A DNA stretch of 64,000 bases from Convolutriloba macropyga. Its lineage: Eukaryota. The stretch is from positions 36,952,001 to 37,016,000 of the forward strand of contig NC_134480.1 in NCBI RefSeq assembly GCF_964194025.1. The letters are read 5' to 3'. The position numbers were made by a program, and so were the translations under genes. Of this stretch, positions 1 to 64,000 are shown piece by piece; within the stretch, counting starts at the first letter, position 1; each line of letters starts with the position of its first letter. The notes under the pieces were generated by a model that was not told the origin of the DNA, did no database searches, and worked only from the letters and a program-made list of their open reading frames with translations.

Positions 1-1
1 A

Positions 2-640
2 AAACATGCCTCACTAAAGCACCCCCAGACCATTGGAGCAGTAGAACGATCTCACGGACCACTGAAGCGAATATTGAAGCTCAATACTGAGGAACAATGG
101 AAAGATTGGCATAAATATGTTCCATTAGCAACGTTCATTCATAATACTTCATACCATTCAGCAACAAATTGTTGTCCTTCAACTTTATTCCATGGCAGAG
201 AATCAATAAAACCCCTTGACATTAGGTTCTCCAGAAAAGTATTGGATGCAGTAGCAGTAAATTCTGATTTTGTCAATGAACTGCAAGACGCCATGGTGCA
301 TAAATTTGGAGAAAACAAAGAAAAACTGACGACTGCTTACTTGAAAAACAAAAAGTATTATGACCAAAAAGCCTCAGCAAAACCCATTCCGGAGAAATCA
401 TTCTGTTTACTTTTGAATCCTAAGCTACTAGAACAGTCAACAGTAATAGCTTCCCAAGTTCAGAAATGGCTACCGCTATATAAAGTGGAAAAAGCCCTTA
501 CTGATTCTAATTACATCATTCAAAGTAAAAAAGAATTATACACAATGTGTTCACCGCATCAGATTGAAGCCAATTAAGCCAAGTGAAACTCCTGAAGACC
601 TTAAAGTAATTAACCCTACAAAATTTCAACCTGATCCGTC
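2..640 (+). pseudogene. Gypsy integrase C-terminal half (catalytic Glu region + GPY/F-like module), frameshifted near 520
   Basis: Frame 2 reads KHASLKHPQTIGAVERSHGPLKRILK...WHKYVPLATFIHNTSYHSA..CPSTLFHGRE (HPQT.G.VER and W...L....F.HN...HS...P..L..GRE integrase motifs), then QKWLPLYKVEK..SNYII. After a frameshift it continues KVKKNYTQCVHRIRLKPIKP. Confidence 0.9.
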
Positions 641-744
641 TTCCAAAACTCGCTAGTGGCTATGATAAATCAGATTTTAATATCATTTTTGAGCTAATAT
701 GTCAAGTCTTCGACCCTCTACCCATAACCATCTACATCCACTAG
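641..744 (+). pseudogene. Macrodomain C-terminal remnant (copy 1; rest deleted)
   Basis: Reads LPKLASGYDKSDFNIIFELICQVFDPLPITIYIH*; joined to the integrase tail at a GTC microhomology (CTGATCCGTC|TTCCAAAACT). Confidence 0.85.
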
Positions 745-2510
745 CATGTACAGACCCAGTGCAGTCTAGCAGTACCCTCTATTTGCCCCAAAAGCCCAAC
801 AAGCCTGAGTAACTTAGCCCTAAAGCCCAAAAATCACCCAAAATTCGGAAAATTTCGACATCAAATTCTAGTTATTTTGATATATCTCAAGAAATACTTG
901 TCCAAACCTGGATTAATCTATTGTTCTGAAAAGCCCTCATCAAGTAGAAGCGATTCCAGCTATAATTGACCCCTCTCAACTCGTTCTAGGTACCAAAAAC
1001 TTAGCCCAAAGTTGACCCTTCCAAAAATCCTAGGTTCACCTCAGAAAAACAGTCATAAAATTGTGAAAAATGCCCCGATCATTCCAAATGTTTGCGCTGC
1101 AGCATTTTTTAAGCCGGGGAACCGACATGCAAATTTTGAAGCGATTTGAAGAACTTTAAAAATTGAGTGACGCTTGAGCCCCTGAATTTTGACACTTTTC
1201 GAATCCGCACGAATTCGATCATAATTCCTACAAAAAACCTCCAATTGACCTTTTTTATAGCCCTAGACCATCCTACTGCTCACGTTAGACGTCCCAGTAC
1301 CCAACAATTCCGTCAAAAATCAATAAAAGTTGAGTTATGACAAAAATACTGAACCCTACCAAAGTGCGTTAAAATTGATTAAAATGTAGTGTAAATTATA
1401 TCCCAAAAATATGCCAAAAACTGTTCCAACTGCCTCCAGCAGCTACTCCCAGCAGCCACCCGCATGGTACAACCTCAAACAACCATAAAAACCCAATATT
1501 GCTAAGTATATGTTGACAAATGACGAAAAAATGAAAATTGCGCTTCTGCTTCAATTCACTGCTTCAAAAATTTTGTAATTTTATTTCCCACCTGACCCGA
1601 TTAAAGCAACCTATACCCCCTACAATTCTAGTGCAACCCTCCACTAGCCTTGTAGTACCATAAAACCAGTCCTAGCTCATCCCAGTATCAGCCATGAAGA
1701 CTTAAACCCAAATAAGCTCTGAAATTGCAACAATTTTGTCAGAAAAATTCAGTTTTTTCCCACTAGAGTCTAAATTATTAACTTCTGACAGCAATTAATT
1801 ATACCATCAGCACCGCATATATATCTCTCAGAATATGCACTCCCAGTCCCCTAGTGCCAATACAAGCTGAGAAAAGACTGCCAAAGTAACGAAAATCACA
1901 AAAAATTTAGTGTTTTTTCTGGAAAAATTGATCAAAAATGCATTTTAATACCCGAATATGCCCAGTTTTATTGTTTACTCAGTTAGCCCTACTCATGAGC
2001 AGTCAAACCATAGTTATTTCAATAATTTTGAACAAGTTTTTCATAACCTCATAGCCAATAACCTATCCCCTATCTGAGCCTTTTCAAAAAACCCAGGTTC
2101 ACTGCAGCAAAAACGTTATAACTCGTGAAAAAATACTCAAAACCGCCCCTGACGACCTTGAAGTAATTAACCCTACGAACTTTCAACCTGATCCGTCGAG
2201 AAGACAACACATGGGACCGGATTTGTTTGATAAACATATCCCGGAACTGATAAATGAACATGAAAAGGAAACCCATCAATCAAAAAGAGTGAAACCAGAT
2301 CCAGTTAAAGTGACCATAAATGTCCCCCTAGGTTGACCATTAGCAGGACCAGTAGCAGCAGCACCTCCAGCAGCACCACTGGCCCCACCAAGGGTAATAG
2401 CACCAGCCGTTAGACCACGAACAGCTCCAGTACATCTTACAACAAACCCTTACCTAACCAACCAAGTTAGAAGATCAGGCAGTCCTAGACCGAAAAATGC
2501 ACGTGCCAGA

Positions 2511-3329
2511 TTGGAACAAGAAGAAAAACGTGAAGCAATAAAAGCATCAGCACAAGCATCAAAACAATCAAATACACCAACTAGAGAGACAAAATTAGAT
2601 CAAGTTAGAGCTAGTATAGCCAAATATTCAGGAAAAAAGCCCAGCAGCTCAGCAAACAGACCAGTAACCAGATCTCAAACGAAAAACACTTCACCAGGCT
2701 CTTCAAACCAAAACTTAAATCATTTTAGTCAAGAAATAAATGCAACATATCTAAGTTCACCAACAGATATCTTATACTCTCCACACTCTTTTGCAAACTG
2801 TATATCAGCAGACCTTGCAATGGCAAAGGGGTTAGCCAGACAAGTCAAAAGTTGGTACCCAGCAGCCCCAAGTGCAATCAGACTTAGATATCCACCAGAT
2901 ATTGGCTCAGTTTTAATCTACTTTGACCCCATTTCCGAACGTTATATCTTCAGTTTAGTCACCAAAGTTAGGTACTACCACAAACCCACATACGAATCTG
3001 TATTAGCAAGTCTCTATGAATTGAGAGAAATAGTAATAGATGCAGGAATATCACACTTAAGTCTTCCAAAACTCGCTAGTGGCTATGATAAATCAGATTT
3101 TAATATCATTTTTGAGCTAATATGTCAAGTCTTCGACCCACTAGCATGTACAGACCCAGTGCAGTCTAGCAGTACCCTCTATTTGCCCCAAAAGCCCAAC
3201 AAGCCTGAGCAACTTAGCCCTAAAGCCCAAAAATCACCCAAAATTCGGAAAATTTCGACATCAAATACTAGTTATTTTGATATATCTCAAGAAATACTTG
3301 TCCAAACCTGGATTAATCTATTGTTCTGA
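2511..3329 (+). CDS. Pol C-terminal tail with TARG1/OARD1 (Poa1p-like) macrodomain, copy 2; last strand replaced through a 23-bp deletion; TGA upstream at 2334-2336
   Basis: FANCISADLAMAKGLA, RYIFSLVTKVRYYHKPTYESV and GISHLSLPKLASGYDK align by eye to TARG1 [37 protein letters not shown] and GVTDLSMPRIGCGLDR. Confidence 0.85.
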   Translation: MEQEEKREAIKASAQASKQSNTPTRETKLDQVRASIAKYSGKKPSSSANRPVTRSQTKNTSPGSSNQNLNHFSQEINATYLSSPTDILYSPHSFANCISADLAMAKGLARQVKSWYPAAPSAIRLRYPPDIGSVLIYFDPISERYIFSLVTKVRYYHKPTYESVLASLYELREIVIDAGISHLSLPKLASGYDKSDFNIIFELICQVFDPLACTDPVQSSSTLYLPQKPNKPEQLSPKAQKSPKIRKISTSNTSYFDISQEILVQTWINLLF

Positions 3330-4600
3330 AAAGCCCTCATCCAGTAGAAGCGATTCCAGTTATAATTGACGCCTCTCGAGCCGTTCTAGGTACCAAAAAC
3401 TTAGCCCAAAATTGACCCTTCCAAAAATACTAAAGTCACCACAGTCATAAAATTGTGAAAAATGCCCCGATCATTCCAAATTTTTGCGCTGCAGCATTTT
3501 TCAAGCCGAGGAATCGACATGCAGATTTTGAAGCGATTTGAAGAACTTTAAAAATTGAGTGACGCTGGAGCCCCTGAATTTTGACACTTCGAATCCGCAC
3601 GAATTCGATCATAACTCCTACAAAAAACCTCCAATTGACCTATTTTATAGCCCTAGACCATCCTACTGCTCACGCTTGACGTCCCAGTACCCAAAAATTC
3701 CGTCAAAAATCAATAAAAGTTGAGTTATGACAAAAATACTGAACCCTAACAAGTGCGTTAAAATTGATTAAAATGTAGTGTAAATTATACCCCAAAAATA
3801 TGCCAAAAACTGTTCCAACTGCCTCCAGCAGCTACTCCCAGCAGCCACCCGCATGGTACAACGTCAAACAACCATAAAAATCCAATGTTGCCAAGTATAT
3901 GTTGAAAAATGACGAAAAAATGAAAATTGCGCTTCTGCTTCAATTCACTGCTTCAAAAATTTTATCATTTTATTTCCCACCTGACCCGATTAAAGCAACC
4001 TATACCCCCTACAACCCTAGTGCAACCCTCCACTAGCCTTGTAGTACCATAAAAACCAGTTCTAGCTCATCCCAGTATCAGCCATGAAGACTTAAACCCA
4101 AATAAGCTCTGAAATTGCCACAATTTTGTCAGAAAAATTCAGTTTTTTCCCACTAGAGTCTAAATTATTAACTTCTGACAGCAATTAATTATACCATCAG
4201 CACCGCATATATATCTCTCAGAATATGCACTCCCAGTCCCCTAGTGCCAATACAAGCTGAGAAAAGACTGCCAAAGTAACGAAAATCACAAAAAATTTAG
4301 TGTTTTTTCTGGAAAAATTGATCAAAAATGCATTTTAATACCCGAATATGCCCAGTTTTATTGTTTACTCAGTTAGCCCTACTCATGAGCAGTCAAACCA
4401 TAGTTATTTCAATAATTTTGAACAAGTTTTTCATAACCTCATAGCCAATAACCTATCCCCTATTTGAGCCTTTTCAAAAAACCCAGGTTCACTGCAGCAA
4501 AAACGTTATAACTCGTGAAAAAATACTCAAAACCGCCCCTGACGACCTTGAAGTAATTAACCCTACGAACTGTCAACCTGATCCGTCGAGAAGACAACAC

Positions 4601-5718
4601 ATGGGACCGGATTTGTTTGATAAACATATCCCGGAACTGATAAATGAACAGGAAAAGGAAACCCATCAATCAAAAACAGTGAAACCAGATCCAGTTAAAG
4701 TGACCATAAATGTCCCCCTAGGTGGACCATTAGCAGGACCAGTAGAAGCAGCACCTCCAGCAGCACCACTGCCCCCACCAAGGGTAATAGCACCAGCCGT
4801 TAGACCACGAACAGCTCCAGTACATCTTACAACAAACCCTTACCTAACCGACCAAGTTTGAAAATCAGGCAGTCCTAGACCGAAAAATGCACGTGCCAGA
4901 TTGGAACAAGAAGAAAAACGTGATGCAAAAAAAGCATCAGCACAAGCATCAAAACAATCAAATACACCAACTAGAGAGACAAAATTAGATCAATTTAGAG
5001 CTAGTATAGCCAAATATTCAGGAAAAAAGCCCAGCAGTTCAGCAAACAGACCAGTAACCAGATCTCAAACGAAAAACTCTTCACCAGGCTCTTCAAACCA
5101 AAACTTAAATCATTTTAGTCAAGAAATAAATGCAACATATCTAAGTTCACCAACAGATATCTTATACTCTCCACACTCTTTTGCAAACTGTATATCAGCA
5201 GACCTTGCAATGGCAAAGGGATTAGCCAGACAAGTCAAAAGTTGGTACCCAGCAGCCCCAAGTGCAATCAGACTTAGATATCCACCAGATATTGGCTCAG
5301 TTTTAATCTACTTTGACCCCATTTCCGAACGTTATATCTTCAGTTTAGTCACCAAAGTTAGGTACTACCACAAACCCACATACGAATCTGTATTAGCAAG
5401 TCTCTATGAATTGAGAGAAATAGTAATAGATGCAGGAATATAATACTTAAGTCTTCCAAAACTCGCTAGTGGCTATGATAAATCAGATTTTAATATCATT
5501 TTTGAGCTAATATGTCAAGTCTTCGACCCACTAGCATGTACAGACCCAGTGCAGTCTAGCAGTACCCTCTATTTGCCCCAAAAGCCCAACAAGCCTGAGC
5601 AACTTAGCCCTAAAGCCCAAAAATCACCCAAAATTCGGAAAATTTCGACATCAAATACTAGTTATTTTGATATATCTCAAGAAATACTTGTCCAAACCTG
5701 GATTAATCTATCGTTCTG
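4601..5718 (+). pseudogene. Pol tail + TARG1-like macrodomain, copy 3 (stops at 4859-4861 and 5441-5443)
   Basis: ORFs 4601..4861 and 4901..5443 are in the same frame and match copy 2; a TCA>TAA change truncates the macrodomain. Confidence 0.85.
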
Positions 5719-6999
5719 AAAAGCCCTCATCCAGTAGAAGCGATTCCAGCTATAATTGACCCCTCTCGACCCGTTCTAGGTACCAAAAACTTAGCCCAAA
5801 GTTGACCCTTCCAAAAATCCTAGGATCACCTCAGAAAAACAGTAATAAAATTGTGAAAAATGCCCCGATCATTCCAAATGTTTGCGCTGCAGCATTTTTC
5901 AAGCCGAGGAACCGACATGCAAATTTTGAAGCGATTTTAAGAACTTTAAAAATTGAGTGACGCTTGAGCCCCTGAATTTTGACACTTTTCGAATCCGCAC
6001 GAATTCGATCATAACTCCTACAAAAAACCTCCAATTGACCTATTTTATAGCCCTAGACCATCCTACTGCTCACGCTTGACGTCCCAGTACCCAAAAATTC
6101 CGTCAAAAATCAATAAAAGTTGAGTTATGACAAAAATACAACCCTAACAAAGTGCGTTAAAATTGATTAAAATGTAGTGTAAATTATACCCCAAAAATAT
6201 GCCAAAAACTGTTCCAACTGCCTCCAGCAGCTACTCCCAGCAGCCACCCGCATGGTACAACGTCAAACAACCATAAAAACCCAATGTTGCCAAGTATATG
6301 TTGAAAAATGACGAAAAAATGAAAATTGCGCTTCTGCTTCAATTCACTGCTTCAAAAATTTTGTCATTTTATTTCCCACCTGACCCGATTAAAGCAACCT
6401 ATACCCCCTACAACCCTAGTGCAACCCTCCACTAGCCTTGTAGTACCATAATAACCAGTCCTAGCTCATCCCAGTATCAGCCATGAAGACTTAAACCCAA
6501 ATAAGCTCTGAAATTGCCACAATTTTGTCAGAAAAATTCAGTTTTTTCCCACTAGAGTCTAAATTATTAACTTCTGACAGCAATTAATTATACCATCAGC
6601 ACCGCATATATATCTCTCAGAATATGCACTCCCAATCCCCTAGTGCCAATACAAGCTGAGAAAAGACTGCCAAAGTAACGAAAATCACAAAAAATTTAGT
6701 GTTTTTTCTGGAAAAAGTGATCAAAAATGCATTTTAATACCCGAATATGCCCAGTTTTATTGTTTACTCAGTTAGCCCTACTCAAGAGCAGTCAAACCAT
6801 AGTTATTTCAATAATTTTGAACTAGTTTTTCATAACCTCATAGCCAATAACCTATCCCCTATCTGAGCCTTTTCAAAAAACCCAGGTTCACTGCAGCAAA
6901 AACGTTATTACTCGTGAAAAAATACTCAAAACTGCCCCTGAAGACCTTTAAGTAATTAACCCTACCAACTGTCAACCTGATCCGTCGAGAAGACAACAC

Positions 7000-8391
7000 A
7001 TGGGACCGGATTTGTTTGATAAACATATCCCGGAACTGATAAATGGACAAGAAAAGGAAACCCATCAATCAAAAACAGTGAAACCAGATCCAGTTAAAGT
7101 GATCATAAATGTCCCCCTAGATGGACCATTAGCAGGACCAGTAGAAGCAGCACCTCCAGCAGCACCACTGGCCCCACCAAGGGTAATAGCACCAGCCGTT
7201 AGACCACGAACAGCTCCAGTACATCTTCCAGTATTTGATTCTTCAAGCTCAGATGAAGCAATTCCTAATTTATTTGAAGAAAATAGTAGTTCAGATGAAA
7301 ACCTAGCTGACCTGAATCTAGATGCTGAACAAATAGCAAGAATACTGGTTGATCCACTAATTGCTGATGAAATTCGACAGCAAGAACCAGAAAATCCTGT
7401 TCCTCTAGTATCATCCCAATCAGATGATGAAATGTTTTCACCACTCCAGCAACCTCAGCCAGCAATAGTACCATTAGATGTTGAGTCCCCTCCAGAAACA
7501 CGAGAAGAACAATTTGCGTTAACTGACAGAAAAATAAGAGCGCGACCTTATAATCCTAAACGAAAACCAGAGAAAAGTGCATTCAAATCACTAGACTACC
7601 AACAGCGAAAAAATGTACGCGGATTTAAATGCGATAGAGAATTAATGTTGCATGAAGAAGATAGAACAAACCTTTACCTAACCAACCAAGTTAGAAGATC
7701 AGGCAGTCCTAGACCGAAAAACGCACGTGCCAGATTGGAGCAAGAAGAAAAACGTGAAGCAATAAAAGCATCAGCACAAGCATCAAAACAATCAAATACA
7801 CCAACTAGAGAGACAAAATTAGATCAAGTTAGAGCTAGTATAGCCAAATATTCAGGAAAAAAGCCCAGCAGTTCAGCAAACAGACCAGTAACCAGATCTC
7901 AAACAAAAAACTCTTCACCAGGCTCTTCAAACCAAAACTTAAATCATTTTAGTCAAGAAATAAATGCAACATATCTAAGTTCACCAACAGATATCTTATA
8001 CTCTCCACACTATTTTGCAAACTGTATATCAGCAGACCTTGCAATGGCAAAGGGATTAGCCAGACAAGTCAAAAGTTGGTACCCAGCAGCCCCAAGTGCA
8101 ATCAGACTTAGATATCCACCAGATATTGGCTCAGTTTTAATCTACTTTGACCCCATTTCCGAACGTTATATCTTCAGTTTAGTCACCAAAGTTAGGTACT
8201 ACCACAAACCCACATACGAATCTGTATAAGCATGTCTCTATGAATTAAGGGAAATAGTAATAGATGCAGGAATATCACACTTAAGTCTTCCAAAACTCGC
8301 TAGTGGCTACGATAAATTAGATTTTAATATCATTTTTGAGCTAATATGTCAAGTCTTCGACCCTCTACCCATAACCATCTACATCCACTAG
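7000..8391 (+). pseudogene. Most complete pol tail (Pro-rich, acidic and basic linker) + TARG1-like macrodomain, copy 4; one premature TAA at 8227-8229
   Basis: 409-aa ORF; the same frame continues past the TAA to ...LPKLASGYDKLDFNIIFELICQVFDPLPITIYIH* (TAG 8389-8391). Confidence 0.88.
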
Positions 8392-8689
8392 CTTGTACAG
8401 ACCCAGTGCAGTCTAGCAGTACCCTCTATTTGCCCCAAAAGCCCAACAAGCCTGAGCAACTTAGCCCTAAAGCCCAAAAATCACCCAAAATTCGGAAAAT
8501 TTCGACATCAAATACTAGTTATTTTGATATATCTCAAGAAATACTTGTCCAAACCTGGATTAATCTATTGTTCTGAAAAGCCCTCATCCAGTAGAAGCGA
8601 TTCCAGTTATAATTGACGCCTCTCGAGCCGTTCTAGGTACCAAAAACTTAGCCCAAAATTGACCCTTCCAAAAATACTAAAGTCACCAC

Positions 8690-11300
8690 AGTCATAAAAT
8701 TGTGAAAAATGCCCCGATCATTCCAAATTTTTGCGCTGCAGCATTTTTCAAGCCGAGGAATCGACATGCAGATTTTGAAGCGATTTGAAGAACTTTAAAA
8801 ATTGAGTGACGCTGGAGCCCCTGAATTTTGACACTTCGAATCCGCACGAATTCGATCATAACTCCTACAAAAAACCTCCAATTGACCTATTTTATAGCCC
8901 TAGACCATCCTACTGCTCACGCTTGACGTCCCAGTACCCAAAAAACCCGTCAAAAATTGATAAAAGTTGAGTTATGACAAAAATACTGAACCCTACCAAA
9001 GTGCGTTAAAATTGATTAAAATAGTGTAAATTATACCCCAAAAATATGTCAAAAACTGTTCCAACTGCCTCCAGCAGCTACTCCCAGCAGCCACCCGCAT
9101 GGTACAACCTCAAACAACCATAAAAACCCAATATTGCCAAGTATATGTTGAAAAATGACGAAAAAATGAAAATTGCGCTTCTGCTTCAATTCACTGCTTC
9201 AAAAGTTTTGTCATTTTATTTCCCACCTGACCCGATTAAAGCAACCTATACTCCCTACAACCCTAGTGCAACACCCCACTAGCCTTTTAGTGCCATGAAA
9301 ACCAGTCCTAGCTCATCCCAGTATCAGCCATGAAGACTTAAACCCAAATAAGCTCTGAAATTGCCACATTTTTGTCAGAAAAAATTCAGTTATTTCCCAC
9401 TAGAGTCTAAATTATTAACTTCTGACAGCAATTAATTATACCATCAGCACCCCCGCATACATATCCCTTAGAATATGCACTGCCAGTCCCCTAGTGCCAA
9501 TACAAGCTGAGAAAAGACTGCCAAAGTAACGAAAATCACAAAAAATTTAGTGTAATTTCTGGAAAAAGTGATCAAAAATGCATCTTAATACCCGAATATG
9601 CCCAGTTTTATTGTTTACTCAGTTAGCCCTACTCTTGAACAGTCCAACCATAGTTATTTCAAAAATTTTGAACAAGGTTTTCATAGCCTCATAGCCAATA
9701 ACCTATCCCCTATCTGAGCCTTTTCAAAAAAACCCAGGTTCACTGCAGCAAAAACGTTATAACTCGTGAAAAAATAGTCAAAACCACCCAAATTTTTGCG
9801 CTGCAGGGGTTTTTGAGAAAGCGATTCACCAATTTTGAGCTCAATCGAAGCATTTTAAAAATTGAGTGACGCTGGGGCTCTCAATTTTTGAGACTTTTTG
9901 AAAATTTACGTACATGTTCATAAATTTCGAAATGTTGATCGAAAACCCAATATTATTAGCTTAAAACATTTGTATGCTCAAGTTCTACATGCCCATATCA
10001 AAAATTTTGAAAATTGTTAAGTAAAATGTTGAAATAATAGCAAAAAACTGAAGCCTACCAAACTCTTCTCAAATTAGTCAAAATAGAGCCCGATTTAGAC
10101 CAGAAAAATAGTACTAAATATCCGATTTATGAGCCCAAATCCAATATTCAGTCTCCCTAGAAGTTGTCCAAGCCTAATAAACCCATACAATCTCACAGAA
10201 ATGCATAAATGTTGAAAAAAGTGAAAAAACCGAAATCTTCACATATTTGACCAAATTTAGTCCAAAATTATAAAGTGAAAAACTCCACATAATAAAGTCA
10301 AATCATGCACCAAACTGCACCAATAGCTGCCACCAACATAGTACTCACTAGTATGACTCTCAGTTACCGTGAAAATTCAATCATTTCCAACCTATGTCAA
10401 CTTATGCACCAAACATGACGCACCTCAAGTAAAAATCTAGCAAGTTCAAAAAAAAACTGGACCAAAACACATGTTAATCACTCCAAAAGCTACCAAAATG
10501 CTACCTCTGATAGCCACTGATATCAGTACTAACAGTTAGCACCTGATTTTGGCCACTAGAGAATCACCAGACCGACACATGTCTCGAAGAAGCTCAAATA
10601 TTAGAAAAATCATGTCTGAAAATTAGCATTTTGGACGTAAAAACCAATGTTCTGACCCGATAAATAGCTTCAGATCCTATAATTCAGTAATATACATTAG
10701 TACCAAGCATAGACAGTACCATTTTAACCATTTAATGCCGATAATGTATGAAGAGTGATGATTTATTCAGACCGAAATTTCATGATTCAAAAATAGCCAG
10801 GTTCAGATCACGAAAACAGTCATAACTTTGCGAAAAATGCCCAAATTGCGCCAAGTTTTTTGCGCTGCAGCGTTTTTTGAGCTACTAAAGCGATCTGCCA
10901 ATTTTGAGCCCGATTGGAGCAATTTAAAAATTGAGTGACGCTGGAGCCCTCAAATTTTCGCATTTTTCGTTTTCTCAAACATGAATAAAAAAGTTGACCA
11001 AAAAGTGCCCAAAAACCTGAATTTATAGCATAGTAATAACCCACCGATGTCTACCGAGTGGGCCAAGCCAAAACATTTGCCCAAAGTGCAATAAAAATTG
11101 AAAAATTCACATATATGCAACACCAGTCTTGATGTGGAAAAATGACCTAATTCACGAAAAAATTACATGTAAAAATTAGTACCAAATCAGTTCAAATTAC
11201 ACACAAATGCTGCTAATAACGAGGACAAGTACCTAGAACCATTAGAACCAGTTTATGACCAGTATTTCACAAGTAAAGTTAAGTTAATGCTCAAGAATGA
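8690..11300. repeat. Old, diverged ~1.065-kb tandem units in the pol-env spacer with a conserved ~150-bp core
   Basis: GCGCTGCAG at 8733, 9798 and 10862 (spacing 1065, 1064); ATTGAGTGACGCTGG at 8801, 9861 and 10930. Flanks are recognisably homologous but diverged. Confidence 0.85.
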
Positions 11301-11516
11301 AAAAAGCCATTATGTCATCAATTTTGCACACTTACAAATATATCATTATAAAGTCACACACTGCAATTAAAAAGTTACCATATGCTCACACTCACTATAG
11401 CTTCTAGGCCCAACAGTCAAAACCAATTATCCAAGCTACAATTGTCAAATAACAAGTAAAAACATACCTATAAATGAAACTAATCTACTTGATGAATACA
11501 ATTGCACAGACACTAG

Positions 11517-12996
11517 TCAATCCTCATCGGCGCTATCCTCAGCCACGCTACCACCACTAGTACTCTGACCGGCCTGACCCCTTGTCCTAGTAGAACGAGT
11601 CAAGTTTCGCTCAGCATCATCCAACCTGTTTTAATGTAATTACAATGAATAAAATGCCTTAAAATTACACGAAACCTCGATAAATTCTGCATAAAAACAA
11701 CTAAATACTCACTTCGGAAAGTCCACAATTGGCTCACCATGGTATCGATACTCATTGTCGATGAATTTCCCGATGCACTGGATCAGTACAGCTGGAGCGG
11801 TGGCCCTAGCATTGACAGAATGCCGATAACATACCCAGCCGCCCCCCATTTCCTGATTATACTGCCAATAGATATTGACATTGCATCCGAGGAAATATGC
11901 CATACCGACAAACTAAACAGTAAAACCTCAGATTATGCCTACATACACATGCACGTATCAGAATTACCACGCATTGAAGGAAAATTTACCCAGAACTCGG
12001 CCAACGACCCATTGTCTTCACTCGCATTAATCTCATACTCTGACACAAAGTACCCTAACTGGTCCTCCACAAGCTCAGAGAACCCAGGCGAACGCATCTT
12101 GGCCACAATAGCCAAGCGTAGAGCACGAACATTATGCTTGGGAACTTTCTTGTCTGCAATAAATTGGTTAAATGTGAATTAGAATTCTAAATCTACTGAA
12201 AATTACGATAAAATATAACAAATACCTGACTTCCGACCAGTTAACGTGTAGTACAGAGCACTGAGAGCACACAGACTACCAACTGCGGCCCTCACACCAG
12301 CCGCACCAAGCCACTTTGGAGTTTTAAATGACACTACGTCCACATACTCAGCGTAAATGTCATTGTAGAACTCGTATCCCAATTCGGCACACACGTTTGC
12401 GCGAAGATTCGCACGGAAGAAAGTACACTGCACCTCTTTGCCGTGCATCTTCTTCACGAAACATGGCACACATTCACGATTGGCTCTAAATATCAAGCAA
12501 AAACCACTTCACAAGTAATAATATACACATCAAACTAAAGAAAAATGAATAAAAATATACATAATTATTATACACATATGCAATTACCTTTCAACAGCAG
12601 CCTGCAATCTCCCATCGAGCGTGGAAAGAAGAACCCAGCAGTTTTCAGGCGATCGACTTGTGATCTCACACGAGTAAAGTGCTTTGCAGAAGCACTGAAC
12701 CCGACATGAAGTGCAGCCAATTCCTGAGACACCATCTGCTGAGTAGGAATTTCCTTCTCCTGAACTTGCATTTCGCTGCCCACCTTCACTTCCACCTTGT
12801 ACAGTAAAATTTCCCGATTTACGGCAAATTCAGACGTCCCCACATTCTTTGATCTTAGAACCATATGTTCTGCTTTGTCCCGATAAGCTCGTCGTTCATC
12901 AGCAGTCCGAACAAATGGTGGATACACCCATTCAGATTGAGATAACGACTTGCTTCGCAAGAAAGCCACAAAATGTTCATACTGGGCAACATCCAT
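11517..12996 (-). CDS. Five-exon antisense gene (~379 aa): integrase-type N-terminal/HHCC zinc-finger module + OTU-like cysteine-protease domain + low-complexity tail
   Basis: Exons 12996-12588, 12485(or 12483)-12226, 12153-11990, 11912-11713, 11625-11517, separated by GT-AG introns of ~102, 72, 77 and 87 nt. Phases join at introns 2-4. Intron 1 needs the second AG of TTTAGAG or a 1-nt deletion in exon 1. Motifs: LHVGFSASAKH..FFFP..CVPC; GSLCALSALYYTLTG..HNVRALRLAIVAKM..MAYFLGCNVNIY..WVCY..YHGEPIV. Confidence 0.75.
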
Positions 12997-13460
12997 GATT
13001 AACAGTGATTATCTGAAAATTCAAAAATCGAGTCAAACTAGTTATTAAGCAAGCAAAGCGTTAAAGTGTTAAGTCAAAAATGAACAATCACAGGAATGAA
13101 AACGCACAAATAGAACAAATTATGCAATAAATGCCAAGAACGTTTAATTACCATGCCACAACGATCACTAATTGTTAATGACACATCCCGTAAAACACAC
13201 AACACCGTTCTGAACACACAATTACACCCTTCACTACATTTACTTATTCACTACGCCTCACTAATTCTTCCTTTTATCCCCTACTTACGTCCTTATTCTC
13301 TCACAAAACAAGTTTGATATATACTAATTACAATGATATTAGTAGCACCTTATTAAATATTAATAGCACCAAGTATTTTAGTCAGTATATTCAGGAAAGC
13401 TAATCAGAACTACAACTACAAGTCAGTCAATAAATAATATAAATAAATATAAATAACTAG

Positions 13461-13847
13461 TTATACTGCCGTCTCCTCCATTTCAACTCCTCCCTCATCT
13501 TCTTGATCTACAATCTCTTCCCTCTCCCTCCTCCTTCCTGCACATCTTCCCCTCCTTCTCCTTCTCCACATCCCAACAATCCCGAATAATATCAATAATA
13601 ATATCCATACTAATAATAATATTGATTCCCCATCCCAACCATCTCCTCCATCTTCTATACAATTGACTATTATCGTATTATTATGAATATTGAACTCTGG
13701 GTGAACTAAACGAGACCAGTGAACCCAGTTCCTTGACACATACCTGGTCCCGTTGTTTTAGCATCCCAGAGTGATATTATTCGGCCCGACAGTAATATTA
13801 AAGCACATAATTAGTATCAGAATAATCTGAAAAACTCGGAAAAACAT
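13461..13847 (-). pseudogene. Small antisense type-I membrane glycoprotein ORF (128 codons, one in-frame TAA at codon 30)
   Basis: ATG at 13847: MFFRVFQIILILIMCFNITVG (signal-like), sequons NIT/NIT/NGT/NNT, TM ILLLVWILLLILFGIVGMW, RRRRR stop-transfer, acidic tail ending ETAV*. Confidence 0.65.
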
Positions 13848-14188
13848 GTAAAGACTGCATAATTCGACCCCCCAACCACTATCCCCATCATCACACACCC
13901 ACCATTCAACCACATAACCATGTTTCAACATGTTTAAACACCATATTTAGTAGTAATATCAATAAACACACACACACACAAACACACTTGATATAAAAGT
14001 AGAGTACACCTGAAACAAATAAACACCACATAAACAAGTGCCAAATTGAAGAAATTAGAACTAGAAGCCTGAGTACATTAAACAAATGAGCAAATAAACA
14101 CCGGAAAGCCAAATAGAATCCAATTGAACATCCTGAAGAGCCACATCAGCAGAAGATTGTCCTGAAACATAGTTGTTAATATTGAAAC

Positions 14189-16483
14189 ACGAAAACGTTA
14201 CTTACAATTGTGTTGAATCTCGTACTTTTCGGCCCCATTTTTGAGACGCCGATCAACACAGAAGAAGCACTGGCTCAAGGAATAATCTTTCACAAGGAAC
14301 GAAAGATTTTAATCACTGAGAAGTTCATCAACGCGGAATTTTTAGTACCGTTTCCTCGTTACAATTTCACGATACGACGACAAGTAGAGGCTCTACTTCT
14401 TGACCTCTCAAAGAAATGGATAACACAGTCAGAATTCTGCAACATGACTTACAGTACCACGTATCGGAATCAGACAGATGCCTTCAATGTTGACTGGCTT
14501 TACTCGAAGATCCTCAAGGAAACCATCGAAGCCGAACTTGAAGTTTCTAAACTACGCAATGAGACCGAAAAACTCCTCACCAGAGTCAAAGAGGACCCCC
14601 GAAACAGACAGAAAAGAGCCGCCCCGCTTGCGATAGCAGCCGTAGTCGCTGAAATTGGACTCTTTGGTCCAGGAATAGCAATGAGCAGCGGAGGATGCGG
14701 TGGAATCACAGGAATTTTTGGCTCATGCCAACGAACGTCTCAAAATGCCGAAAACATCGATAGATTAGCAAATAGTTTTAATAGCCTCAACGACTATGTC
14801 ATGGAAATCGGCGCACAAACCGATGAGAAATTCTTTCTAGTTGCTGACGAACTTGCAAAGGTTTATAAAGTTGAAAACGAAATGCAAGAAAACCAAAACA
14901 CAAACTGGAAACTAGTTGAGGAACAATTCGCAATTGTCGACCACAATCTGAATGCAATAGCAACCTGCATGGAAATTCAATCAACACAACAACAACTGAA
15001 CTTTAACTTTGACACAGCAGCATCATTACTTCTTACCCTCTATGCAGATATTAAAAGTTATCGAGCAGCCTTATACTCTTTCCGAATTAATGTTATAAAT
15101 GCAATTCCTACTCTACTTGACAAACGCCTTCCAATCTCTTTAGTACCGCGAAAATCTTTGATAAAGATCCTGGATGCAGTCCATGATAGCCAAAAGAACG
15201 CCCCAGATCGTCCCACTTTGGCAATACCCATGACTGACATACTTTCGTACTACGATGCGAAATTAGTACAAGAGATTTCGACAGTTGAGGACGGACTTTT
15301 ACTGACACTAGCCATTCCCCTGGCCTCTAGCCAGTCGGTGTTTGAAGTTTATCGTGCAAATGTAATCCCTATGCCCCAGAAGGACTCTGTAGACGCCTTA
15401 CAATGGGTGATAGAGGGAGAGTACTTAGCAATCTCTGAAGGACAGATGGAAACTACAGTACTGACGAAAGCCCAGTATGACAACTGTCTTGGATCGCAAC
15501 GATACCGAATATGTCATGAGACAATGGAAACCCACCTTGGATTCTCCTCGTGCCTAGCAACCCTCAAGTTTCATCATGCCATTACAGCATTGAAAGTATG
15601 TGACACAGAGAAGGTTGTGTTACCCAACCCAGAACGAGCACAGAACCTTGGATACGGAATTTGGCTCTTAACATCAGCTTCAAGTGATTTTACCCTTAGT
15701 GAGATTGGTACGGACGAGAATGGCCAACAGACCAACATTCCTCATAAAGGTTGTAACATCTGTTTAATCGCATTAAAATGTGAACATACAATGTTCAGTG
15801 ACCACATTAAAATTCGAGCCGATTTACAAAGTTGTCAGTATCTTCCCGCGAAGCGAATCAATGTAAAATTGCCAGATCCACTAGAACATTTAATTGACTC
15901 AGTTCCAAACATAAACGAACTTCCGAAGTACGAATCAAGCAATGAAGCAAATCTAGACTTATTGAAGGAAGTTAAAACAGAATTCATCTACTCCAATCGA
16001 AAGTTATCAACAGAATCACTAGATGACATAGCAAAGCCCATTACCACTGAAATGAAATCATTTAAGCCCGCACTAATTGACAAACTTGAATCTTACGTTC
16101 CTATCAAGCTTTCTCTCTCGCTAACAATTATTGTCGTTATCGGAAATCTAGCTCTACATATTCTCTTCATGTACTTATACCATAAAGTAGCTTTTTTACG
16201 ACGAATGGTACCCAATTTCATGAAGCTTAACGGAACCAATGTACCACTAAATCCAGTAGTTTCCGTCCCCAAACATCTGAAAGCAGAAGTAGTTACAACT
16301 CTAGCCAAACAACTCAAGCAACCACCAACAGTCATCTCTCCAGAAGAACTTGGAACCCTCAAACGACAACGACGAAATTCCATGCCTGCAACTTCTACCA
16401 TGTCATTCAACACCATGGACCGATTTAACACAGACGATGAACTGGACAACCAAGCTCAATCTCGAGAGGAGAGTATGCTTTAA
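14189..16483 (+). CDS. env: Envelope / class I viral fusion glycoprotein (errantivirus env / baculovirus F-like)
   Basis: Uninterrupted frame of ~760 codons. Hydrophobic N-terminus KTLLTIVLNLVLFGPIF, furin site RQKR followed by hydrophobic peptide AAPLAIAAVVAEIGLFGPGIAM, heptad region, Cys-rich ectodomain, TM LSLSLTIIVVIGNLALHILFMYLY and cytoplasmic tail. No ATG ahead of the signal peptide (ACG at 14189, GTG at 14210). Confidence 0.9.
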   Translation, partial: TKTLLTIVLNLVLFGPIFETPINTEEALAQGIIFHKERKILITEKFINAEFLVPFPRYNFTIRRQVEALLLDLSKKWITQSEFCNMTYSTTYRNQTDAFNVDWLYSKILKETIEAELEVSKLRNETEKLLTRVKEDPRNRQKRAAPLAIAAVVAEIGLFGPGIAMSSGGCGGITGIFGSCQRTSQNAENIDRLANSFNSLNDYVMEIGAQTDEKFFLVADELAKVYKVENEMQENQNTNWKLVEEQFAIVDHNLNAIATCMEIQSTQQQLNFNFDTAASLLLTLYADIKSYRAALYSFRINVINAIPTLLDKRLPISLVPRKSLIKILDAVHDSQKNAPDRPTLAIPMTDILSYYDAKLVQEISTVEDGLLLTLAIPLASSQSVFEVYRANVIPMPQKDSVDALQWVIEGEYLAISEGQMETTVLTKAQYDNCLGSQRYRICHETMETHLGFSSCLATLKFHHAITALKVCDTEKVVLPNPERAQNLGYGIWLLTSASSDFTLSEIGTDENGQQTNIPHKGCNICLIALKCEHTMFSDHIKIRADLQSCQYLPAKRINVKLPDPLEHLIDSVPNINELPKYESSNEANLDLLKEVKTEFIYSNRKLSTESLDDIAKPITTEMKSFKPALIDKLESYVPIKLSLSLTIIVVIGNLALHILFMYLYHKVAFLRRMVPNFMKLNGTNVPLNPVVSVPKHLKAEVVTTLAKQLKQPPTVISPEELGTLKRQRRNSMPATSTMSFNTMDRFNTDDELDNQAQSREESML

Positions 16484-17070
16484 ATTCACGAAAGTCTTAA
16501 ATAATTCAACAAGTATTAATCCTTTAACTGATTAAGTATCCCTTTATCCATTAAGTTTTAATCATATGTGCCTTAAATCATCAAACCAGTATTTCAATCC
16601 CAGAAACTAACCAGTGCTTTCAACCACTTATTCAGTCAGTTCAAATGTTTTACCCTATTCAAAGTTAAGAGCTTTTATTCAGTGAAATAACCATGATTAA
16701 TTTCAGTGCTAATCTTAACGTGTTCTCTAAACCCTAACTCTATCTTATGTTCTCACTCTTTATTCAGCATTTGCGCATTCTCGACTCTCAAATGTTCCTT
16801 CAAAGCCTTTAATCTTGTCTTAACCTTCTCCTTTTTAATCTTTATCTCAATTTGTCTTAACTTAAACTTTCTTCCTCTTAACTTCTTTAATTGTCTTTAA
16901 CTTAAATGCTTTCGTTCCAAACACTTTTCTAAGAAAACATAAATTGGGTGGCTCCAACAAAAACATATGTTTACTCTTATATTCGTGCAGATTATATGTT
17001 TCATAGAAAAATTGTAAAACCCCAGTTTCTTCTTAAAATTTTCATGGAAAATTTTCATAAAGTCCGGTAG

Positions 17071-17696
17071 TGTCACCCCCCTATTTCGTCCCTCATAGTT
17101 ACGTGATGATATTCCTTAAAATATCCATAATTAAGTGCTTTATATTAATTAATATTCATTTAGTTTCACGGCCATATATATATCCAGTATTTCCATCTAG
17201 GCCTGATACCCCAAAATTTGTTTATGTTTACGAAAAACAACCGCAGAGTGACAGTTTTACTAGCAAACATATCAAGTGCCTAAATGCCTCAATGTTTACT
17301 TTTTTGAGTTTCTTGAAGATAAATTCGCATAATTAGTAAACAACTTTATGAGAGATTATATACTTGGTGAAGTAATTATTCTGATAAAGAAGGTGCTAAT
17401 ATGGAACTTGTATATGTACTTAACAAACATCAAGAGACGTACAAAAGCCGGAAATTGCCCAACTTGTAGATCAGTAAATATTTGCGAAGGTCCAATACAA
17501 CTCAAGGCACAGTCCTGCGGAACTTACGATCAGCAGAACACCGGAGAAACAGCCTGACTACCAGTTGCTAATAAAACTCAGCAAAAACTCAAACTCCTTA
17601 TTCTATCATTGAAAACTTTGGCTTTAATTTCTGATTTATTAAATAAAGATTGAACTGGAAATTCTTCCTAAAATTAATAAGTTAAAACAGGCTACA
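17071..17696 (+). repeat. Probable 3' LTR of the Gypsy/env element
   Basis: Starts TGTCAC ~590 bp after the env stop; TATA-like run at ~17175; AATAAA at ~17570 and ~17642; candidate ...ACA ends at 17688 or 17696. The partner LTR is not in the window and the PPT is weak. Confidence 0.4.
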
Positions 17697-20104
17697 TTAG
17701 AGTTATAGTATGGCTAAATAAAGCTCTAAAACCCAGGGCAACTAGTGGATGTATCGCGCATCCGAACCGCTCAATAAAAGGCTATTACTAGCTAAGTTTA
17801 TTCAAAATATATCCGCTATAAATCGCACTGTGAAACACCAAAATAAGTCCTTGAAAAATGGCAATTAATCACATTATTTACTGCTATTATTAACCTCAGA
17901 AAACACCATGAGGAACACCTAGAAGTCAGTGCGTAACAGAGCGTTTATGGGTTTAAATTATTTCATGTAAGCCTCCAATGCTTACTTGAGATAATTCGAA
18001 CCTGGACTGAATTTACTCTGATTATTTAGAAAAGTTGATATCACATTTTGATTCGAATTTTATAATGTAATTTCTGTATATAACCAAAAAGGTAGAACAT
18101 ACTTGTAGTAAAATAAAACAATATGTATTTTTTTCATGAATCATAGAAATTATATATACATTGTTTTGATTTAGTTCATGTTAATTTGGATTGATACTTT
18201 CTTAACAGATTAATTACTATGTTTTACTATGTTTCAATTAATTTTACTACTAAAAATAAAATCAACTTTTAAAAACTCACATCTTACTGTTTAATAACGG
18301 ATTTTTTCCAGCTGAAGAATCAGAAACTGCTGATAGATGCAAAAGACAAGTAATGCGATAGTACTAGGGACTTAAAAATAGACAACTCTTGTCTTCAGAA
18401 GAATTCGGTTCTTGGTCAGATAAATTAATCGAATATTCGAAGGCATATTTTTTTCATCTGAATATCGAAGTCATCTGGTTATCTGGTTATCATTTTTTTC
18501 ATCTGGTTATCATTTTGAATACCAAATTATCTACGGGATATCTGTGAGCGTAACAGATTTCCTTCGCATTTAAAAGAAACTACTTCATGATTGCTTCTTG
18601 AAAAATGATTAAACTCTGTTTGTCAGAACTCATAGTTAACTAAATTTTTCTCCATACACTTTTCAGTTCCTTCCAAAATTTTCTCATTACATATATTGAA
18701 TCAGCTCTTCTGTTCAGTTGAAAAAGTCGTTCACGTATAGGCTAAAAACTAGGCTCTAAAACGGTTGCATGAGATACACCAATATTAAACATTACATTTC
18801 TGGAAAACCTACCATTTTGCTTTACTCTCTGTTCTCCGTTTGCAAAAAAAAATTGAAAAAATTTGAAAAATCGTAGGATTCAATCGTTTTAAGAAAATTT
18901 ATGAGAAATCGAGTCGCATTCTTTGCTAAAACCTAACAAAAAACTGTAGTGTTTTTGTTTTCTTCCAAATTGTCTGTTATAGTTTCAACTAGTTGTAAAA
19001 GTGATTCTGTTGCTGACTTCTTTTTCGGAAAACCCAACTAGGTTGTTGTTAATGATTCGATTTCCTTCTCTGTGTCCTGTAACTTGGTTCAAGAGCAGGC
19101 GCTCAAAAACATTGGCTAGCATTGGGGTGTTCTAATACACGGAGGGAGAGCTTTCCGTTGTGGATGCCCGGCGGAAAGTTTGCTGTGTTTTGCGCTATCG
19201 CTTTTGCCTTACCCAGTGAAACGAAGCTTCAAAAAACCTTACTGAGATGTTGCTCAGATTCTTTGGTGTGAAAATGTCAAAAGATGGGTAAAAACCTGCG
19301 CAATTCCTCCACAAATTTCAGGAACGTACCTTCTTGACCACAATATTATCAAGCCGTGTCACAATATTATCAAGACGTAGCTGATAAATATCTGGCTAAG
19401 GCATCCCAGTGCTTGGAAGAATCTCAAGATTATGAATATTTACAAAGTTTTGTTTCACCGAGTGCAAATTGTCTCCAGGTTTGAATCAAGTCAAATGAGG
19501 CTTAAATAAAATTATTCTGAATAGTCAAATGAGATCTTGAAATGTAGCACTGCAAGATATTGATGTCAACAAAGCATGTTATCAAAATTATCGAGCAATT
19601 TTTTGAACGATAATTTGCCATGTATATCCAGTCGATGCAGTTAGCGTGCACCCACTGAGCTGGGACGAACCAACCTTAATTTATCAGGCTTTTTACTAAT
19701 ACACTATTTTTGCAGTGATAATTTTGAGACATTTTTATGCTGCTCAAAAGGATAGTAACTTGCGAGTCTTAACTCTCCGTTAAATTGTTTGTCCAGCCTC
19801 TATGTTGAGTTTGGTGGAGGTTTCTTTGTTTAGTCGGTTAAAGGAATCATGATCATGTAATTTGTACAACATTTGTAAAACTTCAAATATCCGTAAATAC
19901 AAGGCCTGAAGAAGAATTTATTTAGCAAAATTATGCATTATCATATATGACAGGGCAAAGATTTCACTGCAAGATGTTGCAAGATCATAACTAATCTTGC
20001 AATTTTTTCCTGTGAAATCTCGCAAGATCTTGCAAGGTGAACATCGTGGTGCAGTCACCAGTTTTCACCTCTTACGGTTTTTGTTTAGTTGCAATGTTAT
20101 GTAG

Positions 20105-20293
20105 GTTCAACAACTATGGAAGAACAGCTACAGACTGACAAAAATCTTCGCTCACCCCGATTTTATCGGACCAATGAGAGCGGCAGTTTCGATCAAAGGC
20201 AGACTGGAGAAGTTCAAGATCAACATGCCCCTCATCCAGGCACTCGGAAACCCTGGCCTCAAGGGACGCCACTGGGCACAGATGACCAAAAAG
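20105..20293 (+). CDS. DNAH7: Axonemal dynein heavy chain (inner-arm, DNAH7/3/12-like) exon, tail/linker N2 region
   Basis: AG|...|GT exon, 189 nt: VQQLWKNSYRLTKIF...FKINMPLIQALGNPGLKGRHWAQMTKK (NPG.K.RHW motif). Confidence 0.9.
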
Positions 20294-20443
20294 GTAGGAA
20301 GCACCCTTTTGCCTTTTATGGATAACAGGCGTTTATGGGTTTTTCAGGAAATTAAATAGCTAAGGTCATAATTGCACTTTATATAAACTTAGCATAAATG
20401 TACCTTAGAAAACTCCTGAGGTTACTACATCAACGGTTAAGGT

Positions 20444-20573
20444 AAATTTGACCTTTTTGTTCAACTTACCTTACGCTAACTTTATCTCACATTAAACTTA
20501 ATGCTAAAACTAAATTTGACCTTTTTGTTCAACTTACCTTACGCTAACTTTATCTCACATTAAACTTAATGCT
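20444..20573. repeat. Two-copy ~68-bp direct tandem duplication
   Basis: AAATTTGACCTTTTTGTTCAACTTACCTTACGCTAACTTTATCTCACATTAAACTTAATGCT occurs twice in succession. Confidence 0.85.
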
Positions 20574-23500
20574 TAACGCTAAAACTAAATGCTTAGCCAT
20601 CTTAACAGAAACCCTGCCCTAACTTTTGTTTACCTTCAATTTAACTTAACTTTTTTAACGTGTAGTGTATCGTTTTTGTTTAGCAAAAGTCGTGTTTCTG
20701 AGAACCGATCAAATTAACTGTGCGTAATTATGCTGAAACATGCCTCTAATGTAAATTGTTAATTTGTAATCAGCCAGTATTGAACGTTTCGATCAAAAGA
20801 GAAATAAATCGATTGTTATTCTATTAGTAATTTGGCGAATTGGGAACTTTTTATTCGATTTATTAATCGATCTGACTCAAAACGAAAAATTTAAATATAA
20901 CTTTATATCTATACGCATGAAAGCGGAGTAGGAGATAATCAAGTTGAAGTTTGCTTGCTTTTCAATTTTTACTGGTGCAAAATGCGAACCAAGCATTTTT
21001 ACAAAGCTTTTAAAAAGCTGAATGACCTAGTGCAGGCTGAAAGAAATTCAGGGAACTTCATAATATCTTAGTTATCTCATGCGATGAACCAGGAAAAGTT
21101 CTGTTGAGATACCAGAAATTTGCACGAAAGAGTTTCAATTAAAAGAGGCAGGCTCGAGCTTCACAAAACGAAAGATTAAACAAAAAATGCGAGGAAGGAA
21201 AAACTATTTGTTAATCTACGTTTGAAGGGTACTCACTTGATATATTTGATAGTTTTCATCGTAAAGTTTAATAATATGTTTTTGCTGGCTAGAATTTATG
21301 CACTAGAATGAAATATGATAGCAAAACGTAAAGTTTCAGACTTTGCTTGTCTCTCTGGATTTCTCTAATGACAATAATTTTCGACATAATTCAGTTGTAA
21401 TTTTCATACCTCAAAAAAATTGGTCATTTTTTTAAGCATACTACAAGGGACTGTGCACCATGGGGTTTGTAACCATGAGAAGAAAATGCGATAGTTTTCT
21501 CAGATAATTAGGGATCGTTGCCATCTGTTACGATTTTTCTGTGTGTTGCAGGGTTAAAGCTGCTAAGCACATTTTTTTGTTTGCATTGCTATCTTAATCC
21601 GAAAAAGCAGTCAGTTAAAAACTATCAAGAATTGCATTGTTTTGCTTTTATTCGAAATTTTTTTTGTAATGTAGTAGTCCTGTTATACATTATGAGGGCT
21701 TAATTGGCACGTCAAAGGATGTCAGAATTTACTTGCCAACACGACTTTTAAGTAAATCTTTATTGTTTCAATCCCAAATGTCTCGGGGTTTATATACATA
21801 ACACACACGAGCAACATTATATTTTCTTTTGTATAGTATCTCTCAAAGTATATGATATATTATTCAAGTACAACAGGGATAAAAGCGTTAGCCAAGAAAT
21901 CCTCTTTGAAAACCCTTAAGAATCCGAAACGGAGCACACTCTCTAATCCTAGTGAACTTACTGGCCTGTTTATGTGTTAATTCAGCCCTGGAAACGTTTT
22001 TTTTTATCTTGGCCGCTTTGCTCTACGAAAATATTGAAATACCTTTATTGGTGGCTTCAAAAACTTTTATTTCAACCCGCAATATTTAAATTTGAAATTA
22101 TCAAATTGTTTTCGCAGTCATATATGTTTTAGAAGTTAGCACTGACATATTCCAGTGCTTAGTAGGGATAAATTTTAAGCCCGCAAAAGTCGTCTAACTA
22201 TCAGCTGACGAAGAACTTCTGCACATATAATTTTTGTCAACTTAAATGGAAAAAAAATCATTTTTCCAAATTGTATGCCATGAGCACTGAATCTGAGTAA
22301 AAGCAATTAGTCTTGAATTTTTGCTTGCCGCAGGGGATTTCGTGTTTGCAAATTTCCTATCATCCAGAACAGTTATGCAATTTCATGACCGATAATCAAG
22401 CTCGGCAAAAAAAACTAATTGTAATAGCTGCTCTCCAAATCCGTTGAGACGAGGAAAGCTTTACAGTTTGTTTCAGCACTCACTTTGATTAAGCGGTTCA
22501 AAATTTTCCGGATTTTTTGTTTTTGCGGTTAGCTATCGTAACTGTTTATCCGCTATATTCTTAGCGTTGCATTCCATTCAGCTCGTAACTATTTGCTTAT
22601 CTTAGTTTTTTCGGTATTGAATTGGACTGGATTGCTACAGATCACATAATACGGGATCTCTATGTGTATTCCAATTCAATCCAATAGAAAAACAAATCGA
22701 AGACAAAGATACATGTCTAAGACCTGTTTGTGCAAAAATTTTTAACCCTTATCTTATGTTGGGTTTGCCCTTTGAACTCACAAGTTGAAATACCAGAAGC
22801 TGGTTTTCGTAACAGTTGAATGGCGGCTCCAATAATTTGTAGATACAAGACACAATAACAATTAATATACTGCTTAAGAATAGCATTCACTTTCAATACA
22901 ATACACAGAAACAATTTACTGCTCAAGAATATTTTTAAACGCAAGACACAGTAACACGTTATTTACTGCTCAAATCAGTTTATGATTAATTTTGCGATAT
23001 TTTGCTGATGTATATGAAGAAATCCGTTTGTTAGGGATAATACTGTTGAGTCTGATTGTGTTGCTAGTGTTATTTCCCTCTTTTCTTCCACATCACGTGA
23101 CTGTGACTGTACTGGTAATTTTTTTTAAAACTGGGACTATTACAATGACTAATGGACAACTAATACAAAATAATTTCCCCTATCTCAGTTTTAGGGCTGA
23201 TGTATCTAGCTAGGCATGCTGTGAAAGCTCAGCTTCAACACTAAAAGCAACTGTTCCACTTGGAACCTTCAAAATTATTTTACATATAATTGGCAAAAAA
23301 TTTAACTTTTCTTTGTGAACATGGAATTAGAGAATTGAGGTTGAACAGAAACAACGCTCTTGTTGCTTTCTCTGAAGCCTGACTGATCGGAGCTTGCAAA
23401 TATGTTCCTCTGAGTACTGAAATTGAATTTCGTCAGTTATGACTAGTTAATGAATCGTTTATTTTAAGGTGTATAATTTTTAGGTGTCAGCATTTTATGC

Positions 23501-24281
23501 AGTAAGCAATACTACTCTTCGTTCAATTGCTACTACACAATTATGAGGTCTGTCTCACATCAAAACCAAAACATCTACATTTTGTTGACACTTTTTTTTA
23601 TTTGTTTATCAATGTCATTTGTAGTTTTGCAACCTTTCTGTTTTTTAATCTAGGCTTCAAGGTCTCGAAAGGTGAGATAATTGTATAAAGAATGGTCATA
23701 ACCGACTGAAATCAAGTGTGTTTGTCAAAAACTTAACTGAATTCTTCTCAAATGAAGTTTTTTCAACCGATTTCTTCTGAATTAACAACTGATGTCGTTT
23801 ATCTCTCATTCATGACTGACGTATGGATCATGATAAATTTTCTTCTTCATTTACTAATTAATTGCTGACTGGTAGAGACGATATCACTGATGCTCTTTTA
23901 CTTATTCTAATTGAATTTGTATTATCCAAACAATGTCGACAAAAAATAATTGATTATTCCTCTGAAAACTAGAAACAATCTGTAATTGGTTTTAATTCAG
24001 CTACATTTTTTTTTACAAAAATTGAAGGAGAGTTAACTTTCAAGAAAGAATTCTGATATCAGTAAATTAGTTACCTAGCGTGCTTGTTCAAAATAATTTA
24101 ACTTGAAAAAAGTAGTTTTTGAACATTTTTGTTTCAAATGAGAGCAAACAAAGACAAACATCTAAGAATGCGGATGTAGTATTGTGAAATTTCGATGAAA
24201 CTTATTTATTTAATGGAAATGGCTAACGTTTACTTAATTAGATATGTTAATAAGAGTATGCTAACTAAATTTCGTATATAG

Positions 24282-24611
24282 GTCGGAATTGACTTAGCAC
24301 CCAAAAAGGACACCCCACTCAACGAATACCTCCAGATGGGTCTGGAAAAACACCTGGAAGACCTCAACGCAATCAGTTCCCAGGCATCCAAGGAATACGC
24401 TGTTGAAAAAGCCCTGGAGAAGATGAAGAAACAGTGGGAAAGCATGCAGTTTGCGTTCACATCCTACAAGGATACTGGAATCCCGATTCTGAACTCGATT
24501 GATGACATCCAGGTGTTGCTTGATGACCACATTGTGAAGAGTGCGACTATGAAGGGGTCTCCGTTCATTGGTCCGTTTGAGGATGAAATTATGCAGTGGG
24601 ATGTAACTCTG
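24282..24611 (+). CDS. DNAH7: Axonemal dynein heavy chain exon
   Basis: 330 nt, phase 0: VGIDLAP...ISSQASKEYAVEKALEKMKKQW...DDIQVLLDDHIVKSATMKGSPFIGPFE..WDVTL|GTTAGT. Confidence 0.93.
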
Positions 24612-25316
24612 GTTAGTGTTTTTATAATAACCTAAACTATAACAGTCTAACTCTTGATGATAAAAAAAGAATAACCAACTGCCGTTACAAACTAAAGTTA
24701 CAAAATTGCGAAGAAGAAATATTTCTTCTCAATCGCAACATTTCTTTTATCTACTTTTAATTGAAAAAATAATAAGAAGCAGCTTCGATTACTTTTGTGC
24801 CTTTAGGTTGAGTCTGATTTAAACCTTCTTTGTAGCAACTGTTTAACTCTCAATAATTTTTGATGAATATCCAGCTAGCAGTTAGGCATTCAGAACTACC
24901 CAATATATTGTCAAAAAATAATACACAAGTAGCAGTAGGAAACACTAAACCTTACTGCAATAATTCGTAACATTTTCCTATTCGCTTCGAAAATATAAAT
25001 TTTGAAATAGTTGAATCAATCCAGAACGGGCCGCTGAAACTAAGCTGTGAGTAAAAAATGTAGACTTATCTTACAATTTAAAAGGACTTTTGGTATGAGA
25101 GTTTTTCCGCAAAATATATAAAAAAACTGCAGTTCGTTCATTTCTATTTTTAAAAAAATCGTTTTGTGTAAAATAGTAGACGTAAATTTGAAGATGAATT
25201 TCTGTCCGAGTACCCTTAAACTGCTTCAAGGCATCACTCGAATAGGCTTATTTGAAGCCTATCGATGACCTGTTGGAACTGAGAGACGTGTTTGTGCTGA
25301 GTGGATAACATGTCCT

Positions 25317-25669
25317 NNNNNNNNNNNNNNNNNNNNNNNNNNNNNNNNNNNNNNNNNNNNNNNNNNNNNNNNNNNNNNNNNNNNNNNNNNNNNNNNNNNN
25401 NNNNNNNNNNNNNNNNNNNNNNNNNNNNNNNNNNNNNNNNNNNNNNNNNNNNNNNNNNNNNNNNNNNNNNNNNNNNNNNNNNNNNNNNNNNNNNNNNNNN
25501 NNNNNNNNNNNNNNNNNNNNNNNNNNNNNNNNNNNNNNNNNNNNNNNNNNNNNNNNNNNNNNNNNNNNNNNNNNNNNNNNNNNNNNNNNNNNNNNNNNNN
25601 NNNNNNNNNNNNNNNNNNNNNNNNNNNNNNNNNNNNNNNNNNNNNNNNNNNNNNNNNNNNNNNNNNNNN
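25317..25669. other. Assembly gap (353 N)
   Basis: Run of N. Confidence 1.
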
Positions 25670-28066
25670 GAGCATCGAAACTCTTAACCAGTGAGCATAA
25701 CAGCTTTGATAATTAGGCCGACATGGTAGGATAAAAGTCTTTATGTGTTTTGAGAAAACAAACAACAAAATTTTTGAAATGTTTCTAGCAAAAACGATGT
25801 AAATTTTGCTTTTTTTATTTTGCTTTTTTTTATTGGTTGTAATTAATTTATTTTTGAACTGTGAAATCAACTATTCTAATATAGTGACAACTGATTGTTT
25901 GCTACTCTGCGACAGTATTTGTTAAATAATTGTAAATATGAGTGGAAATTTTTATCCCCTTGGAGGGAAGTTTGGCGCGAAAAACCGAAAAGGTTTTTCT
26001 ATCAGATCAGTCTCTACTGCTCGACTGATGAACACTATGCTATCCGGTTCTACAAAGGGTTAGTTTTGCATTTTTTTTTTCAAAAAGATGAGAGTAGTTT
26101 CTCTAATTAGCTGCTGCTGTGATTACGATTCATTGGGTTAATAAATTTTCAAAAAATGGCGTTTTCTCTAAAATTTACGCTTTCTTTATATAACTCTTAC
26201 TAAATGTTTCATTTCTTGTTCAGTTTTTTTGACGCCACTCTTTGCAGTTGTAGTATAGATTGAAAATCCATACTGTAATAATGGCTGTGCAAAAGTTTCG
26301 TAAGCAAAATGGATTGATTTTTAAGATAGTCAATTCTCAGCTAATGACTGGTAGCCAAAAAGACATTCATTTTATGAATCAATTACCGAATGTGATCTTC
26401 AAAACAGAGTTTTTTGTCACTCGCCATTCCAAGTAAACGTATTTCTTTTTGTTTTTAATTCGAGTTGTCTCAATCAAGAATGCGTTTGCTCACACAATTT
26501 TTAGAAAACTGACCAAAAAAATTTTTATCAAGGGTCAAAGTTAACTTATTTCCGTTCCACCAATTGTTGATTTGATTCATGCCTATGACAAGTTAACATA
26601 CACCTGACTGACTAAGTGGTATCAAAGAGGTTAGGCTCGTTGAAGTTTCTGGAAGATCGTTTACTTACAAGATGAGCAGTGTAGATCCCAGAATTGAGCC
26701 GTGAGGATTTATTCTTAAAAATGGAAAGAGAATTTCATTTTCCCGCAACCTGTTTTTCTGTTCTCTGTTTATTAGATAGCTTTTTTGAAAGGTTTTCACA
26801 GTTCCATGGACACCCATTCTGTATAACAACTCTACGAGATGTTAGTGACCTACAGTGTCAAAAACTTTTTTAATTCCAGAAAGATTTCATGTGGTGCAGT
26901 TGCTGGTCTGTTCAATTTGCGTCTGATCGAATCTACAACTCAATTCAAGACCTCTCAAACTGATTGTTGTGCAGCTGATTTGTATGGTTGAGAAATTGGG
27001 TATTTCTGAAGTAGATATATTGTCAACTACTTTTAATGTTGCAGGTAAAAAAATGGATCTGTAGGTAATAGGTTCAAATTCTGTCCAAATTTAGAAAGTG
27101 GGATGAGAACTGCTCCCATCAGGCATTCCAGGAATGTTTGAGTTTCCAGTGCTTTGTTTTTCAGAATTGTCATTGGGTGAAAATTTCCAACTAAAACTAT
27201 TACGAAACCACTTGTTTCAAACAAATAGTTACTTCATTAGCAAGGAAATTAGAACTTTTTTAATCCTCTGCTTTACTAACATAATCCACATAGATTTGAG
27301 GGTTTTTTCAGAATTCAACATGATATCACATTTTTCGTTCAATTTTTCTGCGACAGAAATGAAAAACTGGATGAACTCATGACACTGCTGGGCTGTGAAA
27401 ATGAGCATTGTGGGAAGGAATCTGCATGACTAAAAACGCCAGCTTTTAACCAGTCTATTTTTTTTGCTCTTGGGCGCTGCAATGCACCCATTGCGCAATA
27501 GGCTAGCGGGTGACAGACAGAAAAGATCCCAATGGTTGAATGCTAAAAAAGTCTTCACAATTTAGCTTAGCTATCATGCATAGTCAAATCAAGTGTTCAA
27601 ATCAAATTCAGCTGAAATAATGGTGGTAAATGAGCTGAATCCAAAAAGAAATGAGCTGTATTGGTTGCAAAAAACGCGAATAGTAAGGCAATTGAGCTGG
27701 AAAAAAAAAACCGTTGAAACGAGGTCACTGAGAAGCTTTATGGTAATGAGACATGAGCTGAATTAGACGACTGGCTAATCATTCAGCTTCAGTTCATTTC
27801 CAGATTTTTTGCTCTTTTCCTACGTTTTTTTGCAACTCTTTCTGCTCAATTTTGGGTTTTTTTCAGATCATTCAGCTGAACAAACTACAGGGTTTTCAGC
27901 TGATTTTTTTTTCAAAGATTCATCCCTTAATTAGTTGATTTTTTTTTGTTTACTGACATTTCTTGGACTAGGGTATGATGCAGATTGCGTCGTGATTTGA
28001 TACTTTTCGTTCATCAAAATAAATCATGAATGAGGAATCATATTCTTGAACCTTATTTTTGTGCAG

Positions 28067-28206
28067 CACCGAATGAAAGCAATTCTGGAGACGTGGTTGA
28101 GTGTACAAAGCAGCTGGTTGTACCTGGAACCCATTTTTGGATCAGAGGACATTCGAAGACAGATTCCACTGGAAGGAGGCATGTTCGAAAATGTACACAA
28201 TGCATG
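28067..28206 (+). CDS. DNAH7: Axonemal dynein heavy chain exon
   Basis: GTGCAG|HRMKAILETWLSVQSSWLYLEPIFGSEDIRRQIPLEG..NA(W)|GTCAGT, phase 2. Confidence 0.93.
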
Positions 28207-29180
28207 GTCAGTTAGATTAACTAACTTTTTGTTCAGCAAGATCATCAATTCTTTCAAAAAGACTTCCTATTGCTCAAAATTCTTAGGATCAGAGACCGCA
28301 ATACATCATAACTTATGCTGCATAATGATACTATAAGGTTCCAATGTTTCGGAGATGTTAAGTGGCAATGAAACAAATTTAAAAGAAACAAATTTAACAC
28401 AACCACAGTAAAACCGATATTGATGATTGCCTTAGGAAGATCTTGTTATGCTATATTTTCATAATAGATCTTGACATATTTTGGTGATAAAATGCCCAAA
28501 CACATGCAAACACCCTCAAACTTTGTAAATATTTAAGCATAGGACAGAATTGTAAGCGAGAACTTATCGACAAATTTTCACAAACAAGAAATAATTGCTT
28601 TCAGTCTAAAATAATGTGTACTTACAATTTTGCATTAATTGCCATTGATTCCTGTTTTGTTTTAAGGGACGGCTGGGAGAAAATCAACAACGTCTTGTAT
28701 GTTCTTTTCAGATAGCTGCAGAAATCATTTAACTCATTTTTCACGCTTTCATTTTTAATCGCTCATTTTTCATGCCTGCGTCATTGCCAATCAAAAAATC
28801 AATAACTCAAATAAATAACTCAAATCAATAACTCAAATGACACCAATCGATTAGTTGCTGATTTGAAACAGGATTCAACCGTTTGCACACCTGAGTGTGA
28901 TTAAGCAGAGATGTTGAAGTATCTTCCCGGGTCAAGGTCTCAACGGGAAAAATTGCTGAAAATGTAGAAATGGCGAATTGAGGCGAATGCGATGAAAAAA
29001 TTTGCAGCCAAGTATTTTCGGTTGAAACTTCGACCCGGATATGTTCAACAATTTGGGATTCAATCATTTTAGAACAGACCGTTTTGCTTTTCATTATATT
29101 GTCATCGGAAAATTTGTTCCGCATATATTTTGTAATATTACAAGTTAATTCGATTATTTATTTGTTTGTTTTTGGTTTAG

Positions 29181-29271
29181 GCTACGTATCATGAGTGCCG
29201 CCAAAGATGACAATTCTGCTCTTACAGTTTTGTCTATTCCGAGAATGCTGGAAGATTTGGCCGAAAGCGAA
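29181..29271 (+). CDS. DNAH7: Axonemal dynein heavy chain exon (not in the ORF track)
   Basis: TTTAG|G completes the Trp codon, then LRIMSAAKDDNSALTVLSIPRMLEDLAESE|GTTAGT; 91 nt restores phase 0 into the next exon. Confidence 0.85.
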
Positions 29272-29724
29272 GTTAGTATGAATATTGTCTAGATTACAAG
29301 ATAAGGAGAGATAAAGTTTTATTTCTTCCTCGATACGAAGTTTCATGCAGCTCAGCCGAACACTCATGTCACGATCAATATGACGAATTTGGTCCGACTT
29401 AACTAAATGTTGAACGTTCGTTGAGTTAAGTGCTTCAAACCATTTAGCCATAGTTTATATTTTGTTTTTTTTTTCGGTAAATGTTTGTTTTTTTTTGTTT
29501 CGAGAGACACTTGTTTTTGTTCTCTTTATTAACCAAATTAGTGGAAATATTTGATGACTTAATGGTTATAGTTTTTTTAAAAAAAAAACATAAAATTTAC
29601 TTTTTACAAAACCATGGGTTAGATGAGAAGTATGAGTAAGCGGCAAAAAATGATCAAGAATTTACACTATCTTTTTAAATTTGTCAAATGACTCCAGACA
29701 TATGCATTAAATTGTATCTTGCAG

Positions 29725-30024
29725 ATGCTGCTGGAACTGATTCAGAAGGGTCTGAACAAGTACCTGGAAGAGAAGCGTCTGTACTTCCCTCGATTCTTCT
29801 TCCTCTCAAACGACGAACTCCTCGAGATCCTCTCTGAAACCCAGGACCCTGCCAGGGTGCAACCCCATCTCAAAAAGTGCTTCGAGGGCATTACTAAGCT
29901 GGGTTTTGATAACGATGGAACTGTGATCACGGCCATAGAGTCCAGTGAGGGAGAGAGGGTGTCGCTGTCAACATCCGTGGATACCAGGAGGTCCAAGGGA
30001 CTGGTCGAGAAATGGCTGTTGGAG
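29725..30024 (+). CDS. DNAH7: Axonemal dynein heavy chain exon
   Basis: [56 protein letters not shown]...GLVEKWLLE; hallmark linker motif. Confidence 0.95.
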
Positions 30025-30638
30025 GTATGTCTTGTCATCAGTTGACCACAAGCTAGAGAATTTTTATCGAATTTTTTGTTTCAACAGTGCATTGGCGTTA
30101 TAACGTGCATAGTGTATATTAATATTGGATTGGTAGTTTAAACTGGTTTGACCAACGGTTAAAATCTCGAGAAACCATTCTTTCGTTGTATTTCAACTGT
30201 TAGCTTGTAACATTTTCCGATACGGCTCCGGCGGTTTTAACTGAATGTTACATGGATCTTATTTCATTGTGTAAGATCTTGCACAATGAAATAAGATTGT
30301 GTAAGATCTTGCACAAGCTAATGATGATATGACTACTGATGAGCTGGCAAGATGTCACATGATTCAGAATCGTGTCATTTCTTTTGTTTGTACGGTCATT
30401 GTCATTTGATTGACATATCTATTGGTACAGACTCTGGATAGAGTTTCATAGGTCGGTCTCATCAGATCTGATTTGGTCTGCGCACCTCGTTTTGGGTCTT
30501 TAAACAACTATAATCATAATTTGCAAATTGATCTTCAATTTTGCTGACTAAAGTGTTTGATTATGTCTCATCTTTTTCCTCTGTGACTCGATATGCACTA
30601 GGGCACAGTGACTGACGTGCAATCTATTTGTATTTCAG

Positions 30639-30791
30639 GTCCAGACGGAGATGCAAAAGAGTCTGCAGTCTATAATGCGGAAGAGTACTATATCTTATGC
30701 CAACTGCGAGAGGAGTCAATGGGTGATGAGATGGCCAGGACAGATTGTGCTCTCCGCGTCCCAGATCCACTGGACTGCTGAAACCGTCAAG
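30639..30791 (+). CDS. DNAH7: Axonemal dynein heavy chain exon (not in the ORF track)
   Basis: TTTCAG|VQTEMQKSL...RSQWVMRWPGQIVLSASQIHWTAETVK|GT; W...WPGQ.....QI.WT motif. Confidence 0.92.
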
Positions 30792-30961
30792 GTCACTTGA
30801 TGTTTTGGGACTCTACATCATTATATCCATGTCCTCCTCACTAATTAACCAGAAAACAAGCCATTGAACTGTCTTCATTTCCCAAGAGGAATAAGGGGAA
30901 TGACACTTTATAAATATTGTTTATAAATTATCATATTTGTTAGACTATGCAAACTTTTGTC

Positions 30962-31100
30962 GGGTCTTTCCCATCATAGCCCCCCCCATGAAATTATAGC
31001 CCCCCTTTATTGTATATTTACCATGATTGGGGGGGGGGGGGGGGGGTTATAGGTTATCTGACCACTAAGCTGGGGGAGGGGGCTATAATGGGAAAGACCC
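30962..31100. mobile_element. 139-bp MITE with ~24-bp TIRs and 8-bp TSD
   Basis: GGGTCTTTCCCATCATAGCCCCC ... GGGGGCTATAATGGGAAAGACCC, flanked by CTTTTGTC at 30954-30961 and 31101-31108. Confidence 0.9.
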
Positions 31101-31306
31101 CTTTTGTCAGTAAAACAATCATAAGTTTCTTCACCCAGTGTCATGAAAACGAAATTTTGTTCACGTTGGAAGAGAATAAGCAGTTCCTGAAAACCTATTT
31201 AGAAATAAAAAAAAGTGATAAGAATGTCATTTTCCTAGCGCTAATTATATCAAAACATTTGGGTTCTTTTAAAATGCAGCTAATAACTGGAGTATAACTT
31301 TTTTAG

Positions 31307-31445
31307 GCACTGGAGCAGAATCTGCTGAAGTGGTACCATGATAAGTTGACAAAACAGATAGAAGCAGTCGTCACTATGGTCAGAGGCACTTTGAACAGTA
31401 TGGCCAGAATCACCCTAGAGTCACTCATCGTCATTGACGTACATG
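31307..31445 (+). CDS. DNAH7: Axonemal dynein heavy chain exon ending just before AAA1
   Basis: TTTTAG|ALEQNLLKWYHDKLTKQIEAVVTMVRGTLNSMARITLESLIVIDVH G|GTAAGA; VIDVH(ARD) motif. Confidence 0.93.
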
Positions 31446-31621
31446 GTAAGAGTCCTCATTTTGCTGCAAAGAGACGAAAAGGTAAAAAGAATCGGAGCCA
31501 TAGATATGTTATAAGTTTGTTTTGCAATGCGCTCTGTCACAAGCAACCAGTTATAAGTGTCACCCAACGGTAATTTCTAGAAGGTATATGGAGTGGATAA
31601 AAAGAGACATAAATTTAAATA

Positions 31622-34004
31622 TTTTTTAATAGCCGCGAAGCGATAGCGGCTATTATTGGGGACATCGTGGGTTTTTTACAATTCAAAGAGTTTGAATTGT
31701 ATTGGGGCGCTGTCTTTTTACGACTCGAAGAGGAGTATTGGAGAAGTCCTTTTTTTTTAAATCAATTTTATTGGAGTGAATTTTGAAGCGGGAAATGAAA
31801 CGCGTGAAAAAATTTGGAGTGATTTTGGGTGCTGAACAAAAGTGAAGAGCGGAGCGAAAAGAGAGTGGTTTTTTGTTCATACCGCTGGTTTTGAGAGAGC
31901 GAGAAAGTGATGTGTGAAAAAATTTTCTCTGAGCGAGCGAAATTTTTTTGTTCACGTGCGGCTTTTAAAAGCAGGTTTTTTGCAATTTTTCTTGTTTATG
32001 AGGTTTGATTATGATATTGTATTGGATTTGGGCTCGTTCTGATAGGAATTGAAGGTTTCAAGTAGTTAATTTGAGTTTTATGCAAATTTGGAGGTTTTTG
32101 ATCAGTTTTGGTGATTTTTCGACGAAATTTAATGTATTTTGGCCTTTTATTATGTTTTAATGCTTTAAGTGCAATTTTCATAGAAGCTCGTTACTCAAGG
32201 AATATCAGGGAAACAAATTGATTACAATTTTGTTGGTATAAAACATTTTTTCTGAGGAAAAATGACAGAAAAATTGAGAATTTTTTAACCAGTTTTTTAA
32301 ATTTTTTGCTTCTTTTCGTTTTTTTTTTCAATCGTAGACAATTTTATTAACTTGTTATGACTTGCCCATTATTTCTCGAGCAGTTCATTGCTCTATTTGC
32401 TCAAAGTAACTTCATTTGGCTTTATTTTTTCTTGTAAAATTTATAAAACACCTTACTTTTTCTCGTTTTTTTTGTTTAATTTGGTTTTAAATGTCGTTTC
32501 TATTCTTCCTCAACCTTTGAGAGCATTTGGGGAGTTTTCTAGTGGAATTCAGTTGTGTTAGCTCTTTTGGATGTCTCTCATTTTGATTAATATTAGTTTC
32601 GAGTTGTTTTTGTTCAAGAAAATCGAGTAAATCAGAGCAAATTTTGGCCACTTTTTGTCATTTCTAAGTTTTTTTGCCTATTTCTTCCAATTTGATGTTT
32701 TTTGCTGGCAACTTTTTCCCAATAAGGAGCATTTTTGTAGGTGTTCATACTATGAATTTTCACTTGAAGGCTTAGCAGGGTAGTTTTCATATAAACAAGT
32801 TATACAAAACTCTAATTCGTCAAAGAGTTTTTCTTAGTCTTTTTTAGTTTGTTGTTTAACGTTTCTCTGCAAGTACTAGGTGGGCCATTGATCTAGCCAA
32901 ATATATAACTAATTGATTTCTATGAGTTATGGATGGGAAGCTGCATGTTATCTTTTGGTAGAGAATTTTCTTTGGATTTTTAGAGAATAATTTTTTTTTG
33001 ATTTTGTCCTTTGTGAAGTTTCCAGTTCTCCAGTCTTTTCTTTGTGAATTGGTTACACTGTTTGTCAATTGCTAATATGCTGGTGATGCATCTGATTAGT
33101 GAGAGTAGTCAGATTTCTACTTCGAGTCGTTTCCGGAATTCTTCCGGCTATGTTTTTTTTTAAGATCTGTTCACACATTTTCATGATTTTTGAAGTCAAA
33201 TTGGAGTAGTGATTTTGGTCACGCCGATACAGGAAGTGGAGCGAAAAAGCGAGTGGCTTTGCGGCGTGAAATTTTTTCGCTCTAAATTTAAAGTAGAGTG
33301 AGAAAACGGTGTTTGAACAAAAATTCGCTTTCTCGCTAGTGGTTTTTTGTTCACATGCGGCAATTTCACTTTGATTTTTACAATTTTTTTCGATTTTTTG
33401 GATCGGATTTTTTTCTAAATGGTTTTCCCGATCAATTCATAGTCCGTTCTTGGTCTAGTTTTCAGTTTAGTCAATGAAAATTCTTTGAATTGTACGTCAG
33501 GACTTGTCCTGCTATGTTTTTTTAATTCGTCGTCTCCATCGATGATTCTTACGACCTGACTTCTTGGAATTGACTTCAGTGACTTCTATTGCTTTGCAGT
33601 TAAAATTTGTGTACGTGACGTTGTTTCTGCTTTTAGGTCAATTGCGTGACTTACCTCACTCAAAAAATTGACTTCTGAACTCACTTATGAAACTTTAATT
33701 TTTAATGAAGATTTACTAGTTAATAGTGTGCATCTAAGTTGTGCCAATCTTATATGCCCTAATTTGTGATTATTAGTCTTGAGTTTTTGATTTCGAATAT
33801 CAATTTTGAAATAGCTCTTTAAGGGCGTTTTCCTTATAGAACGTATGTGTCAAAAATTGACAGTCCGAAGCTAACCCGAAAAGTCTAGTGGTCTATTGAA
33901 GGACTGGTGGTCGATCTGTCTATCTTATTTCTTTAGGTGTTTCAATTCCTGGAAGGCCACGAGCGTCTATCGCGGCTATTTTCCGGCAATCTGCCGGCTA
34001 TGTT
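31622..34004 (+). mobile_element. Non-autonomous Helentron/HINE (DINE-1-like) element, ~2.4 kb
   Basis: 5' T-run + palindromic AATAGCCGCGAAGCGATAGCGGCTATT; 3' TCGCGGCTATT subterminal inverted repeat followed by hairpin CCGGCAATCTGCCGG and CTATGTT. No TSD, no ORF. Confidence 0.7.
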
Positions 34005-35291
34005 AAATTTATGTCAATCCAGATAAAAAGAGTATATGTATCTTTACTCCACTGACCTCCAAAGCGTTCTTAAGTTCTTGAACTCAACTTACGCTATTTG
34101 AATTATTTATGTTACATGTCTATTTTAAGAGTCAACTATAAGAAATGGGTCAAGTAAAAGACGAAGAATAGGGGTTTTGAATGGGAGAGTAATGTGAAAA
34201 TATTTTCATAAATTGTGCCGGGTTTCAAAACCACTCAGTCAAAATTCTTTTGGCGCCCAAGTTTTTTTGTCCCTAACGTTAGGATTATACCCTCAAGTTA
34301 TTATGAATTGCCAAAAAATGTTTTCAGAGGAAAATCAAAAAGAAAAAAGAACATATTTCATCCAAAATCAGAATCTAGTCCTAGACTGCTTTGAGGGTTT
34401 TTGTATCAATGATTTTCTTACTTAAGAAAAACTGACATTAATTATTTACTATCAGATGAAGTTTCAAACAACTAATTCAGACCTGCGATTCCTTTGAAGA
34501 TGATATTTTTTTTGTACCGCCTTTCGCTTTTTCGGTGCGATACTTTCAATGCGTTTTTTTTCTGGTCTTGACTTCTCGACTTTTTGTATTAATTTGCTCC
34601 TAATAAGAGTTATGAGAAGCTTAATTTAATTGGCGACAGTTTACTGCTAAAAGTCTACCGCAAAGTACGTCAAATTTTTGTTCATTTCAATCTTTAAAGC
34701 TCGATTTATGTGTTTTAGAATTTCCTCTAGTCAAATACTTGAATCCACCCCCTTGGGTATCCCCTCCTGCTCCTCCTGTTGACGCAATTCTTAATTGATC
34801 TCCAGCCCGCTGGATTTTTAAAGCATTTTGTCAACAATGAACCATAGTCAGTTATGTTTGTGTCCACGCCGACCGGTCAATTCGCCGACATGCAAGATAG
34901 CCGACACAATTATTAGGCGAAATTTAAACAAATATTATTTCTTGAAAAATGACTTTCATATTAATTACCCGCGCACTAAGCGAGTAAAGTAGCGTCTTTT
35001 AATTTTAAAACAAACATTAATTGCCTATACATATTAGAGAATGCAGCCGTGGTAGTGTGTCGACTAATGTTATCACTAATAAAACTCTCTGGTAAATATA
35101 ATGTTATAACTACCTGACAGCGGGTAGAACTGCTGTTTTGGTGAAGGCGTTTTTCGAGATGTGATCTATTGATGTCTGACAAAGAGGAACCAGATATGCG
35201 CTGCGCAGTACCCGTGTATACAGTTTAAAAGACTTAAGAAATGAGAAAATATTTTACCCACAGCTTGATTAGGTACTGAGATTTGAGTGAA

Positions 35292-35488
35292 TGTTACGAT
35301 TTACAATAGCCTTTGATACAATGACCTTCAATGCAATCCGAAATGAACCACGTGCTGAAACCAACTATTCATAATTTCAATCGATATTATCACATTCACT
35401 TGGTCTTTCGAGCTTGAGATTCTTAAGCATAAAGCGTTATAATAAAGCATTTCTAAGCAAGTGATTCAATTAATGTTGCACCGCAACA
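35292..35488 (+). repeat. BEL/Pao 5' LTR (197 bp)
   Basis: TGTTACGATTTACAATAGCC...TGTTGCACCGCAACA; matches 42510-42729 except for a ~22-bp deletion and a few substitutions. Confidence 0.95.
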
Positions 35489-36040
35489 TTTGGTCCGCCG
35501 ACAAATAGGTTAAGGATAAAATAGTCAAATCATTAGGCACCAAAAGCATTAACTCTCTCAAAAAATTCAGCAAAAAATCTAAAAGGGGAAACTTAAAGGG
35601 GAAGTTAAAAGCGGACCCCCCACTAGATAACACATCCCCCCTCATGTTATACAAGTTGATTAACTTGTATAACAAGGTTGATTAACCTAATTCTGAGACC
35701 CGGTAAAGTTATCTAGTGGGAGAACTATATCTCAAGGGTTACAAAACTTTTTGTGAAACTTCGGGGCAAACAATCTCTTTCTCAGTTCTCGCGGAGAACT
35801 AGAAATTTTTAGTTTAGGTTTGCTCCCCCGAAGTAATAGCACTAAGTTCGCGCGCAAAAATTGGTCGCATTTTTTGAAGGGGGATTAAGTGAAACCCGAT
35901 TTCCCATCTTTTGCGTTCTTTTAGTGTGTTTTTAGCTTTCAGCACAGCAAAATCCACGAAAAAGACAAACGAAACTAATACGAATAAAGACCAGCATCAA
36001 AGACACAAAAAAACGCCCTCAAAGGCAACAGCAAGTCAAA

Positions 36041-37240
36041 ATGTCCAATCTTGAAATGCAGAAACAGTCGCGGGGATCACACCGCAGCGTTGCTACAAGG
36101 TTTAACAATGAGGCTGAAAATATCCTGTCAAAAGATCTAGACACCATTTCAGAAGCGGACATCAACAGACTAAATCAGGTAGCGACACTTCTCACCCGAA
36201 AGCAGAATTTTCTGGTAACTTTGAACCAAGAACTTCAACAGAACTTGACGGAGGCGGAAGCACTGGACAATGACATTCTGGAGTCCGAGGAAGTTGATGA
36301 AAAGTTGACACAGAACATCGATGCAATCAAACGCTTCACGAAACGTTTTGAGGGACCTTCAACAGCAGCAGATACTTCAACGCCATCTATTTCAACGCTC
36401 TCCGAGGAACTCAGCCAACATCAAGTTACCAAAACTCAATCTGCCAGTTTTTTCGGGTAATTATATGGAATGGACTTCGTTCTTTGATTTGTTCAAAGGA
36501 GCAGTCATCGACAACAGTTCTCTTCAAGGAAGTCAGAAGTTGCAGTATCTGAAAGCATCTGTAAAAGGTGATGCCGCCAAACTGCTTGCCTCGATACCAG
36601 TTACCGATCACAATTTCGACATTGCTATGAATACTCTGATAAACAGATACGAGAACAAGAGGATCATCATTCGCACACACCTGCATTCAATTGTTTCATA
36701 TCGATCACTGACAACCGATAATGCCAGAAACTTAAGAAATTTAATTGAAGCAATGGACGAACATCGACTTGCCTTGCAGAATTTGGGAGAACCAGTCAAT
36801 AGTCAAGACATCTTTTTTGTTTACTTGATCAGTGAGAAGCTGCCTACAGAGACAAGAAAACAATGGGAGCTGTCTTCAAAAGGCAAAGAACCTCAAAGGT
36901 ATGCAGAGCTCAGGTTTTTCTTAGAAGAACGCGCACAAGCACTCGAGGCAGCTGCGCCAAATGGAGTAGGAGCGACAAAAACTCAAATGAACGGGAACCA
37001 ACGACATTTACACACACATTTGGCGACTTCCGAGCAACAATGCGAATGTTGTGCAGAAACGCACAAAATTTTCAAATGCGGAAAGTTCAAGAAACTTTCA
37101 GTAAGGGAACGTGCAGAGCTGATAAAGGATAAAGGTTAGAAAACTCTGTTTCAATTGTCTGCGACCGGGACACAGATCAGAAGATTGTGATGGATCGAAA
37201 TGCAAGCAATGTGGTAGAAAACATCATACTCTTCTTCATC
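36041..37240 (+). pseudogene. gag: BEL/Pao gag (DUF1759-type capsid region + three Cys/His knuckles), frameshifted
   Basis: KLPKLNLPVFSGNYMEWTSFFDLF, QKLQYLKASVKGDA, CECCAETHKIFKC, CFNCLRPGHRSEDC, CKQCGRKHHTLLH; frame breaks near 36400 and 37135. Confidence 0.9.
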
Positions 37241-37383
37241 GTGAAAACATTCACAACAAAAACACCAATCAGCAAACAACTAGCGGAACAAACAGCACTC
37301 AAGTAAATGACAAACAGAAGAAGAACGCTATAACAACAACAGCAATTGCAAAAGCTAAGGATGAAAACAAGTTCACAGGAGCT

Positions 37384-40300
37384 ATGACTCAACGAACTTC
37401 AGAAGAAGTCTTTCTTCAAAGCGCAATTGTTGCCGTTAATGTTCACGGCGAGACAATTTTACTTAGGGAACTTCTAGACTCAGCTTCACAAAACAACCTT
37501 ATAACCGAATCAGCAGTACAAAGGTTACAATTGAAGAAGAAAAGCAGCAACACAAAAGTTTTTGGACTAGGTGGGACGGTTCAAGACAACAAAGGTCGCG
37601 TGGACGTTCTTATCTCATCAAGGAACAGATCGTCCACTGTCAATATAAGTGCGTCAGTTTTGACAAAAATGACTGATAATCTGCCATCACGGTTCATTGA
37701 CACCAACCAATGGGAAACAGTAAAGGAGTTGGAGCTTGCTGACCCAGACTTCAACAAGCCGTCATCAATTGACCTCTTGATCGGAGCATCTCATTATGAA
37801 GATATAATGATTGGCGACAATCGACTAAAGGAGCCTAACTGTGGAATAACATATAGGCTATCAATGTTCGGTTGGGTCGTTATTGGAAGGGAACAGACAG
37901 ACAAAACCTATACAAACGATCTGCAGACTTTCTTTGTTTCTTCAGAGCCAGAAAATTTGCAGCGTTTTTGGGAAATAGAAGAAGTTCCAGCAGCGCAGCT
38001 TTGGACAGCCGAAGAAAAACGCTGCGATGATCACTTCAAGGAAACAACTAGAAGAAGCCCTGAAGGTCGCTTCATAGTGAAACTTCCCTTCAAGAAAGAG
38101 ACAAAAGCATTGGGAGATTCACTTCAACAAGCCAAAAAACGACTCCGCAGTCTTCTATTCAGATTGGAAAGACAACCCGACCTTTATAAGAGATACGCAG
38201 AATTCATTGGAGAGTTCTTTCATCTCGGACACATGGAGAAAGTTCCAACATCAGAACTTGTCAAGCCTGTCGAAAACTGCTACTGTCTTTGTCATCATTG
38301 TGTGTTCAAGGAGTCAAGCACTACCACCAAGCTGAGGGTCGTTTTCGACGGATCCGCAAAAACGACAACAGGAGTATCTCTCAACGACAGACTCATGGTC
38401 GGACCAAAAATTCAGAAAGACCTTTTCAGCATTCTTGTTCGATTTCGACTACACCAAGTAGCACTTTCTGCTGATATTGCAAAAATGTATAGGCAAGTGG
38501 AATTGGACAAGGAGGACAAAGATTATCACCGATTATTGTGGAAAGACCCAGATTCAGAGGCGATTGAAACCTTTCGTATGACTCGGGTAACATACGGCAT
38601 TGCTTCTTCGTCTTTTCATTCAATTCAACCACTGCAAGTTCTGGCCGAAGAAACAACAAACACTAAACTTCGTTTGTCACTAACAACTGATATGTATGTG
38701 GATGACCTACTTACAGGATGCGAAGATTCAAAAGCCGCAGAGAAGCTTGAGGACGCCATTATTACGCTTCTTGCTTCAGCAGGTTTTGATATACGGAAAT
38801 GGGTATCTAGCGACTCAAAACTTGTATCAAGACTAGCTGCCACTTTCAGAGAAACGGAAGACGAGAAGATAATTGAAAGCGAAGACTATGCCATTAGGAC
38901 GCTTGGGATAAGCTGGAATCCAAATCCTGATCAATTTGGTTTCACAGTAGAACTTGACAAGGGAGCTCCGTTTACTAAACGGCAAATCCTCTCAGAAGTT
39001 TCACATTTATTTGACCCACTCGGATGGCTATCACCAACGACTATTCAACATAAATCCTTTGTTCAACTGTTGTGGATGGACAAACTTAGCTGGGATCAAC
39101 CTTTATCGGACCCAATTCTACAGCAGTGCCTGCGACTTCGGGCACAACTGAAGGATCTTGAAAAAATTAGTCTTCAACGGAAGGTTCTCAAGCCAGCCAC
39201 GAAATCAGATTTGCAGTTGAACGTCTTTTGCGACGCTTCTACTACAGCTTATGCTGCTGTCGTTTTCATCAGACAGGAGACAGACAATTTCATTGAAACA
39301 AAAATGCTTACAGCAAAGACGAGATTTGCACCAATTAAATCAGTTTGTGTGCCAAGGTTGGAACTTTGTGCTGCTCTGCTAGGAGCTAAGCTTGTTGAGG
39401 CAGTGACAAATGCTATTAGCGATGAACGGTTTCCAACTCCGACGGTTTTTGCGTGGTCAGATTCTACAGTTACAATTGCCTGGCTACAAGATTATCCGAG
39501 GAAATGAAAAACATTTGTCGCCAACCGAGTAGCGAAAATACAAGAAATTATTCCAGCCAGTAGTTGGAAATATGTTCCAACAGAAGATAATCCAGCGGAT
39601 TGTGCTTCCAGAGGATTAGCAGCAGCTGATTTGATGAACCATAAGCTTTGGTGGGATGGACCAGAGTGGTTGCGGCAACCTGAAAACGCCTGGCCTTCAC
39701 TTGACATTTTGTCACCTACAGGAGAAGAGACCAAAGAAGAGGTAAAGGTGCAATCTGAAAACGTGACAATGATTTCATCAAAAGAAATAACGCAATTTTT
39801 TGATGATAAATAGGCATTCGTCAATACATAAAGTTACAAGGATATTTACCTATGTCCAAAAGTTCATCAGCAGTATCAGGAGAAGAATTCAATCTTCAAA
39901 AGCGAAACAACGGACAACAAAAATGTCAAACAGCATAAAAGCATGCTCTTCAACGCCAAACAAAAGGACTGATAGTAATGAGTCTACGTCCCAACCAATG
40001 ATCTGGACTTATAATTCAGTCTCTTTACAAGGGAAAGATTTATACGAAGGACGACTTCAACTGTGCAGCTTCATACAGCGAAACTTTCTTCATGAATACA
40101 AGATCATCACGAATCAGCCCAATGAAGGTGCAAACAACAGCAGCAGAGATGCGACAAAACAATACGTTCAGCAACGTATCAAATCCACTGGACCAGAGCG
40201 GGTTGGTGGTATTGGTAGGGCCGGGGGCCCAGGTGCTTACATCAACACCAGGATTGGCAAGGGCACTGGGATCTCTTTAGTTACCAATGGTCCTCAACAC

Positions 40301-42232
40301 TTAGGTGGGACCGGAGGCCCGGGATGTCTTGTCAGCGCCAAGGGCGCGAACGAAAATTGGAGCTCAAGTTCAGCCGGTACTCCTGAGGTTATAGGTAGGG
40401 CCGGGGGCCCAGGTAGTCTTAGTCTTGTCAGCGCTGGAAGCGCAGATGAAAGTTCGAGCTCTTTTTCTACTAGTTCACTAGGTATAGGTAGGGCCGGGGG
40501 CCCCGATAGTCTTGTCAGCACCGGGGGCGCAGGTGAAAATGCGAGCTCAGTTTCTACTAATTCCTTAGGTACAGGTAGGGCCGGGGGCCCTGGTAATCTT
40601 TTCAGCGCCGGGGGTGCAGATGATAATGTTTCTACTACCAATTTCTTAGGTATAGGTAGAGCCGGGGGCCCAGGTATTCTTGTCAGCGCCGGGGACGCAG
40701 GTGAAAATGCCAGCTCAGTTTCCATTACCAATTCCTTAGGTATAGGGAGGGCCGGGGGCCCAGGATGTCTTGACAGCCTAGAAGCTGTCGGGGTCTCAAG
40801 GGATGATGTCAGACATGGTATAGGTTGGGCCGGGGGCCCTGGGGATCAACTGTACATCGTGTCTACCGGGAATACAGACAATTATTCTAGCGAAACAGTA
40901 CATCAATTCAACAAAGATGACACCTGAGAAATAAAATGTTTCGTTAACGCCTATGCAGCAGCCACTAAAGGGAGACACAGAAGACGAAAATTTCCTAGAA
41001 GCAGCAGTCTCAACAGCCTTTCACCATTTTTTGATGAGGAAAATAAGGTGATTCGAGTTGGAGGACGCCTAGCCAATTCACCCTACACAATAGACCGAAA
41101 ATTTCCAGTTCTTATTCCAAGAAAATCGCCAATCACTGAAATGCTTATTCGAGAAGCACACGAGAAAAATCTTCACGGAGGACCTCAACTGACGTTATAC
41201 ACGCTTCGACGAAATATTTGGATATCTGGAGGGCTTTCTGTAGTGAAAGGTGTCTTATACAGATGCAAGCCATGTATCCGTTTTGATGCCAAATTGTTAC
41301 AGCCTCAGATGGGAGATCTACCTCGACCGTCCTTTGCGTTCAGTCACTGCGGACTCGACTATTGTGGACCGTTCTACACGGAAAATGGAACTCGAACGCT
41401 TTTGAAAACATACGTTGCAATTTTCATTTGCTTCAGTACGAAAGCAGTTCACATAGAGCCAGTTATGTCTCTGACCAAGGACGACTGTCTTGCAGCCATT
41501 AAAAGATTTGTGTCTCGTCGAGGTATTCCTGATGAAATATACAGCGACAACTCAACAACTTTCATTGGGACCAAGGGAGAGTTGGAGTTTTGACAAGCCT
41601 TAGCTACGCACGAGTTTGAAGATTTGATATCAACGTTCGGCAAGGAGAACAATATTACTTGGCTTACTATACCGCCGAGAACAACAAATTTTGGAGGACT
41701 ATGGGAGGCCGCTGTCAAACCTTTGGAACGCCACATGTACCGCAGCATTGGAAGAACAAAATTGTTTTTTGAAGACTTCACAACACTGTTGACACAAATT
41801 GAAGCAATCTTAAATTCAAGGCCTATTACGTCCGTTTCAAATGATCCCAATGATGCCTTAGCACTTACACCAGGACACTTTTTGATAGGACGACCAATCA
41901 CAGCATTGCCTGAACCAAAAACAACAGGAAAAGAAACAATTTTATTGACACGACAGAAGAAGAGGATGGACAATCTTATCAGAGACTTTTGGAAGAAGTG
42001 GTCAACAGAATATTTGTCAAATTTACAACAACGGAAAAGATGGCAAAAGGGACAACCAAATATTGACATCAATGATGTAGTAATAATCAAGGAAGAGAAC
42101 ACACCACCCACTCTGTGGCCAATGGGACGAATAACAAAGGTCTTTGATGGAAATGATAAAATAGTTCGAGTTGTTGAACTGAAGACATCATCTGGACTAT
42201 TTATACGACCAGTCAACAAGCTTGTCTTGTAA
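37384..42232 (+). pseudogene. pol: BEL/Pao pol: aspartic protease, RT, RNase H, integrase; several stops/frameshifts
   Basis: LLDSASQ (PR), KLRVVFDGS..SLND..GP, ADIAKMYRQ, YVDD (RT), FCDAS..AY, PRLELCAA, WSDS (RH), IRVGGRL, H..NLHGG, C..C, LDYCGP, YSDNSTTF, GGLWEAAVK, LTPGHFLIG (IN). Stops at 39505-39507 and 41591-41593. Confidence 0.93.
40200..40850 (+). repeat. Eight-copy in-frame minisatellite encoding G(I)GRAGGPG + Ser/Gly-rich spacers inside BEL pol
   Basis: GCCGGGGGCCC core (one variant) at 40220, 40310, 40400, 40493, 40580, 40661, 40751 and 40829; spacings 90, 90, 93, 87, 81, 90, 78. Confidence 0.92.
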
Positions 42233-42509
42233 ATGAAAGAGGATATTGACATGCCGTCATTAAGATCTGACAAAGAAAATGACAGAGATGAAGAATGAAC
42301 AACAGAGGATGCAGACGAGGAATGACATCAAGGAAATGTAAATTACAACTGTACAAAACTGACAAACAAGAACTGATTGAATTAAAGAAAGTATCAACAA
42401 ACTTGTAATAGGTTGCCGAGAAAAACTATTTACAACAATTGAACACTTAACCAGAAAGCCAGTTTCAATGATATATTAATAAAGTTGAACCAGTTCAAGG
42501 AGGCCGGTA

Positions 42510-42729
42510 TGTTACGATTTACAATAGCCTTTGATACAATGACCTTCAATGCAATCCGAGCAAGATGAGGAAAACAATGATAATTAACCACGTGCTGAAA
42601 CCAAATATTCATAATTTCAAACGATATTATCACATTCACTTGGTCTTTTCGAGCTTGAGATTCTTAAGCATAAAGCGTTATAATAAAGCATTTCTAAGCA
42701 AGTAATTCAATTAATGTTGCACCGCAACA
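42510..42729 (+). repeat. BEL/Pao 3' LTR (220 bp)
   Basis: Direct repeat of 35292-35488, preceded by AAGGAGGCCGGTA. Confidence 0.95.
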
Positions 42730-45700
42730 AATGGCAAAAGTGAAAGTTTGCTGAGTTGATTTTCATTTTGTTACAAGTCTGTTTTTACATTTGGTTATAA
42801 TTTTGTATCACTTGTTTCATCCAAATCCAAAAAAAATGTTGTCTCACTTTATTAAAAGTACACTGGCATTCACGTTTGGAACTATTTTGCTTGTCATAAA
42901 ATTTTCCGCAATACAAGGTCATGCATGACTCCCGGTAATTATACAAGGTCATAGGATTTCCCATTCAGTAATCGTATATGAACTCCTAGTTTCCATGCAA
43001 AGAACATGTTTGATTTTTTGATTCGATGTAAAGATCGTACGAGGAAATCCGGTACGATTTGTATGACATCAGATATGATCCTTGTACAAAACCTAGGAAG
43101 GGGCTAAAGAAAGTTGTTTCCGACAAATGCACTGACAAAAGCTGAATGTGTGTTAACAGAACTATTGTTGACCAAGAGTAATGTCTATATGTTTAATGGC
43201 GTGAAGGGCGTTTCTTAATCAAAAGTGTTTGACACCCTCAGTCACAGTCCCCCCTCAACACTCCCATTGCTCACCCTCACGCACCTGTCGATATGAAACC
43301 TTCTCTCATCTAGCCTTCGCAAGCCTGCACCTAATCGCTTGCCCCCCTTCCCCCCACGCACACACACAAACCAAAGCCTCCATGGTTGATGTTGCCTCCA
43401 TGATCAAACCAAAGCCTCCATGGTTGATGTTGCTGGCTCAGGGCAAACTAAAAATTTCATGAAAAGTTTCCAGAAAAATTCCTAGATATTTCCATTTTTA
43501 AGAAGGAAACAAAGCATTCATATGCATTTAATTGTAATGTTGACATTTTGTAAATGAATGGTAATAGTAAAAGTTTGCTGAGTTGATTTTCATTTTGTTA
43601 CAAGTATGTTTTTACATTTGGTTATAATTTTGTATCACTTGTTTCATCCAAATCCAAAAAAAATGTTGTCTCACTTTATTAAAAGTACACTGGCATTCAC
43701 GCTTGGAACTGCAGTTCTATTTTGCTTGTCATAAAATTTTCCGTAATACAAGGTCATGCATGACTCCCGGTAATTATACAAGGTCATAGGATTTCCCATT
43801 CAGTAATCGTATATGAACTCCTAGTTTCCATGCAAAGATCATGTTTGATTTTTTGATTCGATGTAAAGATCGTACGAGGAAATCCGGTATGATTTGTATG
43901 ACATCAGATATGATCCTTGTACAAAACCTAGGAAGGGGCTAAAGAAGGTTGTTTCCGACAAATGCACTGAAAAAAGCTGAATGTGTGTTAACAGAACTAT
44001 TGTTGACCAAGAGTAATGTCTATATGTTTAATGGCGTGAAGGGCGTTTCTTAATCAAAAGTGTTTGACACCCTCAGTCACAGCCCCCCCTCAACACTCCC
44101 TTTGCTCACCCTCACGCACCTGTCAATATGAAACCTTCTCTCATCTAGCCTTCGCAAGCCTACACCTAATCGCTTGCCCCCCCCCTTCCCCCCCACACAC
44201 ACACAAACCAAAGCCTCCATGGTTGATGTTGCCTCCATGATCAAACCAAAGCCTCCATGGTTGATGTTGCTGGCTCAGTGCAAACTAAAAATTTCATGAA
44301 AAGATTCCAGAAACATTCCTAGATATTTTCATTTTTAAGAAGGAAACAAAGCATGCATATGCATTTAATTGTAATTTTGACATTTTGTAAATGAATGGTA
44401 AAAGTAAAAGTTTGCTGAGTTGATTTTCATTTTGTTACAAGTATGTTTTTACTATTGGTTATAATTTTGTATCACTTGTTTCATCCAAATCCAAAAAAAA
44501 TGTTGTCTCACTTTATTAAAAGTACACTGGCATTCACGCTCGGAACTGCAGTCCTATTTTGCTTGTCATAAAATTTTCCGTAATACAAGGTCATGCATGA
44601 CTCCCGGTAATTATACAAGGTCATAGGATTTCCCATTCAGTAATCGTATATGAACTCCTAGTTTCCATGCAAAGATCATGTTTGATTTTTTGATTCGATG
44701 TAAAGATCGTACGAGGAAATCCGGTATGATTTGTATGACATCAGATATGATCCTTGTACAAAACCTAGGAAGGGGCTAAAGAAGGTTTTTTCCGACAAAT
44801 GCACTGACAAAAGCTGAATGTGTGTTAACAGAACTATTGTTGAACAAGAGTAATGTCTATATGTTTAATGGCGTGAAGGGCGTTTCTTAATCAAAAGTGT
44901 TTGACACCCTCAGTCACAGTCCCCCCTCAACACTCCCATTGCTCACCCTCACGCACCTGTCGATATGAAACCTTCTCTCATCTAGCCTTCGCAAGCCTAC
45001 ACCTAATCGCTTGCCCCCCTTCCCCCCACGCACACACACAAACCAAAGCCTCCATGGTTGATGTTGCCTCCATGATCAAACCAAAGCCTCCATGGTTGAT
45101 GTTGCTGGCTCAGGGCAAACTAAAAATTTCATGAAAAGTTTCCAGAAAAATTCCTAGATATTTTCATTTTTAAGAAGGAAACAAAGCATTCATATGCATT
45201 TAATTGTAATTTTGACATTTTGTAAATGAATGGTAATAGTAAAAGTTTGCTGAGTTGATTTTCATTTTGTTACAAGTGTGTTTTTACATTTGGTTATAAT
45301 TTTGTATCACTTGTTTCATCCAAATCCAAAAAAAATGTTGTCTCACTTTATTAAAAGTACACTGGCATTCACGCTTGGAACTGCAGTCCTATTTTGCTTG
45401 TCATAAAATTTTCCGTAATACAAGGTCATGCATGACTCCCGGTAATTGTACAAGGTCATAGGATTTCCCATTCAGTAATCGTATAAGAACTCCTAGTTTC
45501 CATGCAAAGATCATGTTTGATTTTTTGATTCGATGTAAAGATCGTACGAGGAAATCCGGTATGATTTGTATGACATCAGATATGATCCTCGTACAAAACC
45601 TAGGAAGGGGCTAAAGAAGGTTGTTTCCGACAAATGCACTGACAAAAGCTGAATGTGTGTTAACAGAACTATTGTTGACCAAGAGTAATGTCTATATGTT

Positions 45701-46533
45701 TAATGGCGTGAAGGGCGTTTCTTAATCAAAAGTGTTTGACACCCTCAGTCAAAGTCCCCCCTCAACACTCCCATTGCTCACCCTCACGCACCTGTCGATA
45801 TGAAACCTTCTCTCATCTAGCCTTCGCAAGCCTACACCTAATCGCTTGCCCCACTTCCCCCCACACACACACAAACCAAAGCCTCCAAGGTTGATGTTGC
45901 CTCCATGATCAAACCAAAGCCTCCATGGTTGATGTTGCTGGCTCAGTGCAAACTAAAAATTTCATGAAAAGATTCCAGAAACATTCCTAGATATTTTCAT
46001 TTTTAAGAAGGAAACAAAGCATGCATATGCATTTAATTGTAATTTTGACATTGTGTAAATGAATGGTAAAAGTAAAAGTTTGCTGAGTTGATTTTCATTT
46101 TGTTACAAGTATGTTTTCACATTTGGTTATAATTTTGTATCACTTGTTTCATCCAAATCCAAAAAAAATGTTGTCTCACTTTATTAAAAGTACACTGGCA
46201 TTCACGCTTGGAACTTCAGTCCTATTTTGCTTGTCATAAAATTTTCCGTAATACAAGGTTATGCATGACTCCCGGTAATTATACAAGGTCATAGGATTTC
46301 CCATTCAGTAATCGTATATGAACTCCTAGTTTTCATGCAAAGATCATGTTTGATTTTTTGATTCGATGTAAAGATCGTACGAGGAAATCCGGTATGATTT
46401 GTATGACATCAGATTTGATCCTTGTACAAAACCTAGGAAGGGGCTAAAGAAGGTTGTTTCCTACAAATGCACTGAAAAAAGCTGAATGTGTGTTAACAGA
46501 ACTATTGTTGATCAAGAGTAATGTCTATATGTT
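42730..46533. repeat. ~835-bp tandem array, 4 full units + a partial fifth, with alternating (dimeric) variants
   Basis: GTTTGCTGAG at 42746, 43573, 44410, 45245 and 46078 (spacing 827, 837, 835, 833). Confidence 0.95.
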
Positions 46534-47989
46534 AACTAAAGGCGTAACACAGCATCAGATAGTGTATAAATTTATAAAATTTACCACGTCTTGTTCTATT
46601 TACCTTTTTAGTTTACTACATTTTTTAAAATTACGCAATATCTGTCTGATACTGTACTAAACCTTCACATAACATATAGACATTACTATCAAGTTTCGAA
46701 ATGTGTAGCAAGTTTTTCTCAAGACTCACATTCAGTGGACAGGACAATTAAAGTAAAAATTTCTGAATGGAGGGATTGGTTAACAATCAAAACGATAAAC
46801 AATCAAAACGATAAACGGTTAGCAATCAAAACGATAAACGATAAAACTTATAATAACGTTTTTGAGATATATAATTTAATTCAAAATAATACATATTTAT
46901 GAAATAGCAACATTAAAGCATGAATACAGATTGTTATCTGCAGCTTGTTGTAAAACTCTTCCTATTTTAAAATTACCTTTCATCTATTTTACGGTCAATT
47001 TGGCTCATTAAAAAGAATCATGCTGCCAAAAGTATTTAAAAATTGATCCAATTTTTTTTTGTTTCGAACTCAAGCATTGATGGAAGGAAATCTATGCTAG
47101 CTTTGCTTTTTTGTTAATGTCTCTTTGATCCCTACAAAATAATAGGCAGAACGAAACGAGCGATATAATAAGAAAAGCCTTGCAAATGAGAATCTATACA
47201 CAAGAGGCTATTCTGGGTTTCTGACTTCCTGAGAAGATATGAGAATCTGAAAAAAATCTAGATTTTTCCATTAAAGTAGGGAACACCAATAGGCAATTTG
47301 AGCTGCATTTGTTCGCCAGTAGGCGTAGTGATCTTGTTTGACTTAAACCTTTATAAATATACTTTTTCAAATCAACTTTTTTAAATTTCAAAAACAATTT
47401 TCTCACCGTCTGTATTTTTGAAATTTGATTGCCACGGAAAAGCGTGGCAAGTGCCTGGTAACCATTATTTGAGTTTGTCGTACACAAGACATATCTCTGC
47501 GTGCTTAATGACTAAATAGTTTCAAAACCAATAACAGAATTGTGAAATGAAAGAACAAATTTTTCTTATTATGATTTAACTTTATTCCATTTTTACCTTA
47601 AATAAATTTCTGAGAGATTATCCCTTAAGCAACAACACAATTAAGTTATAATTAAATAAATCCCAGTGGTCTCATAATTTCTCAAAATCAATTAGAGTGA
47701 TGAAAGAGGGCTCATTTTTTTAAACGCGTGCTCATCTTTGAACGATTTAAGGAAAATTAACTTGGTTAACATAACGGTGGTTATCAATACAACAGATCAA
47801 CAGTTTATGCATCACATTGCATCAGCGTTTTTCATTTTTCCACATGTAAAACTTTTTGTTTTTATTTTTCCCGCATAGGTTAGGTTAGAAAAAAATTGGT
47901 ATAAATCCACATTAATAAGGCTCGCGTTTTCTACAAGCGTTTTGGCGGCTCATCATAAAAGGACCAATCTGAACACTTCAAGTCAACTA

Positions 47990-48680
47990 GGGAGCTCGCA
48001 CTAATAAGTTTGCTCCTGATCACTGAGTAGCCGTGATTGACACGGATTATAAGAATTTATAGAAAACTACAGACAGCCCCTGCACAAGGAAAGAACAAAA
48101 GTCACTCAACACAGCCAAACGCTTGAGTGTTTTCTTGAAAATTGCCAATATTCCGCCGAAGATTTCGAATGCCAGGGGAACAAATGTGATTCCCATTGGG
48201 CAGTTATCACAGTGGAGGCAAAATTTTTGATCATCCGCCGCATCAAGCGCGTATCCTGCCTTTGTAGTCGCATTAGTGAGAGAGTTGGGTTGCAGCGACC
48301 AAGTAACAGTTACATCAATTGCAGCGGGTTTCCCCGATTTCCAATTCGGAACAAAGATGTCCCCAGGGCGTGTTTGGCTTCCAGGAATGAGGTTCGTTTT
48401 TTCCACTACTGCTGAGAAATTTGCAGATAATCAAGCAGGCGTTATTTTATCTCGAATCCGGACATGTCTAGCAATTGCGTCTCCTCTACCGTGACATGCA
48501 ATGACATATGGTTAACATCGATGTCAGTAATTGCTGCTTTACAGAAAGGGCACTTCCTTTCGGTGTCGTAGACAAGGACACCCAACCTGTGTTTTGCACT
48601 AATTCTAAACTCATTTAGTGCCATATGAAGCGCAAGAGCTGGAATGGGGGAGCAGACAACCGTGCTCCAACATGTCGAAC
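47990..48680 (-). mobile_element. Degenerate 3' fragment of a restriction-like-endonuclease (CRE-like) non-LTR retrotransposon
   Basis: EFRISAKHRLG..CPFC....D..NH knuckle remnant, then RPGDIFVPNWKSGKPAAIDVTV (PD..D motif) and FVPLAFEIFG; frameshifted. Confidence 0.8.
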
Positions 48681-50012
48681 ACGAAATCTTTTATAGTTTG
48701 TTGAAAAAGACAATAGAATCATTTTTCCGGGAAAAAATAAATTGAGCTACTTTTATAAATTAATCAAATTTTTTACTGGTCAGCGTTTTTTTCTTCTTGT
48801 CAAAAAGAAAGTTAGAACCACATCTGCGTAAGCACAAACACGCAAGACTCTTTGTTCTAACGTGAGCTGCTAATGTGTCTTGTGTCTACTTTTAGTTAAC
48901 CAAAGCTCCGAGGCTAATCTATTTTTGCTTCTATTTGCTGTGGGAAAGTTGTAATTGATTCGAAAGCTTAAGACTGAGCGTAGAGATACCTGGGAAAGGG
49001 GTGTTTTTATAAAATTAGCGATAGAAGTCAGCTTTCCAAAATGAACTTGAAAACTTACCAGAGTTTGAGATTTCATGTAACCGTATTCAAACTGGTTTTA
49101 GGTAGGCAACTCTTTCAATTTTGTAATCATTCGATTGACACCCCCCCAGAAAACGTTGTGCTACCAAGAAGCAAATTATGAACCATTCCGAGGAAGCGCT
49201 ATTATTTCGCTAAGAGAACACTAATCCGATGAGGCAATTGTCGAATTGAATCACTTTGAAATGTTCACCAGCATTGAAAGCAGCTTTTTTTCATCAAATG
49301 GAAACGTAAAAAAGTATAGATGTCAAAGATTTTTTATGATTTTGTAGTACTCGTAGGTGAGAAACTTAAGTAGACAGAGCACAAGGGGGAGGGGGTTGGG
49401 CACTAGGAAACTGTAATAAAAAATAACTAAGTGTTGAGAACATATGGTGGAAGATACTTCTTGAGTCACCTTATTCGATCACAAGTTTCAAAACCATTTT
49501 GGATACGTGCACCCATGACGGAATCTGGCGGGGAGGGGTGCGAGGTACGCAAAATACTCCAAATTTGATCGCGTTTTTTATTTACAAACCTTAAAGAGAA
49601 ACAAACAAATCGGATGATTTTGATGACTGATTAAACAAATTTTAATTTAAACACTTAATCAGTAGAGCGTTGTTATCAGGAGATTTATGAACGAATTTAA
49701 CCTGGAGAATCATTAGTGTTTAAATGATCCTTTACAAATTTATGAGAGCAACTTAATTTATTCACTAAAAATGCTCCTTAACTCCTTGCTAAGTGATCTT
49801 GAAATAAAAACTTTCAAAATAAGTGCATTCAGCGGGAGATTCAACAGCTTAGAGTACACTTTGTTTACTCTGTTGCAATTGTTCTCACTACATTTGATCG
49901 ATATATTGGAGAGATTTGGTATAATCAAATTAATTTTTCTCTTTTAAATTTTAAATTATGATGATTCTTTTGGTATAATAGTAGTTGATTCTAAACCTTA
50001 ATACGTCGAAAG

Positions 50013-50016
<4 letters not shown>

Positions 50017-50101
<85 letters not shown>
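50017..50101. repeat. (TA)n microsatellite
   Basis: ~42 TA units with one CA interruption. Confidence 0.98.
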
Positions 50102-50104
<3 letters not shown>

Positions 50105-52402
50105 ATCGAGTAGGCGTTCGCTAAAAAAGTTCTGACCCCGTTCATCCACATTTTTGACTGAATTGTCTACCTACCAAATGAGGAAGAGAAAGAGAAACCT
50201 TCAAAAATACACATGTTTTTCAGCAAACCATTAAATGAATGCCGCATTAGATGGCCGATGAAACCTGCCATTAATGAGAATACGAGACATGGCTAACTGA
50301 AAAGTCAAAAAATAACAAACAGTATTTAACCCTAAAAACTTTGATGTTTATATTTAAAAAAATAACCAAATCAAAATGGCATCGGATAAAACCTAAACGA
50401 AACAAACGAACCTGTGCTGCAATAATAAAATTTATGTGATTTGCCTTTAATGAGACTCCGCAACAAAAACAGCAGAAAATGCATAGTTCGAAAACAAATT
50501 TGTTTTTTTTTGAAAACCATTATTTTCTAGCTGATTAAAACCATTAGGTATCAACTGAAATCATTTAAAAGGTAATTTTTTCGTTTAAATATATAATTGA
50601 GAAGGGAATTACGGCTGGTTCATTTATAACTCTCAATGAAGCAACTGAGACCTGTAGTGATCCAGAATATGTCATACGACTACAAAAAAAACAAAAAAGA
50701 GGCAATTTTCTTTAAAAATCAAAAAAAATTAACAAGAAAACGGTGTTACAGCTATTAAAACTTTACCCTACTCACCAATGCCATTCAATAGGTTCAATTG
50801 AGTCTCTTTGTCAACGCCAAAGGGAACTCTGTTTAGTACGAAACAAAAATCAACCTCAAAAATTGGCGGATAGTATCAAAACATAGTATCAAAACCAAAC
50901 CATTAGTAAAAAAAAACACGTAAAATATTCAGCGCACTGGAAAGAACATGCGACTTGTCTATACAAATAGTAGCTACATATTGACAGAAGTAACATAAAA
51001 ACTAACAAAATTCAAAATTTCCTAGAATTTTTCAAAACCAATACTTTTGAAAATCAAAAACACTTTTCATTATATACTTTAATAATTAAAACGGATCATC
51101 TGCCAACACTCTAGGAAGTCAATTGTGCTGGTTTTTTTCAGAAACAATTTTTAATAAACTACAGTGTTAACATCATTAAAACTATGAGACAGTAAAAACA
51201 ATATAAACAAAATATATAACCACTGCAAAACTTATATGCTCAGCAAAATGTTGATAAGACCTGTCAAAATTGAGACTAAGTTAAATGGTTACAACATTAA
51301 AGGACAGAATCAAAAATATTGTATTTTTTGATGAAAAAATATCAAATTTGAAAGTCATTAGAACCATTAGCTTTAAACTGCAATTATTAATTTGATTCAT
51401 TTAAAGGTCTAAATAAAGGGATTGAGACCCATCATTATCTGGAGTATGTTGAACAATTACATAAATGACGACCAATACTCATCAAAGCCAAAAAAATCTA
51501 TTAAACTTGGAGAGAATGGTGTTGCAGCCGTCAAAACCAGAAAAAAATTTACCGAAGGCATTCAATATGTTCCAATGAAATTTCTTGATAAAACTGATTT
51601 CCCACAAAAAAAGCTAATCGTTCCATTTATTTGGGAAACATATAATTCGGCTAATAAGAAAATTAAAAATGTCAAAAATAAAATAACGCATTTTGGACTC
51701 ATATCTGTTGTTGACCACTTTAACCAAATTAAGCCAAAAGTTTGGATGACAAAAGACTTTAGGAGAGAGCAATTGACTAAAATTGACAAATATTTTAACC
51801 AATTTCGTCAAATTCTAAAAAATTGGTTAAATTAGTGAAAACGGGCAAAGTTTTAATTCAAAATTTATCTTATAGAAAGTATATCTAGTCCTTTTTTGAT
51901 CCCAAAATTTTTTTTCAGCAGTTTTGAGGCCTCTACTTTGTGCCAAAATGAAGAAAATGGGATTAAATAAGCAAATTTGGAGCCATTTTAATAAAAAAGT
52001 GTGCAATTCGAAAATTTGAGCAGAGATTTTAACGAAACACTCGGATGAAATGCTTCAGCGACCCTCCTTTATCTTTAAAGCTAAAACCAACAACGCTTTC
52101 GTCGACATTTTTAACCAATTTTAGCAAAATTGACAGGAATTTGGAATAAAATTTAAGAAAGTGTAAAAAAAACACGGAAATCAGTCTACTATTAACAAGT
52201 TTTTTAACCTCGTTAAATCCTTGGAAAAACGAAAATCAAAATAAAGTTTAAGTTTTTACTCTCCATGGGATGGGATTTTTAATGACACCACTCACAACTC
52301 TCTACGATGAATATATCGATCGGCCAAAACTGATTGATGAAAAGTCTCCATTTGAGAACATAACTCCTCGTCCCCTCCCCCTACAAAAGTGAGGTCGGAA
52401 CA
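50102..52402 (-). mobile_element. Non-autonomous Helentron/HINE-like repeat, family B copy 1
   Basis: Ends GTTCTGACCCC (~50129) and AAGTGAGGTCGGAACAA (~52387-52403) are inverted; collinear similarity with 57265-60280 (e.g. CCACTCACAA...GAATATATCGATCGGCCAAAA, TTGACAGAAGTAA, CCAG.ATATGTCATA). Confidence 0.6.
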
Positions 52403-55400
52403 ATTAGTAGGTAAAATTTAGAAGGAACTGATTAAATAGGTAGATCAGGCTGAAGTGACCGATCTCATTCAATAGCTGCATATAAAACGAAAAACACAGA
52501 AGATCTCAGTGAATTGGAAAGCCATATCAAGTTCCCATAAAATTACGGCGAATTCAACCATACTCATTATAAGTTTGGAGCACTGGATTAAAACTCACGT
52601 AAAAAACTGGATTTATGGCTCATTTGAAAAACAACTGAACAATTTAAAAGGCTGCTACTAATTTCCACAAGATAATAATAAGAAGTTACTACTAAAACGA
52701 CAGTATAATTCCCAGACAAAAGGTAATATGTCCATACCTAAACAAACGCAAAAAAGTTTGTCATGCGCTCAAATTTTTGCGGCTTGGAAATCAGGTTGAA
52801 TAGACCAAAAAAACCACTGGAAATTGGAAACCTTGAACATTTGAAAGTCTGGACATAGTTATTTTCAGAAGCCTGGACGTCTCAAGATGAATGCGCAAAA
52901 ATTATTGAGTCCATGACCAGACTATCGCTAGATAGTTTTTCTATCCTTTTTTCTTTGTATCATTTATCTGAATTGATTTAGTTTTCATCACCGGTTTCGG
53001 ATTTGTTCTATTTTTCTATACTATATGATGATCATTATTTTTCTTTACCATCTGAATTAAATTTTTAAAAAATCAAACTTATTTTTGAAAACTGTTTCCT
53101 TGCATTTAATCGTTTTGTTAGTTTTTTCTTTAAGAGTCTTTTCTGACTCCACAAAGAACGCCGTACCCTTGCTCTTGATGATAAAGGAAGATCGAGAGAT
53201 CGAGAAATCGCCAAATTATACTTGAAACAGCTGCAAGATTCAGATGCTAACGTGAAGTGAGATAATTTTCCGACATGCTTTTAGCTTGTTCTTAGTTAGA
53301 TTTAATTTTTGGAGGGCTGCTTGGGTAGGTTTGCACCGTAAGCATTGCGTTTGCCGGCTCCACGCTTTAAATGAAAAAAGAAGAGAGAAAAAACCAAAAT
53401 CATAGCTCAAAAAGTCAGTTTTTAACATGAACGGAGTCAATTTTTTTCCGACAGAATCGTAGCAATTTTATGTTTTATAATGACCTTTTTGCTTGTCTGC
53501 CATTTTGATTCGGCAAGGTGAAAATCTTGCATAGTTCTTTCAAGTAGAGTTCAATTCTTGCACGATAAATGTAAGAACTATATATTATCTTACAAGAACT
53601 CGTGCAATATTCTTGAAGGATTTCAAATTCTTTGATCGCTAATATAATGTTTCGAATTATTTAAACAACAAAATTTTGCTTTTGCCATCAAATCAAGCGT
53701 AGCAACACAAAGTAAATTAAACCTTTAACATCTTATGAATCTGAGACTAACCACTGTGCCAATTTTAAAAGAAGATAGGAAAAAGTCAATTGCTGCTGCA
53801 ACGAAACCTTCAAGACCACAAACAGCTCATTAAAATAGCTTGTTGAAACAATTAGTCAAAAGAGTTGATAACTATCAGAAAAATGACAATTTTGTAAGCA
53901 TTGTGACCAAATAAAAATAGATATTTTATATGCATTTCAAGTTACTTACTTCATGAATTTCGTTGTTCTTTGAGTTCCAACTGAACACAATTTGTTTTTA
54001 GTTATAATGTTCTGGTAGAAATAACGAAGAATTGTTGTATTTTCAAGAAACAATCAGAGTATGAATCCCTTGAACAATTCCCTGAACAGTCTTTGAAACC
54101 AGCTTCACAAAGTTTTAGAGCTTTCAAATTATTCACTTGGTTTCAGAAAAAAAAAATAAACCAATTGGTTAATTTTGACAGCGTGACACCAATTAGCAAT
54201 AATAGTATTATTTTGTTCTCTAAGATACGATAAAGAAACATGGGTGGTAGTTCAGAAGATCTATGTTTGAAAAAGCGGACAGAGTACTTAGACTGCAACT
54301 GTCACTTTTTTTTCTGAATTGGCAAGTAAGTTTCTTTAATAATTCGTCGGGTAAGAATTACACATCAGGAATAATGTATAATTTATGTTTCTCCAGTTCA
54401 AAAATTTAAAACAAAAATAAGGGGTACGTATTCTGCTAAACATAAAAATAATTTATGGATTAGCTAATGTTGCGAGTGGCACACATTTAAATTAGCAGAT
54501 GCTGTTTTAACATTCTTATAACTATGTTTTGAGATTTCAGTATTTCAAGATGATTTTTGTTCTATTTCAAAATGTTATTTGCTGTAGGAGGCGGTTGCTT
54601 GCTTTTAATGTGATCATTTGTTCTGTTCTGCAATTCTTCTTATCAGAACAATAGCCCCAGGAGAGAATTATCTAAATGAAAAACATTTCCTGAAATAATA
54701 TCACCTATTAACTTCGACACACTCATTTGAGTGGTTACCAATTCTGCTGGTGAAATGTCAGATTTCGGTAAAAGATTACTTGACATTTCATTTTTTTTCA
54801 TACAGCATACCTTGATTCTCCAATTTATCTGTTAGTTTATCCGTTGTACTGATGAACTGTTTAATGAGGATTTTAATAAATACTGAGAATTTGTGTTGAT
54901 TGTATGGCCACTGCCATTTTTGAGAGAACTTTAGTAAGTTGATTTTGAAAGTTCAAGTTCAAATTTGAATCAATTTCATTTCCTAAAAATCTACAATGTT
55001 CTTTCACTTTTATCTGTTCTCCGTTGGAATTTACTTTGCCAAAATCATTATTTATATGTCCCGAACACTTGTTTGGCGCGAAGAATACTTACGGAGACAA
55101 CTTTCTATTTTCTTTTTTACCGTGTTTTAGGGGCATCGTAAGTTCAGTGGTCAAAGTTTTTTTGTCGCATATATTATTTTGCGTTTTAAATGTTTAAAAA
55201 ATTAATCACCCAATCCCAACAAAATTGAGAAAAGGCTCATTTAAATGACTGCTGGTGACGTCAGAGATCTCGCTCAAAATCACTCATGATCAGACACAGC
55301 CACATAATAATCAGATAATACCTCTTGATCGCATGTCCTCGTTTTTAACTTGTTTAAAAGTGGCCATAATTATGACATTATCAGCAGTACCTTGTTCATG

Positions 55401-55876
55401 ATGAAACAATTCGCAGGAATACTTCGAATGCTGTCCTTGGTTGTGTAATAGGAGCAAACGGCACAACCCAACCCCCCCCCCCCCTCCTTCCCCTCTTTTG
55501 AACTGATAAAGGTCTGATCATGAGCGATCTAGTCAGCCTGGTCAAGATAACCAATATAACCTCAAGTCTGCCAGAATATTATATAAATTTGATTCCTTTT
55601 TATATACAGACTTTATGCAGGTAAACATAAATGATTTAACGACTATAACTCTAATGGTTGAAGAATAAATGAAATGATCATTTAGAATTCTGCAGTAACA
55701 AGAACGTAAAAAGCACACAGGAATGCAAAAGTCAACTTAGTATTGTGGAAAAGGTAGATCGGAAATTAAGTCCTCTCATTCGTCGGATGCGAACTGAACA
55801 TAGAATATGCATCGCTGCTGCTTCGAGCTGATTTGTTATTGGAATTGATTTCTGTGTTAATTTGTGAGCTTTGCTT

Positions 55877-55995
55877 CTAGTCGATATCAACTTTGAGGTA
55901 GTGCCACATTGTCACGGGTTGGCGGCGTTTCGATAACATTTCTCTCCAATGTTGCATTTCACGCTGACCCGCCCGTTTGCCCAATATTACAGTGC
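55877..55995 (-). CDS. SYT7: Synaptotagmin (Syt7-like) last coding exon (not in the ORF track)
   Basis: TTTAG|(G)TVILGKRAGQREMQHWREMLSKRRQPVTMWHYLKVDID*; HW..M....RQPV..WH.L synaptotagmin C-terminus; phase matches the upstream exon. Confidence 0.9.
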
Positions 55996-56513
55996 CTAAA
56001 CAGGTAACTTGACTAAATAGTTTGGTTATTCGACTAAGTAGAATTGGTTTTTAGACACAAAAACATAGAAATTTTATAAGAAGCAGTTTCATTTAACAAA
56101 TTAGTAACTCACAACTATTTATTATAAACCAAACCTTTCAATCAACCCTGAATTGGCGAGGCTGTGGTTGATTTAAACACCAATTATATTATACTGAGCC
56201 GACAGCAAACGGTTGCTTTACAAGATCTCGTAAAATTACAGCAAGATGGTGCCAGACGTTGCATCGTCTTGCATGTTCCTTTTCAAAAAACCTTGCAAGA
56301 TCATGCAACATAACTTTAATGTTTGCAAGAACCTTCCGAGATCCTACAAAGGCAGCCCTCCATTATTGCCTCTCGATGCCAAAGTGGTGCCAATAAGGTC
56401 ATCTTGCTTTCTGATTTTGACTGGTTTATAACTGATAATATGACTGGCTTATAATTCTCTTAATCATTATAACTGAATTCCTTTCCTAAGAAATGACAAG
56501 GAAGTGAACTGAC

Positions 56514-56708
56514 CTATCTTTTCGTTCCACTTGATGAGGTCCTTGTCCATGACAGTGATGACGATCTGTGTGTCGTCCAGTTTGTTAGTGGGAATTGTGA
56601 AAGAGAAGTTCTCGTCAAAGACAGGGTTGAGAGTTTGGTATTTGCAGCACGTCTTCATCTTCTGCATTCTCTTGTTCTGGTACATGTTGTACACCTTCAC
56701 GTAAGGGT
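56514..56708 (-). CDS. SYT7: Synaptotagmin (Syt7-like) C2B-domain exon
   Basis: GTAG|(D)PYVKVYNMYQNKRMQKMKT...LNPVFDENFSFTIPTNKLDDTQIVITVMDKDLIKWNEKI G|GTCAGT. Confidence 0.9.
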
Positions 56709-57264
56709 CTACACACACAAAAACAAAAATTAAACTGTGTCGCTATGCGTAGTATAACATAATTGAACACAGATGAAACGACGTTTAGATTTTATTTCCA
56801 ATAACAGTATGAACAAGAAGCGACTCAATGTGGTAATGTTTTTGCAGCCCGTCTAATCAAAAAGATTTTTTCTCTGAGTTCTCATTGTTAGAAATTCCAC
56901 ATGCTACCCCTTGTTGTAAATTTTTAAAGTTTTATCTTATCCTCTACGATAAAATAAATTAAAATAAGGATTATCGGCAATGCGCCTTGATCAAAGACAA
57001 AGATTTCCCGAACAAGTCGCATTGTGTCGAAGGTTCCAAATGAGTCAAAAGTCAGAAACCACAAAGAGCAAAAAAAGAGGAAAGAAAATTGAACTTACTG
57101 GTCTTGCTTCAACCACAAAACCTTTTGTTAGCTTTTTCTAAGTCATAGGTCCACCAGATATCTTTCCACAATTTGCCATAACTGAGAGTGACGCTCCTAT
57201 TGCAATATTTGAGCTAGTCACACGTCACATTAAAAACTGCTTTTTGAACGTAAATGTCGACAAG

Positions 57265-60200
57265 GAGGCTCGGTAATATGCGTTTGCACATAAAGTTGAC
57301 CCCTCTCATCTACATTTTCCGTTTAATTGTCAACAAAATGATGAAAAGATTTTAAAAAACAACATATCGTTCAACAAACTACTGAATGAATAAAACAATC
57401 TACCGTAGAGGACAGATGAGACCTGTCATTATTATGACTACCAGAAAAGATGGCGATAAAATCAAATAATTACAAATTTTAATTAAAACCAAAACTCGAT
57501 GTCCGTTTCGTTAAAACAGTTAATAACCAAATTAAAATAGCATCAAATAAAACTTATACTAAACCAAATTAACCTGTACTTCTTTAGTAAAATATGAGAT
57601 TTTTCCTCAATGCGACTTGGTATCAAGTCGACAAGAAATGAGCAGAGAGCAAAGTTTAATAAAACGTTGCTTTTCTCGAAAAGAAATAATGTTAAACTGA
57701 TTATAAACATTATGCATGAACTGAAATCATTGAGAGATTCAATTATTCCTCCATAGAGAGTGAAAGAGAACTTTTATTATCCAGGATATGTCATAAAACT
57801 ACAAAAAGAACGACAAAAACAGGCAAAATAAATAATTCAAAATATGCACAAAAACACTGTCTCGGCCAATTAAACATAAAACTGTTCGCTAAAGACATTA
57901 AAAATTTTTGATTGTGTTTTTTTTTCAAATGGGCAGAGGATCGCCCATTATTGTGAAAAGAAAACATATTTTATGAAAACTCATTGTACCAAGAACAAAA
58001 CCAATTTGAGGAAATCAAAAACCGTTATAAAGAGCAAACATTAGTTCAATAGATAATGGATGTGTTTTGTCTATAAAGACACCAAGCTACAAGTGAACAG
58101 AATTAAGATTGCCAAAGATCTGAAATCCACTTTTCTCCAAAAATAAATGTTTTCAAATTTCAAGGCCAACGCAAACTTTCGATTAAAAGAATAGACAGTA
58201 TTTTTTTCAACTTCCTCGAAAGTTTATTGGGCCTATTATTGGTGAGATTAAATCATAAGACCATAAATTAACATTAAATACAAGCCGAACCAAAAAAAAA
58301 TACAAACAACTTTACGAAATCACTGTTCAAGCCATTAAACTTATAAAATACTAACCGCGGGGATATTCAATCTTCTTTTGAGTCTATTTTGAATATCATA
58401 ACGTCTTTTTGTAAAACAACTATCTCAAAATGACAACAGAAAGAACCACAGAAATTGAAAAATTCTAAAAGTCACAAAATTGTTCTGAACAAAATTGTCT
58501 AACATCCTAAAGACATCAGTCAAAAGGTTTAACCAAAGGAAAAAATATTGTTTGGTTCAACAAAAAATAACAAGATCTCACAATAATGGCGGTAAAACAT
58601 TTAAAAAATACAAAATTGTAGAATAAGATGAAAAAGGAAAATCAGAACAAAAAGAGATAAGTTAAAGAATACAATTACCTTTCTTTTGAAAAAAAAAATA
58701 TTTTGAAAGTCAAAATAACTAGCTATATACTCATATCATTTACTAAATTCATTTATAAGCCTATATTTAGCCATTGAAATCTTTTATTACCTAATATTTG
58801 GCATACGACAATATAAGTTAACATCAATTACAGGGCAAAAATAAATAAAAACTATACCAAATTCTAAAAGAGAACGTTGTCGCAGCCCTTAAGACCGTAA
58901 ACTACGAAACAAAAAATTATTAAGTTACGAATTTTTCAATTTTCAACGCTTATGTCAGTTAGATTGTTAAGTAATGTGGCAATTAACAAAGAAACAAAAA
59001 AACAGCAAAAATGGGCAATTTTTCAAAAAAAAATCACAAACTTATGTATCAAAACTCGTAGTATCAAAACCAAGAAGCCAATTTTTTAAAAATAAATCTG
59101 ACACAAAGTTTGGTTGGTATATTAGCTGAACGAAAGTTTGACCTGTCTTTACCGAGAATAAGCTAAAACTTGACAGAAGTAAGATAAAAAATTAACAAGT
59201 TCAAACAATCACTGAAAGTTTCGTCAACTAAATATATTCAATGTCACAAGAAAAAATAGATGACAAACGAATGCCTTGTAGAGATTCAACTACAACTCTT
59301 ATAGAAGTCATTTGATTCATTTAAAGTTTACTAAAACTGTTCTTCAAAGCCATAAAAACCAATAGCTTGTCGGAAAGCATATTGTATCTTTATTTGGCGT
59401 CATTTTTACGCAAATGGGAGCTGTCATTATTGGAGCTGTGAACCAAAAAATTTGTCAGTAATCAAAGTTAAAGAAATAAAAGCAAAATAGTTTTGAAAAA
59501 AGGCAGCACCAAGTTAAAATATTAAAACACTCTGACTGTACGAATCCATGATGATATCAAACCTGTCCCCGATTTTGGCGTGCGTCCAAAAAAGCACCCT
59601 CGTGTTTCAAATTCTTGCAAATTAGAACAATTGTTAATTGAAATGTTTCAAAAATCACAATAAAACAATGACGAATTTTGCATAATTATCGAGAAAGATT
59701 TGCAAAGAAACGGCGAATGGTTATTTACAGAAAAATTTTATAAGGCGCCGGATTTCAACTAGCTTTTTTGGAGATTACTGAGATTGTATCAGCGGTTTAT
59801 AGGTCTCTATTTTTGGAACACTTAAACAAAGTGGACCAGAAAAGCATATTTTGATCAACTTTTGATGAAAAATGTCTGATTTTTGATTTTTTAAAAAAAA
59901 TTTTAGTCAGAAAAACTTCAATAAAACAAGTCAGCAACGCTCTCCTTTTTCTAACGGTAACAATAGCACTTTACCGTTAAAAATTTTAACTTATTTTAAA
60001 ATATATTAGCGAAGATGAGTCAAATTGTAGCAAAAATTACGGAAAATGTGAAAGAAAACTGTCGAATTTTCACGAAAATTCAAACCTCGATAACTCCCTG
60101 TAAAAAACAAAATCCAAAAAAAAGTCCGTTTATTCCACATTCTAGGATGTACGTGCTTTTAAATGATACCACTCACAAATCGTTACAATGAATATATCGA

Positions 60201-60280
60201 TCGGCCAAAATTGACTGAACCAAAAAAAACCCAGTTGAGTATATAGTTCCTCCCTCCCCACTTAAGTGGGGTCGGAACAA
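57265..60280 (-). mobile_element. Non-autonomous Helentron/HINE-like repeat, family B copy 2
   Basis: Terminal palindrome CCCCACTTAAGTGGGG + TCGGAACAA; diverged homology to 50102-52402 at both ends and internally. Confidence 0.6.
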
Positions 60281-62215
60281 TAAAAAATTGAGAATAAAAA
60301 TTATAATTTATTATAAGGAAAACGTATTAAATGGATGCGGTGCCCTGGCGGGTATTTTGGTAATCTCAATTCAGTTATCATGTGACAAGATGAGTTGTTC
60401 CTGTCCAGGTTTCAGGCGTATTTCTGATTCTCTGGCGCCAAATTTTCTTCTAATAATTTTCAGTACTCTTCTATTTTGATACAAAATTCGATAAACTGAG
60501 TTTTGATAGTTTTTTGTACCCTTTTATTGACGATTTTACGTGAAAGTATAAATTACTGAATATCTTAGTTTGGGAAAGAAAGGCCTCAGCTCTCAAAAAT
60601 TAAATATCGAAAATATATACTTTATTTTTATGTTTTCGATTCAAATTAAGAAAATTTCTCTATCCCTCTTTTTCTCAAAGCGTAGGTTTGAGCAAACATA
60701 AAAAAGATACAAAGCAACTACACACAATTTTTCGTGTAAGTTCTTTTTTTGTTCTCGAGTTGGGAAAAGAGAACTATTAATTCAATTAAAATTTAAATCG
60801 TATTTATGCTGATAAATATTGCTGATAAGACATCGTTGAAAGACATAGAAAATTCTCTCTGTTTTCCTTAAAACACGCTGCATTTAAGTCTCTCCTTGGA
60901 TTGGGGTGTAAAATAACTTAGCGGTGGGTGGAGTTTTTTTCAAAAAGAAATAATCTCTGCAATTCTGCTCGTTCCTAACTTTACAATGGCCTATTCACAC
61001 TTGCCTCTTAACTGCTCTAAAAATTTAAATTTGTCTGCGTTTCTAATTTAAAGCAACTATTCTAATTGCACGGCAAGTAGGATAACAGTACTATTAATAC
61101 TTTCGAAGAAAGGAGAATCAAATTTAGTTTCTTTATGCGCTTCAAATCGATTGAGTAGACCAGACAGAAAATCGTTTTCCGTATTATAAAGTGGGTCCAT
61201 ATAGCAAAGGAAAAGAAAAAAACTACCAATTTTGATATGATTTAAGTTGTTGCTTTGTAAAGTTTTCAGTTTAAAAAAAATCTAGAGAGGCGTTACCTTT
61301 CAATCGATCACAAATGAGATGACTGCTATATAGTTTTCATCTCTATATAGGAATTTAAATAAGCTTTTAGGAACAATTTAACTTTTTACACTCATACAGT
61401 TCAAATATGAACTGTAAATTACTTCGATTCCAAAGCTTTCTTGGCGCCCCTCCTACTCAATTATGAGCAAACCATTAAATTTTGTTTGCAAAAATTCTGC
61501 TATAAAATATTTTTTTCAGTTACTTTATAAAATTAGAATAAACATGAAACTAATTTTTCGGTTCTGTAGTAGGAGCTAAATTTACGATAATTTGCAAAAC
61601 CTTATCTTCGTAAAAATTTCACTCTCGAATTTAGCAAGTTTAAGTTTTTTTTGTATAAGCTGCGAACAGGCGCGCTTGGTTTCATCAGCATAGCAAAAAG
61701 ACACCAACATAAGTCAATTGTAAAATAAACGAATATTTCCATAATATTTGTTATAAACCACTGTTTCTTTACATTTGTACGTTGCAAATGAACATATGTA
61801 GGGCTTGTTGAAATTCTTTTCCTTAAAATTCACAGCGATTGGTTAAAAACTTCTATAAAAAAACTGACTGAAAATTTTTTCAATGAATTTGAATACAAAA
61901 GGAAATAAAACTATTGATTTGCAGTTTCAGATCTACACTGAATGATTGAACAAGTTTTTCTCCAAAAATATGTGCATATGTGCAGAAAATCCTCTTGCCA
62001 GCTTTAGTGCAACTTAGTGCAGTGCGAGGCTTGGTTACCATGTTATTTGTCTGTGGCCTTAGAGTGTAATTATTGGATGAATTGATTGAGATGTATATGT
62101 TGACAACTAGGGAGTTCTCACGCTCAATCCATTAGTGGAAATTAAATTAGTAAACATGGCAGCCATTGCAAGGAGACAATTGTTCAGAAAGGAGACAAGT
62201 GTTCATTTTTACTCA

Positions 62216-62415
62216 NNNNNNNNNNNNNNNNNNNNNNNNNNNNNNNNNNNNNNNNNNNNNNNNNNNNNNNNNNNNNNNNNNNNNNNNNNNNNNNNNNNNN
62301 NNNNNNNNNNNNNNNNNNNNNNNNNNNNNNNNNNNNNNNNNNNNNNNNNNNNNNNNNNNNNNNNNNNNNNNNNNNNNNNNNNNNNNNNNNNNNNNNNNNN
62401 NNNNNNNNNNNNNNN
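62216..62415. other. Assembly gap (200 N, probably a placeholder size)
   Basis: Run of exactly 200 N. Confidence 1.
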
Positions 62416-62501
62416 AGCTTGGATGGCAACCTCTGTTGAGGACTTGGTTTGACAATAATCTTCCGGAGCAGTTGTCACTGGATCACAAAAATATGGTCCG
62501 G
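62416..62501 (+). CDS. DNAH7: 3' part of a dynein heavy chain exon just after AAA2 (5' part lost in the gap)
   Basis: LGWQPLLRTWFDNNLPEQLSLDHKNMVR|GTAAGC resembles the LGW.P...SW...LP motif that follows SRCGM in AAA2. Confidence 0.7.
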
Positions 62502-62874
62502 GTAAGCGAAATGTGAAATGAAATTTCAGGCAACTTGTTACAGGGGTTAGTGAAGTCGCAACTACAGTGAAAAGTGACCTTTTTTGATTTAGAACCATCA
62601 TGGCTTACGTGTACGCCAAGTGTGAGTACTCAGTAAAGCCAACCGGTCGCTAACTTCACAACTTGGGTATTTTTGTTGCCCTTCTTTTGTTCGCCTTTTT
62701 TGTTCATCAAGGCTTCCTCTCTCAGCCAAGTTTTTTTCGCTGAAAAAATAGAGTAATTTATAAAACCAGTTGTAAAGATAATGCATTAATATTGTAGATG
62801 TTTACAATTCAATTACAAGATTTTTATAAGCTATCCATTATTTTCCACAGATGAAGCTTTACCTTGACCGCACT

Positions 62875-63010
62875 TGTTGTTCCGACTCACTTTAGTGGGA
62901 GGGGGAACTATATACCCAACTGGGTTTTTTATTCAGTCAATTTTTGCCAATTGATACATGCATCGTACAGGATTGCGAATGGTGTCATCAGAAAGCCTGT
63001 CACGCATAGA
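62875..63010 (+). mobile_element. Terminal fragment of family B repeat in the opposite orientation
   Basis: TTGTTCCGACTCACTTTAGTGGGAGGGGGGAACTATATAC...TTCAGTCAATTTTTGCC is the reverse complement of the 60160-60280 terminus. Confidence 0.75.
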
Positions 63011-63056
63011 ATTTCAAAATTTCTTATAAATTTTTAAAATTACAAAATTTCGAAGA

Positions 63057-64000
63057 TTTTTTAATAGCCACACAGCAATAGCTGGGGCTATTATTGGCCT
63101 TCTCTTGGTTTTTACGACTCGGAGAGGAGTATTGAGATTCTGTTCGAGCATTTACCTCCGTTAATGATTGTTGACTTCTGTTTTCGAACATTGGACTTGA
63201 ACAGTAGCTTCGTTTGTAATGTATAGTAATAATAACACATGTGCAATTGTCTTCCCAAGCAGTATCAAGTTAAACTGTTTAAAATTTTTCAGTTGAAAAC
63301 TTACGGTTTATATGAGCTATGGTTTTAAAAATTCGATTTCAAAAAATTGTTAACAGTTTTTTTGAGAGTAGCCAGTTTCAAACTTGTTTTTGCAATCTTT
63401 AAGCGTAGCTTCTTTAAAGAGAGAGGTCACAAAATTTTTCAAGGGAAATATAATGTAGTGTTAATTCTTTTTTCTTATTTAATTGATTGATTTTCAGCGA
63501 GTATACTAAGAGTTTTCATAAATTTTATATTTATTTGAATATTCCATTTCTTGGTTCTCTTTTGCTGTTATGTCCAATCGTTATAATAATGGCACATTAA
63601 CAACAAGTCTCATATCACATTAATGGTGTCGAAATAAATTGCGTTGGGTGTATTCAATATTTTTAGTGAATAGATTTTGATCTTATGGGCTTCGACACCG
63701 TCTCCTCGCGAAATTGAAATGACTTCTTGATTTTTGCCTGTATTTGTTCTTTTCGTAGTCGTATTACTTTCTGGATAATGACAAAACTCAATGGTTTTGC
63801 ATGAAGCTATAAATGAAGCCCATGAATGGTTTCAGTTGATAGCTAATTGCTTTCATGACTTTGAATTTATTTGTTTTGAAAAAGTGTAAACGTATTTTTT
63901 GACCTTGCCCTTTTTGTTTTCTATCTACTTCTCAACAACTCTCAATAAAGGCAGTTCCCATTTCTTTTCTGTTAAAATGCAAGTTACTTGATTTAGTTTA
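63057..64000 (+). mobile_element. Second element related to the 31.6-kb Helentron/HINE; 5' end clear, 3' extent uncertain
   Basis: TTTTTTAATAGCC...GGCTATTATTGG then TTTTACGACTCGGAGAGGAGTATTG, matching 31622-31740. Confidence 0.55.

Follow-up and report, generated by a model that had tools for sequence, protein, structure and literature searches.

The question raised by this locus of Convolutriloba macropyga is whether a macrodomain, two antisense genes and an env gene lying behind an integrase belong to one retroelement, and what its additional genes would do. The original prediction, made on the first 17,696 nucleotides of the window (the whole 64,000-nucleotide stretch analyzed), was that these parts form one collinear segment closed by an LTR-like end at 17696.

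An env-bearing Ty3/gypsy element

The predicted parts were all found in the order integrase, macrodomain, spacer, antisense zinc-finger/OTU-like gene, antisense membrane protein gene, env and LTR, as follows.

2-577, plus strand: integrase frame, C-terminal part; the rest is upstream of the window
634-741, plus strand: macrodomain piece, tail only
638-9789, plus strand: internal tandem multiplication, period of about 2.4 kb, 94.7-96.7% identity by self-BLAST
2721-3152, plus strand: TARG1/OARD1-like macrodomain with the K84- and D125-equivalent residues
5111-5542 and 7945-8388, plus strand: macrodomain pieces with one stop each
8400-11500, no strand: non-coding spacer of about 3 kb, no codon periodicity
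11517-11625, minus strand: antisense exon 5, low-complexity tail and stop; weak constraint (dN/dS 0.3-1.9)
11713-11912, minus strand: antisense exon 4, OTU His box
11990-12153, minus strand: antisense exon 3, OTU helical part
12226-12485, minus strand: antisense exon 2, CxxC and OTU Cys box
12588-12996, minus strand: antisense exon 1, ATG and two invariant His, putative H2C2 zinc-binding domain
13461-13808, minus strand: ORF of a small single-pass membrane protein (Cys-Cys-x-Asn-Gly ectodomain, TM helix, basic tail)
14186-16483, plus strand: env, F-type class I fusion glycoprotein (furin-like RQKR, fusion-peptide-like segment, TM)
17071-17938, plus strand: 3' LTR with TG...CA ends

The predicted order was thus right, but the segment is not a single unit, since 638-9789 is a tandem multiplication, and the LTR is real but does not end at 17696, which falls inside it. 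The 3' LTR is directly followed by a 5-bp target-site duplication (17939-17943). The upstream 5' LTR, whose recovery had been proposed as a check, was found at G000:C13:36944900-36945764, i.e. 7100-6236 bases before window base 1, and is 96.7% identical to the 3' LTR. The same element contains, upstream of the window, gag, PR, RT, RNase H and the start of the integrase. The window therefore holds the 3' part of a defective, 25-kb env-bearing Ty3/gypsy copy. The order PR-RT-RNase H-integrase, with an H2C2 integrase, was established with Pfam on an intact copy and also applies to the window's element. In each of the 14 elements whose end is defined, a conserved motif starting with TGG abutted the LTR; it is a candidate primer-binding site.

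The window copy is dead. Its RT contains two stops, the frame is broken between integrase and macrodomain, antisense exon 1 is frameshifted close to its end, the membrane protein ORF has a premature stop (13758-13760), and env, with 765 open codons, lacks its initiator Met. The unit repeated in 638-9789 comprises the Pol linker, the macrodomain, which is thereby present in four tandem pieces, and the first third of the spacer. This multiplication is specific to the window copy, being absent from four of six other copies and having other boundaries in the remaining two. We considered a macrodomain 'accordion', as the domain is multiplied in 3 of 7 copies, but its specificity is unsupported because other copies likewise have tandem duplications of pol, env and the antisense block, some of which arose long after insertion. 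Nested elements, like tandemly duplicated ones, are abundant in this genome.

The layout, LTR-gag-pol(macro)-spacer-[antisense enzyme gene, antisense small TM gene]-env-LTR, recurs in many copies and across 16 families. In all seven fully fetched copies, gag-pol, spacer, antisense block and env lie within one LTR pair, which contradicts the possibility that the 11.5-13.9 kb block is a one-off nested insertion. A TG...CA LTR pair and a 5-bp target-site duplication were present in 7/7 family copies. LTR identity was 95.7-99.8% across the seven fully fetched copies and exceeded 99% in several families of the clade described below; about 75 near-full-length matches to exon 1 with at least 85% identity were counted by eye among 150 scored. 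The family is a recently amplified env-bearing Ty3/gypsy.

Related families and the antisense slot

Fifteen of 20 related env families formed one clade with the same layout (support of 99 for pol and 92 for env), and all parts of the cassette were missing in the outgroup elements (5/5). The pol and env trees, built with elements of this genome only, agreed in their main clades, contrary to what is expected if pol and env came from different elements. The antisense slot contained an OTU-like gene in 5 of the 15 families and a JmjC-like enzyme, a predicted demethylase, in the other 10, and no element was found to have both. The OTU/JmjC label changed at least three times on the tree. The enzyme genes would have been swapped between families, probably through recombination. 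Alternatively, an ancestor could have had both genes and different lineages could have lost one or the other, although no remnant was seen.

The nine best PDB matches of the JmjC-like enzyme were PHF8/KDM7/PHF2 (top E-value 1.3e-6). The iron triad (H-x-D/E...H) was present in 9/9 aligned ORFs, all from sister families outside the window, and the 2-oxoglutarate Lys was kept in 7/9. pN amounted to 0.25-0.45, as compared with a saturated pS. The Pfam JmjC/Cupin_8 match was weak, below the cut-offs, and no PHD reader was found in these proteins. Because of this weak match, the missing reader and the incomplete conservation of the Lys, the enzyme could, judging from its sequence, act as a hydroxylase of non-histone targets. 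Arrays of about 5-11 JmjC copies are also present in the genome.

The macrodomain at the C terminus of Pol

The predicted macrodomain was indeed recognized as such (phmmer E-value of 6.4e-13 against the PDB entry for C6orf130, i.e. TARG1), but it forms the C terminus of Pol and not a gene of its own, as indicated by a 1928-codon open frame in another copy (C6:40.09 Mb), and is linked to the integrase by about 360 low-complexity residues. Its dN/dS (0.055-0.25) indicates purifying selection. No Pol-length protein bearing this macrodomain was retrieved in a word-seeded homolog search, which is weak evidence. We used the pattern TKx(30,35)Px[IL]GxGxD, with residues K84 and D125, to assess the TARG1 catalytic site. 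In the window family both the K and the D are present and one Gly of the pattern is substituted. Of 14 families, only 5 retain the catalytic pair; the macrodomain is degenerate in the other 9, several of which have also lost the ADP-ribose-binding loop motifs. Most families' macrodomain is therefore probably, as far as can be read from its residues, no TARG1-type hydrolase.

The antisense OTU-like gene

The antisense gene (12996-11517, minus strand) is predicted to be spliced from five exons with GT-AG introns, the positions of which are shared by families with only about 20-30% identity. Four runs made up of contigs with the behavior of DNA had no joint at a predicted intron, a result with no bearing on expression. 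Its dN/dS was 0.20-0.36 in 9 of 10 pairs compared between subfamilies, and dS in the most distant pairs was close to the intron divergence. The OTU assignment made originally was borne out by structural models and profile tests, and the gene is under purifying selection. Compared with host Helitron-type OTUs, hhalign gave a probability of 96.3% and an E-value of 1.7e-9, against at most 0.7% for controls. The best 31 rows obtained with VIA for the OTU model were OTU-like (top Z 9.0, rmsd 3.2, 132 aligned); this model had a pLDDT of 55 and was computed with two introns left in the sequence. Nairovirus OTUs were among its best structural neighbors (Z 8.4-9.0), tied with OTUD1/OTUD3, and every row listed by Foldseek was an OTU, though with E-values of 0.03 or more. 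By sequence, the nearest relatives include Helitron OTUs and not viral ones; OTU-bearing Helitrons of the same genome are possible donors. The OTU Cys is kept in 7/7 genes and the His in 6/7, with Glu/Asn two residues past the His; the usual Asp of D-G-x-C is absent and the His box of the window copy is altered. The structural models and the profile comparison support an OTU fold; the product is a predicted deubiquitinase.

Pfam searches with single exons and with the intron-containing read-through detected no OTU, nor did PDB sequence searches with the antisense gene. A profile search of 1.84 billion proteins retrieved five Pfam-OTU proteins; among its 83 matches, at least six long HYR-repeat proteins were judged spurious. 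The N-terminal H,H,C,C residues resembled integrase zinc-binding regions weakly (hhalign 14%, E-value 0.002). For exon 1, the ESM Atlas gave only leads below 0.9, and no longer homologous protein was found in a word-seeded search, again weak evidence. Derivation from Ginger1, which has YPYY/H2C2, a DDE core and an OTU, was rejected, the 381-residue gene being too short for a DDE core.

The membrane protein, env and the spacer

The small membrane protein was also confirmed as such and is under purifying selection (dN/dS 0.35-0.43, dS >1). It diverges much faster than its neighbors (dN of about 0.4, dS >1), and only leads below 0.9 were found in the ESM Atlas. For env, the AF2 model (pLDDT 70) had only paramyxovirus and pneumovirus F proteins among the matches listed by Foldseek (best E-value 2.4e-7), with low TM-scores (0.2-0.3 by query) that reflect low confidence in parts of the monomer model; a sister-copy env matched Baculo_F (E-value 0.00095). 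According to this model, env has a paramyxovirus-F fold. Weak HA2 matches of the env profile in the PDB (E-values of 0.03 or more) were dismissed as coiled-coil/fusion-peptide noise.

The spacer contains three diverged repeats of about 180 nt (8688-8836, 9723-9902 and 10786-10969) and A/T tracts with a 10-bp period (periodicity of 1.42 vs. 0.98 ± 0.10 in 100 shuffles). Its JC distance was 0.13-0.17, as compared with a dS of about 0.4-0.5. Hidden exons in the spacer were rejected, and no match was found in Rfam.

Possible roles of the accessory genes

Since accessory genes under selection lie inside the LTR pair, the original description of a 'complex' endogenous retrovirus-like element is supported. 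We see about even chances that these genes are kept by selection in order to erase host marks that would otherwise silence or destroy the element. Integrated copies would serve as templates for transcription of the antisense genes. The packaged RNA, being of the opposite strand, never undergoes splicing at the sites of their introns, which would therefore not be lost in replication. The enzyme would then work in the provirus-bearing cell, removing methyl-lysine or histone ubiquitin, the OTU type being possibly tethered via its N-terminal zinc-binding domain. As OTU and JmjC interchange in one slot, the simplest shared job would be the removal of a repressive chromatin mark, and the presence of JmjC instead of OTU in 10/15 sister families points to chromatin more than to immune signaling. 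The macrodomain would be carried in the particle with the rest of Pol and act on ADP-ribose at or near integration, and the TM protein may act with Env at the membrane in release, fusion control or a superinfection block.

The original prediction had favored counter-defense against innate immunity. By analogy with coronavirus nsp3 and nairovirus L, the macrodomain and the OTU would strip ADP-ribose and ubiquitin from antiviral signaling proteins and the TM protein would be a Vpu-like antagonist. The nairovirus OTUs among the structural neighbors, the extracellular phase made likely by the F-type env, and the fast divergence of the TM ORF, as in arms-race or exchanged genes, all agree with this. 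However, it leaves the replacement of OTU by JmjC unexplained, the sequence relatives of the OTU include those of Helitrons, and the macrodomain is of TARG1 type and degenerate in most families; coronavirus Mac1 is of MacroD type. We consider this explanation unlikely. Rather doubtful is a role of these proteins as replication helpers, with the macrodomain reading ADP-ribose and steering integration to PARylated chromatin, the OTU shielding Gag/Pol from proteasomal decay and JmjC modifying element RNA or protein. The macrodomain does follow the integrase in Pol, as chromodomains do in other gypsy elements, most families keep it despite a degenerate catalytic site, and the OTU domains of Ginger1 transposases and Helitrons are thought to aid transposition. 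Yet the long low-complexity linker separates it from the integrase, its binding loop is also lost in several degenerate families, and distinct housekeeping roles hardly explain two unrelated enzymes in one slot. That the genes are neutral cargo, captured from Helitrons or the host or brought in by nested insertion, is very improbable: nested and tandemly duplicated elements do abound and OTU-bearing Helitrons are available as donors, but the antisense gene is constrained (dN/dS 0.2-0.36), its intron positions and splice sites are conserved across families with saturated synonymous sites, and position and orientation are fixed in 16 families.

Relation to known elements and significance

The 'ancient errantiviruses' (Chary and Hayashi, PMC13524379) share with the present elements gag-pol-env between LTRs, PR-RT-RH-IN, an F-fold env and congruent pol/env trees, but here a macrodomain closes Pol, and pol and env are 2-6 kb apart, with antisense genes in between. 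The main text of that paper does not mention macro, antisense, OTU, JmjC or accessory; its first filter was a pol-env gap of at most 1 kb and a total of at most 10 kb, with wider windows for some phyla. Plant Retand/Tat elements (PMC11963269) also have a long stretch between pol and the 3' LTR (2.9-6.6 kb), which contains antisense ORFs and tandem repeats; they lack env, and in the parts of that source consulted their ORFs are mostly TRP28, of unknown function, and no OTU/JmjC is described. The corresponding portions of two further reports likewise describe no swappable antisense slot, OTU or JmjC: an orchid Gypsy (PMC9289625) carries an extra 2-oxoglutarate dioxygenase, which is an AlkB-type m6A demethylase for RNA, and planarian Burro (PMC6431247), a Gypsy with env homology, has ubiquitin- and apoptosis-related domains inside a giant polyprotein. 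A macrodomain in an env-bearing LTR retroelement has a precedent in fish epsilon-like ERVs (Basta et al. 2009, as cited in PMC4977317). In the passage concerned, these are true retroviruses with the macro domain as additional ORFs, and no TARG1-like Pol C terminus is described. Transposon-borne OTUs are known from Helitrons and Ginger1 (PMC2836005, PMC6431247); host Helitrons have the same His-box type, and Ginger1 combines an H2C2 finger, introns and an OTU. These are, however, DNA transposons in which the OTU is joined to RepHel or to a DDE transposase, unlike the free-standing antisense gene without DDE core found here inside an LTR element. In the full-text literature searched, no LTR retroelement was described as carrying an OTU or a JmjC gene; Repbase, Dfam, GyDB, subscription journals and the supplements of the eLife survey may contain these families.

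We tentatively propose that these families form a hitherto undescribed clade of complex retrovirus-like elements in animals. Their modular antisense anti-silencing slot would hold a histone-demethylase-like JmjC enzyme or a deubiquitinase, depending on the family, and its content would be exchanged among relatives. Pol would add an ADP-ribose eraser, and a small membrane protein would be encoded next to env. By erasing marks of three kinds, methyl, ubiquitin and ADP-ribose, the elements would reopen their own chromatin. Env-bearing gypsy elements are usually treated as plain gag-pol-env, but in gene content this entire clade, with 16 families in one genome, matches complex retroviruses and has predicted spliced antisense accessory genes under selection. 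Given this layout, surveys that limit the distance between pol and env might overlook elements of this kind. Should the enzymes prove active, they would be direct and assayable examples of erasers of host silencing marks that animal retroelements encode, and the exchange of OTU and JmjC would reveal which host marks limit such elements.

A complete LTR element with an antisense block

The window spans C13:36952001-37016000 in a eukaryotic genome of 1.18 Gb, presumably that of an animal. Together with two stretches farther upstream, the window copy makes up an entire LTR element, 25,039 bases long. The 5' LTR is followed by gag, PR, RT, RNase H and integrase, and the 3' LTR comes last. The two LTRs are 96.7% identical and are flanked by a 5-bp duplication; this copy carries stops and frame breaks and is dead.

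Features of the element (window positions; exons from the alignment of copies)
7100-6236 bases upstream of window base 1: 5' LTR
638-9789: internal tandem multiplication, window copy
12996-12588, minus strand: antisense gene, exon 1
12485-12226, minus strand: antisense gene, exon 2
12153-11990, minus strand: antisense gene, exon 3
11912-11713, minus strand: antisense gene, exon 4
11625-11517, minus strand: antisense gene, exon 5
17071-17938: 3' LTR

Six further copies, picked out of 40 genome matches for comparison, were collinear with this element. All seven had TG...CA LTRs and a 5-bp duplication; LTR identity ranged from 95.7 to 99.8% across copies, and the length without internal expansion was about 18.7 kb. 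The original prediction had tentatively assigned the antisense genes to the retroelement itself, and this was borne out, the antisense block lying within the same LTR pair with its 5-bp duplication in 7/7 copies. Exon 1 as a protein query gave 150 matches out of 189 candidates. About 75 of these, counted by eye, cover nearly the whole exon with at least 85% identity; subfamilies at 55-77% come next, and fragments lie below.

A strong A/C-rich strand bias (A 0.36, C 0.24, G 0.15) extends over 1-17938 and stops at the LTR. At C11:44712541-44723984 (L039-L041), an old copy with LTRs 84% identical holds antisense block and env in triplicate (period 5.5 kb, 98-99% identical) and no TM ORF. The element may lie within an intron of a dynein heavy-chain gene, exons of which are found downstream at 20105-62600 on the plus strand (DHC_N2 at 20105, 24282 and 29692). 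A broken BEL/Pao element (35936-42232; Peptidase_A17, RT) includes a coding tandem repeat of 87-bp units (40381-40839) and is followed by a five-copy array of an 835-bp unit at about 42700-46500.

The antisense gene encodes an OTU-like protein

The predicted introns of the antisense gene (102, 72, 77 and 87 bases) have GT-AG ends, and its predicted product has 381 residues where the copy is uninterrupted. Five copies whose exons are all of intact length were compared in pairs. In nine of the ten comparisons dN/dS was 0.20-0.36; the tenth, between closely related older copies, gave 0.68. In the two shifted frames the values were 0.9-1.8. In the most distant pairs, dS was about equal to intron divergence (0.47 vs 0.47).

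Direct Pfam and PDB searches with this gene gave no match. A seven-gene profile compared by hhalign with host OTU domains scored a probability of 96.3% (E 1.7e-9) with the Cys and His boxes in register, as against at most 0.7% for reversed, 30 shuffled and unrelated profiles. An AF2 model (pLDDT 55) was built from a copy whose introns are by chance in frame. With this model, OTU proteases were alone among the matches listed by Foldseek (E 0.03 or worse), and OTU-like chains took the first 31 of 40 places in the VIA listing, with Z up to 9.0. In the N-terminal part, H...H and CxxC are invariant, and the alignment of this part to zinc-binding regions of integrases is weak (hhalign probability 14%, E 0.002, against no more than 0.8% for controls).

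The profile retrieved 83 proteins out of 1.84 billion, 76 of them shorter than 400 residues and mostly exon-sized relatives. Pfam OTU was found in 5 of 20 scanned, one of which also had Pif1 helicase domains; six of the 20 were spurious (HYR-repeat proteins). Both long host OTU frames examined were Helitrons, which are a plausible donor class for the gene. The host Helitrons (L108:2-6142, L109:5096-10000, L091-L106) have RepHel frames of about 2500 codons with the OTU domain N-terminal, and they cluster on C4 and at 43.2-43.6 Mb of C10.

Conserved acceptor-like TTTCAG sites occur on the minus strand at 13010, 13830, 14010 and 14165, some directly before the two antisense start codons and others farther upstream. 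A donor-like site near 14205 is conserved as well. Together these motifs suggest possible alternative splicing or trans-splicing from a shared leader.

OTU-type and JmjC-like genes alternate in one slot among sister families

Env had 102 database relatives (28-93% identity), nearly all in ENA assemblies, and three of them each gave at least 150 matches in the host genome. Twenty representatives were fetched, selected on long env frames and distinct scores. In fifteen of them pol and env are separated by an antisense block. The macrodomain is present in 14 of the fifteen, and in the other one another element displaces pol. The remaining five have neither block nor macrodomain.

The slot holds an OTU-type gene with identical intron positions in five of the 15 families and a JmjC-like ORF, of two subtypes, in ten. 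The iron triad is present in 9/9 aligned JmjC-like ORFs, whose top PDB matches are PHF8, KDM7 and PHF2 and whose Pfam scores are below cut-off. No element among 36 scanned had OTU and JmjC together. Of 78 matches to a JmjC query, 14 of the best 15 lay, by eye, about 1.5 kb from an env match on the opposite strand. JmjC-like tandem arrays occur at C2:27097985-27109716 (about 11 matches, directly upstream of an env), C15:20724313-20728804 (about five) and C11:25442104-25459490 (seven to eight).

The main clades are the same in the pol and env trees, both rooted at the midpoint; the family with displaced pol had to be left out of the pol tree. Cassette-bearing families group together (support 99 for pol, 92 for env). 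Among them the OTU and JmjC types are intermingled across well-supported nodes, and the 15 tips require at least three changes of type, against a mean of 5.0 in shuffles. A clean LTR pair with a 5-bp duplication was obtained for seven of the 15 representatives, most pairs being >99% identical.

The macrodomain and the remaining parts

The macrodomain matched human TARG1/C6orf130 (E 6.4e-13), while its pieces in the window copy matched no Pfam model. In the copy at C6:40.09 Mb, a 1928-codon Pol frame terminates in the macrodomain, which a low-complexity stretch of about 360 residues separates from the integrase core. The integrase-to-macrodomain frame is fully open in one of seven copies and has a single stop in one more. 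Its dN/dS was 0.055-0.25 against four other copies. The catalytic residues of TARG1, K84 and D125 according to PMC6397177, have equivalents in the window family and in 4/13 aligned sister families; in the other nine the Asp is absent, and in most of these the binding-loop motifs are gone.

The protein predicted from the small antisense ORF has a Cys-Cys-x-Asn ectodomain, a single TM helix and a basic tail; by profile, the ORF was found in 14/15 sister families. One form has a signal peptide and the other lacks it, and the two are distributed along the pol tree with a single change between them. Despite constraint (dN/dS 0.35-0.43), the ORF has diverged far more than the genes beside it. Two allelic types about 50% identical (window 13461-13808; L020:7733-8038) are seen, and their mixing among subfamilies with flanking genes 75-90% identical suggests exchange. 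The modelled env fold resembles that of paramyxovirus and pneumovirus F. The 3-kb spacer diverges at about one-third of the synonymous-site rate, lacks codon periodicity and holds three repeats of about 180 nt. Its 10-bp A/T-tract periodicity exceeds 100/100 shuffles and is also present in pooled sister spacers; DNA bending or nucleosome positioning is our guess at its role.

Discussion

DNMT and MBD have reportedly been captured by transposons, and Cer1 CERV is said to be a precedent. Published work describes transposon fusions with chromatin domains, widespread F-type env gypsy elements (PMC13524379), macro-domain ORFs in fish ERVs (PMC4977317), antisense ORFs in Retand elements (PMC11963269), AlkB in an orchid gypsy (PMC9289625), the planarian gypsy element Burro with ubiquitin- and apoptosis-related domains (PMC6431247), and OTU in Helitron and Ginger1 (PMC2836005, PMC6431247). 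Full-text literature searches, with Repbase and Dfam outside their scope, yielded no report of LTR elements that carry OTU or JmjC genes or a swappable antisense slot. Single ingredients are known, and these genes and this slot in an LTR element are apparently new, with functions that are putative.

The genes of the element are real, selected and heritable parts of a mobile clade. Immune antagonism, the role proposed in the original prediction, seems to us improbable, and replication-helper roles are unlikely too, if slightly less so. That OTU and a KDM7-like JmjC take each other's place points to one task shared by both putative enzymes. KDM7/PHF8 act on H3K9, H3K27 and H4K20 methyl marks, and the shared task would most simply be the removal of repressive chromatin marks. 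Antisense orientation would allow intron-containing genes to persist and couple their expression to integrated DNA, and the macrodomain, fused to Pol, would work with the integration complex. We give about an even chance to this whole reading.

Follow-up and report, generated by a model that had tools for sequence, protein, structure and literature searches.

The window analysed here is a stretch of 64,000 nucleotides from the 1.18-Gb genome of Convolutriloba macropyga (NC_134480.1, 36,952,001-37,016,000). It contains part of a 25-kb Gypsy LTR retrotransposon whose LTRs have the form TGT...ACA and which is flanked by a 5-bp target duplication; both features were checked in two elements. Between pol and the env-like ORF of this element sits a minus-strand gene of five exons (12996-11517; Table 1), which joins an integrase-type zinc finger to an OTU-like domain. 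We conclude that the gene is real, under selection and likely a Ginger-derived antisense accessory gene, its splicing being read from the sequence. Elsewhere the window holds a tandem array and a broken BEL/Pao element, the latter with a Gly-rich repeat insert at 40279-40727.

Table 1. Features of the window, numbered from its first nucleotide.
Feature	Position	Strand	Description
Tandem pol-tail copies	638..9600	+	Four, about 2.4 kb period, with OARD1/TARG1-like macrodomain and spacer start
Exon 5	11517..11625	-	Weakly constrained tail (dN/dS 0.58) and stop codon
Intron 4	11626..11712	-	87 nt, phase 2
Exon 4	11713..11912	-	OTU-like domain, beta-sheet part, and candidate catalytic His
Candidate catalytic His codon	11741-11739	-	Exon 4
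Intron 3	11913..11989	-	77 nt, phase 0
Exon 3	11990..12153	-	OTU-like domain, helical part
Intron 2	12154..12225	-	72 nt, phase 1
Exon 2	12226..12485	-	CxxC, site of missing DDE/GPY core, pre-OTU motif, candidate catalytic Cys
Candidate catalytic Cys codon	12271-12269	-	Exon 2
CxxC of HHCC finger	12472-12461	-	Exon 2
Intron 1	12486..12587	-	102 nt, GT..TAG, phase 2
Exon 1	12588..12996	-	ATG, integrase-type N-terminal extension (YPYY-like region), both His of HHCC finger
Exon 1 stretch one base short	12588..12625	-	38 nt against 39 nt in most copies, near 12613
HHCC His codons	12708-12706 and 12681-12679	-	Exon 1
T-rich acceptor	13013..13020	-	16 nt before ATG; AG in 30 of 30 family copies
Small antisense ORF	13461..13808	-	Single-pass membrane protein with Cys-containing ectodomain; stop at 13760-13758 in window copy
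env-like ORF	14186..16483	+	765 aa stop to stop; resembles class I F-type fusion proteins
3' LTR	17071..17938	+	5' LTR about 7.1 kb before the window; LTR identity 96.7%
Broken BEL/Pao element	35936-42232	+	DUF1759, RT, Peptidase_A17, H2C2, DUF5641
Tandem array	42730-46521		Five units of about 835 bp, 96-99% identical

The env-like ORF had no Pfam match. Its Atlas feature score to F-like clusters was 0.95, a recognition below the tool's strong threshold; among its top clusters Baculo_F occurred in 12-23% of members, and in the cluster ranked fourth Fusion_gly occurred in 82%. In the sister copy L034, Pfam recovered RT, RNase H and integrase in the Gypsy order, and a macrodomain that follows the integrase matched OARD1 (E 4.7e-15). 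Ahead of the RT in the carrier's pol (L034:1412-1750) there is also a weak dUTPase-like Pfam match (E 0.056). The tandem pol-tail copies of the window are decayed, and other copies of the element (C15, C11) show internal duplications of a similar kind. The spacer between pol and the gene contains a pair of diverged direct repeats, ~170-200 bp long (9722-9923 and 10785-10992), which sister copies have as well and which are possibly a cis signal.

The four GT-AG introns that the preliminary description had proposed were all found where it had placed them. Reverse transcription copies the sense, genomic RNA, so introns antisense to it survive retrotransposition, and those of this gene, facing away from the genomic RNA, would outlast it. 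The T-rich acceptor ahead of the start codon may mark a 5'-UTR intron or a trans-splice acceptor, and a T-rich tract with an AG 2-9 nt ahead of the ATG was found in 9 of 11 distant loci. TTTCAG-type acceptors in fact stand directly ahead of both antisense start codons (13013-13020 and 13827-13835, minus strand), with no obvious strong donor upstream of either. From sequence, trans-splicing at these two acceptors is possible.

A DNA search for the gene yielded 182 candidates, of which 40 were scored; these gave 41 matches, almost all of them full-length at 85-92% identity, and the window copy was aligned with the best 29 other copies (30 in total). The splice sites, whose conservation had earlier been named as a check, are present in 26-29 of the 29 other copies at every site: the donor GT in 29, 29, 28 and 26 for introns 1-4, and the acceptor AG in 29 (intron 1, family site), 29, 28 and 29. 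Mean pairwise identity among the 30 copies is 0.93-0.95 in exons versus 0.82-0.87 in introns. Another proposed check, dN/dS across the 30 copies, indicated purifying selection (0.23 in the proposed frame vs 1.25 and 1.6 in the two shifted frames; 0.16-0.30 in exons 1-4, lowest in exon 1 at 0.16, and 0.58 in exon 5), and pN/pS was 0.19 for variants in at least two copies vs 0.64 for private variants, all these ratios being descriptive because related copies are not independent. The low shared and higher private pN/pS suggest selection while the element replicates and neutral decay once a copy has inserted; stop variants comprised 14 private and 2 shared ones. The finger and the catalytic pair that the preliminary description had picked out were well retained, with H97, H106 and the two CxxC cysteines kept in 30, 29, 30 and 29 of the 30 copies and the candidate catalytic Cys and His in 28 each. 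The Gly of its 'YHGE' motif proved private to the window copy, the motif being H-C-E in 28 of 30 copies.

The window copy itself is damaged. It is one base shorter near 12613 than 27-28 of the 29 others; L002 and L030 likewise have 38 nt there. With the family acceptor of intron 1, a TAG ending at 12486, it runs into a stop at codon 147; the same acceptor leaves 9 of the 30 copies open, at 381 codons, the window copy not among them. The ~379 codons reported earlier can be read through only by way of a GAG acceptor at 12484, which makes the window copy the sole open one among the 30. GAG is the least used acceptor and here lies downstream of a better AG, so the window copy is probably dead. Its other damage fits this reading: the LTRs are 96.7% identical, pol is broken, the pol tail is tandemly repeated, and the adjoining small antisense ORF carries a stop. 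We regard a dead copy as most likely.

The N-terminal part points to a DNA transposon. Ginger1 transposases, according to the available text of Bao, Kapitonov and Jurka (2010, PMC2836005), have an H2C2 finger, an rve core and a C-terminal OTU or Ulp1 domain. A protein of Nucella lapillus (P0115) matches Pfam OTU and Integrase_H2C2 and its relatives carry H2C2, rve and OTU, so that the label 'Ginger1-like' for them is given by architecture alone. Against 13 such proteins, hhalign aligned our family in two colinear blocks, residues 1-125 to positions 1-131 (93%, E 2.6e-7) and residues 120-286 to positions 470-627 (98%, E 6.7e-14), the second being partly circular because the set was found via the OTU part, and the first not. 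Ginger positions ~132-469 (~340 residues, comprising the DDE core and GPY/F) have no counterpart, the point of loss lying within exon 2, some twelve residues after the CxxC, rather than at an intron. A profile of exon 1 only, independent of how the Ginger1-like set was found, gave Ginger N-termini a median score of 17.5 bits (n=17) vs 3.5 bits for local Gypsy integrase N-termini (n=37), the latter cut out by tblastn from the host genome only.

Other features of this part agree with an integrase-type module, as had been proposed. The YPYY-type region matches the profile of Ginger1-like proteins from residue 1. Both His of the finger are invariant in 12 exon-1 rows, and the CxxC is present without exception in a set of 4 rows as well as in the wider alignment of 11. 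A structural model of the N-part (pLDDT 74) was most similar to Ty3 integrase (Z 6.0, rmsd 4.2, 95 aligned) and next to foamy virus integrase (Z 5.4); winged-helix proteins trailed by no more than 1 Z unit. Foldseek returned no match to the N-part with E below 1, and an Atlas score of 0.86 to Integrase_H2C2 clusters serves as a lead only. Origin from the carrier's own integrase was considered and is less likely, the carrier pol scoring 10 bits and Ginger N-parts up to 30.

The earlier suggestion that the gene descends from a Ginger element and has lost its catalytic core is thus borne out by the two-block match, and we consider it likely, on sequence grounds, that a Ginger1-type transposase gave rise to the gene by loss of its DDE core. 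It is not itself a Ginger1 element: both the core and the terminal inverted repeats (TIRs) were tested for and are absent. Flanking Ginger TIRs (40-270 bp), which the preliminary description had said would mean an independent insertion, were absent from the four regions searched, where the longest inverted pairs were 22-27 nt at 70-82%; nor were any element ends found at which the 4-bp CCGG/CCGT target duplication of Ginger1 could be sought. Compared with Ginger1 as the available text of PMC2836005 describes it, the gene encodes, beginning at its first Met, the same succession of YPYY-type region, H2C2 finger, pre-OTU motif and OTU, and like Ginger1 it has introns; it differs in lacking the DDE core and GPY/F region (~340 aa) and the TIRs, in lying antisense within an LTR retrotransposon, and in the replacement of the Asp of D-G-N-C. 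No present-day Ginger1 donor was seen in the host genome among the best candidates scored. P0115 matched the host genome only via its integrase region, and the strongest PF02338 matches were in unrelated ORFs of ~2,500 aa. At L048-L054 the host genome has ORFs with an OTU domain, mostly ~2,500 aa long, several of them clustered on C10.

For the C-terminal part, a profile of exons 2-4 retrieved 120 proteins at E up to 0.001, and Pfam OTU was found in 13 of 14 scanned longer distant proteins, 12 of those above the cut-off. Pfam scans of single exons and partial read-throughs of the gene itself, which are the forms that were scanned in place of the spliced protein, gave no OTU or Integrase_H2C2 match, and the matches listed from a genome-wide PF02338 search do not include these loci. 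Single exons or exon profiles searched against Pfam and PDB returned nothing relevant, and the protein libraries held no full-length spliced homolog, just exon-sized or read-through pieces. A structural model of exons 2-4, read through two introns (pLDDT 62), bore out the predicted OTU fold: 30 of 31 VIA rows at Z of at least 2 are OTU-type proteases or close relatives, the top row having Z 7.0, rmsd 3.6 and 134 aligned, where Z 6-7 is a range common for VIA. Foldseek gave the same ranking, all 37 rows shown being OTU-family or OTU-containing at E 0.06 or worse, i.e. not significant. Most top VIA rows are nairovirus OTUs, tied with cellular OTUD1 and OTUD3.

In the profile alignment the candidate Cys aligns with the Cys of the Ginger OTU; the profile alignments end before they reach the His, whose equivalence is judged from motif position. 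Across the called proteins the His is kept in 12 of 12 and the Cys in 10 of 12, L065 having Phe and L072 being mis-called there; the Cys loss of L065 is not seen in its sister copy L064. As in OTUD1, OTUD3 and the nairovirus OTUs, the predicted fold has the Cys where a helix begins and the His on a late strand, and in most families the second residue after the His is Glu or Asn. Unlike them, the protein is only 9-14% identical, has H-C-E-P in place of their H-Y/F-x, and carries its OTU fused to an integrase N-terminal module. OTU deubiquitinases have a D-G-N-C oxyanion loop motif. This loop is also present in the Ginger-like rows, and here its Asp is replaced in every family, position -3 from the Cys being Gly, Phe, Tyr, Trp, Ser, His or Asn. 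Fold and Cys/His support membership of the OTU-protease-like proteins, and the encoded zinc-finger-OTU protein is a predicted deubiquitinase.

The loss of the loop Asp, the extreme divergence from known OTUs and the low dN/dS of exon 1 (0.16) would also suit a pseudo-enzyme, in which the HHCC finger acts as a dominant-negative or targeting regulator of integrase and the OTU domain as a ubiquitin-binding scaffold. We hold this to be decidedly improbable: the Cys and His are retained across families that are otherwise ~30% identical, and single-copy losses such as that of L065 are not common to sister copies such as L064. That the family encodes a functional protein of this architecture, acting through either its catalytic Cys or its finger, is very probable.

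The gene extends well beyond the window's family. From protein searches that found many further families we hand-picked 20 distant loci for diversity; in 17 of them env lies upstream and pol downstream on the opposite strand, two having env only and one pol only. A splice caller with phases set to 2, 1, 0 and 2 gave all five exons for 12 of 21 distant loci and no full call for the other nine; its calls are visibly off at one boundary in L058, L067, L069, L072, L075 and L076. Eleven aligned predicted products, 22-52% identical, share the same exon layout, and because intron lengths differ, many not being multiples of three, the frames are unreadable without splicing. Distances between OTU genes track those of pol (Mantel rho 0.66, p 0.004) and env (rho 0.76, p 0.003), with 10 rows each. 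Most families have a basic, NLS-like C-terminal tail, and the window's own family has no clear one. One library protein that shares the position of intron 2 finds matches of no more than 28-33% in the host genome, so the gene is probably present in at least one other genome.

These results also bear on whether the locus could be a Ginger element that inserted independently and is decaying, or a coincidental group of ORFs. The frameshift of the window copy agrees with such an origin. However, the same position and orientation recur in 17 of 20 distant loci, shared variants are under purifying selection, no TIR was found in the four regions searched, and the distances of the gene follow those of pol (rho 0.66) and env (rho 0.76), which leaves an origin of this kind barely credible.

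A different cargo occupies the same position in sister elements. Twenty env matches were picked away from the known places of the OTU gene, a choice by which the set gives no frequency estimate. In 10 of the 20, the spacer is ~1.0-1.2 kb and has no cassette. The other 10 have a longer spacer with an antisense ORF for the small membrane protein and then a JmjC-like ORF, of type A (L092, L102, L107, L108, L109), which resembles KDM7A/PHF8/PHF2, or type B (L096, L097, L100, L101, L104). Six of nine scanned JmjC-like ORFs match Pfam JmjC or Cupin_8 below the cut-off (E 2.6e-5 to 0.018), and for one ORF, which retains H-x-D...H, the best PDB match is KDM7A (E 1.8e-4). After the type B ORF a further conserved antisense ORF or exon of ~85-108 aa, with no Pfam match, is found in L097 (3138-3461), L100 and L104.

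The two cargoes exclude each other, a JmjC ORF being present in 0 of 25 OTU-bearing stretches and the OTU gene in 0 of 10 JmjC loci. In a midpoint-rooted FastTree phylogeny of integrase (36 rows, with L063, L066, L070 and L072 left out) they are interspersed: L092 (JmjC) and L060 (OTU) are 92% identical in integrase and differ in cargo. Even two OTU carriers, L065 and L076, which are 95% identical in integrase, share only 37% identity in their OTU proteins. The most economical history has a single ancient capture, after which the gene descended vertically and cassettes were exchanged. Both cargo types usually come after the small membrane-protein ORF, whose gene is common to OTU- and JmjC-bearing elements (L058, L060, L102, L108 and others) and whose profile also matches 10 of the 25 OTU-bearing stretches. 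Two scanned relatives of this small protein had no Pfam family. Inside the window's family its gene comes in two allele types, and different families can carry nearly identical versions of it. The capture proposed in the preliminary description is supported by these data; what it had overlooked is the frameshift, the many LTR families and the JmjC-like genes in the slot.

A shared slot is no proof of a shared target. Nonetheless, the JmjC-like genes shift the likely role of the OTU gene to counter-silencing rather than integrase regulation, and both cargoes likely help the element undo host silencing. Our best explanation, to which we give an even chance, is that this is an antisense accessory gene of env-carrying Gypsy elements, likely Ginger1-derived, encoding a predicted deubiquitinase that likely undoes host chromatin silencing. 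In this scheme, an antisense promoter near the env start would drive a transcript that is spliced to encode a protein of 330-380 aa. The integrase-type N-terminus, with the basic tail in most families though not in the window's own, would direct the protein to the nucleus. There the N-terminal extension and the HHCC finger would recruit the enzyme to element copies by binding either element DNA or integrase, and the OTU domain would strip ubiquitin from chromatin (e.g. H2A ubiquitin) or from silencing factors. The identity of the substrate matters, since removal of ubiquitin from H2B would favour silencing, not relieve it.

Another role for an active deubiquitinase would be to protect the integrase: tethered by its N-terminus to the integrase or the pre-integration complex, it would shield this from proteasomal destruction. 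Retroviral integrases are ubiquitinated, and the fold of the N-part is that of Ty3 and foamy virus integrase N-termini. Moreover, the OTU of Ginger1 is fused to the transposase itself (available text of PMC2836005), which suggests that the ancestral substrate was the transposition machinery. However, the pair L065/L076 indicates that the gene is swapped independently of the integrase, and an unrelated JmjC gene can replace it; we consider integrase protection unlikely. The F-like env, the OARD1-like macrodomain and the small membrane protein recall accessory functions of RNA viruses, and nairovirus OTUs fill most top fold rows. Together these features could mean that the protein, in the manner of a virus and in concert with the macrodomain and the small membrane protein, counters innate immune signalling that depends on ubiquitin or ubiquitin-like modifiers while the element spreads from cell to cell. 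We find this quite unlikely, as the top fold rows are tied with cellular OTUD1 and OTUD3, the DNA-binding-type N-terminus, the basic tails and the replacement by JmjC genes speak for a nuclear protein, and 10 of the 20 env-picked elements do without any cassette.

Taking counter-silencing and the exchange of cargoes together, we tentatively suggest, with less than even confidence, that these elements carry an exchangeable antisense operon composed of the small membrane protein and one 'eraser' enzyme, with cargoes swapped to escape chromatin silencing. The eraser would be either the transposase-derived deubiquitinase, aimed at element DNA by its old integrase N-terminus, or a KDM7-like histone demethylase, and the macrodomain on pol would be a third eraser. 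The acceptors before each start codon may mean a polycistronic unit resolved by trans-splicing. In having accessory genes, elements so organised would be like complex retroviruses.

If this account is true, a retrotransposon has domesticated the transposase of another transposon as an accessory enzyme, keeping its ends and dropping its catalytic core, and an animal LTR element carries a multi-intron antisense gene of a recognisable enzymatic type. Spliced antisense genes of such elements are missed by single-ORF scans. The OTU/JmjC swap in one slot predicts two routes to the removal of repressive chromatin marks and points to the marks that the host sets against these elements. It also makes a long-standing question of function directly testable, the plant antisense ORFs being without assigned function in the available text of PMC7264820 and PMC11963269.

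The carrier itself resembles the invertebrate Ty3/gypsy 'errantiviruses' (Chary and Hayashi 2026, PMC13524379) in its gag-pol-env order, F-type env, LTRs and multiple similar copies; the terms antisense, OTU, deubiquitin and macro do not appear in the main text of that account. Captured enzymes are known from several other elements, as far as the available texts describe them: an AlkB m6A demethylase in an orchid Gypsy element (PMC9289625), DEDDy/GDSL enzymes in the ORF3s of rotifer elements (PMC5408684), captured domains in the planarian Burro (PMC6431247) and TET/JBP in fungal transposons (PMC12730594). These share with our gene the capture of an enzyme, its movement between lineages and a proposed role in countering host control, whereas an OTU deubiquitinase or a spliced antisense cassette beside env is not described in the available texts. 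The literature covered, with most subscription journals, Repbase and supplements outside its scope, gave no account of the OTU gene or of the slot.

The closest parallel in layout is offered by plant LTR elements, in which Grande gene23, RIRE2 and Retand TRP28 are antisense ORFs (available text of PMC7264820 and PMC11963269). There too, according to the same texts, an antisense gene lies between pol and the 3' LTR and is kept in most copies, and that of Grande has its own promoter and a nuclear product; the word 'intron' is absent from both main texts. Our gene differs from those described there in that its host is an animal, env is also present, four introns interrupt it, its transposase donor can be traced, a recognisable enzyme fold is predicted for its product, and the cargo is swapped with JmjC-like genes. 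As a kind, it belongs with the antisense and captured accessory genes of LTR elements, and what is new here is that JmjC-like genes of sister elements occupy the same antisense slot.
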